Source: an uncultured Bacilli bacterium (GTDB lineage: Bacteria > Bacillota_I > Bacilli_A > RF39 > UBA660). From it: a DNA stretch of 32,000 nt. Positions within the stretch are counted from its first letter, which is position 1. The number at the start of each line of letters is the position of its first letter. Below, one piece after another: positions 1 to 32,000 of this stretch. The stretch spans positions 99,050 to 131,049 of the forward strand of contig CAKORR010000004.1 in assembly GCA_934101595.1 (NCBI GenBank). Direction: 5' to 3'. The position numbers were made by a program, and so were the translations under genes. The notes below the pieces were generated by a model that saw nothing but the letters and a program-made list of their open reading frames with translations, did not search any database and was not told where the DNA came from.

Positions 1-1
1 A

Positions 2-70
2 TATGGTAGTTTAGAAGTTATTAAATACGATATAAAAATGCATAAAGCTTTAGAAATTATAAAAGGATAA
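2..70 (+). CDS. 3' end of an unidentified CDS entering from upstream (partial)
   Basis: Frame 2 is open from the window edge (..YGSLEVIKYDIKMHKALEIIKG*) and stops at TAA 68-70, directly followed by a hairpin and T-run. Too short to name. Confidence 0.3.
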   Translation, partial: YGSLEVIKYDIKMHKALEIIKG

Positions 71-74
71 AATG

Positions 75-96
75 ACTTGCAGTTGCAAGTTTTTTT
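75..96 (+). terminator. Rho-independent terminator of the upstream gene
   Basis: acttgc(75-80)-agtt-gcaagt(85-90) 6-bp stem followed by a T-run to 96. Confidence 0.65.
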
Positions 97-136
97 ATCT
101 TTATGTTAAGTACTTTACTTTAAAAGTTTATGTTAA

Positions 137-165
137 TTGCTAATTTTTTAAAAATGCCATATAAT
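137..165 (+). promoter_or_regulatory. Sigma-A-type promoter for the mur operon
   Basis: TTGCTA (137-142), 17-nt spacer, TATAAT (160-165). GGTGA RBS at 191-195 ahead of ATG 201. Confidence 0.5.
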
Positions 166-200
166 TTTATTAGATAACCTTATTAAAAAGTGGTGATTAA

Positions 201-1544
201 ATGGAAAATAAATTTGATCTATTGAGAAAAAAATATGATACTTTTATTTATCGAAGTTTTAAGGTTTTTAAAACTGATAAAGACTTAGTTATAAGTTATT
301 TATTTGAAACGGTTAATTTATGTAAATTTGAACCAACTATTGAAATTCCTTTGTCTTGTATAAAAAAAGAAGATATTAATGAACAATTTATAAATTATTT
401 GGCATTTAATATAGGACTTGTTGAACTATTAAGTTATGTTAAAGCAACATGTTCAAAAAACATTATAATTGAAGCTGGATATATAGACGATGAAGCAGTT
501 AAGTGGTTTAAAAAACTATATTATAATGGATTAGGAGAATTTTTATATTTAAATAAAATTCAGGTAAGTGAAGAAGATTTATTTAATATAATTGTTAAAG
601 CCTCTCCAATTGATTTTATTACTACCGATTATCATGGATATGGCAATTTGATTCCTGTCGGAGGCGGAAAAGATTCCAATGTGACAATGGAACTATTAAA
701 AAAATATCAAAATACACCATTTGTGATAAATCCAAAGAGTGTACATGAAGAGTGTATTATGGCTGCGGGGTATAAAAATCCTGTTTATGTAAAAAGAATT
801 CTCGATAAAAATATTTTAAAATTAAATAAAGAAGGCTTTTTAAATGGTCACACTCCATTTAGTGCTATAGTGGCATTTATATCTTTTTTGGTCGCATATT
901 TGCAAAACAAAAAATATATTGTTTTGTCTAATGAATCAAGTGCTAATGAGTCAACTATAATTGGTACATCTATAAACCATCAATATTCTAAATCTTATAC
1001 GTTCGAAAGTGATTTTAACTTTTATGCGGCTAAATATTTTAAAATCGATATTAAGTATTTTTCTTTGTTAAGAATGTTAAATGAATCTCAAATATCATTA
1101 TTATTTAGTAAGTATAAAAAATATCATAAAGTTTTTAAAAGTTGTAATGTAGGAAGTAAAAATATTCCTTGGGTTTGGTGTGGCGAATGCCCAAAATGTT
1201 TATTTGTATATAGCATACTTAGTCCTTACTTAGAAAAAGAAGAATTGTATAGCATCTTTAATAAAGACTTATTTGATGATAAATCTCTTTTGAATACGTT
1301 CTTAGAACTTTTAGGATATGCGGATAGAAAGCCATTTGAATGTGTTGGAACTTATGAAGAAGTAAGGGATGCGGTTAGCAGGACTATTTTAAACTATAAA
1401 GGACCGCTACCATATCTTTTGGAGTATTATAAAAAGCATTATAAAATTGAAACACATGATTTTTTGCATTTGCTTAACAAGGAGAACTTTATTCCTTTAG
1501 AATATCAATTAGTTGTGGAAGAAGAGTTGAAGAAATATGTATAA
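201..1544 (+). CDS. PP-loop (ATP pyrophosphatase fold) protein; candidate MurL-type UDP-MurNAc-L-Ala-L-Glu epimerase
   Basis: 447-aa ORF with the PP-loop-like motif IPVGGGKDSNVTMELL and a C-terminal Cys cluster (SCNVG..WVWCGECPKC). Its stop overlaps the murD start by 8 nt (1537-1544), implying co-translation. The CDS itself is solid; the MurL assignment rests on gene context and recollection of the family, not on a search. Confidence 0.55.
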   Translation: MENKFDLLRKKYDTFIYRSFKVFKTDKDLVISYLFETVNLCKFEPTIEIPLSCIKKEDINEQFINYLAFNIGLVELLSYVKATCSKNIIIEAGYIDDEAVKWFKKLYYNGLGEFLYLNKIQVSEEDLFNIIVKASPIDFITTDYHGYGNLIPVGGGKDSNVTMELLKKYQNTPFVINPKSVHEECIMAAGYKNPVYVKRILDKNILKLNKEGFLNGHTPFSAIVAFISFLVAYLQNKKYIVLSNESSANESTIIGTSINHQYSKSYTFESDFNFYAAKYFKIDIKYFSLLRMLNESQISLLFSKYKKYHKVFKSCNVGSKNIPWVWCGECPKCLFVYSILSPYLEKEELYSIFNKDLFDDKSLLNTFLELLGYADRKPFECVGTYEEVRDAVSRTILNYKGPLPYLLEYYKKHYKIETHDFLHLLNKENFIPLEYQLVVEEELKKYV

Positions 1545-2847
1545 TGAGATTATAAATTATATAAAAAATAAAAACGTAGCTATTTTAGGTTTTGGCAGAG
1601 AAGGTAAATCTACTTATAAATTTATACGTAAACATTTAAAGGATAAGATGCTTACAGTATTAGATCAAAATAAAAATGCCACGAGTGATATAAATGATGA
1701 TAATTTAATTTTGATTAATGATAATTATTTGGATTATATAGATAAATATGATTTGGTTATTAAAACCCCAGGTATCAGTTTAATAGGGAAAAAATATAAC
1801 ACCGAAATAACTAGTGAAGTGGATTTGCTTACAAGGTTTGTACCGGTGAAATTAATCGGAATAACAGGAACTAAAGGAAAAAGTACGACAAGTAGCTTAA
1901 TTTATACAGTTGTTAGTGATCAGTTAAAAAACACTTTTTATGTAGGAAATATTGGAATACCTATTTTTGACTATATTGAGAAATTTACACCAGATTCAAT
2001 TGTAGTTGCGGAATTGTCGGCTCATCAGCTTAATGATATAAAAAATAGTCCCCATATTGCTATTATTTTAAACTTATTTGAAGAACATTTAGATTATTTT
2101 CATACACTAGATAATTATTACAACGCTAAACTAAATATTTTTAAATATCAAAATAAAAATGACTATGCTCTTTATTACTCTGATAATGAAGAACTTACAA
2201 ATAGGGTAAAAAAAATAAATAGCCTTGCTAAAATGATTCCACTAAACAAAAAAATGCTTTTAAATGATGAGATAAAAATTGGTGATTATACCTACTTTTT
2301 TAATAAGGGACAATACTTGATCGGGGATTATAATAAAATAGATATAATGTTTTCTTTATATGTTGCAAAAATTCTTAACTTAAATTTAAAAAGATGTGAA
2401 GAGGTAATTAGAAATTTTAAGCCTCTTGAACACCGTCTGGAATTAATTAATGGGGGAAATATTAAGTTTTATGATGATACTTTAGCAACAATTCCTGAAG
2501 CCACTTTGAACTCAATTAAAGCTATTAAAGATTTAGAAACCTTGATTGTTGGTGGTAAGGATAGAAATATTGATTATACTAATTTTGTGCATGAGCTTGC
2601 AAATACAAGTGTTAAAAATATTATATGCCAGCCAGATACTGGAAAGTATATTTATGAGAATTTAAAAAACAGTAATAAAAATGTGTATTATGTGGAAGAA
2701 TTGGAAGATGCTGTTATCTTAGCTTATAAAATAACAGGTAAGGATAAATCATGTTTATTATCACCAGCGGCTTCTAGTTATAATAAATATCAAAATTATG
2801 CTGATAAAAGTGCTCATTTTAAAATGTACATCGAAAAATATAAATAA
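1537..2847 (+). CDS. murD: UDP-N-acetylmuramoyl-L-alanine--glutamate ligase (MurD family; D-Glu versus L-Glu specificity not decidable here)
   Basis: N-terminal Rossmann motif VAILGFGREGKS, Mur-ligase P-loop GITGTKGKSTT, 436 aa, sits in a murG/murB context. Confidence 0.9.
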   Translation: MYNEIINYIKNKNVAILGFGREGKSTYKFIRKHLKDKMLTVLDQNKNATSDINDDNLILINDNYLDYIDKYDLVIKTPGISLIGKKYNTEITSEVDLLTRFVPVKLIGITGTKGKSTTSSLIYTVVSDQLKNTFYVGNIGIPIFDYIEKFTPDSIVVAELSAHQLNDIKNSPHIAIILNLFEEHLDYFHTLDNYYNAKLNIFKYQNKNDYALYYSDNEELTNRVKKINSLAKMIPLNKKMLLNDEIKIGDYTYFFNKGQYLIGDYNKIDIMFSLYVAKILNLNLKRCEEVIRNFKPLEHRLELINGGNIKFYDDTLATIPEATLNSIKAIKDLETLIVGGKDRNIDYTNFVHELANTSVKNIICQPDTGKYIYENLKNSNKNVYYVEELEDAVILAYKITGKDKSCLLSPAASSYNKYQNYADKSAHFKMYIEKYK

Positions 2848-2871
2848 TTATTAAATGGATGGAGGAAAAAA

Positions 2872-3951
2872 ATGAATATAATTATTTCTGCGGGTGGAAC
2901 AGGGGGACATATTTATCCAGCTTTATCAATAATTGATGAATTTAAGGAACATGAAAAAGATTTAAATGTTATTTATATTGGTACACATAATAGAATGGAA
3001 AAGGAAATAGTTAAAAATCTTAACATACCATATGTTCCTCTAACAATTTATGGATTATCCAAAACAGATATAATTAGAGATATAAAAAATATATTTTATA
3101 TAAAAAAGGCTAAGAAAAGATGCTTAGAAATTATTGATGAATTTAAACCTGATGTTGTTATTGGTGTTGGTGGCTACGTTACTTATCCGGTTATGTGGGC
3201 TGCTAAAAAAAGAAAGATAAAAACATTTATTCATGAACAAAATAGTGTTCCTGGTAAAAGTAATTTAATGCTTTCTAAAGGAATTGATTTAGTCGGAGTT
3301 TCTTTCAAAAATAGTGAAAAATATTTTAAAAAAGCCAAGAAGGTTGTGTATACTGGTAATCCTTGTGCTAGTAGAGCTAAAAATGCTGCGATAATTAAAA
3401 AAGAATCAATAGGGTTTAAAAAAGATTTGCCTCTTATTACTATTGTTGCTGGATCTTTAGGAAGTAGTACTTTTAACTTTAAAATGAAAGAGTTTTTACT
3501 AACTTGTGATAAAAGATATCAAGTGTTATATATTACGGGGAAAAGTTATTATGAAGAATTTATTAAAGATACCTCATTTGATGAAAATGTTATAGTAAAA
3601 CCATATTTTGATAATCTAACAGGTATAATGAAAGACAGTGATCTGTTTATTTCTCGAGCAGGAGCAGGGGCAATTACTGAAGCGTTGGCATTAGAGTTAC
3701 CTAGTATTTTTATACCAAGCCCATATGTAAGTAATAATCATCAATATTACAATGCCCTGGAAATTAAAAACGCTAAAGCTTGCCTTTTATTAGAAGAAAA
3801 AGATTTAAGCGCTGCGAAAATTAAGAACTTAGTAGAAGATTTGTTGTTTAAAAAAGAAAAATATGAAAAGATAAAAAATAACATAAAAAAAATGCATATA
3901 GATAATAGTGCCGAAAAAATATATAATTATATAAAGGACTTGATAAAATGA
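2872..3951 (+). CDS. murG: Undecaprenyl-PP-MurNAc-pentapeptide UDP-GlcNAc transferase
   Basis: IIISAGGTGGHIYPAL N-terminal G-loop, ISRAGAGAITE, 359 aa. GGAGG RBS upstream. Confidence 0.93.
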   Translation: MNIIISAGGTGGHIYPALSIIDEFKEHEKDLNVIYIGTHNRMEKEIVKNLNIPYVPLTIYGLSKTDIIRDIKNIFYIKKAKKRCLEIIDEFKPDVVIGVGGYVTYPVMWAAKKRKIKTFIHEQNSVPGKSNLMLSKGIDLVGVSFKNSEKYFKKAKKVVYTGNPCASRAKNAAIIKKESIGFKKDLPLITIVAGSLGSSTFNFKMKEFLLTCDKRYQVLYITGKSYYEEFIKDTSFDENVIVKPYFDNLTGIMKDSDLFISRAGAGAITEALALELPSIFIPSPYVSNNHQYYNALEIKNAKACLLLEEKDLSAAKIKNLVEDLLFKKEKYEKIKNNIKKMHIDNSAEKIYNYIKDLIK

Positions 3952-4835
3952 AAGAAGAGTTAAAAAAGTATGGTAATGTTTTAAGTGATGTTTCCCTAAA
4001 AGAATTTAATACTTATAAGTTGGAAAGCTTTAGCAAATATTTAGTTTATCCAAACAGTATCACAGATTTAGTTCAATTAATAAACTATTTAGATAAAGAA
4101 AATATAAAATATTTTATTTTAGGAAATGGCTCCAATGTTATATTGCCATCCAATACTTTTGATGGGGTTGTTATTAAAACAACTGCTTTAAAAGGTGTAA
4201 AAGATTTAGATGATAATAAACTTTATGCCGAAGCAGGAGTAATGCTACCCAAACTTGTTAACGACTCACTTTATTTTGGTTATAAGGGACTTGAATGGGC
4301 TGCCGGAATACCAGGGACTGTCGGAGGAAGCATTGTTGGCAATGCCGGAGCATATAAATCTTGTATATTTGATTATTTATTAAGCGTTACAATTTTAGAA
4401 GGTGGCATAACTAAAATATTAAAAAAAGATGATATTATTTATAGTTATCGTCATACATCCTTAAAGGACGAAAAATGTATTGTATTATCCGCAGTTTTTT
4501 CGCTTGAAAAGGGTAATATGGAAGAGTCAAAGGAACTCATTAAATCTAGATATTTAAGGAGAGTTGAAACTCAGCCATTAGATAAGCCTTCGGCTGGTAG
4601 TGTATTTAGGAATCCTATTGATGAACCGGCAGGTAAAATAATCGAAGATTTAGGATTTAAAGGGACATGTTGTAACGGGGCAAAAGTTAGTGAAAAACAT
4701 GCTAATTTTATTGTTAATTCTGGTAACGCCACTAGCGAAGATGTTATTAGTTTGATTAATGATATAAAAAAATGTGTCAAAGAAAAGAAAAATATAGACT
4801 TAGTTTTAGAACAAGAAATAGTAAGTTGGGAGTAA
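3948..4835 (+). CDS. murB: UDP-N-acetylenolpyruvoylglucosamine reductase
   Basis: FAD-binding motifs ILGNGSNV and GIPGTVGGS, C-terminal PSAGSVFRNP and NFIVN. ATGA overlap with the murG stop. Confidence 0.93.
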   Translation: MKEELKKYGNVLSDVSLKEFNTYKLESFSKYLVYPNSITDLVQLINYLDKENIKYFILGNGSNVILPSNTFDGVVIKTTALKGVKDLDDNKLYAEAGVMLPKLVNDSLYFGYKGLEWAAGIPGTVGGSIVGNAGAYKSCIFDYLLSVTILEGGITKILKKDDIIYSYRHTSLKDEKCIVLSAVFSLEKGNMEESKELIKSRYLRRVETQPLDKPSAGSVFRNPIDEPAGKIIEDLGFKGTCCNGAKVSEKHANFIVNSGNATSEDVISLINDIKKCVKEKKNIDLVLEQEIVSWE

Positions 4836-4838
4836 AAA

Positions 4839-5573
4839 ATGAAAAAAGCAAAAAAGAAACATCGTTTAAAAAGTTTTTTAGTTATATTTTTATTTCTGTA
4901 CCTAATAATAATGTTGGGATATTATTTATTTAAAACACCTATTAAAAATATTTATATTTACGGAAATAAATATGTTAGTGATTTAGAAATTATTGAAACT
5001 GCCGGAATTAAAAATTATCCTTCTTTTTTGCATGTTAAGACAAAGTCGATTAAAAAGAAACTAGAAAAAAATCCGTTTATTACAAAGGCTAGTATCAAAA
5101 AAACTATTTTGGGAAAGGTTACCATAAAAATAGATGAAGCTCATCCTCTTTTTATTTCTAAAAGTGATAATTTAATTTATTTAAGTAATGAAAAAACAGT
5201 TGCTAATAGTGATAAATACTTAGGCCTTCCGATGCTTATTAATTATGTTCCCAAAAATATTTTAAAAGATTTTATAGATTCATTTAAAAATATTGACGAA
5301 AATATTGTTGCTATGATAAATGAAATAGAATATCAAAGAGAAGAAAAAGATGATGTAGTTATTGATGAGACTAGATTCTTACTTAGAATGAATGATACAA
5401 ATACTGTTTATGTAAATACTATCAATTTAAAGAAATTGAATCAATATGCTAAAATATGTGCTACCACAAATGGGGTAAAAGGTATAATCTATTTAAATTC
5501 AAATCGTGATACTATAAGTATAACATCATACGATAGTATAAAAAATGAAAGTAAGGATAAAAGTGAAAATTAA
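4839..5573 (+). CDS. divIB: Cell-division protein DivIB/FtsQ-like (single N-terminal TM plus POTRA)
   Basis: Basic N-terminus, TM segment FLVIFLFLYLIIMLGYYLF, then a POTRA-like stretch IKNIYIYGNKYVSDLEIIETAGI. Sits after murB as in dcw clusters. Confidence 0.7.
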   Translation: MKKAKKKHRLKSFLVIFLFLYLIIMLGYYLFKTPIKNIYIYGNKYVSDLEIIETAGIKNYPSFLHVKTKSIKKKLEKNPFITKASIKKTILGKVTIKIDEAHPLFISKSDNLIYLSNEKTVANSDKYLGLPMLINYVPKNILKDFIDSFKNIDENIVAMINEIEYQREEKDDVVIDETRFLLRMNDTNTVYVNTINLKKLNQYAKICATTNGVKGIIYLNSNRDTISITSYDSIKNESKDKSEN

Positions 5574-6165
5574 TTATAATGAAGTTTTAAAAAAAACCAT
5601 TTCTTCTTTGGATCATAAGCCAACACTATTATTACACAGCTGTTGTGGACCTTGCTCAACTGAGGTTATTGATGTTTTGAAAGATAATTTTCTTATAACT
5701 GTATTATATTATAATCCTAATATAGAACCAGAAAGTGAATATTTAAAAAGAAAAGAAGAGCAAATACGCTTCTTAAAAATGGTTAATATTCCTCTTTTAG
5801 ATATAGGATATAATAATTTTGAATTTAAAAGAATAGCCAAGGGCTTAGAAAAAGAAAAAGAAGGAAAGAAACGTTGTGTGTTATGTATTCATAATCGACT
5901 AAGCAAAACAAAGGAAATGGCCTTAGCTCATAAATTCGAGTATTTTGGAACGACTCTAACTGTTAGTCCTCATAAAAACAGCCAAATTATTAATAATTTG
6001 GGAAGAGCTTTAGCGGATGATAATGTTAAATTTTTATTTAGCGATTTTAAGAAAGAAAATGGTTATTTAAAAAGTGTTTTATTCGCTAAAAAATATAATT
6101 TGTATAGACAAAACTATTGTGGTTGTTTATATGCGAAAGATAATAATCTACCTGATGATTTTTAA
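5545..6165 (+). CDS. queH: Epoxyqueuosine reductase QueH (DUF208 family)
   Basis: LLLHSCCGPCS, CVLC and NYCGC cysteine motifs typical of QueH. The start is ambiguous: ATG 5545 overlaps divIB by 29 nt, while in-frame GTG 5563 has an AAGGA RBS at 5553-5557 and may be the true start. Confidence 0.85.
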   Translation: MKVRIKVKINYNEVLKKTISSLDHKPTLLLHSCCGPCSTEVIDVLKDNFLITVLYYNPNIEPESEYLKRKEEQIRFLKMVNIPLLDIGYNNFEFKRIAKGLEKEKEGKKRCVLCIHNRLSKTKEMALAHKFEYFGTTLTVSPHKNSQIINNLGRALADDNVKFLFSDFKKENGYLKSVLFAKKYNLYRQNYCGCLYAKDNNLPDDF

Positions 6166-6184
6166 TTTACAAAGAAACGTAAAT

Positions 6185-6206
6185 ATATGCGAAAGCATAT
6201 TTTTTT
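6185..6206 (+). terminator. Rho-independent terminator after queH
   Basis: atatgc(6185-6190)-gaaa-gcatat(6195-6200) followed by T6 (6201-6206). Confidence 0.6.
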
Positions 6207-6209
6207 CTT

Positions 6210-6239
6210 TTGACAAAATGCTCCGGGGGGGGGTATAGT
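6210..6239 (+). promoter_or_regulatory. Promoter of the surface-protein gene, with a homopolymeric G tract in the spacer
   Basis: TTGACA (6210-6215), 18-nt spacer (6216-6233), TATAGT (6234-6239). The last 9 nt of the spacer are all G. RBS AAAGAGG at 6248-6254, ATG at 6264. Confidence 0.5.
6225..6233. repeat. G9 homopolymer (simple sequence repeat)
   Basis: Read directly: ctcc-ggggggggg-tatagt. It stands out in a very AT-rich intergenic region. Confidence 0.95.
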
Positions 6240-6263
6240 TAAAATAGAAAGAGGTAGAGTTAT

Positions 6264-7757
6264 ATGAAACACTTAAAAAAATTGCTAGTACTTATAATGG
6301 CTTTAATATCATTTAGTATAAGTGCAAGTGCTAAGGAAGAATTTACTATCGATACGAAAAAGCTTACTGGTTTATCAGAAAGTAAAGATTACAAGTATTT
6401 AGCAATGGATAATTTTAGAGGATACGTTGAGGATGATATTTATCCTTTAAACAAGTATGTTAAGGATGTTGGCTTTTTGTTTGATGGACCCTTCTATAAT
6501 GATAAAGACTCTGATTATACTTTATATGGTATTGACGAAAATGGCAAAATAACTAAAACATATAAAATTAAAAGTGATTATTTAGGGTCAGAAAAAAAGA
6601 AGTTTGTTGAGCTAAAACGTGGAAATGATTCGTCGATGTGCTACATCCAAAAATGCACTAAGATAGGAGATAATATAACTTGTAAAGTTGATGCTTCATC
6701 ATTATTATTTGATTATGATAAATCAAAAGATCTAAACCAAAATTCTTCTGGAAGTGTGTTGATTGAGGACCCTTTATGGGGACACTATATTAATTATGAA
6801 AAGCAAAAAGGATTATATACTTTTATAGGAACTTTTGATGGAGTTTTAAAGAAAGCTGTATACTCAGAAGATGGTACTTTATTATTAGGACCTGTTAAAG
6901 AAAGTGATTTAAAAATAACTGGCTATGGTGGTGGCAGTTACGCTGTTAAAACCGAAAAAGATAATGACACAATATATAAGTTTGCTTTAAGTAATGGAAC
7001 TAGCGAAGAATTGTCTTTGGCTAAAGTAAAAGAATGGACAAAAGCTGTAACTGTAGAATCTATAACACCATATGTTGCAAGCGAGAACTTAGCTTACTAT
7101 ATAGTTGTTACGGGAAATGGAACATATATTATAACTAAAGATGGAATGGCTAGCCAAAGCACATGGAAGAAAGATATTTTACTAAAGTATAATGGTGAAG
7201 ATATTTATGTATTAGAAGATGACAAAAGATATGATTTTAATCATTCGGAAATAGCAAGTACATTGATAAGAAAAACCAATGATTCCAAATTAAAAGTTTT
7301 GGAAGACGAGAAAGATATAATCGTTAATTATGATGGCAAAGAAGTCTTAAAGAAAAGTAAAAAAGACATGTCTGATAAAGAGTTTTACCTAAGGTATTTA
7401 GGAAATATTGATGATAATCATTATTTTATTTCTATTACCCCAGTCGAAGATGATACTAATTTTGAAACTCGTGAAAATGTTAACGAATCATTCATGTTAG
7501 TTTTAAATAAAAAAACTATTAAAGAAGAAGAGCCAAAAAAGGATGATAATAAACCAATAACTTGTAAAGAGGTTAATGGTATATATTATGATACTAAAGG
7601 AAATAAGGTAAGTAAAAAGGATTATAAGGCCTTATGTGGTGCTGTAAAGCCAGTAGATACTGGTTATGTAGTTCCAGCTTTATCTCTAATGATTCTAGGC
7701 TGTTTATTCCTATTTACTAAGAGACATAAAAAGCTAAATAAAATAGAACATATTTAA
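6264..7757 (+). CDS. Secreted, C-terminally membrane-anchored surface protein of unknown function
   Basis: Signal peptide MKHLKKLLVLIMALISFSISASA. C-terminal hydrophobic segment VVPALSLMILGCLFLF followed by the basic tail TKRHKK. No recognisable catalytic motif. Confidence 0.75.
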   Translation: MKHLKKLLVLIMALISFSISASAKEEFTIDTKKLTGLSESKDYKYLAMDNFRGYVEDDIYPLNKYVKDVGFLFDGPFYNDKDSDYTLYGIDENGKITKTYKIKSDYLGSEKKKFVELKRGNDSSMCYIQKCTKIGDNITCKVDASSLLFDYDKSKDLNQNSSGSVLIEDPLWGHYINYEKQKGLYTFIGTFDGVLKKAVYSEDGTLLLGPVKESDLKITGYGGGSYAVKTEKDNDTIYKFALSNGTSEELSLAKVKEWTKAVTVESITPYVASENLAYYIVVTGNGTYIITKDGMASQSTWKKDILLKYNGEDIYVLEDDKRYDFNHSEIASTLIRKTNDSKLKVLEDEKDIIVNYDGKEVLKKSKKDMSDKEFYLRYLGNIDDNHYFISITPVEDDTNFETRENVNESFMLVLNKKTIKEEEPKKDDNKPITCKEVNGIYYDTKGNKVSKKDYKALCGAVKPVDTGYVVPALSLMILGCLFLFTKRHKKLNKIEHI

Positions 7758-7801
7758 GAGAGAAGAAAGATATATTTCTTTTCTTTTTGTAAAGGAGCAA
7801 T

Positions 7802-9040
7802 ATGAAAAAAATAAAATATTTAATATTTATATTATTAATGGTTGTGGCTAATACTGCGTATGTAAAAGCCTATGAAAAGGATAATAGTGGATGTATTATT
7901 TCTTATGATATGTTTAGGGATAAGCCAGTTTTGATTGATAGTGAAAACTATTACTTTCTTAAATGTAATAAGGACAATCTTCAAGAAAAACTTAATAATA
8001 ATGAGATTATGGTTAGTGATTTAAACTTAGACAAAAATGATTTAACAAAGTTTTCTAAAAAATTATATGATATGATTTATGAAACCCTAGATAATTATTT
8101 TTCACTTTACAGTGGCGATGATGAATTGATTAATGTTTTAAATGTTATGATTAATCCTGGAAAAAGTAATAAAGATTTTTCAGTTGTTATTAATTTTGCA
8201 AATACAAATGATGAGGGATTTACTAGTCCTGATCCTAAATATAGTATAAGCAAAATGCAACTTAATGTTGTGGATGGTGAGTATTTAGAATATGATAAGG
8301 ATAAAACTAGTAATAATAAGTATGCTTATCAAATTCAATATGCTTTTTTTAGAAATATATTAAATCGGGTTACGAATGAATACTTTGAAATTGATAGTAA
8401 TGTTTGCTCTCAAGATTATTCTAATGAAGATAATTCTTATGAAAAAAATGGCTTTTATTTGACAAATGATGATTCTTCGGATCAATATTACTTTAAAATA
8501 AATCTAAATAAAATAACTGTAAATACCACCACAGATATCTATCGTTATTGCAAATATATAAATAATCTTCCTCTTAGTATTGATAGTAAGTCAAAATATA
8601 GTTGTCTTTATTATGAATGCTCTTTCTTTCTAGATAACAAAGAGTTTCATATGGCTTTTGATAAGGATACTAAAGAAATTTATTTAGAAAAAGAAGAAGG
8701 CACATTAGATATTTTTGATTTGACTGATAAAGCTGCTATAAATATGCTTGTAAAAAATTATCAAGAAGTAAATAATTTGCCTGATAGCTTTTATGAGGCA
8801 TATTTGAACGCTTATTCAGCTGGGTTTACTCTTAAGGATAATCATATGGGGTTCAGCGATAATAATAAAATTTTTAAAATTAAAATACTTGATGAAGTTA
8901 TTATTCCTTCTATAAAAAAGGAAGATAATAATATAAATTCAATGTCGGAGGTTATCATAATCGGTGCTTGCGTATTAATTTTATTCACGTCTATACTTTT
9001 TATTTTAAAAAAATCGAAAGAGAATAAGGAGGAAAAATGA
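7802..9040 (+). CDS. Type-I membrane-anchored surface protein, paralog family A (copy 1)
   Basis: Signal peptide (..ANTAYVKA|YEKDNSGC) and a C-terminal TM plus basic tail (VIIIGACVLILFTSILFILKKSK). Shares the motifs KDNSGC, YY(Y)F..C.K(D/N)N, VVDGEYL.Y and FKINLNK with the next gene. Confidence 0.8.
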   Translation: MKKIKYLIFILLMVVANTAYVKAYEKDNSGCIISYDMFRDKPVLIDSENYYFLKCNKDNLQEKLNNNEIMVSDLNLDKNDLTKFSKKLYDMIYETLDNYFSLYSGDDELINVLNVMINPGKSNKDFSVVINFANTNDEGFTSPDPKYSISKMQLNVVDGEYLEYDKDKTSNNKYAYQIQYAFFRNILNRVTNEYFEIDSNVCSQDYSNEDNSYEKNGFYLTNDDSSDQYYFKINLNKITVNTTTDIYRYCKYINNLPLSIDSKSKYSCLYYECSFFLDNKEFHMAFDKDTKEIYLEKEEGTLDIFDLTDKAAINMLVKNYQEVNNLPDSFYEAYLNAYSAGFTLKDNHMGFSDNNKIFKIKILDEVIIPSIKKEDNNINSMSEVIIIGACVLILFTSILFILKKSKENKEEK

Positions 9041-10356
9041 AAAAGAATATTAAATACATAATACTAATATTTTTAATGATGATAGTATTTAATGATCCCG
9101 TTTATGCATCAATTAAAGATAATTCTGGCTGCTATAAAGTTCATCAACTTAATTCCATATTTTCTTCTACAAATTACTATAGAACTAATTTTTACGTCGA
9201 TGATGATTATTACTATTTTGTTTCTTGTGACAAAAACAATAAAATTAAATCATTAGAAGATAAATTAAATGATGGCTCATTATCTATTGATAGTCTAGCA
9301 AAATATAGTATTACTTATATAAAAATTGCGTCAGATACCATGGAAAATGTAAAAAATATACTTGAAAATATCATGATACCAGAAATAGATTCCCATGTTT
9401 ATGGTGATTATAGCCAAATTTTAAGTGGGATTTCCATGACTATGTTTGATGTAGATACTCCAAAAGATTTCTCAATTAAAATTGATTTTGTGCTAGATAA
9501 CCTAAGTAATAGTATTACTTTTAGAGTTGTGGATGGTGAATATCTAAAATACTTAAGTGCGGTCAAAACAAGTAAGAATGCTTCTTTTGTAATAGAAAAA
9601 ATTTATTTAAATATTTTAAATTCTATTGCTTGGAAAAGTGGCTATACTAGTAATGAGGGTGCAGTAGTTTATTCTTTAAAAAATAAAAACAGTTACACTT
9701 ATTCTGCAAATGGTTTTGAGATAGGCTCAGAAGAGTCATTTAAAATAAATTTAAATAAAGTTGATTTTTCAAATAATTTTGGTAGTGAGGAATATCAAGA
9801 AAAAATTAGCTTTTTATACAGATTTATGAGTTATGCTGTTGCTGATTATCGCTCTTTATACAGATTTATGAGTTATGCTGATTATTGCTCTTTGGACGAA
9901 TTAAAATGTCAATTTTATAACGATTTAGGAGATAATATATATACAATTGACTTTAATAATAATAAAATACACGGCTATTCAAATAATTTGGACATAAATA
10001 AAGAAAATGAAAAATTAGTAAGAAATATAATTAATAAATTTGTATATGTATATAGTTTCCGTGATTATAGTTTCCTTGAAGATGGCACAACAAGAAACTT
10101 TATTGATTTTACTACGACAAATTTAAAAGACTATAATTTCAAAAAAAATGGTATTGAGTATAGAGAGGTTGATAAAAATAAAAAAGAAACCTATTCATTT
10201 TATTTTAATTTTAACAATGTCTCTTTAAATATAAGCAATGATGATTATGAGATAAGTAATTTTAATTTAAGAGATATAATTATAATAGGTGTAATTGCAT
10301 CTTGTTTATTAATATCTACTATAATATTAATATTGAAACGTAAGAAAAGCAAATAA
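9037..10356 (+). CDS. Type-I membrane-anchored surface protein, paralog family A (copy 2)
   Basis: ATGA overlap with the previous gene. Signal peptide (..NDPVYA|SIKDNSGC), shared motifs as above, C-terminal TM IIIIGVIASCLLISTIILIL plus KRKKSK. Confidence 0.8.
   Translation: MKKNIKYIILIFLMMIVFNDPVYASIKDNSGCYKVHQLNSIFSSTNYYRTNFYVDDDYYYFVSCDKNNKIKSLEDKLNDGSLSIDSLAKYSITYIKIASDTMENVKNILENIMIPEIDSHVYGDYSQILSGISMTMFDVDTPKDFSIKIDFVLDNLSNSITFRVVDGEYLKYLSAVKTSKNASFVIEKIYLNILNSIAWKSGYTSNEGAVVYSLKNKNSYTYSANGFEIGSEESFKINLNKVDFSNNFGSEEYQEKISFLYRFMSYAVADYRSLYRFMSYADYCSLDELKCQFYNDLGDNIYTIDFNNNKIHGYSNNLDINKENEKLVRNIINKFVYVYSFRDYSFLEDGTTRNFIDFTTTNLKDYNFKKNGIEYREVDKNKKETYSFYFNFNNVSLNISNDDYEISNFNLRDIIIIGVIASCLLISTIILILKRKKSK
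9809..9889 (+). repeat. In-frame tandem duplication (42 nt then about 39 nt) inside the surface-protein gene
   Basis: gctttttatacagatttatgagttatgctgttgctgattatc (9809-9850) is followed by gctctttatacagatttatgagttatgctg---attattgctc (9851-9889). The protein reads SFLYRFMSYAVADYR / SLYRFMSYADYCS. Confidence 0.9.
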
Positions 10357-10362
10357 GAATAT

Positions 10363-10415
10363 AAGCAGGAAAGAGTAGTATTTTAATCAAAATAATACAA
10401 TTTCTTGCTTTTATT
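10363..10415 (+). terminator. Long imperfect hairpin plus U-rich tail; probable terminator of the surface-protein operon
   Basis: aagcaggaaa (10363-10372) pairs with tttcttgctt (10401-10410), 10 bp with one G-U. There is an inner tatttt/aaaata stem, followed by ttatt. Confidence 0.45.
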
Positions 10416-10442
10416 ATGCTCAAAATAAGATATTAAATATAA

Positions 10443-10470
10443 TTGAAAAAAAGAAAATATGTGCTAGAAT
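10443..10470 (+). promoter_or_regulatory. Promoter of ATPase paralog A
   Basis: TTGAAA (10443-10448), 16-nt spacer ending in TGc (extended -10), TAGAAT (10465-10470). GAGGTG RBS at 10478-10483, ATG at 10489. Confidence 0.55.
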
Positions 10471-10488
10471 ATAGCTCGAGGTGTTTTA

Positions 10489-12378
10489 ATGGGGGATCAG
10501 GGATTAACTTTATTGTCTGAAGGACAAATTTGGGGAAATGATAGTGAACCCCAATTAGAAGTAATTAGAAAATATGGCGTAAGAGCTGCATTTACCGATT
10601 TATGTGCTTTAACAGGAGGCCATATGTATGACGATACCTGTTTAAATGTTAATGAAGATAACACTTTAGAAGGAAGAAGCGGTTGGTTTTGGACTAAGAC
10701 TTGCAAGGAAAATTGTGTTTGTGTTGTTGTCAAAAATGGCACCAAAAGCACTAGAAATAGTTATTCGAGTGGTTGCGCAGTTAGGCCAATATTACAATCT
10801 TCCCAAATATTTTCTCGAATTACGCAAAACAGAGTAAGGGGATACAATGGAACAGAAGAAGTAGAATATGGGGAATATCCTCAAAATGTTCCAGACTTCA
10901 AAAAGCAAAATGCACTATGGGCAGAATATAATAGGGGAATGAGTAAAACCGGTAGAAGTTATACATTCAACTCAACAAAGTTTGATGGTAAAAAAACCGA
11001 GATCAATATAGATACATATGCCGAGTATGAATTTCAAGGAAAAAAATATATTCTTGTAAAAGCTAATTTTTATTCTTCTGTTTTTGAATGCGTTTTATCT
11101 AATGGCATCAAATATAAAAAAGATGATTATGTCTGGGTAGAAGTATCACCAGTTAAGTGGCTTATAGATGATAATACAGGAATTTTAATTTCAAAAAAAG
11201 GGCTTGTTTCTGGAGTGACGTTTCTTGATAAAAAGAAACAATATAAAGGAAACTTTAGCAAAACCAAAATGAAAGATTATCTTGATAACTACATGTTTCA
11301 TGATTTAACGCAAAACATATCACCTATTCAAGAAGAAAATTTAGAGGGGCAATTAAAGGAAGAGAAAAACGTCTATAATTTTAATATGAATAAAGTAAGT
11401 GAAGAAGAAATTATAAGAGGAGCAATAGAAAGTGGTGTGGCAGTATTCTTGCATGGACCATCTAGTGAAGGTAAATCAGCAAGGGTAAAACAAATAGATC
11501 CAACTTGTGAAATTATTTATTTAAGAAATGCAACACCGGATAGTTTAAACGGGAAAAGCGTGTATAATGCAAGTACCGGAGAAATGATTGATGTTAAACC
11601 ATCATGGCTTAAAAAACTTGAAGCTAAATGTGAACAAGAGCCAGAAAGACTTCATGTATTATTTTTAGATGAAATAACTAATGCTCTACCTAGTATACAA
11701 GGAATGGCATTTAATATAGTCTTGAATGGAGAAGTAAATGGCATTTGGAAATTGCCAGAAAACGCTAGAATTGTAGCAGCAGGAAATGATATGAAAGATT
11801 CATTAGCTGCAAATCAATTGGCAGAACCATTGTTTAATAGATTTGCACATGTATATATTAAAACAACAACTGAAAGTTGGTTAAAGTGGGCCAGTGAAAA
11901 TAATATACATCCAGCAATTTATTCATATATTGCTTATAAGAATGGAGAAACACTCCGAAGTAAATATGATGGTGAATATCCTAATGCTGATCCGAGAAAG
12001 TGGGAAATGGCTTCTAAAATGCTCTATAAAACCGGGAGGCCAGAAATGTTAAGGGCATTAGTAGGTGAAGATATAACAAGGGAATTTGTACAATTTTATA
12101 ATCAAAGAGTAATAACATTAGATGATGTAATAAATGGAAATTATAATGATAAAGATGTACAGGGATTAAATACCGCTGAAAGATATGCTACAACCATGGG
12201 ATTATCTTGTGTTAGCGAAGAAAATTTAGAAGTAGTAAGGGATTTTGCGAATATACTAGGCAAAGAATTTAAGACAGTTTTTGATTCTTTATGGACACAT
12301 GGCGATGAAAAAAGGTTAGAAAGACTTGCCGAAGCAAAACTTGCTGAAATGCAAAAAGGCGTTTCAAGAAAGCTATGA
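10489..12378 (+). CDS. MoxR-like AAA+ ATPase with a roughly 300-aa variable N-terminal domain (paralog A)
   Basis: Walker A GPSSEGKS (11455-11478), Walker B HVLFLDEITNA (MoxR-like DEIxxA), sensor-1 IVAAGN, LAEPLFNRF (compare MoxR LPEAQLDRF). The N-terminus carries LLSEGQ..RAA.TD....GWFWTKT....AVRPIL and VWVEVSPVKWLID..GIL(I/V)SKKGL, which resembles the DUF6273-type module (from memory). Confidence 0.85.
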   Translation: MGDQGLTLLSEGQIWGNDSEPQLEVIRKYGVRAAFTDLCALTGGHMYDDTCLNVNEDNTLEGRSGWFWTKTCKENCVCVVVKNGTKSTRNSYSSGCAVRPILQSSQIFSRITQNRVRGYNGTEEVEYGEYPQNVPDFKKQNALWAEYNRGMSKTGRSYTFNSTKFDGKKTEINIDTYAEYEFQGKKYILVKANFYSSVFECVLSNGIKYKKDDYVWVEVSPVKWLIDDNTGILISKKGLVSGVTFLDKKKQYKGNFSKTKMKDYLDNYMFHDLTQNISPIQEENLEGQLKEEKNVYNFNMNKVSEEEIIRGAIESGVAVFLHGPSSEGKSARVKQIDPTCEIIYLRNATPDSLNGKSVYNASTGEMIDVKPSWLKKLEAKCEQEPERLHVLFLDEITNALPSIQGMAFNIVLNGEVNGIWKLPENARIVAAGNDMKDSLAANQLAEPLFNRFAHVYIKTTTESWLKWASENNIHPAIYSYIAYKNGETLRSKYDGEYPNADPRKWEMASKMLYKTGRPEMLRALVGEDITREFVQFYNQRVITLDDVINGNYNDKDVQGLNTAERYATTMGLSCVSEENLEVVRDFANILGKEFKTVFDSLWTHGDEKRLERLAEAKLAEMQKGVSRKL

Positions 12379-12479
12379 AAGATAAAAGAGAAATGTTTTT
12401 ATCATATATTAAAGCTAATGTGATTGATAAAATTGATTTGATTTCTAAAAAAAATAAGAATATAAGCAGGAAAGAGTAG
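12375..12479 (+). pseudogene. Truncated, internally deleted remnant of the 130-aa AAA-like gene, left at the duplication junction
   Basis: MKDKREMFLSYIKANV|IDKIDLISKK matches codons 1-16 and about 73-82 of the intact gene at 14476. A 168-nt in-frame deletion (equivalent to 14523-14690) is flanked by gt microhomology. The frame then reads into duplicated intergenic sequence and stops at TAG 12477-12479. Confidence 0.75.
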
Positions 12480-12516
12480 TATTTTAATCAAAATAATACA
12501 ATTTCTTGCTTTTATT
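12464..12516 (+). terminator. Duplicated copy of the 10363-10415 hairpin; would insulate paralog A from paralog B
   Basis: Sequence identical to 10363-10415 at an offset of 2101. Confidence 0.4.
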
Positions 12517-12543
12517 ATGCTCAAAATAAGATATTAAATATAA

Positions 12544-12571
12544 TTGAAAAAAAGAAAATATGTGCTAGAAT
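12544..12571 (+). promoter_or_regulatory. Promoter of ATPase paralog B and downstream genes
   Basis: Identical copy of 10443-10470: TTGAAA, 16 nt, TGcTAGAAT. Confidence 0.55.
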
Positions 12572-12589
12572 ATAGCTCGAGGTGTTTTA

Positions 12590-14479
12590 ATGGGGGATCA
12601 GGGATTAACTTTATTGTCTGAAGGACAAATTTGGGGAAATGATAGTGAACCCCAATTAGAAGTAATAAAAAAATACGGCGTAAGAGCTGCAGTCACGGAT
12701 CTATGTATTTTAACTGGTTGTTTTTTATTTGAAAATACTGAAACTGGTAGAACTGGTTTGTTTTGGACTAAATCTGATGCTGGTGATAGTGATGTCTATT
12801 CAGTTGTTGAGAATGGTTATAAAAGCATCATATGTAGTTTTGCACGCCGTGGTGCAGTTAGGCCAATATTACGATCTTCTGAAATATCTTCTCAAATTAC
12901 ACAAAACAGAGTAAGGGGATACAATGGAACAGAAGAAGTAGAATATGGGGAGTATCCTCAAAATGCTGCGGATTCAAGAATGCAAAATATACTAGAGTTA
13001 GAATATAATAGGGGAATGTATAAAACAGGAAGAAGTTACACATTTAATTCTATGAAATATGATGACTATAGTACAGGATTTAAACCTGTAACTTATGAAG
13101 AATATGAATATCAAGGAAAAAAATATATTCGTATAAAAGCTAACTTTCAAACCCCTGAAAAATATAAACTATCCAATGGTATTGAATACGAAATTGATGA
13201 CTATGTCTGGGTGGAAGTGTCACCAGTTAAGTGGCTTATAGATGAAGATACAGGAATTTTAGTTTCAAAAAAAGGTTTACTTTCTGGTATAAGATTTGAT
13301 GGTACTAATTATAAAGGTGATTTTGATAGAACAGAAATGAAAAAATACCTTGATAACTACATGCTTCGAGATTTATCTCAAATTATAACATATGCTAGTG
13401 TTCAAGATATGGCCCCAGAAGAAAAAGCTCAATTTGAAAAAAAACAAAAAGAAGCTGAAATAAGAAGAAATCCTTATGGTTTTAAATTTGAACAAGTAAG
13501 CGAAGAAGAAATTATAAGAGGAGCAATAGAAAGTGGTGTGGCAGTATTCTTGCATGGACCATCTAGTGAAGGTAAATCAGCAAGAGTAAAACAAATAGAT
13601 CCAACTTGTGAAATAATATACCTTCGTAATGCAACACCAGATAGTTTAAATGGAAAGAGTGTGTATAATAGTGCAACAGGTGAGATGATAGATATTAAAC
13701 CAAGTTGGCTTAAAAAAGTAGAAGAAAAGTGTGAAAATGGACCAGATAGATTTCATGTAGTATTTTTTGATGAAATAACAAATGCATTACCAAGTATTCA
13801 AGGTATAGCATTTAATATAGTTTTAGATAGAGAAGTAAATGGTATTTGGAAACTACCAGAAAACGCTAGAATTGTAGCAGCAGGAAATGATATGAAAGAG
13901 TCATTAGCTGCCAATCAATTGGCAGAACCATTGTTCAATAGATTTGCACATGTATATATTAAAACAACAACTGAAAGTTGGTTAAAGTGGGCCAGTGAAA
14001 ATAATATACATCCAGCAATTTATTCATACATTGCTTATAAGAATGGAAAAACACTACGAAGTAAATATGATGGTGAATATCCAAATGCTGATCCTAGAAA
14101 ATGGGAAATGGCATCTAAAATGCTTTATAAAACCGGTAGTCCAGAAATGTTAAGGGCATTAGTAGGTGAAGATATAACAAGAGAATTTGTAAAATTTTGT
14201 AATCAAAAAGTAATAACATTAGATGATGTAATAAATGGAAATTATAATGATAAGGATATACAGGAATTAAATACCGCTGAAAGATATGCCACAATCATGG
14301 GATTATCTTGTGTTAGCGAAGAAAATTTAGAAGTAGTAAGGGATTTTGCAAATATACTAGGCAAAGAATTTAAAACAATTTTTGATTCTTTATGGACACA
14401 TGGTGATGAAAAAAGGTTAGAAAGACTTGCCGAAGCAAAACTTGCTGAAATGCAAAAAGGAGTTTCAAGAAAGCTATGA
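12590..14479 (+). CDS. MoxR-like AAA+ ATPase with a variable N-terminal domain (paralog B)
   Basis: Same 629-aa architecture as paralog A. Walker A at 13556-13579, VVFFDEITNA, IVAAGN, LAEPLFNRF. The C-terminal half is nearly identical to A at protein level; the N-terminal half is diverged in patches with indels. Confidence 0.85.
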   Translation: MGDQGLTLLSEGQIWGNDSEPQLEVIKKYGVRAAVTDLCILTGCFLFENTETGRTGLFWTKSDAGDSDVYSVVENGYKSIICSFARRGAVRPILRSSEISSQITQNRVRGYNGTEEVEYGEYPQNAADSRMQNILELEYNRGMYKTGRSYTFNSMKYDDYSTGFKPVTYEEYEYQGKKYIRIKANFQTPEKYKLSNGIEYEIDDYVWVEVSPVKWLIDEDTGILVSKKGLLSGIRFDGTNYKGDFDRTEMKKYLDNYMLRDLSQIITYASVQDMAPEEKAQFEKKQKEAEIRRNPYGFKFEQVSEEEIIRGAIESGVAVFLHGPSSEGKSARVKQIDPTCEIIYLRNATPDSLNGKSVYNSATGEMIDIKPSWLKKVEEKCENGPDRFHVVFFDEITNALPSIQGIAFNIVLDREVNGIWKLPENARIVAAGNDMKESLAANQLAEPLFNRFAHVYIKTTTESWLKWASENNIHPAIYSYIAYKNGKTLRSKYDGEYPNADPRKWEMASKMLYKTGSPEMLRALVGEDITREFVKFCNQKVITLDDVINGNYNDKDIQELNTAERYATIMGLSCVSEENLEVVRDFANILGKEFKTIFDSLWTHGDEKRLERLAEAKLAEMQKGVSRKL

Positions 14480-14868
14480 AAGATAAAAGAGAACTGCTTT
14501 TATCATATATTAAAGCTAATGTTGCACCAATATTAGTAGATTTTATATCTGGTGGAGATTTGAATGGTGCAGTTGTAGTACCAGCTAGTGTTGATGTTAA
14601 AGAATTAAATGGTCATTATGATGGAGCGGACTTTATGCCTCCTAAATGGCTTAATGAAATATTAAGTACAAATGCTAGTAAAATATTAGTGATTGATAAA
14701 ATTGATTCGATTTCTAAAAAAGAGCAATTAAAGTTTTGTGAATTGTTAGAGCATCGAAAAATATCTACATTTGAATTACCTGAAAATTGTATAATTATTG
14801 TTACTGCAAATGAAATAAATAAAGATAAAATAAGTGAAGAAATATTTTCGTTAGTTGTGCGAATTTGA
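14476..14868 (+). CDS. 130-aa degenerate AAA-core paralog (pseudo-ATPase: no Walker A Lys, no Walker B Glu, no Arg finger)
   Basis: ATGA overlap with paralog B. It aligns by eye to the ATPase core: APILVDFISGGDLNGA vs VAVFLHGPSSEGKSA; PPKWL vs KPSWL; ILVIDKIDS vs VLFLDEITN; ELPENCIIIVTAN vs KLPENARIVAAGN. Confidence 0.7.
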   Translation: MKDKRELLLSYIKANVAPILVDFISGGDLNGAVVVPASVDVKELNGHYDGADFMPPKWLNEILSTNASKILVIDKIDSISKKEQLKFCELLEHRKISTFELPENCIIIVTANEINKDKISEEIFSLVVRI

Positions 14869-14878
14869 GGTGTATTTT

Positions 14879-16405
14879 ATGAAATATGATATAACAGTAT
14901 TAAAAAGAAAAATGCTTGTTAAATATCCTTTTTTTGGGAGTGTAGTAGCAAGTGTAGATTATAAAGAAAACGAGGATATTCCAACCGCAGGCACAGATGG
15001 AGAAACAATTTACTATAATCCTAAATATTTAGAAAGTTTAAGTGTTGAAGAACAAACTTTTATATTTGCTCATGAAGTATGTCATATTGCATTTAATCAT
15101 ATCTTAAGAAGTGAAGGCAAAGATCCAGAGTTATGGAATATTGCTACAGATGGTGTTATTAATCAGTTTTTAAAACGAGACGGATTAAAAATGACTCTGG
15201 GTGGTGTTGATATGGCAGAAGCTATTAATTACGATGCTGAACAGTTATATGACAAACTATTACAAGAAAAACAACAAAGACAACAACAAAATGGACAAGG
15301 TAATAGTCAAAGCGAACAAGGTAATCATCAACAAAATCAACAACAAAGCAGTGGTAGTAGTCAAGGCGAAAATGGTCAACAACAATCTCAATCACAACAG
15401 CAAACTGGCGATTCACAAAATCAAGAAGACCAGAAACAAGATAGTAAAGCAGGACAAAGTGGAGATGAACAGCAACAATCTCAACAACAAAATAGTTCTA
15501 ATAGTGGAAATTCACAAGAAGAAGATAAATCAAAGCAAGATGTTGGCCATGATACTCACAGTATGTGGGAGAAAGCAGTTAAAAAGCACAAGGAGCAGCA
15601 AGAAAAATCTGATAAAAAAGAGAGCTTATTAGATAAACTTTTAGGAAAAGATACAAAAGAAAAAGAAACAACTGAACTTGAAAAGAAACAGGAAGAACTT
15701 GAAAGTATGGGAGAAAAAGATGCTTTTAAAAAGAATCTTGAAATAAAAAAGAAACAACTGGAAGACTTAAAAGAAGAAATATCTAAAGAAGCTTCGCAGG
15801 CAGGCATATCAACGAATAGAGATATTAGAACAGTTAATGATATAGGTACTGCTAAACCACTAATTGATTGGAGATATATTTTAAAAGAATCTATTATGTA
15901 TGATGTTGATTGGTCATATAAAAATGCTACATTAGAAGATGGAGTTGTTACTGCTAATTTAGAAGAACAACCAATGCCGGAAACTGAAATTGTTCTTGAT
16001 ACAAGTGGCTCAGTAAATGAAGTATTATTAAATAACTTTTTAAGGGAATGTAAGAATATATTACAACATACTAAATTAAAAGTAGGATGTTTTGACACAG
16101 AATTTTATGGATTTCATGAAATTAGAACAGAAGAAGATATAGAAAATATGAGATTTGAAGGTGGTGGAGGAACTGATTTTGATGTTGCTGTAGGTGCTTT
16201 TTCAAGACGAGTTCTAAATAAAATAATTTTTACTGATGGTGAAGCTCCAATGCCAGTTATGTCACTTGATGCAACCTGGATAGTTTTTGGTAGTAATAGA
16301 ATTAATCCATTAGGAGGAAACGTATTTTATATAGATAATGTAACACTCGAAAAATTAAATAACAGTGAAACGACTAGCAAATCAAAAAAAAGAATAAAAA
16401 ACTAA
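14879..16405 (+). CDS. Zn-metallopeptidase-like (HExxH) plus VWA/MIDAS protein, DUF2201-type architecture, with a long Q-rich and K/E-rich linker
   Basis: HEVCH at 15071-15085. VWA MIDAS elements LDTSGS (15998-16012), GGGGTDF and IIFTDGEAP. The start is taken as ATG 14879 (GAGGTG RBS 14867-14872) rather than the ORF-track TTG at 14855. Confidence 0.85.
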   Translation: MKYDITVLKRKMLVKYPFFGSVVASVDYKENEDIPTAGTDGETIYYNPKYLESLSVEEQTFIFAHEVCHIAFNHILRSEGKDPELWNIATDGVINQFLKRDGLKMTLGGVDMAEAINYDAEQLYDKLLQEKQQRQQQNGQGNSQSEQGNHQQNQQQSSGSSQGENGQQQSQSQQQTGDSQNQEDQKQDSKAGQSGDEQQQSQQQNSSNSGNSQEEDKSKQDVGHDTHSMWEKAVKKHKEQQEKSDKKESLLDKLLGKDTKEKETTELEKKQEELESMGEKDAFKKNLEIKKKQLEDLKEEISKEASQAGISTNRDIRTVNDIGTAKPLIDWRYILKESIMYDVDWSYKNATLEDGVVTANLEEQPMPETEIVLDTSGSVNEVLLNNFLRECKNILQHTKLKVGCFDTEFYGFHEIRTEEDIENMRFEGGGGTDFDVAVGAFSRRVLNKIIFTDGEAPMPVMSLDATWIVFGSNRINPLGGNVFYIDNVTLEKLNNSETTSKSKKRIKN

Positions 16406-16440
16406 TGTAATAAAAGGTAGATATCCATCATATACTTATA

Positions 16441-16468
16441 AAAATACTTGTACAAAGTATTTTTTTTT
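16441..16468 (+). terminator. Weak AT-rich hairpin plus T-run after the cassette
   Basis: aaaatactt (16441-16449)-gtaca-aagtatttt (16455-16463) followed by more T. Only one G-C pair, and it overlaps the -35 of the rpsB promoter. Confidence 0.35.
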
Positions 16469-16476
16469 GATAAAAT
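16448..16476 (+). promoter_or_regulatory. rpsB-tsf promoter
   Basis: TTGTAC (16448-16453), 17-nt spacer ending in TGa, TAAAAT (16471-16476). This leaves a leader of about 105 nt before ATG 16589. Confidence 0.5.
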
Positions 16477-16588
16477 AGTCATGGCTTTAAAAAGCAAATA
16501 TACATTAATACGGATTAGAAAGGCGAGTGCCGAAGAGGTGTCTTTTTAAGTTGAAGTATTAAGATGATTAACGAAGGAGGGATTTTTT

Positions 16589-17518
16589 ATGGCCGTAGTT
16601 TCTATGAGTTATTTATTAGAAGCTGGAGTTCATTTTGGACATCAAACTAAAAGATGGAATCCTAAAATGAAAGAATACATTTTTACATCTAGAGATGATA
16701 TTTATATTATCGATCTAGCAAAAACACAAGCTTTAATTGAGGAAGCTTATGAGGAAATTAAAAAGATTGCTTTAAATGGTGGAACATTCTTATTTGTTGG
16801 AACTAAAAAGCAAGCTAGTGAAGCTTCAAAAGAGGAAGCTGAAAGAAGTAATTCTTATTATGTAACTGAAAGATGGTTAGGAGGTACTTTAACAAACTTC
16901 AGAACTATCAGAAAAAGAGTTAAACGTTTAGAAGAAATCGAAACAATGGAAAACGATGGAACGTTTGAGGCACTTCCTAAAAAAGAAGTTATTGGATTAA
17001 AGAAAGAATATGAAAAATTGAATCGTGTTTTATGCGGTATAAGAAACATGACTAAACTTCCAAACGCTTTAATTATAGTTGATCCTAAAAAAGAGATTAA
17101 CGCTATTAGAGAAGCAAGAAAATTAAATATTCCAGTATTTGGAATTGTAGATACAAACTGTGATCCAGATGATGTTGATTTTGTTATTCCAGGAAATGAC
17201 GATGCAGTAAGAGCTGTTAAGGTTGTTTTAGGAGTACTTAATAATGCTATTTGTGAAGCAAATGGACTTGAAATGGTAGATTATGTTACTGAGGAAGACA
17301 AAAAAGACTCAGCAAAAGATGAAAATAAAGAAGAAAAAGTTAAGGAAACTTTGAAAAAGGAAGAAGAAATCGAAATTCCTAAAGAAGTTATTATGCAAGA
17401 AGAAAAAGAAGATTTAACTAATAAAACTTTAGCTGATTTAAAAGCATTAGCAAAAGAAGCTGGTATTAAAGGTTATTCTTCAATGAAAAAAGACGACTTA
17501 ATTAAGGCATTAAGTTAA
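16589..17518 (+). CDS. rpsB: 30S ribosomal protein S2 with a roughly 75-aa acidic C-terminal extension
   Basis: [37 protein letters not shown]. The 309-aa length is due to a K/E-rich tail ending in [29 protein letters not shown]. Confidence 0.95.
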
Positions 17519-17528
17519 GGAGAGAATT

Positions 17529-18410
17529 ATGGAAATAACTGCAAGTATGGTTAAAGATTTACGTGAAGCTAGTGGCGCTGGAATGATGGATTGCAAAAAA
17601 GCCCTTGCTGAATGTAATGGAGATATGAATGCATCTATAGAATGGCTAAGAGAAAAAGGTATTGCTAAGTCAGCAAAAAAAGAATCACGTATTGCTGCAG
17701 AAGGATTAGCTAACATTTTTACGAGTGATAGCAAAGCTGTAATGATTGAAGTAAATTCTGAAACTGACTTTGTAAGTAAAAATGATGAATTCAAAAACAT
17801 GATTGATACTATCGGAAACACTATTTTAAATAGTAATGCTAAAACATTAGATGAAGCTCTTCTTTTGTCTTGTGACGAAGGAACTATTAAAGATTTAATA
17901 GTTGCTAAAACTGCTAAGATTGGTGAGAAGTTATCTTTAAGAAGAATATGTGTAGTTGAAAAGAGTGCTGATGAATTCTTTGGAACTTATTTACACATGG
18001 GTGGAAAAATCGCTGCTTTAGTTTTATTAAAGGGTGGAAATGAAGGCGTTGCAAAAGATATTGCAATGCAAGTTGCAGCTATGAAACCTGAATATTTAAC
18101 AAGTAAGGATGTTCCAGCTGAAGTAGTTGAGAATGAAAGAAAAGTATTAAAAGAACAACTTCTTAATAAAGATCCTGATAAGGCAAGTAAAGCAGATTTT
18201 ATTGTTGAAGGAAAAATCAAAAAATTCTTCGAAGAAGTTTGCCTTGCTGATCAAGCATTTATTAAAGAAAATAAAATGACAGTAAATAAATATGTTACTG
18301 ATAATAATGCTGAACTTTTAAAAATGGTTCGCTATGAAGTTGGCGAAGGAATGGAAAAAAGAAATGACAACTTTGCTGAAGAAGTAATGAATCAAGTTAA
18401 AGGTAATTAA
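17529..18410 (+). CDS. tsf: Elongation factor Ts
   Basis: ITASMVKDLREASGAGMMDCKKAL (UBA-like N-terminus), SETDFVSKN, 293 aa, immediately after rpsB. Confidence 0.95.
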   Translation: MEITASMVKDLREASGAGMMDCKKALAECNGDMNASIEWLREKGIAKSAKKESRIAAEGLANIFTSDSKAVMIEVNSETDFVSKNDEFKNMIDTIGNTILNSNAKTLDEALLLSCDEGTIKDLIVAKTAKIGEKLSLRRICVVEKSADEFFGTYLHMGGKIAALVLLKGGNEGVAKDIAMQVAAMKPEYLTSKDVPAEVVENERKVLKEQLLNKDPDKASKADFIVEGKIKKFFEEVCLADQAFIKENKMTVNKYVTDNNAELLKMVRYEVGEGMEKRNDNFAEEVMNQVKGN

Positions 18411-18421
18411 TTTACAAGCAG

Positions 18422-18450
18422 TTGACATATTTTGTATAATGTGCTAAGAT
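18422..18450 (+). promoter_or_regulatory. Promoter downstream of tsf
   Basis: TTGACA (18422-18427), 17-nt spacer ending in TGc, TAAGAT (18445-18450). Confidence 0.5.
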
Positions 18451-18491
18451 AATTCCCATAAAGCAATGGGGGTTGCAGCATGAATTTGTTA

Positions 18492-18518
18492 AAGCCTATT
18501 GTTTAAATAGGCTTTTTT
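18492..18518 (+). terminator. Intrinsic-terminator-like hairpin located between the promoter and the sigma-factor start codon
   Basis: aagcctatt (18492-18500)-gttta-aataggctt (18506-18514), with the T-run continuing to 18518. GGAGG RBS at 18522-18526. Confidence 0.55.
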
Positions 18519-18531
18519 AATGGAGGTAAAT

Positions 18532-19929
18532 ATGAGTAGTATATTAAAAACAGTAGATGAATATATTAAAAAGTTTAATGCTTTACCATCTAAATATAGT
18601 GAGGTAATTAAATTTTTACATGGCTTAGATGATGTATTAAAAAATTATAGTTATGATGATTTGGCAAGATATATTTTAGATATACTAAATAAATATCCAA
18701 TTATAAAAGAGGCATTAGAAGAAGTAAGAAAGAACAAAGACATTAATAACTTTCGTGGTTTATCATTTACTAATGTAGCTTTGGATGTCACAGATGATAG
18801 TGCGATTGAAAAAAATTATTATACGAGTTCTTCAATTCAACAATATTTTCTTGATATTTCTAAGTATCCTTTACTTACTTTAGAGCAAGAAATCTATTAT
18901 GCCAAACTTAAGAGCAAAGGTGATAAAAAAGCTAGAGAGACTCTAATTACTTCCAATTTGAGATATGTAGCATTTAGAGTTTCAAAATATAATTTTAAAG
19001 AAAACGATATACTTGATTACATTCAAGCTGGGAACATTGGCCTTATGAAAGCCGTTGATAATTATGATTATCGAAAAGGTTTTAGATTAACTACTTATGC
19101 AACAGCATGGATATCCAGAGAAATTCAAGAGTGCAAGACTGGAAAAAATAGAGGAATTCATTTAAGCGTAAGAAATGATAGTCAAATTAGGAGCATGGAA
19201 AAATTAGATGAATTTTTTCAAGAAAAGTTTGGTAGAAATCCTAGAATAGATGAGTATTCAGTTCTTTTAGATTTATCAAAAGATTTTGTAAGAAGTCTTT
19301 ACAATCAAAAAAATGGAGTTAGGAGTCTAAATGACCCAATATCTAGTGATGATAATACCACGGAGTTATTGGATTTTGTAATGGATAATGAAACCAAATC
19401 TGTTGAAGATACAGTTGAAGATAATTTAAATAATAGCATTGTAAGAGAAGCTATTTTAAAAATTGATGTTCCTAAAAAAAGTAAAGATATTATTAGATAC
19501 AGATATGGTTTTGTTGATGGAAAGCCTCATACTTTGGAAGATACAGGAAGAATATATGATGTAACTAGAGAAAGAATTAGGCAAATTGAGAAAAAAACAT
19601 TAAAAAAACTTGGTAATTATTTAAAAAGCTATTATGGATATACAAGCCCTGAAATTGTTAAAAGAACCAAATCTATAAGGGAAGAGGAAAGTGATTTTAT
19701 AAATCCTTTTAGAATGTTTAAAATGTATGATAAAAAAGATGTTATAGAGGCTATTAATATGCTCTCCGACGAAGATAGAGAAATCTTAATGAGTGTTTAC
19801 GATTACAATAGAAATACTATTAATAAGAATAATATTAGTCCAGATTTTATGAAAAATTATTATTTCAATATTCTTGTGAAAATTGGTGATAATTTGCATC
19901 AAGGTATTGTATTAAAGAGGGATAAATAA
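18532..19929 (+). CDS. Sigma-70 family RNA polymerase sigma factor (SigA-like regions 1.2-4.2 with extra N- and C-terminal extensions)
   Basis: IQQYFLDISKYPLLTLEQE (region 1.2), NLRYVAFRVSKY / YIQAGNIGLMKAVDNYDYRKGFRLTTYATAWI (region 2), RYRYGFVDGKPHTLEDTGRIYDVTRERIRQIEKKTLKKL (region 4). Start taken at ATG 18532; the ORF track gives 18520. Confidence 0.8.
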   Translation: MSSILKTVDEYIKKFNALPSKYSEVIKFLHGLDDVLKNYSYDDLARYILDILNKYPIIKEALEEVRKNKDINNFRGLSFTNVALDVTDDSAIEKNYYTSSSIQQYFLDISKYPLLTLEQEIYYAKLKSKGDKKARETLITSNLRYVAFRVSKYNFKENDILDYIQAGNIGLMKAVDNYDYRKGFRLTTYATAWISREIQECKTGKNRGIHLSVRNDSQIRSMEKLDEFFQEKFGRNPRIDEYSVLLDLSKDFVRSLYNQKNGVRSLNDPISSDDNTTELLDFVMDNETKSVEDTVEDNLNNSIVREAILKIDVPKKSKDIIRYRYGFVDGKPHTLEDTGRIYDVTRERIRQIEKKTLKKLGNYLKSYYGYTSPEIVKRTKSIREEESDFINPFRMFKMYDKKDVIEAINMLSDEDREILMSVYDYNRNTINKNNISPDFMKNYYFNILVKIGDNLHQGIVLKRDK

Positions 19930-21047
19930 TGGAATTTTTTAGTAAACTAAATGAAGAACTAAGTGAAATAGTATTTAATAATGATATAGTTAGTTATCTT
20001 TCTTTGCTTGAGGAAGTTTTAAGCAATAATACTTTTGTTAATGAGTGTGATTATTTTGCTGTAATTAACGAATCAACAATTTTAAGAGATAAATTAAAAG
20101 AACTCGAAGAGTATTTAGCTCATTTTGAAAATTGTAAATTAACCATGTTAAAATTCCCTGTACTAAATGAATTATACGATACTTATCTTTTTATGTTTTC
20201 TAATGATAATCAGGATGCTTATGATGTATATAGTGTGGATGCCACTGAACAGTACTTAAAATTAATTAGAAAATATAGACTTCTTACTGCTGAAGAAGAG
20301 TATGAATTATCAAAAAAAATAGCCATGGGTGATAAAGAAGCCAGAGAAAAGTTAATAAATCATAATTTGCGACTTGTTGTAAAAATTGCTTTTCGTTTTA
20401 GAAATCACGGAAGAGATATTAGTGATTTAATCCAAGATGGTAATCTAGGACTTATAAAAGCTGCAAAATTATATGATTATACTTCCGGATGTCGTTTTTC
20501 AACCTATGCTTATAGGCAAATTTTTGCAAAAATAAGAAGAGAAATAGATAATAATAAAAATGCCATAAGAAAACCAATTTGGGCATCAGATTTGTGGAAG
20601 AAAGCCGAGGATGTTAAACGTGACTATTATGGTGAGCATCAAAAAAACTTAAGTTTAGAAGAAGTTGCTAAAATACTTAATGTTAGAGAAAGTACATTAC
20701 AATATGCATATTTAGATAATAGAAGAGTTCATATTACGGCTAAAAAAAGCGATGGCGATTTAATTGATAGTGATCCTTTATTAAATATTGCTGATCAAGG
20801 TAGTCTCTTAGAAGATAAGGTCGAACTCAAAATATTATTGGAGGAAATAAAAAATTATTTAATAATGAGCAATTTTAGTGAGAGAGATATTGATATTTAT
20901 TTTTCTTGCTTGTATGATGCGAAAAGAAAAGATTTATCAGAAAAATATGGTATAACTAGCGAAAGAGTTAGCCAAATAGATAGAAGAGTTAGCAAAAATG
21001 TTTGTATGTATTTAAAAAAAGAGCCAAAGAAGCGTTATTCAATTTGA
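19929..21047 (+). CDS. Second sigma-70 family sigma factor, translationally coupled to the first
   Basis: TAATG overlap. YLKLIRKYRLLTAEEEYELSKKIAMGDKEAREKLINHNLRLVVKIA, DLIQDGNLGLIKAAKLYDY..GCRFSTYA, region 4.2 YGITSERVSQIDRR. The conserved aromatic pair after STYA is absent (YAYRQIFAKI). Confidence 0.8.
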   Translation: MEFFSKLNEELSEIVFNNDIVSYLSLLEEVLSNNTFVNECDYFAVINESTILRDKLKELEEYLAHFENCKLTMLKFPVLNELYDTYLFMFSNDNQDAYDVYSVDATEQYLKLIRKYRLLTAEEEYELSKKIAMGDKEAREKLINHNLRLVVKIAFRFRNHGRDISDLIQDGNLGLIKAAKLYDYTSGCRFSTYAYRQIFAKIRREIDNNKNAIRKPIWASDLWKKAEDVKRDYYGEHQKNLSLEEVAKILNVRESTLQYAYLDNRRVHITAKKSDGDLIDSDPLLNIADQGSLLEDKVELKILLEEIKNYLIMSNFSERDIDIYFSCLYDAKRKDLSEKYGITSERVSQIDRRVSKNVCMYLKKEPKKRYSI

Positions 21048-21057
21048 CGCTTTTTTT
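21030..21057 (+). terminator. Terminator after the sigma pair
   Basis: aagcgt (21030-21035), 11-nt loop, acgctt (21047-21052), then a T-run to 21057. The stop codon lies in the loop. Confidence 0.5.
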
Positions 21058-21066
21058 AATCATTAA

Positions 21067-21095
21067 TTTACATGAATTTGGATTCGTGATATAAT
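21067..21095 (+). promoter_or_regulatory. Promoter for the membrane-protein genes and frr
   Basis: TTTACA (21067-21072), 17-nt spacer ending in TGa, TATAAT (21090-21095). Confidence 0.55.
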
Positions 21096-21117
21096 TGATA
21101 TACTTAGGATGTGTATT

Positions 21118-21714
21118 ATGAAGAATTTAAAAAAGAGCGAGAAAATAATTTATTTTATCTTATTTGTTATAATGATTGTGTTATTTATTGTTATTGGTAA
21201 ACATGACTTTAGTGATCCTGAAATGAATGATCATAAAAAATTTGCTGAGGAATATAATTTGGTACCTGAAAAAAACGTTTTTAAATATGCAAATAATTCG
21301 GAAACCTATGCGGCTTTAAAAAATGGTAATGTTATTGTTCTTTTTGGGTTTCCTAAAAATGCCTTTACTGCGGCATATGCAAATCTTGTTAATGAAGTTG
21401 CTCTAGAATGTAAAATAGATGAAATACTTTACTATGATTTTTATCAAGACAGAAAAAATAATAATGGAACATATGAAAGTATTGTAAATTATCTTGGAAA
21501 TTACTTGTATAAAACGGATAATAATAAAGTTGATTTAACTGCACCATCCATGGTTGTGGTTAAGGATGGATCAATAATGTATTATGATAATGAAACGTCT
21601 TATACATACCGTGATATTACCTCTGATGATTACTGGACTATGTATAATAAAGATTTAAAGAAAACAACTTTTAAAAGTGTCTTTACTAAGTATAAGGAGA
21701 ATAAAAATGGATAG
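21118..21714 (+). CDS. N-terminally membrane-anchored protein of unknown function
   Basis: Single TM segment IIYFILFVIMIVLFIVIG after a basic N-terminus. Start ATG 21118 is preferred over 21109. No catalytic motif recognised. Confidence 0.6.
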   Translation: MKNLKKSEKIIYFILFVIMIVLFIVIGKHDFSDPEMNDHKKFAEEYNLVPEKNVFKYANNSETYAALKNGNVIVLFGFPKNAFTAAYANLVNEVALECKIDEILYYDFYQDRKNNNGTYESIVNYLGNYLYKTDNNKVDLTAPSMVVVKDGSIMYYDNETSYTYRDITSDDYWTMYNKDLKKTTFKSVFTKYKENKNG

Positions 21715-22462
21715 TAGTAAAAAGAGTATATTTATGTCAATTCTGTTTTTGGTGGTTTTAATCTCACTAATTGTTGGTGGCCAGATATATGTTAATAAAC
21801 TTCAAAAGAGCGACAAAGCAAAAAGTGAAAAACATGTGTCTAATAATGATTTTCGCTTAGATAAGAAAAAAGATTACATTTATTATGAAAATGAAAAAGT
21901 AATAAGCGATGAACCAGAAATAGTTTTTACAGATGTAATTATAAATTTGAAGGGTGCAGATGTCATTAATGCTTCTTTAAAAAGTGAAATGGATAGTATA
22001 AGAAATAGTGTAGTATTGCTAAATGATAATAATAAAGATGCTAATAAAGAGTTGAAGTATTCAAAGACTAATATTTTCGAAGCTATTGAAAGAGATTATC
22101 AAACATATGAATATTTAGATTATCTAAGCTTAGTAATTAGTGATGTTAATTTTAATTGTTATGACGACTTTTCACCTAAAAGTTTAAAAGGCTATGTGAT
22201 TTTAAAAAGTGAAGGCAAAATCTTGACTGATGATGAGATACTAAAAAAGTATGATATTACCAAAGATGATATAAAAACAAGAATTTCAGCATTTTTAGAC
22301 GAAGAAATTTTAGTTAAGGGTGAAAATATTATAAAAAAGGAAGATACTTTGAATGAGCTATATAATAATTATGCATTTTATATAAAAAGTGGGGATTTGT
22401 ATATTTCTTTTATTGTCAAAACAAATTTAGTAGATTATAATGAAAATGTAAAAGTTAATTAA
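21707..22462 (+). CDS. N-terminally membrane-anchored protein of unknown function
   Basis: Start taken at ATG 21707 (AAGGAGA RBS 21694-21700, 8-nt overlap with the previous stop) rather than the ORF-track 21677. TM segment IFMSILFLVVLISLIVGG. Confidence 0.6.
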   Translation: MDSSKKSIFMSILFLVVLISLIVGGQIYVNKLQKSDKAKSEKHVSNNDFRLDKKKDYIYYENEKVISDEPEIVFTDVIINLKGADVINASLKSEMDSIRNSVVLLNDNNKDANKELKYSKTNIFEAIERDYQTYEYLDYLSLVISDVNFNCYDDFSPKSLKGYVILKSEGKILTDDEILKKYDITKDDIKTRISAFLDEEILVKGENIIKKEDTLNELYNNYAFYIKSGDLYISFIVKTNLVDYNENVKVN

Positions 22463-22471
22463 GGAGATTAT

Positions 22472-23002
22472 ATGAACGATACAGAAAGTAAAATGAAGAA
22501 AACTATTGAAAATATGGATGCTAGATTGCTTAACATAAGGGCAGGTAGAGCCAATCCAGCAATGTTAAATGGTATTAACGCTAATTACTATGGAGCATCA
22601 ACACCTATTCAAAGTTTAGCAAATATTACGGTTCCAGAAGCTCGCCAACTAATGGTTAAGCCTTTTGATCGTGGAGCCTTAAAGGATATTGAAAAAGCCA
22701 TAAGTGAGGCTAATATTGGGCTTACTCCAATTAATAACGGTGAAATGATTATTTTAAATATTCCTGAACTTACTGAGGATAGACGTAGAGATTATGTAAA
22801 ACAAGCCAAGGCTTTAGCCGAAGAAACTAAAGTGGCTTTAAGGAATATTAGACAAGATGCTAATAATGCTATAAAGAAGGAAGAATATCCAGAGGATGAA
22901 GAAAAATTATATCTTTTGGATGTTCAAGATCTTATTAATAAATATAATAAAATAGTAGATGAGAAGCTTAAAGAAAAAGAAGATGAATTAATGTCAATTT
23001 AG
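22472..23002 (+). CDS. frr: Ribosome recycling factor
   Basis: IRAGRANPAMLNGI, VKPFD, LTEDRRRDYVKQAK, ALRNIRQDAN. 176 aa. Confidence 0.95.
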   Translation: MNDTESKMKKTIENMDARLLNIRAGRANPAMLNGINANYYGASTPIQSLANITVPEARQLMVKPFDRGALKDIEKAISEANIGLTPINNGEMIILNIPELTEDRRRDYVKQAKALAEETKVALRNIRQDANNAIKKEEYPEDEEKLYLLDVQDLINKYNKIVDEKLKEKEDELMSI

Positions 23003-23015
23003 ACATTAATTTTTT

Positions 23016-23044
23016 TTGCTTAATTATGCTTTTTTAGATATAAT
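23016..23044 (+). promoter_or_regulatory. Candidate deoD promoter
   Basis: TTGCTT (23016-23021), 17-nt spacer, TATAAT (23039-23044). GAGGTG RBS before ATG 23067. Confidence 0.45.
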
Positions 23045-23066
23045 GTTTATAAGATAGAGGTGTTTT

Positions 23067-23783
23067 ATGAAAGCAATTCATATAAGTTGTGAAAAAGAAG
23101 AAATTTCGCCATTAGTTTTAATGCCGGGAGATCCTTTACGAGCAAAATATATAGCTCAAAAATTTCTTGTGAATCCAAAATTAATAAATAAGGTTAGAAA
23201 TATGTATGGTTATACAGGATATTATAAAGATAAGCTAATTACGGTCATGTCCTCAGGCATGGGAATGCCATCAATGATGATATATGCAAGTGAGTTATTT
23301 AAATTTTATGATGTAAAAAAAATAATAAGAATTGGTACTTGTGGAGCTGGTAATAAAGATGAGCATCTGTTAGATGTTGTAGTTGGTAATAAGTTTTATA
23401 CTAGTTCTAACTTCTCTCTATCTTTAACGGGAGAACTTATATCTACGCTTGCTCCAAGTGAAAACTTATTAAATAATATATTATCTTCTGCTTCAGAGAA
23501 CAATAAAAAAGTAGTTTTAGGAACAATAGTTACGATGGATGTATTTGGACCATATGCTACAGAAAAAGCCAAGAAAATATTAATACCTGATGGACTAAAC
23601 GTAGTGGGAGAAGAAATGGAAGGCTTTGGATTAATGGCAGTGGCAAAGCTTTATAATAAAGAAGCTTGTTGTATTGCTACTATTTCTGATAGTGAGTATA
23701 TATCCGAGGTTGTTTCTAATGAGGATAGAGAAACATCTCTAGATGATATGATAAAAATAGCGTTAGATGCAATTATTAAATAA
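23067..23783 (+). CDS. deoD: Purine nucleoside phosphorylase, DeoD type
   Basis: VLMPGDPLRAKYIAQKFL, SSGMGMPS, IIRIGTCGA, VGEEMEG. 238 aa. Confidence 0.9.
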   Translation: MKAIHISCEKEEISPLVLMPGDPLRAKYIAQKFLVNPKLINKVRNMYGYTGYYKDKLITVMSSGMGMPSMMIYASELFKFYDVKKIIRIGTCGAGNKDEHLLDVVVGNKFYTSSNFSLSLTGELISTLAPSENLLNNILSSASENNKKVVLGTIVTMDVFGPYATEKAKKILIPDGLNVVGEEMEGFGLMAVAKLYNKEACCIATISDSEYISEVVSNEDRETSLDDMIKIALDAIIK

Positions 23784-23834
23784 AATTATTAATAAATAAA
23801 AATTAATATGATATAATTAATTGAAGGTGATTAG

Positions 23835-24353
23835 ATGGACTTGTTTATTCCGGATATTTATGCGAAAAGCATATATGCAATTGATTATAAAAAGCTAAAA
23901 CAAAGGGGTATAAAATGTTTACTATTTGATTTAGATAACACCCTTGTTCCATATAATAAGAGTTTACCATCTAAAGAAGTAAAAGATTTATTTTTAAGGT
24001 TAGAAGAAGATTTTAAAGTAATAATTATGTCTAATAGTAATAAAAAAAGATTGACTCCTTTTAAAGAAGGGCTTAATGTTGATACCGCATACAGTTCAAT
24101 GAAGCCATTAAAGAAAAAATATAAAAAAATAATGACACTTTATGAATTTAAGGACACGGAGATTGCTGCTATTGGTGATCAATTGTTAACGGATATATTT
24201 GGAGCAAATCGAAATAATATCACTTCGATATTAATTAATCCTATTAATGATATTGAACCAATAACAACAAGATTTAATCGCTTTTTCGAAAGGATTATTT
24301 ATAAAAAGCTATTAAAAAAGGGTATTTTGGAAAAAGGAAAATATTATGAGTAA
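23835..24353 (+). CDS. yqeG: YqeG-family HAD-IIIA phosphatase
   Basis: HAD motif I LLFDLDNTLVPY, IGDQLLTDI. Sits immediately upstream of and overlapping yqeH, as in Bacillus. Confidence 0.8.
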   Translation: MDLFIPDIYAKSIYAIDYKKLKQRGIKCLLFDLDNTLVPYNKSLPSKEVKDLFLRLEEDFKVIIMSNSNKKRLTPFKEGLNVDTAYSSMKPLKKKYKKIMTLYEFKDTEIAAIGDQLLTDIFGANRNNITSILINPINDIEPITTRFNRFFERIIYKKLLKKGILEKGKYYE

Positions 24354-25308
24354 AAAGTGTTTAGGATGTGGTTCAGAACTACAAAATACTGATATAAATG
24401 CAATTGGATATGTTAAAAATCTTTCATTTGATAGATGCGAAAGGTGTTTTCGCCAAGATAACTATAATGAGACGGTGGAAGTAACTTTAAAGTACAGTAA
24501 TGATGATATTTTAAATAAAATTAATAACTTTAAGGGATTAGTTTTTTTTCTTGTTGATTTTATTACTTTAACTGATGAAGTGTTTTCAACCTATCATAAA
24601 ATTAATGACCCAAAAATTTTAATAGTAAATAAAAGTGATATAATATTTAGATATATAAAAAAAGAATCAATAAGAAAATTTATTAAAGAAAAATATAATG
24701 TTTTAGAAGATATAATTTTTGTAAGTTCTCTAAATAATAAAAATATTGAGCATATTAAAAATATAGTTTTAGAAAATAAAAAAGTATGTTTCGCAGGGTA
24801 TAGTAACGTTGGTAAAAGTACCTTTTTAAAAAAGTTAGCTAAACTTTTTTCTAAAGGCCTTCTATTAACAACCAGCAATACAATTAATACTACGACTGAC
24901 TTTATAGAATTTGAAATTGGAAAGACACTTTGTATGGATACTCCTGGTTTTAATTTTAATAATAAGTCTTTAACAAATAAATTATTAAAAAAAGCTAACC
25001 CTAAAAAAGTGATAAAACCAATTATAATTCAAGCCAAAGATAACGATATTATTTCAATAGGTGATGAAATATTTATTAATGTTTTAAAAAAATGCAATCT
25101 TGTTTTTTATATGTCAAATAGTCTTGTTATAAAAAAAATTTACAATAAAAATATTCATTTTATAACGGAAGTAAATATTACTGATGAATGTGATTTAATT
25201 TTAAAAGGAGTCGGCTTTATAAATATTAAAAGTAAAACAAAAGTTAAATTGAATATAAGTAATGATGATATTTTAGTGCGTGATTCGATGTTTGGATGGG
25301 GTAAATAA
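24346..25308 (+). CDS. yqeH: Circularly permuted ribosome-biogenesis GTPase YqeH
   Basis: N-terminal zinc ribbon CLGCGS..CERC. Motif order is G4 (NKSD) before G1 (GYSNVGKST) before G3 (DTPG). Confidence 0.8.
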   Translation: MSKKCLGCGSELQNTDINAIGYVKNLSFDRCERCFRQDNYNETVEVTLKYSNDDILNKINNFKGLVFFLVDFITLTDEVFSTYHKINDPKILIVNKSDIIFRYIKKESIRKFIKEKYNVLEDIIFVSSLNNKNIEHIKNIVLENKKVCFAGYSNVGKSTFLKKLAKLFSKGLLLTTSNTINTTTDFIEFEIGKTLCMDTPGFNFNNKSLTNKLLKKANPKKVIKPIIIQAKDNDIISIGDEIFINVLKKCNLVFYMSNSLVIKKIYNKNIHFITEVNITDECDLILKGVGFINIKSKTKVKLNISNDDILVRDSMFGWGK

Positions 25309-27047
25309 TGAGTACAATTAGGGTTATGAATGAAAATCTTGCCAATAAAATTGCGGCAGGTGAAGTTATTGAAAAGTGTTCTTCGATTGTTAAAGAATTA
25401 GTTGAAAATAGTATTGATGCCAAGGCTAATAATATAAAAATTGTTCTTTTGAATGGTGGAATTAATAAAGTTCAAGTTATTGATGACGGAATAGGTATGG
25501 ATGAAGAAGATGCTAAATTGGCTTTTTTACGTCATGCTACAAGTAAAATATATAAGGATGATGACTTGTTTTTTATTAATACATTAGGCTTTAGAGGTGA
25601 AGCACTTCCATCTATTGCAAGTGTTTCGGAAGTTGTTCTTAAAACATGTAAAAACGACATAGGAACTCTTGTTCATATTAAAGGCGGAGAAATAAAAGAG
25701 GTCTTAAAAAGTGATGCTAGAGTAGGCACAAGTATTACAGTTACCAATCTTTTTTATAATACTCCGGCAAGATTAAAATACTTAAAAAGCGAAAATACAG
25801 AATTAAATAATTGTGTCATGCTAATCGAAAGACTTGCCTTAAGTAATGTAAAAATAGCATTTACTCTAATAAATAACGACACAGAAATTTTAAAAACATC
25901 TGGTAGTGGAGATTTACTTAAAACTATTCATGAACTATATGGCTTAAATATTTCTAAAAATATGCTTTTTATTAAGGATAGCAATGATGACTTTGATATA
26001 TTTGGCTATGTTGGTAAACCAGAAGTTTTGAAGTCAAATCGTAACCATATGATTACATTCGTAAATGGAAGAGTGGTAAGAAATAGTGAAATTAATAAAG
26101 CTATTAATGATGCATATTATACATATAAACCCGATACTAAATTTCCGGTTGCGGTCATTAATATATATACTGATCCAACTCTTGTTGATGTAAATATTCA
26201 TCCCACAAAGCAAGATGTAAAAATGAGTAAAATGTCCGAGCTTACCGATTTAATTCTTAATAATATTAAAAAAGCTCTTTATAGCACTCTTTTAATTCCT
26301 GATGTTAGTCCTATGGAAGTTAGAGGATATGATGATATCGATATTGAAAATATAGAGTTAAAAGAAGAAAACCAAAATTATCAAACATCACTTGATTTTT
26401 CTTATCAGGATACTAGTGTTACAAATGATACGAAAGAACTAATTGTTAATGAAAGTATGAAAAAATTAGTTTTATATCCAATCGGAGTTGCACATGGTAC
26501 TTATATAATTGCTGAAAATGAAGATGGCCTTTATTTGATAGATCAACATGCTGCTCAAGAAAGAGTTAATTATGAACGTTATTTAAAATTCTTAAAGGAA
26601 GAAAATGTATATCAAACGGCGATGCTTTTTCCGATTAAACTTGAATATTCATCTAGTGAAGCTTTAAAAATAAAGGAACATTTTTCATTTATAAAATCTC
26701 TTGGATTTGATATTGTGGAATTTGGGTATAATACATTTCTTATAAAGGCTCATCCTTCTTGGTTAAATAAAGACTATGAAGAAGAAAGTATAAGAAAAAT
26801 CATGGATATAATAATTGAAACTGGAACTAATTTTGATCGTATTAAATTTAATGATCATTTAGCTAAAACTCTTGCTTGTAAAATGAGTATTAAAGCAAAT
26901 ATGCATATAAGCAATGAGGCCATAACAGAATTATTGAATGAACTTGTTTTGTGTGATAACCCTTACAATTGTCCTCATGGTAGGCCGACTATAATTAAAT
27001 TTACAGTTTATGAACTTGAAAAAATGTTTAAACGAGTTATGAATTAA
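25308..27047 (+). CDS. mutL: DNA mismatch repair protein MutL
   Basis: LANKIAAGEVIE, ELVENSIDA, DDGIGM, GFRGEAL, C-terminal DQHAAQERV and CPHGRPT. TAATG overlap with yqeH. Confidence 0.93.
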   Translation: MSTIRVMNENLANKIAAGEVIEKCSSIVKELVENSIDAKANNIKIVLLNGGINKVQVIDDGIGMDEEDAKLAFLRHATSKIYKDDDLFFINTLGFRGEALPSIASVSEVVLKTCKNDIGTLVHIKGGEIKEVLKSDARVGTSITVTNLFYNTPARLKYLKSENTELNNCVMLIERLALSNVKIAFTLINNDTEILKTSGSGDLLKTIHELYGLNISKNMLFIKDSNDDFDIFGYVGKPEVLKSNRNHMITFVNGRVVRNSEINKAINDAYYTYKPDTKFPVAVINIYTDPTLVDVNIHPTKQDVKMSKMSELTDLILNNIKKALYSTLLIPDVSPMEVRGYDDIDIENIELKEENQNYQTSLDFSYQDTSVTNDTKELIVNESMKKLVLYPIGVAHGTYIIAENEDGLYLIDQHAAQERVNYERYLKFLKEENVYQTAMLFPIKLEYSSSEALKIKEHFSFIKSLGFDIVEFGYNTFLIKAHPSWLNKDYEEESIRKIMDIIIETGTNFDRIKFNDHLAKTLACKMSIKANMHISNEAITELLNELVLCDNPYNCPHGRPTIIKFTVYELEKMFKRVMN

Positions 27048-27107
27048 AATTTTTAGAATCTAGTAAACTTAATAATACTATGATATAATTATTTAGGAGA
27101 TGGTTTT

Positions 27108-27533
27108 ATGGAGTATTGGATTTTTTGGCTACTTATTATTTTCTTTTTAACTTTTATTGAAGTTATAACAGTAAGTTTAGTTTCAATTTGGTTTATTGCT
27201 AGTGCCATAGTGGCTCTAGTAGTATCGTGTTTTGTGGCCGACTTTAAGATTCAATTTATGGTTTTTGGTATTTTAGGAATAATTCTTTTAGTTACTACCC
27301 GAAAATTTTTAAAAGGAATATTCGACAAAAATGATGTAAAAACAAACCTTGATAGGGTTGTTGGTATGCATGGCGTTTGTACAATGGAAATTAAGAAAAA
27401 TACTGTTGGTGAAGTAAAAGTAGATGGTAAAAAATGGAGTGCTATTTCTAAAAAAGCAATAAAAGTTAATGAAGAAGTAAGAGTAGATAAAATAGATGGA
27501 GTAAAATTAGTAGTCGAAAAGATTACTGAATAG
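27108..27533 (+). CDS. NfeD-family membrane protein
   Basis: Three N-terminal TM segments followed by a soluble beta-domain (GEVKVDGKKWSA). Lies upstream of an SPFH gene, the classical NfeD-stomatin operon. Confidence 0.75.
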   Translation: MEYWIFWLLIIFFLTFIEVITVSLVSIWFIASAIVALVVSCFVADFKIQFMVFGILGIILLVTTRKFLKGIFDKNDVKTNLDRVVGMHGVCTMEIKKNTVGEVKVDGKKWSAISKKAIKVNEEVRVDKIDGVKLVVEKITE

Positions 27534-27548
27534 AAAGAAGGATTGTTT

Positions 27549-28433
27549 ATGACATTATTAATTGCTATTTTAATTTTAATCGCAATAATTATTATTCCTA
27601 ATATAATTATTGTTCCACAAGCGAAAGCTTATGTTATTGAAAGATTAGGATCTTATTATGAAACTTGGGGAAATGGATTACACTTTAAAATACCTTTTAT
27701 AGATCGTATCTCTAATAAAGTATCGTTAAAAGAAATTGTAAAAGATTTTGATCCACAACCAGTTATTACTGAGGATAATGTTACCATGCAAATTGATACA
27801 GTAGTATATTTTCAAATAACTGATGCTAAGCTTTATACATATGGAGTTGAGTATCCTCTAAACGCTATTGAAAATTTAACAGCAACTACTTTGAGAAATA
27901 TTATTGGTGAGTTGGAACTTGATGAGACTTTAACTAGTCGTGATATTATTAATACAAAAATGCGTGCAATATTGGATGAGGCTACTGATCCATGGGGAAT
28001 AAAGGTAAATAGAGTAGAAGTAAAAAATATTTTACCGCCAAGAGATATCCAAGAAGCAATGGAAAAGCAAATGCGTGCCGAAAGAGAAAGAAGAGAAAAA
28101 ATTCTTCAAGCTGAAGGTGAAAAAAAATCTAGCATTTTGATTGCTGAAGGTGAAAAAGAAAGTGCCATATTAAGAGCAGAAGCTCAAAAAGAAAGTCAAA
28201 TAAAAGTAGCAGAAGGTGAAGCTGCAGCTGTTTTACAACTTAAAAAAGCTGAGGCAGAAGGTATAAAACTTTTAAATGAAGCTAAAGCGGATAAATCTGT
28301 ATTAACTTTGAAAAGTTACGAAGCATTAGCAAAAGTTGCCAATGGACAAGCTACTAAAATAATATTACCTGCTGAATTAAGTGGAATAGCATCATTCGCT
28401 ACTATGTTTGAAGAAACTAAAAAAAATAAGTAA
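27549..28433 (+). CDS. SPFH/band-7 (stomatin-like) protein
   Basis: N-terminal TM segment, VPQAKAYVIERLG, TEDNVTMQIDTVVYFQI, then a coiled-coil A/E/K-rich C-terminus. ATG 27549 (AAGGA RBS) is preferred over TTG 27543. Confidence 0.85.
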   Translation: MTLLIAILILIAIIIIPNIIIVPQAKAYVIERLGSYYETWGNGLHFKIPFIDRISNKVSLKEIVKDFDPQPVITEDNVTMQIDTVVYFQITDAKLYTYGVEYPLNAIENLTATTLRNIIGELELDETLTSRDIINTKMRAILDEATDPWGIKVNRVEVKNILPPRDIQEAMEKQMRAERERREKILQAEGEKKSSILIAEGEKESAILRAEAQKESQIKVAEGEAAAVLQLKKAEAEGIKLLNEAKADKSVLTLKSYEALAKVANGQATKIILPAELSGIASFATMFEETKKNK

Positions 28434-28440
28434 TATTTAA

Positions 28441-28465
28441 AAAAGCATCGTTATGATGCTTTTTG
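28441..28465 (+). terminator. Rho-independent terminator after the SPFH gene
   Basis: aaaagcatc (28441-28449)-gttat-gatgctttt (28455-28463), followed by further T. Confidence 0.65.
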
Positions 28466-28601
28466 CTTTTATAATTGATTTATTAGTAAAATAATAGTAT
28501 TATAATAGTTACTTAAATATATTTACGTATATTTCTTTAGATTTAAGATGTTTTACCAGCTTTTCTATTAGAAATCAATTTTTTAAAAAGGAGAGATTGA
28601 A

Positions 28602-30164
28602 ATGAATAGAGACGAAAAGTTAAATAAAGCGTATGCTGGGATAATAAGGGGAGAAAAATTAACAACTGATTGGTTAGAAAGTTGTGGCTTTACTGATGAG
28701 GAAATACTTGACTTAGTTACGGAAGGAATATTAATAAAAGGGGAAGATAATTGCTACGGTTTATTAAAAGATAACTTACTTTCTTACGGCAAGAAATTAT
28801 TAGAAGAAGCTAATAACTGCTTTAAAAAGTGCTGTGAATTTGGCCATTCAAACATGTTAGTGGAAAATGACATTATATATGCCCAAGTCGTAAATTATTT
28901 ATTAACGAATGATATAAATATGGCTTTTAAAGCGTTAAAAAATTATCTTTCAAAAATCCAAAAAACAGAATATGAGTTTTTGATTGTTGATTTAATAAAG
29001 ATTAGTGTACTTGAAAAAGATTTATCGTTTATTAGACCAATCGTAGCTCTTATAAATCTAAATAACAATGGCTTTTCTCTTGACATTTCGTCATATATAA
29101 AATCATTTTATGTAGCATTAGCTAATTATGAGATTGAGATAGCTTCAATGTATTTGGATATACTTTCTATGTATTGTGCTCTTAAAAATGTATCTTTTAA
29201 AATAGATGAGTTAAGAAAAGCTTTAAATAGTGCTGAAATGACTTATTTTGCTTATGCAATGAATGGATATTCTTTAGAAGTTAAAGAAGAATTAGATAAA
29301 ACTAATGATGGGAACGAAAAAGACTCTGAAAGCGATTTAATAAAAAAGATGCATGATTACTTGGTAAAGGAACACGGAATTATTATATTAAAACCAATGG
29401 GTAGAGACGATAGAAAGAAAATTCATGAGATTGTCGAGACCTACAACGATTTAGCTTCTTTTAGTATAGGAAAGAATAAAAGAAAGCAAGTTGTATTAAG
29501 ATATCGAGAAAGCCCTATTGATTTAATAGATGTAAATGAAATGATAAAAAAGGGCACTTTGGCTTACAAAAATGGTGACTATGATACTTGTATTAAAAAT
29601 TTTTTAGAAATATTAAAATATAGAGATTCAAATTCATATGTTTACGCTGAACTTGGTTTGGCATACATGAAAAAAGGATTAATAGAAAAGGCAATAACTT
29701 ATTTAACTGTTGCAACGGATTTAAGCAGAAAAAGAAAAGATGGGAAGTTTGACTATACTTTATTGGTTCAAAAATTAAAGAATTTAAAAGATGATGAAAA
29801 AATTGATAAAGATAATATTGATTTTCCAAAAAACACTACAAATGGTATAGCAAGTGAGGGTTATTTTAATATTAATGAAGTAACTGAAGCTGTTTTAAAA
29901 TCCGGCCTGGATGTTTACTCGTCTTTAAAAAACTTAAATCTCGAAGAAGAACAAATCGAAGTTGCCCGATTAATGTATGCTAGAGAGTTTTACAGACAGG
30001 GAAACTTTGAAAAAGGTGATCAATTTGTTAAAGCTGTTGAAAAGTGTCAAAATAAGACTAAATTTCTTCGAAGATTGCTAGAAGAAACTAAAATAAATAA
30101 AAAATTATATAAAAATCGTCCTAAAGAGTTAGAAAGTAATTTATCTTTAACTTTAAAGCCGTAA
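28602..30164 (+). CDS. Protein with a central R3H-like motif and C-terminal TPR-like repeats; function unknown
   Basis: GIIILKPMGRDDRKKIHEIVETYNDLASFSIGKNKRKQVVLRY contains an R-x3-H spacing plus a beta-strand pattern. GDYDTCIKNFLEILKYRDSNSYVYAELGLAYMKKGLIEKAITYL is TPR-like. Confidence 0.55.
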   Translation: MNRDEKLNKAYAGIIRGEKLTTDWLESCGFTDEEILDLVTEGILIKGEDNCYGLLKDNLLSYGKKLLEEANNCFKKCCEFGHSNMLVENDIIYAQVVNYLLTNDINMAFKALKNYLSKIQKTEYEFLIVDLIKISVLEKDLSFIRPIVALINLNNNGFSLDISSYIKSFYVALANYEIEIASMYLDILSMYCALKNVSFKIDELRKALNSAEMTYFAYAMNGYSLEVKEELDKTNDGNEKDSESDLIKKMHDYLVKEHGIIILKPMGRDDRKKIHEIVETYNDLASFSIGKNKRKQVVLRYRESPIDLIDVNEMIKKGTLAYKNGDYDTCIKNFLEILKYRDSNSYVYAELGLAYMKKGLIEKAITYLTVATDLSRKRKDGKFDYTLLVQKLKNLKDDEKIDKDNIDFPKNTTNGIASEGYFNINEVTEAVLKSGLDVYSSLKNLNLEEEQIEVARLMYAREFYRQGNFEKGDQFVKAVEKCQNKTKFLRRLLEETKINKKLYKNRPKELESNLSLTLKP

Positions 30165-30256
30165 TAATTAAAGGAAAATTTAAGTCAAAATAGTAATATT
30201 ATTAGTGGTTGTAAATATTTATTTATAGTATAATTAACAAATATAGGAGGCAAAAG

Positions 30257-32000
30257 ATGTATGCAAAAGTTTTAATTGAACACGAAATAAAATCTTTAGA
30301 TAGAACCTTTACATACGTTATTCCCTCAGTGCTTAAAAAGGATTTAAAACCAGGGATGAGTGTTAAGGTACCATTTGGTAAAAATAAAGTAAAAGGATTA
30401 GTAATAGAAATTTGTTCATCTCTAGATGAAGAAAATGTCTCTTTAAAAAACATAGAGGAAATCATTAACAAAGAAATTTACTTTAGTGATGAACTTTTGA
30501 AATTAGGTGAATACATTAAAAAAGAAACATTTTGTCCTTTAATTAAAGCTTATAAGTCAATGCTTCCCTCAAGTCTTAAAATTGCATCAAAGGCTCATGA
30601 ACTTAATAAATATGAAAATATTGCCTTTTTAAATGAAAACTTTTCTAATATATCTTATACAAAGAAGCAAAAAGAAATTATAGATATTTTAGTTAAAGAA
30701 AAGGAAAAAAATATTAATGAATTTTCTAAATCAATTGTAGATAATTTGGTGAAAAAGAAAGCTATCACAATTAAAAAAAGGCAGGTTTATCGTCTTAATG
30801 GCATAAAAAAAATAGATAGAGACGAATTATCATTAACAAGTGATCAAAAAAAAGTATTAAATGATATAATAAAAGATTTAACGGAATATAAAACGCATTT
30901 AATTTATGGCGTTACCGCTTCTGGCAAAACTGAAGTTTATTTTAGATTAATTGAAGATGTTTTGTCCAAAAATAAAAGTGCATTAGTATGTGTTCCTGAA
31001 ATTACTTTAACGCAGCAAATGATAAACAGGTTTTATGAGCGTTTTGGATCGATTGTAGCAATTTATCATAGCGGTTTATCTGATGGCGAAAAAAATGATG
31101 AATATTTAAAAATATATAGAGGAGAAGCCAAAATTGTAGTTGGTACAAGAAGTGCTGTTTTTGCTCCATTAAAAAATTTAGGAATTATCATTATAGATGA
31201 AGAACACAGTGATAACTTTAAGCAAGAGTCTTCCCCAAGGTATAATGCCATAGATGTTGCAAAGTTTAGAGCTAAATATCATAATATTCCTTTAATTTTA
31301 GGCTCTGCAACGCCTTCATTTGAAAGTATGGCACGTGCCGAGAGAAATATTTATACTTTACATGTTATGAAAAATAGAGTTGGCTTGGCAATTTTGCCTC
31401 GAGTGTCATTGGTGGATATGGCAAACGAAATAAAAAATGGCAATAGTCTTTTTAGTGCTGAATTAAAGACATTAATTAATAAAGCGATAAGCGAAAATAA
31501 ACAAACAATACTATTGCTAAATCGAAGAGGGTTTGCACCATTTGTATCTTGCAGTAATTGTGGATATACGTATAAATGTAAAAATTGTGATATTACTCTA
31601 ACTTATCACAAATCTACTAATAATTTAAGATGCCATTATTGTGGTTATACAGTTTTTAAAAGCGAATTGTGTCCTAGTTGTCATGAAAAGTCATTATCAT
31701 TTTTAGGAATCGGAACTGAAAAACTTGAAGAAGAAGCAAAACGAACATTTAAAAACGCAAGAATTTGTAGAATGGATGTTGATACTACTAGAAAAAAGGG
31801 TAGTCATGAAAAAATATTAAATGATTTTAAAAATCATAATTATGATATCTTGATAGGAACGCAAATGATTAGCAAAGGTTTGGATTTCCCATTAGTTACT
31901 GTGGTAGGAGTGCTAAATGCTGATGCTACTTTGAATATACCTGATTTTAGAAGTAGTGAGAGAACATTTGCTCTTCTAGATCAAGTATCCGGCAGAGCTG
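30257..32000 (+). CDS. priA: Primosomal protein N' (PriA helicase), 5' part; runs off the window
   Basis: Not in the ORF track because no stop is reached. AGGAGG RBS at 30245-30250. GVTASGKTEVY (Walker A), IIIDEEHS (DExH), GSATPS, Cys-rich region CSNCGY..CKNC..CHYCGY..CPSC, IGTQMISKGLDFP. Confidence 0.9.
   Translation, partial: MYAKVLIEHEIKSLDRTFTYVIPSVLKKDLKPGMSVKVPFGKNKVKGLVIEICSSLDEENVSLKNIEEIINKEIYFSDELLKLGEYIKKETFCPLIKAYKSMLPSSLKIASKAHELNKYENIAFLNENFSNISYTKKQKEIIDILVKEKEKNINEFSKSIVDNLVKKKAITIKKRQVYRLNGIKKIDRDELSLTSDQKKVLNDIIKDLTEYKTHLIYGVTASGKTEVYFRLIEDVLSKNKSALVCVPEITLTQQMINRFYERFGSIVAIYHSGLSDGEKNDEYLKIYRGEAKIVVGTRSAVFAPLKNLGIIIIDEEHSDNFKQESSPRYNAIDVAKFRAKYHNIPLILGSATPSFESMARAERNIYTLHVMKNRVGLAILPRVSLVDMANEIKNGNSLFSAELKTLINKAISENKQTILLLNRRGFAPFVSCSNCGYTYKCKNCDITLTYHKSTNNLRCHYCGYTVFKSELCPSCHEKSLSFLGIGTEKLEEEAKRTFKNARICRMDVDTTRKKGSHEKILNDFKNHNYDILIGTQMISKGLDFPLVTVVGVLNADATLNIPDFRSSERTFALLDQVSGRA

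Follow-up and report, generated by a model that had tools for sequence, protein, structure and literature searches.

A variable poly-G tract in the promoter spacer of a surface-protein gene: a candidate phase-variation switch in an uncultured RF39-like gut bacterium

The stretch of DNA analysed here (32,000 nucleotides, hereafter the window) derives from an uncultured low-GC human-gut Bacilli bacterium (RF39-like) and carries nine consecutive G's between the -35 and -10 hexamers in front of a gene for a 497-aa surface protein. The run is probably a hypermutable simple-sequence repeat (SSR) in a sigma-A promoter spacer that switches this gene, a mechanism of the kind known from porA, tp0126 and vlp. 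The original prediction, made from the letters of the window, had named the tract as a candidate for phase variation and had set invariance of its length among strains as the test against this reading. The tract failed to be invariant, and lengths from G7 to G11 were found in 11 assemblies.

Direct reading and a consensus scan reproduced the architecture that had been described, namely TTGACA, 18 nt and TATAGT with a G9 at 6225-6233. On the + strand, the perfect consensus -35 hexamer TTGACA (6210..6215) is followed by the 18-nt spacer AAATGCTCCGGGGGGGGG (6216..6233) and by the -10 hexamer TATAGT (6234..6239). The spacer is made up of a fixed 5' part, AAATGCTCC, and the pure poly-G tract (6225..6233), which the strain alleles identify as the hypermutable element; it starts 9 nt past the -35 hexamer and ends exactly where TATAGT begins. 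An RBS, AAAGAGG, lies at 6248..6254 (+ strand) and the ATG at 6264. The distance between the -10 hexamer and the ATG is 24 nt rather than the 25 nt given originally, and the tract ends 30 nt upstream of the ORF. From promoter geometry, the candidate transcription start site falls at about 6246-6247 (+ strand), 7 nt after the -10 hexamer, and would leave a very short leader of about 17 nt. At the motif level, the site thus has a homopolymer in the -35/-10 spacer of a sigma-70-type promoter.

Alternatively, the gene might be reached by read-through from queH or from an upstream promoter, in which case the hexamers would be chance matches and the G run would be part of a transcribed leader. The genes of the window are all co-oriented and tightly packed, and promoter-like matches in the scan were no commoner than in shuffled sequence (60 found versus 54 expected). 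However, the TTGACA/TATAGT pair is the top promoter-like site in 5000-13000, matching the consensus at 11 of 12 positions; in all 32 kb, the + strand has just one other TTGACA-N16-18-TAnnnT site. Moreover, an AT-rich hairpin with a T-run (ATATGC-GAAA-GCATAT, 6185..6206, + strand), the probable intrinsic terminator of queH, separates queH from the hexamers and thereby limits the room for a promoter to 6208-6263. The fold of 6170-6212 has an energy of -8.7 kcal/mol (z = -2.7). The terminator scan missed this hairpin because its stem has just two G-C pairs, yet it is kept in all strains and in a sister species (alignment A2), and it probably insulates the downstream promoter from transcription entering from upstream. 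The sister species conserves the layout of hairpin, -35, -10 and leader elsewhere in its genome. Rfam gave no leader element: no family reached the gathering threshold anywhere in the window, and 6100-6350 had no match even at E <= 1. Read-through as the explanation of the site has hardly any probability left. The Rfam searches also led us to reject a known RNA element or leader as the role of the tract.

The tract stands alone in the window. Whereas 25 runs of G4 and five of G5 were counted, runs of G6 to G8 are absent, and apart from the G9 at 6225-6233 the 32 kb contain no run of six or more G or C; the expected number of G runs of at least nine is about 0.005 (0.004-0.007). Two other switch designs were considered and rejected. 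A frameshift switch by an intragenic SSR is incompatible with a tract outside any ORF, and the tract is non-coding because the earliest start codon available behind a stop is the one that opens the ORF at 6264-7757. For an inverton, we found only weak AT-rich imperfect inverted repeats, and one orientation was present in 11 of 11 assemblies. The tract at 6225-6233 also overlaps neither hexamer, and so differs from tracts of the opc/tprL type.

The FtsQ-like protein, QueH, MurB and the 497-aa protein were used for exact-protein look-ups, which yielded contigs of the same species from independent samples; these contigs are 97.6-100% identical to the window. Over 11 independent assemblies, window included, the tract is G7 in one (L097, 11x coverage), G8 in two (L088 and L093), G9 in three (the window, L090 and L091), G10 in four (L083 at 21x, L084, L085 and L098) and G11 in one (L087). 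The corresponding spacers measure 16-20 nt. Change is confined to the G run, and none of the 11 assemblies departs from TTGACA or TATAGT (alignment A2); tract length therefore differs among strains within conserved flanks.

Pairwise comparisons with the window place the tract apart from its surroundings. L087 shows no mismatch over 3681 bp, with G11 versus G9 as the sole difference, and L088 shows G8 and one SNP over 3.7 kb, the tract being the sole indel. Even in L083, which has 65 SNPs over 5931 bp, the one indel is the tract. Four assemblies form a near-clonal group (0-1 SNP over 1.4-2.9 kb), in which the window has G9, L087 has G11, and L088 and L093 have G8. Three tract lengths inside such a group imply that the tract changes much faster than point mutations accumulate. 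G10, in turn, is common to three contigs of one SNP clade. Among 20 control homopolymer runs in 1839-10380 (A/T runs of at least 7, and G5), a single intergenic T-run varies, in one contig, the A/T control runs (7-8 nt) being shorter than the G tract.

All of these lengths are consensus values of short-read assemblies, and G homopolymers are the most error-prone context for short-read indels. Several contigs have low coverage, 2.6-5.3x (L088 at 2.6x and L084 at 4.8x among them). The differences could accordingly be artefacts of sequencing or assembly around a tract that is really fixed. Logan contigs also bear on this point. Five of them extend to the tract, and for three of these the G9 itself is the break point (L001 and L002 start there and L086 ends there). 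In a second species, represented by L050, all five Logan contigs are broken, one ending at G7 and four ending 0-14 nt before the tract. A de Bruijn graph breaks at the tract when C-G9 and G-G9 k-mers are both present. The breaks in our species are suggestive of G9 together with longer alleles in one sample, with coverage loss at G runs as the alternative; breaks in two species could reflect the latter and would then favour an artefact.

An artefact is, nevertheless, hard to reconcile with five lengths obtained over three assembler types, including G10 at 21x and G7 at 11x, with a G10 that is consistent over the three contigs of its clade, and with a near-clonal clade that is split into G8, G9 and G11. 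The tract of the second species is less diverse, being mostly G8 in ENA assemblies (four contigs with G8 and one with an interrupted GGGGGAG). This reproducible G8 in four ENA contigs indicates that assemblers do not randomly scramble such runs. We consider an artefact very improbable. A 22-mer scan of metagenomes returned as its sole match an unrelated contig of 52% GC (L094).

The gene behind the promoter (6264..7757, + strand) was characterized by ORF reading and by its signal and TM features, and it encodes a 497-aa exported, C-terminally anchored surface protein. The signal-peptide/TM-anchored product that had been proposed is borne out by a signal peptide at aa 1-23 (MKHLKKLLVLIMALISFSISASA, followed by KEE) and by a C-terminal hydrophobic TM segment at aa 468-485, after which KRHKK is found. 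A conserved Cys-loop module occupies aa ~433-458, and PVDTG (aa 463-467, nt 7650-7664) lies between this module and the TM segment. Judging from the sequence, PVDTG with the TM segment and the basic tail looks like a sortase sorting signal, and the product is predicted to be surface-exposed.

No Pfam match was obtained for the 497-aa protein, and only one cluster of homologs was present among 5.8 billion proteins. Comparison with 1.8 billion representatives gave 27 weak matches, mostly to the last 70 residues, and these matches share a C-terminal module of the form C-x-V-[DN]-G-x-Y-Y-D-x-x-G-N-x-V-x-K-x-x-Y-x-x-x-C-G. In the matches, this module is followed by [NV]P[KHD][TS]G, a hydrophobic segment and a K-rich tail. 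The ectodomain is thus nearly an orphan. An AF2 model from a 7-sequence alignment consists mostly of beta strands, and it was set aside as a guide to the identity of the protein since its pLDDT of 57 is too poor.

Through two distant homologs of the 497-aa protein (P0002 and P0003) we reached a sister species (L096 and L101-L103) whose promoter is free of the tract. One of the surface-protein genes of this species is preceded by a module in which the hairpin CATATGCGAAATCATATG and TTGACA are followed by an AT-rich spacer of 17 nt, then by TAC(A/T)CT and the leader GAAAATAGAGAGAGG; this homologous gene is sited elsewhere in the genome. The four assemblies of the sister species show no G run there and no length difference. 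In the alignment, TATAGT of the window coincides with TAC(A/T)CT of the sister species at an equal distance to the leader and the RBS, and the 3' half of the spacer consists of G's in the window's species, replacing the sister-type sequence. The aligned tract-free promoter supports both hexamers as a real promoter, and its constancy indicates that the length variation belongs to the G run and not to the assemblies. The original placement of the tract in a promoter spacer is supported by this sister promoter together with the long G runs that abut -10-like hexamers in relatives.

These relatives were covered by a lineage survey of 1.06 Mb, consisting of the window and 80 RF39-like loci. It contains 235 G5, 17 G6 and 8 G7 runs and 10 runs of G8 or longer, so that the G7 and G8-or-longer counts are well over the geometric decay expected from G5 and G6. 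A TAnnnT hexamer follows at offset 0 or 1 after all ten of the longest runs, compared with 13 of the 235 G5 runs and a background of 8.5%. All ten are also on the sense strand; this bias is uninformative because 209 of the 235 G5 runs share that strand (GC skew). Several of the long G runs have TTGACA or TTGACT at 17-19 nt, and the six G-tract promoters with a perfect TTGACA (in the window, L003 and L017, and three in L094) all have 18 nt. In four related tracts (L040, L043, L054 and L094 at 7301), a -35 could not be recognised at 15-21 nt.

The closest species, L003, has TTGACA-AAA-G15-TATGCT with an 18-nt spacer at the orthologous site just after queH; two additional contigs of this species both have G9 and a different promoter cassette. 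Wherever a long G run has a clear downstream gene, that gene encodes an N-terminal signal or anchor sequence. The products belong to the BspA-type LRR proteins in L003 (two paralogs with near-identical leaders), carry Big_2 and the Listeria-Bacteroides repeat in L017, contain DUF285 in L050, and are two paralogs in L078. Both L003 and L078 have several paralogous surface-protein genes, each with its own tract promoter. We regard it as an evenly balanced proposition that RF39-like gut Bacilli, uncultured and genome-reduced commensals of humans and animals, possess a multi-locus "phasome" of promoter switches that share a single design, built from sense-strand poly-G set against the -10, often with TTGACA at 18 nt, and serving diverse surface-protein families. 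These families may include BspA-LRR, Big_2, DUF285 and orphan sortase-signal proteins. If true, the phasome would represent contingency behaviour in the style of Mycoplasma or Campylobacter in non-pathogenic gut bacteria.

A tract can be hypermutable and yet be a neutral slippage hotspot, with transcription resting on the -10 and its G at -14 or on some other signal. Spacers of 19-20 nt are common, being present in 5 of the 11 assemblies, a frequency that is compatible with a promoter that is mostly OFF and equally with a length that does not matter. In addition, the G at -14, next to the -10, comes from the G run and provides half of an extended -10 TG, an element that many promoter candidates of the window use (with spacers of 16-17 nt); it could lessen the dependence of the promoter on -35 spacing. 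On the other hand, a G9 is unlikely to arise or persist neutrally in DNA of 28% GC that has no other run above five, and the perfect -35 is invariant across all strains. The ten long G runs of the survey, which all adjoin a -10-like hexamer against the 8.5% background and lie mostly upstream of surface-protein genes, argue for selection on position. Neutral slippage is therefore an unlikely account of the tract.

If the tract acts as a switch of the surface-protein gene through spacer length, slipped-strand mispairing at replication would add or remove G's, and each G would alter how far apart the fixed TTGACA and TATAGT lie as well as their rotational phase. Promoter strength would then change in steps, probably high at 16-18 nt (G7-G9) and low or off at 19-20 nt (G10-G11). 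The outcome would be a stochastic, heritable and reversible variation in the display of the 497-aa surface protein per cell. The dependence of transcription on tract length, the switching rate and the reversibility are inferred. By the standard of the other promoter candidates in the window (16-17 nt), the optimum would lie at G7-G8, with a weaker promoter at G9 and a poor one at G10-G11. The ON length is uncertain, as the 16-17 nt of the window candidates stand against the 18 nt of the perfect-TTGACA G-tract promoters. Speculatively, these 18 nt may reflect a helical twist that differs in G-tract DNA.

Since the tract is without exception adjacent to the -10, the main mechanistic rival is that it modulates transcription through contact with RNA polymerase or a regulator, through DNA structure or through open-complex formation, and not through spacing. 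In every relative the tract adjoins the -10 and is never placed mid-spacer or at the 5' end. The four related tracts that lack a recognisable -35 and the six perfect-TTGACA promoters at 18 nt, not 17, point in the same direction, and mechanisms of this type are described in PMC7864442. There, the tprL tract of T. pallidum, which overlaps the -10 region, and the opc tract, with its regulator and -35 overlap, are described as acting with spacing unchanged. The tract studied here, however, lies wholly between two near-perfect hexamers, so that any change in length must alter spacing. In the sister-species promoter, the corresponding frame holds an unremarkable AT-rich spacer of 17 nt, and a regulator site is not evident. 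Action by means other than spacing appears quite unlikely as the explanation, and the tract may have an additional effect via contacts at -14 to -17 besides spacing.

The proposed switch by spacer length can be compared with several known systems. Campylobacter jejuni and Helicobacter have hypermutable runs of G8-G13 that are over-represented in an AT-rich genome and form a multi-locus "phasome". The excess of long G runs in AT-rich DNA is a shared feature, whereas the Campylobacter and Helicobacter tracts are mostly in reading frames and cause translational frameshift, and the tracts of the window and of the sampled relatives adjoin a -10-like hexamer upstream of genes. In Mycoplasma hyorhinis, poly-A in the promoter spacer precedes the genes of the vlp surface-protein family. 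This system, which stands here together with other SSR promoter switches of Mollicutes, resembles ours in having a spacer homopolymer before surface-protein genes, and its host is a genome-reduced low-GC relative of Bacilli. It differs in that the vlp tract is poly-A and ours poly-G, in that the present host has the peptidoglycan genes murB, murG and ftsQ in the window, and in that the proteins here are not lipoproteins with repetitive C-termini. The vlp system is cited in PMC11868660 (refs 20-21).

The nearest parallels have poly-G. In N. meningitidis porA, poly-G between -35 and -10 is a switch in which slippage alters spacer length and hence surface-protein amount (PMC7864442). In T. pallidum, the promoter of tp0126 (an OmpW homolog and a surface-protein target) has poly-G of ~7-11 G between -35 and -10 that varies within and between isolates, with transcription best at a 17-nt spacer, and the tracts of this organism were validated by fragment-length analysis and GFP reporters (PMC7864442). 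Our tract shares with porA the location of poly-G between the hexamers of a sigma-70-type promoter, upstream of a surface-protein gene, and with tp0126 the poly-G in the -35/-10 spacer before a surface-protein gene. Unlike porA, whose tract is within the spacer, the present tract abuts the -10, the host is Gram-positive-type, low-GC and uncultured, and the protein is unrelated, with a signal peptide and a sortase-signal-like C-terminal anchor. The genome of T. pallidum has 52.8% GC, at which G runs are commoner, in contrast to the lone G9 in 28% GC DNA found here.

To our knowledge, almost all simple-sequence contingency loci described so far come from pathogens. Phase variation known in gut commensals mostly consists of invertible promoters, and for the RF39-like lineage our literature searches retrieved no account of phase variation. 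While the mechanism itself is well known, the host lineage of uncultured, genome-reduced gut commensals and the apparent lineage-wide design are new. The comparison of strains yields evidence that an uncultured gut lineage carries a hypermutable tract in a promoter. If the switch is confirmed, it would imply fluctuating selection on surface proteins, e.g. by IgA, phage or host attachment, and it would provide a reason for the assembly breaks and the "strain heterogeneity" at sites of this kind. In existing metagenomes, tract length would also become a simple readout of expression state for organisms that cannot be grown.

Downstream of the 497-aa gene lie two overlapping genes (7802..10356, + strand), which had been taken for two paralogs of the 497-aa gene. 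Their products, of 412 aa and 439 aa, both have a signal peptide as well as a TM anchor at the C-terminus. The two genes are paralogous to each other (28% identity, E = 4e-14), but no similarity of either to the 497-aa protein was detectable. Both belong to an accessory segment (~7769-16385) that is missing from L083 and L002, in which rpsB directly follows the 497-aa gene. A 13-bp hairpin with a U-rich 3' arm (7756..7787, + strand; fold -12.4 kcal/mol, z = -2.4) sits just past the 497-aa stop and is a possible (partial) terminator between this gene and the next. The 44-nt gap at 7758-7801 has no promoter-like site (best 6/12), and the G-tract promoter may extend its control to the 412-aa and 439-aa genes or be confined to the 497-aa gene.

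The window as a whole has ~28% GC and a strongly positive GC skew, with every long ORF on the + strand. Upstream of the tract lie murG, murB, the gene of an FtsQ-type POTRA protein and then queH (5545-6165). Among GTDB species representatives, which do not include the window's own species, the closest QueH is 72% identical. The 80 relatives found with QueH are all MAGs of uncultured gut "Bacilli" or "Tenericutes"; examples are Mycoplasma sp. CAG:776, Firmicutes bacterium CAG:460 and Clostridium sp. CAG:609, which we take to belong to the order RF39. The QueH ORF of the window comprises 206 aa, and the form given by the gene caller, which begins at a later GTG start, comprises 200 aa.

The 497-aa protein encoded directly downstream of the G-tract promoter carries a conserved C-terminal module (aa ~433–497; window 7560–7757). 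The module consists of a Cys-loop, C-x-V-[DN]-G-x-Y-Y-D..G-N..C-G, followed first by an [NV]P[KHD][TS]G-like motif, next by a TM segment and last by a K-rich tail with a KI end. We found the same module joined to unrelated ectodomains in many proteins (P0002–P0016). In P0002, one of them, the module comes with an N-terminal domain that shares homology with the 412-aa/439-aa surface-protein pair of the window. One C-terminal module on unrelated ectodomains, together with the P0002 combination, indicates at the sequence level that these surface proteins are modular, and they look like sortase substrates.

The promoters of the closest species differ at the site just after queH. One genome (L003, 4549–4591) has TTGACAAAA-G15-TATGCT, whereas two other assemblies of this species (L104 and L105, ~1840–1870) have TTGACTTTTGATGTCT-G9-TATGAT, which is similar to the second G-tract promoter of L003 at 10795. 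A BspA-LRR gene lies downstream of the post-queH G-tract promoter in each of the three. Different promoters at one site, with the L104/L105 version resembling the second promoter of L003, suggest that promoter-plus-gene cassettes have been exchanged between paralogous loci.

Downstream of the 497-aa gene, window 7769–16385 is an accessory island that is missing in two strains of the same species (L083 and L002), in which rpsB directly follows the 497-aa gene. The two flanks overlap by ~13 nt at the island junction, an A/G-rich microhomology. The island encodes the 412-aa/439-aa pair, two 629-aa paralogs in tandem (10489–12378 and 12590–14479), a 130-aa ORF and a 516-aa ORF. Upstream of each 629-aa paralog is an identical promoter-like site, TTGAAA-16-TAGAAT, with an extended −10 TG. 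The N-terminal region of these paralogs is weakly DUF6273-like, and the C-terminal half resembles an AAA-type ATPase with a sub-threshold match to Sigma54_activat. Proteins encoded 3′ of the G-tract promoters in three RF39-like relatives (L040, L054 and L078) likewise have C-termini that resemble DUF6273 ("..VRPV.YL..D..").

The sole length-variable homopolymer found besides the G tract is the T-run just 5′ of the −35 (window 6200–6209). It varies between strains (TTTTTTTCTT, TATTTTTTTT and TATTTTTCTT), with one additional T in the same-species contig L085. This T-run is also the T-tract of the predicted queH terminator, and it sits at the UP-element position of the G-tract promoter.

A second RF39-like species, represented by L050, has a DUF285 gene preceded by a G8 promoter tract. 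One strain (L111, ~2309–2315) has an interrupted GGGGGAG in place of this tract, possibly a "locked" allele. All five Logan contigs of this species (L114–L118) end at the tract or 0–14 nt before it.

An exact 24-nt string, TTGACAAAATGCTCC plus G9, is common to the window and the unrelated contig L094 (JGI Ga0123356_10011586; ~52% GC), which encodes a dUTPase, a radical-SAM-like protein and orphans. Its 8.6 kb contain four G9/G10 runs (5530–5615, 7301–7310 and 7962–7970), three of which have the TTGACA-N9-G9-TAnnnT design. Of these three sites, two form a divergent, back-to-back pair that precedes the genes of a small TM protein and a protein with a signal peptide. The likeness is either convergence or coincidence given the very large collection.

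In a low-coverage contig of the window's own species (L084/L099, ERZ15609890 NODE_5173; 4.8x), queH falls into two ORFs of 88 aa and 95 aa, and a 14-bp insertion, compared with the window, leaves murG shortened. Either the two genes are pseudogenes in this strain or the assembly is in error here.

Follow-up and report, generated by a model that had tools for sequence, protein, structure and literature searches.

The window analysed here, a 32,000-nucleotide stretch of the genome of an uncultured Bacilli bacterium, contains a cassette of four intact open reading frames, all on the forward strand: two sensor-ATPases (A1 and A2), a small ATPase paralogue (B) and a VWA protein with a peptidase-like domain (C). 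What is such a combination of proteins for? From the sequence comparisons, the cassette is probably a retargetable sensor-and-protease system, since a reverse-transcriptase (RT) system hypermutates the binding head of the ATPase in related species. That this soluble, cytoplasmic sensor-ATPase-peptidase machine acts in conflict with invaders is the reading we favour, at somewhat better than even chances.

Organisation of the cassette

The cassette extends from position 10351, the exact first base of a 2.1-kb tandem duplication unit, to position 16405, the end of C. The first unit opens with the promoter and leader of A1 (10351..10488, +, including a GAGGTG ribosome-binding site), with a promoter-like site TTGAAA-16-TAGAAT with extended -10 TG at 10443-10470 (+), followed by A1 itself (10489..12378, +). 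A second copy of the promoter/leader (12458..12589, +; promoter-like site at 12544-12571) has 100% nucleotide identity to 10357-10488 and precedes the A1 paralogue A2 (12590..14479, +), each ATPase being preceded by the promoter-like sequence TTGAAA-16-TGnTAGAAT. Between A1 and A2, a second B gene survives in part (12379..12457, +), with its 5' end and an internal 33 nucleotides (97% identical to 14689-14721); it is a leftover from a tandem duplication that included both ATPase and B. The intact gene B (14476..14868, +) starts with an ATG that overlaps the stop codon of A2 as ATGA. C (14879..16405, +) most likely starts at ATG 14879, 7 nucleotides after a GAGGTG ribosome-binding site, and this start is favoured over the TTG at 14855 that had been assumed before.

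The upstream flank contains murD, murG, murB, ftsQ and queH and the genes of three proteins with a signal peptide or transmembrane anchor; rpsB-tsf lies downstream. There are no mobility genes within the cassette block, and flanks and promoter-like sites agree with the original prediction of a block with its own promoters between surface-protein genes and the rpsB-tsf operon. A sister strain with 98.3% identity has the same four genes, all intact, and the flanking core genes are conserved too. A1, A2, B and C all lack a predicted signal peptide or transmembrane segment, which indicates a cytoplasmic localisation of all four proteins.

The four proteins

A1 and A2 (629 amino acids each) had been described as an N-terminal domain joined to a MoxR-type AAA+ core, and this is borne out by both reading frames, their motifs and the PHROG and NorQ matches given below. 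In A1, a DUF6273-like N-terminal domain (residues 1 to ~105) is followed by a beta-rich middle domain (residues ~120-275), a disordered linker (residues 276-300), the AAA+ core (residues ~305-455) and an all-helical C-terminal region. The two proteins are 76% identical overall and ~93% identical in the ATPase half; the most divergent part is the N-terminal region around residues 45-100. Their nucleotide identity is a mosaic that ranges from 33% to 100%, indicating old paralogues with later gene conversion, and within the ATPase core the nucleotides have diverged (72-83%) while the protein is nearly identical, indicating purifying selection.

Walker A (GPSSEGKS), Walker B ((L/V)F(L/F)DEIT), sensor-1 (VAAGN) and LFNRF are common to both ATPases. 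In A1 these motifs span 11455..11844 (+), with Walker A at 11455-11478, Walker B (LFLDEIT) at 11659-11679, sensor-1 at 11773-11787 and LFNRF at 11830-11844 (all +); family-wide, 101 of 108 copies have intact ATPase motifs. Pfam AAA profiles match the window ATPases only below threshold (AAA_5 E=0.047, Sigma54_activat E=0.0046), and sequence or profile searches of the PDB recovered none of NorQ/NorD, RavA/ViaA and CbbQ/CbbO. The assignment of A1 and A2 to the AAA+ proteins is supported by the match to PHROG 1297 ('ATPase', E ~1e-46) and by the PDB matches of an AlphaFold model (mean pLDDT 79.7): NorQ ranked first, NorQ-NorD complexes were matched as well, and MCM, NtrC1 and RavA followed. Judged from this model, the core appears closest to the MoxR-class ATPases.

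B is a 130-residue paralogue of the AAA+ alpha/beta core without a P-loop. Its profile aligns with ATPase residues 307-455 (97.8% probability, E=7.5e-13), with ILVDFISGG in place of the Walker A region and VIDK in place of hhhDE; a sensor-1-like IIVTAN is kept. The missing GK[ST] and the DK in place of DE identify B as a pseudo-ATPase, and together with the ATGA overlap and the profile match agree with its earlier description as a translationally coupled, dead AAA-core paralogue. The length of 130 residues is fixed across the 1,554 clusters of the B family.

C (508 amino acids) matches DUF2201_N (E=1.2e-35) and the DUF2201 VWA domain (E=9.7e-12) of Pfam as well as PHROG 1314 (E ~1e-61), with a low-complexity linker of ~200 residues rich in Q, S, E and K in the middle. 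The zincin motif HEVCHIAFNH (HExxHxxxxH; 15071-15100, +) and the MIDAS residues (DTSGS at 15998-16012, T within GGGGTDF at 16160-16180 and D within FTDGEA at 16229-16246, all +) are kept across relatives, in line with the predicted combination of an HExxH peptidase-like and a MIDAS-bearing VWA domain. Of the profile matches that had been expected for the cassette, those to DUF2201_N and DUF2201 VWA were thus strong, and those to AAA_5 and DUF6273 stayed below threshold in the window.

By sequence, the ATPase/VWA-peptidase pair is homologous to the gp24/gp25 core module of phage N4. The cassette could be a domesticated or remnant phage module with a part in phage-type processes, for example in assembling particles or tailocins or in letting a cryptic element exclude superinfection, and not a sensor system of the host. 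Both PHROG matches are strong, each homologue has ~600 phage records, JWAlpha and other N4-like phages have the two genes side by side, and gp24 and gp25 are among the 14 core genes of these phages (PMC4193335). However, no other phage genes are found in or near the cassette, whose flanks are core genes kept in the sister strain; phage homologues lack the ~300-residue N-terminal region, with matches starting near residues 250-300; the small phage ORFs between the gp24 and gp25 homologues are unrelated to B, of which neither JWAlpha nor vB_Ecl_SABI, the two phages compared, has a homologue; and purifying selection has kept the module in over 70 species. We consider such a phage-type role quite unlikely.

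The variable head is a DGR target in related species

The DUF6273 match of the window ATPase is below threshold (E=0.0077), that of a relative (P0272) is above it (27.3 bits), and the matches fall on the C-terminal part of the profile, which supports the DUF6273 assignment that had been raised as a possibility. DUF6273 has been described as a C-type-lectin-like target of diversity-generating retroelements (DGRs), with the variable region at its C-terminus (PMC10743442, PMC11792537). A Foldseek search of the low-confidence N-terminal model (pLDDT 62.7) against PDB and BFVD returned nothing below E=0.02 and so gave no confirmation of a C-type-lectin fold.

Of the 55 species loci that could be assessed, 12 carry an intact RT just upstream of the ATPase, in 11 cases with Avd and a template repeat, and seven further loci have RT remnants. 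L010, L019, L026, L028, L030, L031, L034, L035, L046, L055 and L080 each have an Avd-like gene, a template repeat and an RT immediately in front of the ATPase. In L010, L019, L026, L030, L031 and L080, the 72 mismatches between template repeat and variable region are without exception on template adenines, and among 115 natural variants variability is limited to ~16 codons, with entropy peaks only at AAY/AAA-templated codons. These data show the DUF6273-like domain of the ATPase to be a DGR target in relatives; this targeting, like the domain identities, is a result of the present sequence analysis. The N-terminal domain had been proposed to be a variable sensor or target-recognition module, and the DGR, the adenine-specific mismatches and the restriction to ~16 codons much strengthen this proposal. 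The link of the head to a DGR, the frozen state of the window copy and the kinship of the ATPase/VWA-peptidase pair with N4 gp24/gp25 are new beyond the first reading of the sequence.

The frozen copy in the window

The window contains no RT, Avd or template repeat. In A1, the equivalent of the variable region diversified in relatives is homologous to it and covers residues 77-102 (10717..10794, +; VCVVVKNGTKSTRNSYSSGCAVRPIL); in A2 it covers residues 69-94 (12794..12871, +; VYSVVENGYKSIICSFARRGAVRPIL) and is the only site in the window with detectable similarity to a template repeat of a relative. The DNA motif that closes the variable region in relatives has decayed in the window: in A1, the conserved 3' motif CGCCCAGCTTTG is swapped for AGGCCAATATTA. 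Both variable regions are identical in the sister strain. With the DGR components absent, the motif decayed and the strains identical, the window has two sensor variants in a frozen state, both with the same single effector pair.

Heads that are static between strains fit a fixed housekeeping specificity as well as a frozen immune receptor.

Loss of the DGR might also have left a decaying relic, functionless and drifting in the lineage of the window: RT, template repeat and Avd are missing, the 3' motif has decayed and the B copy between A1 and A2 is deleted. Yet the four reading frames are intact with complete catalytic motifs, the sister strain has the same four intact genes and the A1/A2 ATPase core is under purifying selection, and this reading is highly improbable.

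Co-occurrence and genomic context

ATPase and C genes strictly co-occur, in the Bacilli clade together with B: every Bacilli-clade locus of sufficient length has ATPase-B-C, and the Clostridia clade has ATPase-C. The hosts are small-genome gut Bacilli, for example with a 1.46-Mb chromosome, and some Clostridia. Genomic contexts vary between loci, and some loci have ATPase arrays, with six copies in L016, four in L034 and three in L036. Two checks proposed for the defence assignment gave it no backing: PADLOC models matched none of the four proteins, and homologue neighbourhoods revealed no clear defence island, as three DNA methyltransferases and a handful of weak 'mad' matches were all that 150 flanking proteins from 27 loci yielded.

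For the alternative of a CobS/CobT-like pair, the one trace was a match to phrog_249 ('porphyrin biosynthesis') below threshold (E=0.0015), with no stretch passing alone. Tetrapyrrole or cobalamin genes were not identified among the Pfam-scanned window ORFs, a set that excludes the 520-residue ORF at 28602-30164.

The cassette could instead encode a classical MoxR-VWA maturation chaperone for metal insertion or remodelling of one dedicated host client, with the N-terminal domain as client-binding adaptor, modelled on NorQ/NorD, CbbQ/CbbO, CoxD/CoxE and RavA/ViaA. The best structural matches of the ATPase model (NorQ, NorQ-NorD complexes, RavA), the conserved MIDAS-VWA partner, variable regions that are the same in both strains and the position among housekeeping genes, adjoining surface-protein genes, are all consistent with a chaperone. 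However, there is no conserved client gene beside the module, whose context varies between loci; a housekeeping chaperone would not be expected to have a DGR directed at its adaptor, or arrays with as many as six paralogues that differ in their heads; and characterised pairs have no counterpart of the peptidase domain or the dead AAA subunit. A chaperone is unlikely.

A model for the cassette

For the favoured machine acting against invaders, we infer complex formation, the sensed ligand, the peptidase substrate and the role in conflict or defence as follows. In the 629-residue proteins, a small, variable, putatively ligand-binding head is joined to a MoxR-like AAA+ motor. The catalytically dead B probably joins or caps the ATPase ring. 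C, whose zincin peptidase is tethered by a long flexible linker, is probably held on this ring by its MIDAS-VWA domain, in the way that NorD binds NorQ. The head may bind a protein or other ligand of an invader, for example a phage; binding would be coupled to the peptidase through ATP-driven remodelling, the ATPase may gate peptidase activation as first proposed, and the peptidase would then cleave either the target caught by the head or a substrate of the host. Many relatives have a DGR (Avd, template repeat, RT) immediately upstream that rewrites the ~16 head codons; other species carry up to six ATPase paralogues whose heads differ, alongside just one or two B-C pairs. The window belongs to the array kind: an old tandem duplication gave the fixed heads of A1 and A2, which are accompanied by a single B and a single C. 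There is no DGR, and the variable regions have ceased to change.

The same architecture could serve self-regulation, with the head selecting host proteins for ATP-dependent degradation in the style of adaptor-guided AAA+ proteases: small-genome gut bacteria would retune their proteome or their interaction with a host or partner rather than fight invaders. The pairing of an AAA+ motor with a zincin peptidase, the cytoplasmic proteins, the reduced-genome gut hosts and the parallel in CPR bacteria, where CLec-AAA fusions are the commonest DGR target (PMC10907252), all fit, but threading of substrates into proteases is not known for MoxR-class ATPases and hypermutation of a receptor for self-proteins would be risky. 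Such self-regulation is improbable.

Comparison with known systems

DGR-diversified CLec domains are known in MoxR-vWA conflict systems (PMC7159879, PMC10907252), and by analogy the cassette appears to be a variant of the known DGR/MoxR-vWA systems, with new features. [quoted passage not shown] There, however, the FGS/CLec domain is C-terminal, on the vWA protein or a separate target, whereas in the cassette it is N-terminal on the ATPase; the third protein is VMAP with a trypsin or caspase effector, whereas the cassette lacks VMAP, has its zincin peptidase on the VWA protein itself and adds a dead AAA subunit; and they are enriched in multicellular cyanobacteria, actinobacteria and Chromatiales, whereas the hosts of the cassette are gut Bacilli with small genomes as well as some Clostridia.

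CLec-AAA ATPase fusions have been described as DGR targets in CPR bacteria (Paul et al. 2017 in PMC10907252; 'UVR4/Midasin', Wu et al. 2018, PMC5758913). They share with the cassette the direct fusion of a diversified domain to an AAA-type ATPase in reduced genomes. Their C-terminal region is described as detecting signals (PMC10907252), whereas the variable region of the cassette is ~80-100 residues from the N-terminus, and as far as these descriptions go, they report no VWA-zincin or dead-AAA partners.

With phage N4 gp24 (ATPase) and gp25 (vWFA, DUF2201), and with the MoxR and metallopeptidase-vWA pair of jumbo phages (PMC7824862), the cassette shares both homologous proteins, for gp24/gp25 as adjacent genes in the same order; unlike the cassette family, the gp24/gp25 pair lacks a DGR, and its VWA protein lacks the long low-complexity linker. 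One published proposal for the jumbo-phage pair is a virion-assembly chaperone (PMC7824862), and with no sensor head in the phage proteins, what the ancestral pair did may have had nothing to do with defence.

NorQ/NorD, RavA/ViaA and CbbQ/CbbO provide the closest solved folds of the ATPase core and a MIDAS-bearing VWA partner, but sequence similarity is below Pfam thresholds, and the cassette has no client enzyme nearby and in addition a variable head, a peptidase domain on the VWA partner and a dead AAA subunit. Finally, the DUF6273 targets of gut phages, tentaclins and Mtd-like proteins (PMC10743442, PMC11792537, bioRxiv 10.1101/2024.10.15.618418), have the same type of domain with a C-terminal variable region, in tentaclins also at the protein N-terminus; they are extracellular receptor-binding or decoration proteins in which Ig/Fn3 domains follow, whereas in the predicted cytoplasmic, bacterial proteins of the cassette the variable domain is followed by an AAA+ ATPase.

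Gene content and genomic setting of the cassette

The region 10351-16405 of the window contains four genes, all in one direction. A1 (10489-12378, + strand) and A2 (12590-14479, + strand) encode the two ATPases of 629 amino acids that were originally predicted: both open reading frames are present with intact motifs and the two proteins share 76% identity. They hardly differ in the C-terminal ATPase half, and divergence peaks at about amino acids 45-100 and in the linker preceding the ATPase. B (14476-14868, + strand, 130 amino acids) has a start ATG that overlaps the stop codon of A2. C (508 amino acids) is best placed at 14879-16405 (+ strand): this start has an upstream GAGGTG ribosome binding site and agrees with the gene call in the sister strain, which makes the TTG start at 14855 that had been predicted less likely. 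None of the four proteins has a segment resembling a transmembrane helix.

The flanks consist of core genes: murD, murG, murB, ftsQ and queH precede the cassette, and it is followed by rpsB, tsf, two sigma factors and frr; the tandem sigma-70-family genes (469 and 372 amino acids) directly follow tsf, at 18520-21047. tRNA and Rfam scans of the window found no element. Three open reading frames upstream of the cassette (6264-10356) encode proteins with a signal-like N-terminus and a C-terminal anchor. Among the proteins of this type, the adjacent ones of 412 and 439 amino acids (7802-10356, C-terminal transmembrane anchor, no Pfam match) are encoded by the stretch of the window that varies most between strains, by a wide margin, with up to 33 differences per 200 nucleotides to the syntenic contig of a sister strain (L084) and 0-5 elsewhere. 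A 42-nucleotide tandem duplication is present at 9809-9880.

A1 and A2 resemble MoxR ATPases

The ATPase motifs (Walker A GxxxxGK[ST], Walker B hhhhDE and a polar sensor-1 residue) are present as GPSSEGKS, LFLDEIT/VFFDEIT and VAAGN in A1, A2 and 101 of 108 copies from relatives, and the LFNRF motif is intact in both A1 and A2. The predicted matches to Pfam AAA_5 or AAA_3 are below threshold in the ATPases of the window (AAA_5 E=0.047, 14.1 bits at a cut-off of 22); of 25 diverse relatives, six match AAA_5 (best E=3.1e-6) and one matches AAA_3. PDB sequence and profile searches with the ATPase identified no AAA+ protein. The phage protein family PHROG 1297 ('ATPase') does match, with E about 1e-46. 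An AlphaFold model of A1 (mean pLDDT 79.7) was compared with the PDB by Foldseek: NorQ or NorQ-NorD structures take ranks 1, 2, 4, 6 and 7 (E=3e-7 to 5e-6, TM to target about 0.4), followed by RavA, NtrC1 and MCM, all of the helix-2-insert clade. The PHROG match, the AAA_5 matches of the relatives and the NorQ-like modelled fold make it reasonable to call A1 and A2 MoxR-like AAA+ ATPases of the helix-2-insert/PS1-hairpin clade; because the TM scores are modest, only 'MoxR-like' is supported, and the MoxR-type core of the original prediction stands in this wider sense and not as strict MoxR membership. The neighbouring gene for C, a MIDAS-bearing VWA protein, supplies the partner expected of this class.

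In an alignment of diverse relatives, the distant members P0128, P0134, P0138, P0171, P0199 and P0202 have a degenerate Walker A and/or Walker B motif; full-length, catalytically dead paralogues of the sensor-ATPase therefore appear to exist too.

Protein B is a probable dead AAA subunit

A profile of B aligns with ATPase residues 307-455 (97.8% probability, E=7.5e-13). The core strands and the sensor-1-like IIVTAN are retained, GK[ST] is absent and DK stands in place of DE. B is thus, judged by its motifs, a dead paralogue of the AAA core that has neither head nor lid, in agreement with the pseudo-ATPase that had been proposed. The possibility that B is a pseudogene is ruled out by its family, which comprises 1,554 clusters of almost uniform length, nearly all exactly 130 amino acids, and has neither a Pfam domain nor a name.

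The zincin-VWA gene comes after the ATPase gene in every sufficiently long locus, with the gene for the dead AAA protein between them in the Bacilli clade. In the Clostridia-clade loci L061-L082, including Zhenpiania and Lentihominibacter, the zincin-VWA gene is directly 3' of the ATPase gene and no B is detectable. A B-like subunit was also sought in phages: the small open reading frames between the gp24 and gp25 homologues of JWAlpha and vB_Ecl_SABI have no similarity to B.

Protein C and the phage gp24/gp25 pair

In Pfam, two domains are recognised in C, DUF2201_N (E=1.2e-35) and the VWA-like domain of DUF2201 (E=9.7e-12); PHROG 1314 also matches (E=1.4e-61), and both HEVCHIAFNH and the MIDAS residues (DTSGS, T, D; DxSxS pattern) are kept in relatives. 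C therefore belongs to the DUF2201 or N4 gp25-like zincin-VWA proteins, and the predicted combination of an HExxH peptidase-like domain with a MIDAS-bearing VWA domain holds. PDB sequence and profile searches with the ATPase, its N-terminal region and C returned noise, apart from one weak match of the HExxH region of C to the minimal zincin MJ1213 (E=0.047).

Between its peptidase and VWA domains, C has a long low-complexity linker (residues about 125-330, window 15250-15900), first Q/S/N-rich and then E/K-rich and containing imperfect repeats; the phage homologue profile (394 positions) lacks such a linker. In a few C proteins of loci L061-L082 an R replaces the first His of HExxH.

Homologues of the ATPase and of C are each found in about 600 phage records, and the two adjoin in N4-like phages. 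The annotation of phage JWAlpha notes their similarity to N4 gp24 and gp25, gp36 being the gp25-like protein with DUF2201_N. Gp24 and gp25 belong to the set of 14 core genes of N4-like phages and lack an assigned role (PMC4193335); for the jumbo-phage pair, a chaperone function in virion assembly was proposed (PMC7824862). Two less likely explanations for the cassette are a domesticated phage module and a dedicated maturation chaperone. The N-terminal 300 amino acids are absent from the phage ATPases, and a tblastn search with the head domain of A1 against 50,697 phage records gave no match.

Relatives of the ATPase are associated with a diversity-generating retroelement

More than 2,700 close full-length relatives of the ATPase are found in metagenomes, with 474 representatives below 1e-30 at 50% clustering. 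Searching species-representative genomes yielded 76 loci that, by record title, are mostly from uncultured gut 'Bacilli', 'Tenericutes', CAG:417, CAG:605 and Candidatus Faecisoma; a more distant clade is present in Clostridia such as Zhenpiania and Lentihominibacter.

In loci L002-L006, an open reading frame with the reverse transcriptase (RT) domain RVT_1 is immediately upstream of the ATPase gene, and a repeat search identified an 80-nucleotide upstream sequence that matches ATPase codons 80-107. By systematic pairing, template repeats (TR) with a matching variable region (VR) were found in L002-L006, L010, L019, L026, L028, L030, L031, L034, L046, L055 and L080. All 72 TR/VR differences in L010, L019, L026, L030, L031 and L080 are at template adenines; in L010, 12 of 12 mismatches are on the 26 adenines within 80 nucleotides, with a chance probability of about 1e-6. 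The RT of the relatives has an RVT_1 match at 1e-16, and its LGNQSSQ sequence resembles (I/L/V)GxxxSQ, the motif typical of RTs from diversity-generating retroelements (DGRs). The accompanying gene is similar to the accessory protein Avd, with bAvd and DivGenRetAVD matches both at E about 1e-5, under the curated cut-offs. Upstream sequence is sufficient for assessment at 55 loci: a full RT is present in 12 (accompanied by Avd in 11), RT fragments in seven and no RT in 36. In an alignment of 115 natural variants of a 70%-identity subfamily, only about 16 columns depart from near-zero entropy, and these coincide with AAY, AAA or AAG codons of the template. [quoted passage not shown]

The VR sits at the C-terminus of a segment similar to the second, C-terminal half of Pfam DUF6273. 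In the literature, DUF6273 is a DGR target resembling C-type lectins, and its VR is C-terminal (PMC10743442, PMC11792537, bioRxiv 10.1101/2024.10.15.618418). The DUF6273 match considered in the original prediction is sub-threshold for A1 (E=0.0077, 16.5 bits at a cut-off of 23.5, profile positions 122-168 only) and absent for A2; the relatives P0272 and P0294 score 27.3 bits (profile 77-168) and 23.1 bits. The precomputed annotation PF19789 is present on several relatives, and the DUF6273 profile is matched in its C-terminal half only. In the search for a C-type-lectin fold, a model of the N-terminal part alone, of low confidence (pLDDT 62.7), gave no Foldseek match of any kind below E=0.02 in PDB or BFVD. 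A circular permutation, with amino acids 1-105 as the C-terminal and 120-275 as the N-terminal half of DUF6273, is not supported: permuted sequences of six family members gave no better Pfam score, and the one alignment spanning 28-168 reached only 17.3 bits. Several relatives (P0271-P0279, P0283, P0289; about 880-940 amino acids) are about 270 amino acids longer and apparently have two tandem N-terminal head regions before the ATPase.

DGR decay and nonsense alleles

In L002-L006 (for example L002:9081-9937) the RT has an internal deletion, with residues about 37-105 gone and the reading frame split, and seven of 19 TR/VR mismatches are off adenines: this DGR is decaying. RT fragments upstream of the ATPase were also found in L008, L014, L017, L021, L025, L032 and L040. 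For the cassette of the window, a decaying relic is a rival explanation of low probability.

In some template repeats, the frame of the VR includes stop codons: L055 and L002 have TAA, and L080 has TGA (L055:8001-8260, L080:8001-8250 and L002:8891-8970). In the assemblies of L055 and L080, a single TGA within the VR interrupts the ATPase reading frame. An alternative genetic code was rejected as the reason, as all other Trp codons of these genes are TGG and their reading frames end normally. The stop codons in the templates and the TGA within the VR therefore indicate that the DGR makes nonsense alleles, and these could turn the sensor gene ON and OFF.

The window copy is probably a fixed, DGR-free version

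Tblastn with the RT and Avd proteins of relatives found neither in the 32-kb window, and in a sensitive blastn search with five Avd-TR-RT cores the only TR-like similarity was the VR of A2 itself. The DNA motif at the VR 3' end, CGCCCAGCTTTG, is invariant in all DGR-bearing loci but one (L034) and kept in many other loci; A1 and A2 read AGGCCAATATTA instead. The sister-strain contig L084, from a Hadza metagenome, has the same gene order and 98.3% identity over 21.9 kb, and both VRs are identical between the two strains; differences cluster in two places, the surface-protein genes and part of the core of A2. A1 and A2 derive from a 2.1-kb tandem duplication (10351-12421 versus 12452-14522), with a 132-nucleotide leader that is 100% identical and a mosaic coding identity of 33% to 98%; the intergenic sequence 12379-12457 is the deleted remnant of a second B gene. 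Because RT, Avd and TR are absent, the motif is lost, the VRs are identical in L084 and A1 and A2 are tandem-duplicated, the window copy is, judged by these 32 kb, a DGR-less, fixed version of the family.

A hot spot within the A2 ATPase core (13581-13800) has 42 differences to L084 in 200 nucleotides. Its position coincides with the stretch where A1 and A2 diverge in nucleotide but not in protein sequence, which suggests gene conversion between the paralogues.

Multi-copy arrays are found elsewhere, with six ATPase copies and two B-C pairs in L016, four copies in L034 and three in L036. Together with the DGR-free window, these arrays indicate that receptor diversity is maintained in this family in one of two alternating forms, either a single gene with a DGR or several fixed paralogues sharing one B-C pair.

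A possible function in conflict or defence

The comparison of loci shows a cytoplasmic protein in which a DGR-type variable head is joined to a conserved and apparently catalytically competent AAA+ motor. The variable head would bind a ligand, the VWA domain would dock on the ATPase ring as in NorQ-NorD, B may join or cap this ring, and ATP-driven remodelling would couple ligand binding to the peptidase.

A role in conflict or defence is predicted as the best fit, because of the DGR targeting, the paralogue arrays and the patchy distribution, and because MoxR-vWA systems diversified by DGRs are already on record (PMC7159879, PMC10907252). The PADLOC scan suggested in the original prediction matched no defence-system component in the cassette: with PADLOC-DB v2 models, A1 and A2 had no match, and those of B to Csn2 (E=0.0012) and of C to TmtA (E=0.051, low-complexity region) are at spurious level. 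Genomic contexts are unrelated between loci. Among 150 flanking proteins, PADLOC identified only three methyltransferases and weak 'mad' matches, a result with no background rate for comparison, and the neighbourhoods are not obviously defence islands.

As a whole, and tentatively, at somewhat less than even chance, we read the family as a protein-level, retargetable recognition-and-proteolysis system of human-gut bacteria. The DGR would rewrite a ligand-binding head seated directly on a MoxR-like AAA+ motor; several heads, from tandem arrays or as DGR-made alleles, would feed one common pair of dead AAA and VWA-zincin; stop codons in the template would let the sensor gene be switched ON and OFF; and the window would represent a 'germline-fixed' state, with two receptors retained after DGR loss. 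A less likely rival explanation is a self-directed programmable protease.

Significance and comparison with known systems

The window itself is the less striking, DGR-free state, and the interest lies in what the family reveals. DGRs are, to our knowledge, the only natural machines of targeted protein hypermutation in prokaryotes, and here the hypervariable domain sits directly on an ATPase motor with a peptidase partner, in the cytoplasm of abundant uncultured human-gut bacteria. If correct, the family would provide the first example, in unicellular gut Bacilli with reduced genomes, of a conflict system of the DGR-MoxR-vWA type, and the idea of a 'DGR-diversified antigen sensor' would extend to these Bacilli from multicellular cyanobacteria and proteobacteria. 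It would also supply a function for the orphan phage N4 gp24/gp25 module from which the family is built, and with it a lead on the role of this conserved phage core pair. Moreover, it would offer a compact three- or four-gene system to test the coupling of a variable receptor to an AAA+/VWA/peptidase effector, and the DGR-active, DGR-decaying and DGR-less loci would be a natural series for the loss of hypermutation and the fixation of receptors. Among the papers searched, none links DGRs to RF39-type bacteria, and almost no literature was found on DUF2201.

The vWA-MoxR VMAP ternary systems have a third gene, which encodes a VMAP protein bearing an effector or peptidase at its N-terminus (Kaur et al. 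2020). Judged by gene content, the cassette, which consists of A1, A2, B and C only, has no VMAP gene, and no Pfam or PADLOC match suggests one. DGR-linked ternary systems carry the variable domain on the vWA protein, use the separate VMAP protein as effector and occur in multicellular bacteria, whereas here the variable domain is on the ATPase N-terminus, the zincin is on the VWA partner and the hosts are small-genome gut Bacilli. We have not found this arrangement described: an N-terminal variable head on the ATPase, a zincin-VWA partner and an extra dead AAA subunit, with no VMAP. The closest described systems also include the CLec-AAA ATPase DGR targets of CPR bacteria, the DUF6273 phage receptor-binding proteins and the phage gp24/gp25 pair, and the family combines parts of all three with parts of the VMAP ternary systems.

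Follow-up and report, generated by a model that had tools for sequence, protein, structure and literature searches.

Several described systems combine a MoxR-like ATPase with a VWA-domain protein or carry a hypervariable recognition domain. The MoxR AAA+/VWA chaperone pairs include NorQ/NorD, CbbQ/CbbO, and RavA/ViaA (PMC9976466, PMC13036017). In the MoxR/vWA conflict systems termed VMAP-ternary, one component is diversified by a diversity-generating retroelement (DGR), and the variable CLec/FGS domain is C-terminal, residing on the vWA protein or on a separate target (Kaur et al., 2020, PMC7159879; Dore et al., 2024, PMC10907252). Tentaclins, which are phage receptor-binding proteins, have an N-terminal variable domain of the C-type-lectin-like DUF6273 family (PMC10743442).

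The window, that is, the whole 32-kb stretch of DNA analyzed here, contains a three-gene operon that encodes an ATPase with an N-terminal sensor-like domain and a MoxR-like AAA+ module, a 130-aa degenerate AAA fragment, and a metallopeptidase-vWA protein. At the head of this operon lies a genuine chromosomal tandem segmental duplication with two ATPase genes, A and B. The features of the locus are as follows.

9037-10356, + strand: upstream 439-aa gene with a hydrophobic C-terminal stretch; its final 6 nt lie within the repeat unit
10351-10565, + strand: first copy of the left repeat arm; 215 nt, 100% match to 12452-12666
10358-10415, + strand: AU-rich terminator-like hairpin, copy 1, followed by the U-tract UUUUAUUAU
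10443-10470 (copy 1) and 12544-12571 (copy 2), + strand: promoter-like site TTGAAA-16-TGnTAGAAT
10489-12378, + strand: paralog A, 629 aa; divergent N-terminal domain, then MoxR-like AAA+ module
10714-10794, + strand: former variable region (VR) in paralog A, by homology to the region varied by the DGR in relatives; GC-rich flanks lost
11455-11478, + strand: Walker A motif GPSSEGKS of paralog A
11668-11685, + strand: Walker B motif DEITNA of paralog A
12375-12452, + strand: remnant of the 130-aa gene, 78 nt; nt 1-47 joined to nt 216-246
12447-12454, + strand: A8 run where the remnant meets the repeat unit at its left end
12452-12666, + strand: left arm, copy 2; within it, hairpin at 12459-12516, promoter-like site at 12544-12571
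12590-14479, + strand: paralog B, 629 aa; N-terminal domain near the family consensus
12791-12871, + strand: former VR in paralog B, by the same homology to relatives
13616-13819, + strand: patch of B (aa 343-410) near-identical to locus-2 paralogs
14476-14868, + strand: small 130-aa gene; weak AAA match from Walker B to sensor-1, no Walker A
14523-14690, + strand: portion of the small gene absent from the remnant; 168 nt, in frame, GT at each side
14879-16405, + strand: 508-aa protein (counted from the ATG) in which a SprT-like metallopeptidase (DUF2201_N) is fused to a VWA-like domain (DUF2201)
15265-15505, + strand: Q/N/S-rich linker of this fusion

As in the MoxR/VWA pairs, the gene of an AAA+ ATPase that has both Walker motifs (A and B) adjoins the gene of a vWA-domain partner. 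Unlike in these pairs, the ATPase has an additional 300-aa N-terminal domain, the partner has a metallopeptidase domain, and no metalloenzyme client is encoded nearby. The ATPase contains the GPSSEGKS and hhhhDE motifs. Its AAA-type matches in Pfam are under the curated cut-offs (Sigma54_activat, 17.1 bits with a cut-off of 20.2), and a sequence search of the PDB with the ATPase yielded no match. The best Foldseek matches in the PDB were NorQ, MCM, McrB, and CbbQ (E ~1e-5), in a part of the structure model that is of low confidence, with pLDDT <50 across much of aa 396-516. The metallopeptidase-VWA protein was assigned by Pfam to both DUF2201_N (metallopeptidase, E 1.2e-35) and DUF2201 (VWA-like, E 9.7e-12), and the upstream 439-aa gene had no family match. 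A search of the operon proteins against PADLOC defence profiles gave no meaningful match, the small protein yielding only a 16.6-bit match to Csn2.

The resemblance to VMAP-ternary systems is seen in relatives of the locus, which encode a MoxR-like AAA+ ATPase, a vWA/peptidase protein, and a DGR that hypermutates a ligand-binding domain of one component. In contrast to the published systems, the ATPase itself carries the variable region, near its N-terminus (aa ~75-103), the vWA domain is fused to a peptidase of the SprT-like metallopeptidase type, and the hosts are small-genome uncultured gut Bacilli rather than multicellular cyanobacteria or gammaproteobacteria. No VMAP family was found by Pfam among the operon proteins, the third component being the degenerate AAA fragment, and no DGR was found at the window locus. 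The N-terminal position of the variable region is reminiscent of tentaclins, as are matches to DUF6273, all of them below threshold or marginal: 16.5 bits in paralog A (cut-off 23.5; none in B), a precomputed PF19789 match in the homologue P0207, and a DUF6273 protein of BFVD at rank 3 of the fold search (E 0.056, probability 0.57). The high-confidence model of the N-terminal domain (pLDDT 93.7, pTM 0.91) had no significant match in the PDB (best E 0.06). Unlike the phage tail proteins, the window proteins are chromosomal, cytoplasmic-looking ATPase fusions.

Alignment of the two copies reproduced the repeat, the remnant, and the junction of the original prediction almost to the base. The direct repeat that was said to recur at 12452 with an offset of 2101 nt extends from 10351 to ~12452 and from 12452 to ~14553, and both unit ends share this offset (10346-10637/12447-12738 and 11374-11673/13475-13774); between them, the offset changes to 2077, 2074, and 2068 because of indels. 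The identity claimed for the hairpin, the promoter-like site, the ribosome-binding site, and the beginning of the ATPase gene holds for 215 of 215 nt; the arm contains the final 6 nt of the upstream 439-aa gene, the hairpin, the promoter-like site, the GAGGTG ribosome-binding site, and the first 77 nt of the ATPase coding sequence. The hairpin at 10358-10415 has an RNA dG of -18.5 kcal/mol (z -4.5, equalled by 0 of 200 shuffles); the scan of 10200-16700 called no terminator, and by folding alone the hairpin may be considered terminator-like. The TTGAAA-16-TAGAAT site with the TG extension ranked as the best candidate promoter on the + strand. Both paralogs are full-length and have their own promoter-like sites, and B is translationally coupled to the small gene.

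Far from being unrelated to the small gene, the remnant matches it with only 3 of 78 nt different. Positions 12375-12421 correspond to nt 1-47 of the gene with two mismatches, and positions 12422-12452 to nt 216-246 (14691-14721) with one, which agrees with the composition proposed earlier. The missing 168 nt (14523-14690) constitute the anticipated in-frame deletion with GT microhomology at both sides. In what the original prediction saw as an insulated monocistronic unit, a putative one, gene A is still followed by the remnant, which forms a 34-codon ORF with its ATG overlapping the stop codon of A (ATGA). It joins the left end of the unit in the A-run, as predicted, with A8 at the junction and A6 and A3 in the parental sequences. 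The new junction, together with direct copies at a constant offset, makes this a real tandem segmental duplication of a unit equipped with a hairpin, a promoter-like site, and a ribosome-binding site of its own. The duplication scar on its own is ordinary.

The two 629-aa genes are mosaics and not simple recent duplicates. The mismatches between the copies number 0/215 in the left arm, 19/71 at 10567-10637, 1/100 at 11413-11512, 46/208 at 11513-11720, and 34/654 at 11721-12374. At four-fold sites, A and B differ in 0/8 positions for aa 1-26, 24/59 for aa 27-308, 0/15 for aa 309-342, 8/16 for aa 343-410, and 13/72 for aa 411-629. The gene ends are 0-5% different, and the similarity is lowest at aa 30-106 (44-47% identity). 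The four-fold divergence of A and B is 0.41 for aa 27-308 and 0.18 for aa 411-629, while that of B and another species is 0.36 and 0.48, respectively; hence, the N-terminal domains have diverged to the between-species level. The dN/dS of 0.3-0.4 in this domain indicates purifying selection on both copies. Given 24 differences at 59 four-fold sites, compared with 3 in 78 nt of the scar, the N-terminal domains are far older than the scar and therefore would have been acquired via recombination. The conflicting histories of the segments mean that A and B are not products of simple divergence. Among the homologues compared, we found no donor of the N-terminal domain of A, the closest being that of D at locus 2 (68% amino acid identity; 57-60% for the rest).

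The segment of B covering aa 343-410 is a recent conversion tract, which differs from the locus-2 paralog P2 by 2 of 64 codons at the synonymous level. In L001, which is 2% different from the window overall, B equals A over these residues, and the patch of the window B resembles neither A nor the B of L001; the patch segregates as two haplotype blocks, in A and B alleles alike. At locus 2 (L085), where the small gene and the VWA gene stand between the ATPase genes C and D, these two have 0/204 synonymous differences over aa 411-629, with upstream regions 87-94% identical and N-terminal domains 67-90% identical. Gene conversion is demonstrably active in this ATPase family. Concerted evolution and cassette exchange between paralogs are familiar from tufA/tufB conversion and from pilE/pilS in Neisseria, where, as here, homologous recombination swaps or homogenizes segments and yields mosaic identity and haplotype blocks common to paralogs. 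In contrast to these systems, both window copies are full-length, each with a promoter-like site, and neither dedicated machinery for recombination nor silent cassettes nor programmed switching is evident.

Among relatives, the commonest layout is ATPase, small gene, and VWA-peptidase, with one ATPase copy in ~60 of 76 genome loci; extra copies recur in no fewer than 13 related loci. The genomic context of the module differs in other species. In 12 related loci, a cassette of an Avd-like ORF, a TR, and a reverse transcriptase (RT, 338 aa) is located directly upstream. The TR/VR mismatches fall on TR adenines in 12/12, 10/10, 14/14, 10/10, 10/10, 11/12, and 11/12 cases, being exclusively at adenines in L011, L018, L027, L031, and L081, and a TR/VR pair with template-adenine mismatches beside an RT is also present in L029, L033, L044, and L058. 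As all or nearly all mismatches are at template adenines, the N-terminal domain of the ATPase in relatives is a DGR target; neither this context nor the recurrence of extra ATPase copies features in the original prediction. DGR RTs carry a [LIV]GxxxSQ motif, and the 338-aa RT of L027 has LALGNQSSQ and matches general RT models; the 166-aa ORF of relatives matches DivGenRetAVD weakly (E 0.0029, 17.9 bits with a cut-off of 80).

In the lineage of the window, by contrast, the variable regions are frozen and the search for a DGR at the locus was negative: the 32 kb contain no TR-like copy, and a Pfam scan of 10 ORFs revealed no RT domain. The IMH-like 3' flank of the variable region has changed from GCTGTTCGCCCAGCTTTG in the family to GCAGTTAGGCCAATATTA in the window, and the GC content at this flank is 0.37-0.39, compared with 0.47-0.53; hence, neither the conserved GC-rich 3' flank nor VR hypervariability between close strains is seen in the window, the variable-region peptide being identical across the sampled alleles (5 of A and 6 of B).

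Could the layout be an assembly artefact, with a short-read repeat mis-joined or expanded and only one real ATPase gene? We consider this extremely improbable. One low-coverage contig, from L091 (coverage 2.7), connects the 439-aa gene directly to B across the 215-nt repeat, a candidate single-copy allele of this locus, and assemblies break inside the repeat in L086 and L089, with an N gap in L088. However, the L091 path through the perfect repeat fits equally an assembler shortcut or a genuine RecA-type deletion allele. The copies are 20-50% different across ~1 kb in the middle, so both sequences exist, and collapse or expansion of a single copy is ruled out. The comparison with related assemblies proposed in the original prediction showed both junction sequences, including the unique scar, to be exact in five other samples (L001, L086, L087, L092, and L097, SPAdes or MEGAHIT metagenome assemblies), and therefore the layout is not an artefact; A and B alleles also occur together on long contigs of 154, 204, and 118 kb, in at least four strain variants. 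Scarcely more credible is a DGR acting in trans that rewrote both variable regions separately after the duplication, even though the orthologues are active DGR targets and the variable-region homologue falls within the least similar stretch of A and B. Within this 81-nt homologue, the differences show no enrichment at template adenines, affecting 11 of 28 such positions and 16 of 53 others (p = 0.46), and the absence of a TR-like copy from the 32 kb and of an RT domain from the 10 scanned ORFs, the decayed flank, and the invariance of the variable regions in the population all speak against such rewriting. As a source of the bulk of the divergence, DGR mutagenesis is contradicted by the ~850-nt span with indels, which extends well past one variable region.

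The reading we prefer, with a probability of about 0.7, is that a segment was duplicated in situ and that recombination between paralogs then replaced domain cassettes. An illegitimate join in the A-run would have fused the small gene, at its nt 246, with the 3' end of the gene upstream, so that the ATPase gene was copied along with the hairpin, the promoter, and the ribosome-binding site; slippage at the GT microhomology would then have deleted 168 nt of the small-gene remnant. Homologous recombination with family members would then have replaced the N-terminal cassette (aa 27-308) of one copy and, more recently, aa 343-410 of B, the donors being second-locus paralogs or other strains; the AAA+/C-terminal half, the promoter, and the 5' end remain near-identical between the copies. 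A possible but distinctly less probable history is an ancient duplication, of A/B or of whole ATPase-small gene-VWA modules, about as old as the N-terminal divergence, with copies evolving in concert: conversion would homogenize the promoter, the 5' end, and the AAA+/C-terminal half, selection would hold the two N-terminal domains apart, and the A-run join and the 168-nt gap would be later deletions that removed the small and VWA genes of the first copy. C and D of locus 2 have the same pattern, with identical C-terminal halves and similar upstream regions, conversion patches segregate in the population, each locus has one consensus-like (B, C) and one divergent (A, D) N-terminal domain, and the neighbor-joining tree pairs A with D. 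Yet A and D differ by 0.46 at four-fold sites, and therefore any common "type II" ancestry would be very old. Moreover, the non-coding remnant still matches the small gene at 96% identity and includes a 31-nt island between two breakpoints, which conversion would probably not preserve, and more events are required, namely two conversion tracts and two deletions. The history given in the original prediction thus stands in part. An ancestral single module agrees with the commonest layout of relatives, but the copies are mosaic and not simple descendants of a ~2.27-kb duplication. Similarly, a duplication with its right end in the small gene and a subsequent deletion is compatible with the remnant and the 168-nt gap; still, the A-run junction may just as well stem from a deletion that followed the duplication of a larger, whole module, a layout of the kind seen at locus 2.

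To judge from their sequences, A and B are probably two fixed sensor variants kept by the cell and would have one common small-protein/vWA-peptidase partner.

Both ends of the duplicated unit are direct repeats at a constant offset of 2101 nt, on which a repeat finder run on the window and our reading of the sequence agree; the repeat finder also reports a 33-nt repeat at an offset of 2269 nt (12420-12452 and 14689-14721). The left arm, 10351-10565, is perfectly identical to 12452-12666 (215/215 nt, 77 of them coding), through the hairpin, the promoter-like site, the ribosome-binding site and the start of the ATPase gene.

Features of the duplicated region (window positions)
10489-12378: paralog A, 629 aa (ORF map)
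12590-14479: paralog B, 629 aa (ORF map)
14476-14868: small gene, 130 aa (ORF map)
end at 16405: metallopeptidase-VWA fusion (VWA-peptidase) gene, 508/516 aa (ORF map)
10358-10415: hairpin, dG -18.5 kcal/mol, z -4.5, followed by UUUUAUUAU (folding)
inside the 215-nt arm, + strand: promoter-like site TTGAAA-16-TAGAAT with TG upstream, top-scoring on that strand
inside the 215-nt arm: ribosome-binding site GAGGTG

Directly 3' of the stop codon of A stands ATGAAAGATAAAAGAGAAATGTTTTTATCATATATTAAAGCTAATGT, which, apart from 2 mismatches, corresponds to nucleotides 1-47 of the small gene. Next follows GATTGATAAAATTGATTTGATTTCTAAAAAA, nucleotides 216-246 of the same gene with 1 mismatch, and then AATAAGAATATAAGCAGG..., the end of the upstream gene with the intergenic region. 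The 168 nt absent from the remnant are 14523-14690, with GT on either side; the other junction lies inside a run of eight adenines (A8), where the parental sequences have A6 and A3. The segment was duplicated in situ, with two breakpoints at short microhomologies. In all these respects, from the tandem repeat and the extent of its identity to the fused remnant, the gt-flanked deletion and the A-run junction, the original prediction described the locus correctly, while its interpretation as a whole is supported in part. In particular, it had a terminator duplicated together with the promoter: the hairpin is predicted by folding and is duplicated, but the terminator scan did not call it, and it is a putative terminator on the basis of folding.

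Related assemblies argue against the duplicate being artefactual, as both junctions, the 21-nt one of the deletion and the 35-nt one of the duplication, are exact in contigs L001, L086, L087, L092, and L097, each from a different sample (five in total; assembler SPAdes or MEGAHIT). L001, a Hadza-sample contig, shares layout and scar with the window, to which it is 98% identical over 8 kb. At least four strain variants carry A and B alleles together on long contigs. In one sample, the contigs end inside the 215-nt repeat (L086, L089), as expected at k = 141. In a sole case (L091, coverage 2.7), the upstream gene leads through the repeat straight into B; this may be a true deletion allele, the ancestral allele, or an assembler shortcut. 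In L094 (1-1502), an A-like 3' half, 98.7% identical to 11295-12421, is joined to an intact small gene, and this contig is either a further recombinant allele or an assembly chimera. Taken alone, the scar reflects ordinary genome dynamics, which this locus documents well.

Within the duplicated unit, the segments of A and B are in phylogenetic conflict. The paralogs are nearly identical in some segments and strongly diverged in others, with identity of 50-90% and indels between 10600 and 11400.

Nucleotide mismatches along the unit (window positions)
10351-10565, A/B: 0/215
10567-10637, A/B: 19/71
11413-11512, A/B: 1/100
11513-11720, A/B: 46/208
11721-12374, A/B: 34/654
scar versus small gene: 3/78

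Divergence at four-fold degenerate sites of codons whose amino acid is conserved (residue numbering of A; comparison of B with its orthologue from another species, L003, used for aa 27-308 and 411-629 only)
aa 1-26: A versus B 0/8
aa 27-308: A versus B 24/59 (0.41); B versus L003 0.36
aa 309-342: A versus B 0/15
aa 343-410: A versus B 8/16
aa 411-629: A versus B 13/72 (0.18); B versus L003 0.48

By this profile, the divergence between the A and B N-terminal domains is of the same age as that between species, and both the scar and the ends of the unit are young. The dN/dS of the N-terminal domain is 0.3-0.4 and both genes are intact; both are constrained. The N-terminal domain of B is near the family consensus (82-92% per block), and that of A is far from all sampled ones, the nearest being that of gene D at a second locus (68% amino acid identity). 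No close donor for the A domain was found by full-length search or local BLAST, where D was again the best match, and a domain-only search returned only proteins of 160-470 aa at 37-66% identity, missing the full-length ones. Many gut-metagenome proteins (P0121-P0240) match the N-terminal domain and contain little or nothing of the ATPase half; some of these short proteins may be contig-end fragments.

The second locus (L085 3633-9890), read in GCA_902493015.1, which may be a genome other than that of the window, has the order ileS, C (633 aa), small gene, VWA-peptidase gene, D (629 aa). L002 and L008 also cover this locus downstream of ileS. C and D show 100% identity over aa 316-585 and 0/204 synonymous differences over aa 411-629. 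Identity is 67-90% between their N-terminal domains and just 87-94% between their duplicated upstream regions. The ATPase half of the two genes thus evolves in concert. In the window, aa 343-410 of B are almost the same as in the genes of the second locus (2/64 synonymous differences to P2), and in strain L001 the same segment of B equals A. Among five A and six B alleles, nearly all amino acid variation falls in aa 361-414 (A 11569-11730, B 13670-13831, by allele comparison), which consist of two haplotype blocks, both carried by each paralog across the sampled population. Conversion between the paralogs is active. The second locus of strain L002 (8001-9905) contains a single C/D fusion gene, and the small and VWA-peptidase genes are gone; this is a recombinational deletion between direct repeats. 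By analogy, a deletion of this kind could yield an allele of the L091 type.

Most likely, a segment of about 2.27 kb (2101 + 168 nt), or a larger one trimmed later, was duplicated, which would have provided the second copy with its own promoter. A slippage deletion would then have shortened the small-gene remnant, homologous recombination would have swapped the N-terminal domain cassette of one copy for that of a divergent family member, and a 200-nt patch in B would have been replaced later. The main rival explanation is an ancient duplication whose ends have been homogenised. We consider it less likely, as the non-coding scar is 96% identical to the small gene, including a 31-nt island between the two breakpoints.

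The VWA-peptidase contains the Pfam domains DUF2201_N, a putative SprT-like metallopeptidase (E 1e-35), and DUF2201, which is VWA-like (E 1e-11). Its linker (15265-15505) is Q/N/S-rich and of low complexity; in L085 (6228-6839) the linker contains a 102-nt tandem repeat of five units, and the protein varies between strains from 508 to 577 aa. Both paralogs carry the Walker A motif GPSSEGKS and a Walker B motif (FLDEIT/FFDEIT); they have sub-threshold matches to Pfam AAA-type families and no PDB match by sequence search. AlphaFold models the full-length protein poorly in its AAA+ part; even so, the best Foldseek matches of the model are NorQ (MoxR), MCM, McrB, and CbbQ. The N-terminal 265 residues are modeled confidently (pLDDT 93.7, pTM 0.91), and this model has no significant structural neighbour in PDB or BFVD. 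The proposal that the small gene encodes a pseudo-ATPase is plausible but has weak backing: its product gives a poor alignment to the stretch of the ATPase from Walker B to sensor-1 (E 0.007), scores 19.1 bits against Pfam AAA, below the cut-off of 21.2, and has no Walker A. The operon proteins had no NCBIfam, PADLOC, or PDB-sequence match, and the window no Rfam match.

Upstream lie murB, an ftsQ-like gene, and queH, and downstream rpsB, tsf, sigma factor genes, and frr, so the locus is chromosomal. The adjacent upstream genes of 412 and 439 aa (7802-10356) are paralogs (28% identity) with no match in Pfam, NCBIfam, or PADLOC, and the latter contains a near-perfect 30-nt repeat (9809-9838 and 9851-9880). 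Ribosomal protein S2 (16589-17518) has a C-terminal Rho_N domain (residues 275-307, E 5e-12), and two sigma-70 family genes stand in tandem at 18520-21047, with stop and start codons overlapping at 19929.

We scanned one genome per species, which yielded 76 loci. The relatives are metagenome-assembled genomes of uncultured gut Bacilli (among them uncultured Bacilli/Tenericutes bacterium, Clostridium sp. CAG:417, Coprobacillus sp. CAG:605, Candidatus Faecisoma). In most loci, a single ATPase gene stands together with the small gene and the VWA-peptidase gene; in a more distant Clostridia-type subgroup (L063-L080, e.g. Lentihominibacter L064 and Zhenpiania hominis L066), the VWA-peptidase gene directly follows the ATPase gene, without the 130-aa gene. 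At least 13 of the fetched loci (L023, L028, L036, L038, L045, L047, L051, L052, L055, L061, L068, L073, L082) have extra ATPase copies on either side of the module, as does L085, found separately. L028 has an array of at least five copies, each with its own variable region (VR) and a conserved GC-rich flank, and L073 (6001-9783) two identical copies. Among the loci compared, a small-gene remnant between copies is found in the window lineage only.

In 12 loci (L011, L018, L027, L029, L031-L034, L038, L044, L058, L081), an intact diversity-generating retroelement (DGR) lies directly upstream of the ATPase gene, comprising a 166-aa ORF resembling the accessory protein Avd, a template repeat (TR), and a 338-aa reverse transcriptase (RT). 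In L027, these are at 3946-4443, 4627-4706, and 4907-5920, with the target gene starting at 6001; in L038 (9637-13873), the DGR is accompanied by three further ATPase copies. The TR, of 80-100 nt, matches gene nucleotides ~178-311, mostly 225-310 (aa ~75-103), ending GAVRPAL. The mismatches fall at TR adenines in 12/12 cases in L011, 14/14 in L027, 10/10 in each of L018, L031, and L081, 11/12 in both L033 and L058, and 9/11 in L029, while the adenine share of the TR is ~33% in most of these loci and 28% in L029 and L031. As adenine-confined TR/VR mismatches are the defining signature of DGRs, the N-terminal region of the ATPase is a DGR target in these relatives. Decayed DGRs, with RT fragments, are present in eight further scan loci (L009, L015, L020, L021, L024, L035, L039, L049). 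The loci L003-L007, found earlier, also have decayed DGRs, with an internally deleted or fragmented RT (L003 6210-7937), and the TR/VR mismatches of L003 are no longer adenine-specific (12/19). The GC-rich VR flank GCTGTTCGCCCAGCTTTG is usually kept even in copies without a local DGR. As to DGR presence versus ATPase copy number, 9/12 multi-copy loci have too little upstream sequence to be classed.

The window lineage has lost DGR variation at the ATPase gene. A blastn comparison of both VR stretches with the entire 32 kb brought up no candidate TR beyond chance matches, and the 10 window ORFs scanned against Pfam contain no RT domain. The VR-homologous stretch is kept (A 10714-10794, B 12791-12871), its peptide is invariant in all sampled alleles, and its flank is GCAGTTAGGCCAATATTA, with GC of 0.37-0.39 versus 0.47-0.53 in the family. 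DGR mutagenesis as the source of the A/B differences was rejected, as within this stretch these are not adenine-biased (11/28 versus 16/53, p = 0.46).

Cyanobacteria and gammaproteobacteria are known to have DGR-coupled "VMAP-ternary" conflict systems of the MoxR/vWA type, in which the C-type-lectin/FGS domain lies at the C-terminus, either of the vWA protein or of a separate target (PMC7159879, PMC10907252), and phage tentaclins have N-terminal DUF6273 variable domains (PMC10743442). Unlike VMAP-ternary systems, the family described here has no VMAP component and therefore falls outside that class; a VR near the ATPase N-terminus is an unusual position. Among the papers searched, none connects a DGR with DUF2201 or with these gut Bacilli. 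Possibly the operon represents a class of DGR-linked intracellular sensor systems that has not been described before and is widespread in uncultured gut Bacilli; for this reading as a whole we would put the probability at roughly 0.3. The hypervariable ligand-binding domain would be at the N-terminus of the MoxR-like ATPase itself, and the ATPase would signal to the vWA-metallopeptidase via a degenerate AAA adaptor. Lineages that have lost the retroelement, such as that of the window, would keep diversity in a small germline set of paralogous cassettes for the N-terminal domain, produced by tandem duplication and shuffled by gene conversion, which would also hold the partner-binding ATPase half uniform. 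Apart from this broader reading, A and B are probably two fixed sensor variants with one shared small-protein/vWA-peptidase partner, and conversion would keep their partner-binding ATPase half alike.

The value of the locus lies mainly in its DGR-linked family context and the visible exchange of cassettes, rather than in the scar. The scar is a clean, population-verified case of a bacterial operon gaining an extra, separately promoted gene copy, and A and B also show later exchange of domain-sized segments between paralogs. Of wider interest is the family: it couples a DGR with the ATPase of a MoxR/vWA-peptidase module, and does so in gut Bacilli with small genomes, beyond the multicellular bacteria from which such DGR-coupled conflict systems had been described. 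Related genomes whose DGR is active or decayed, genomes that lack a DGR and have duplicated genes, and genomes with multi-copy arrays offer natural contrasts that could reveal what the variable domain senses, and whether duplication and conversion can replace targeted hypermutation.
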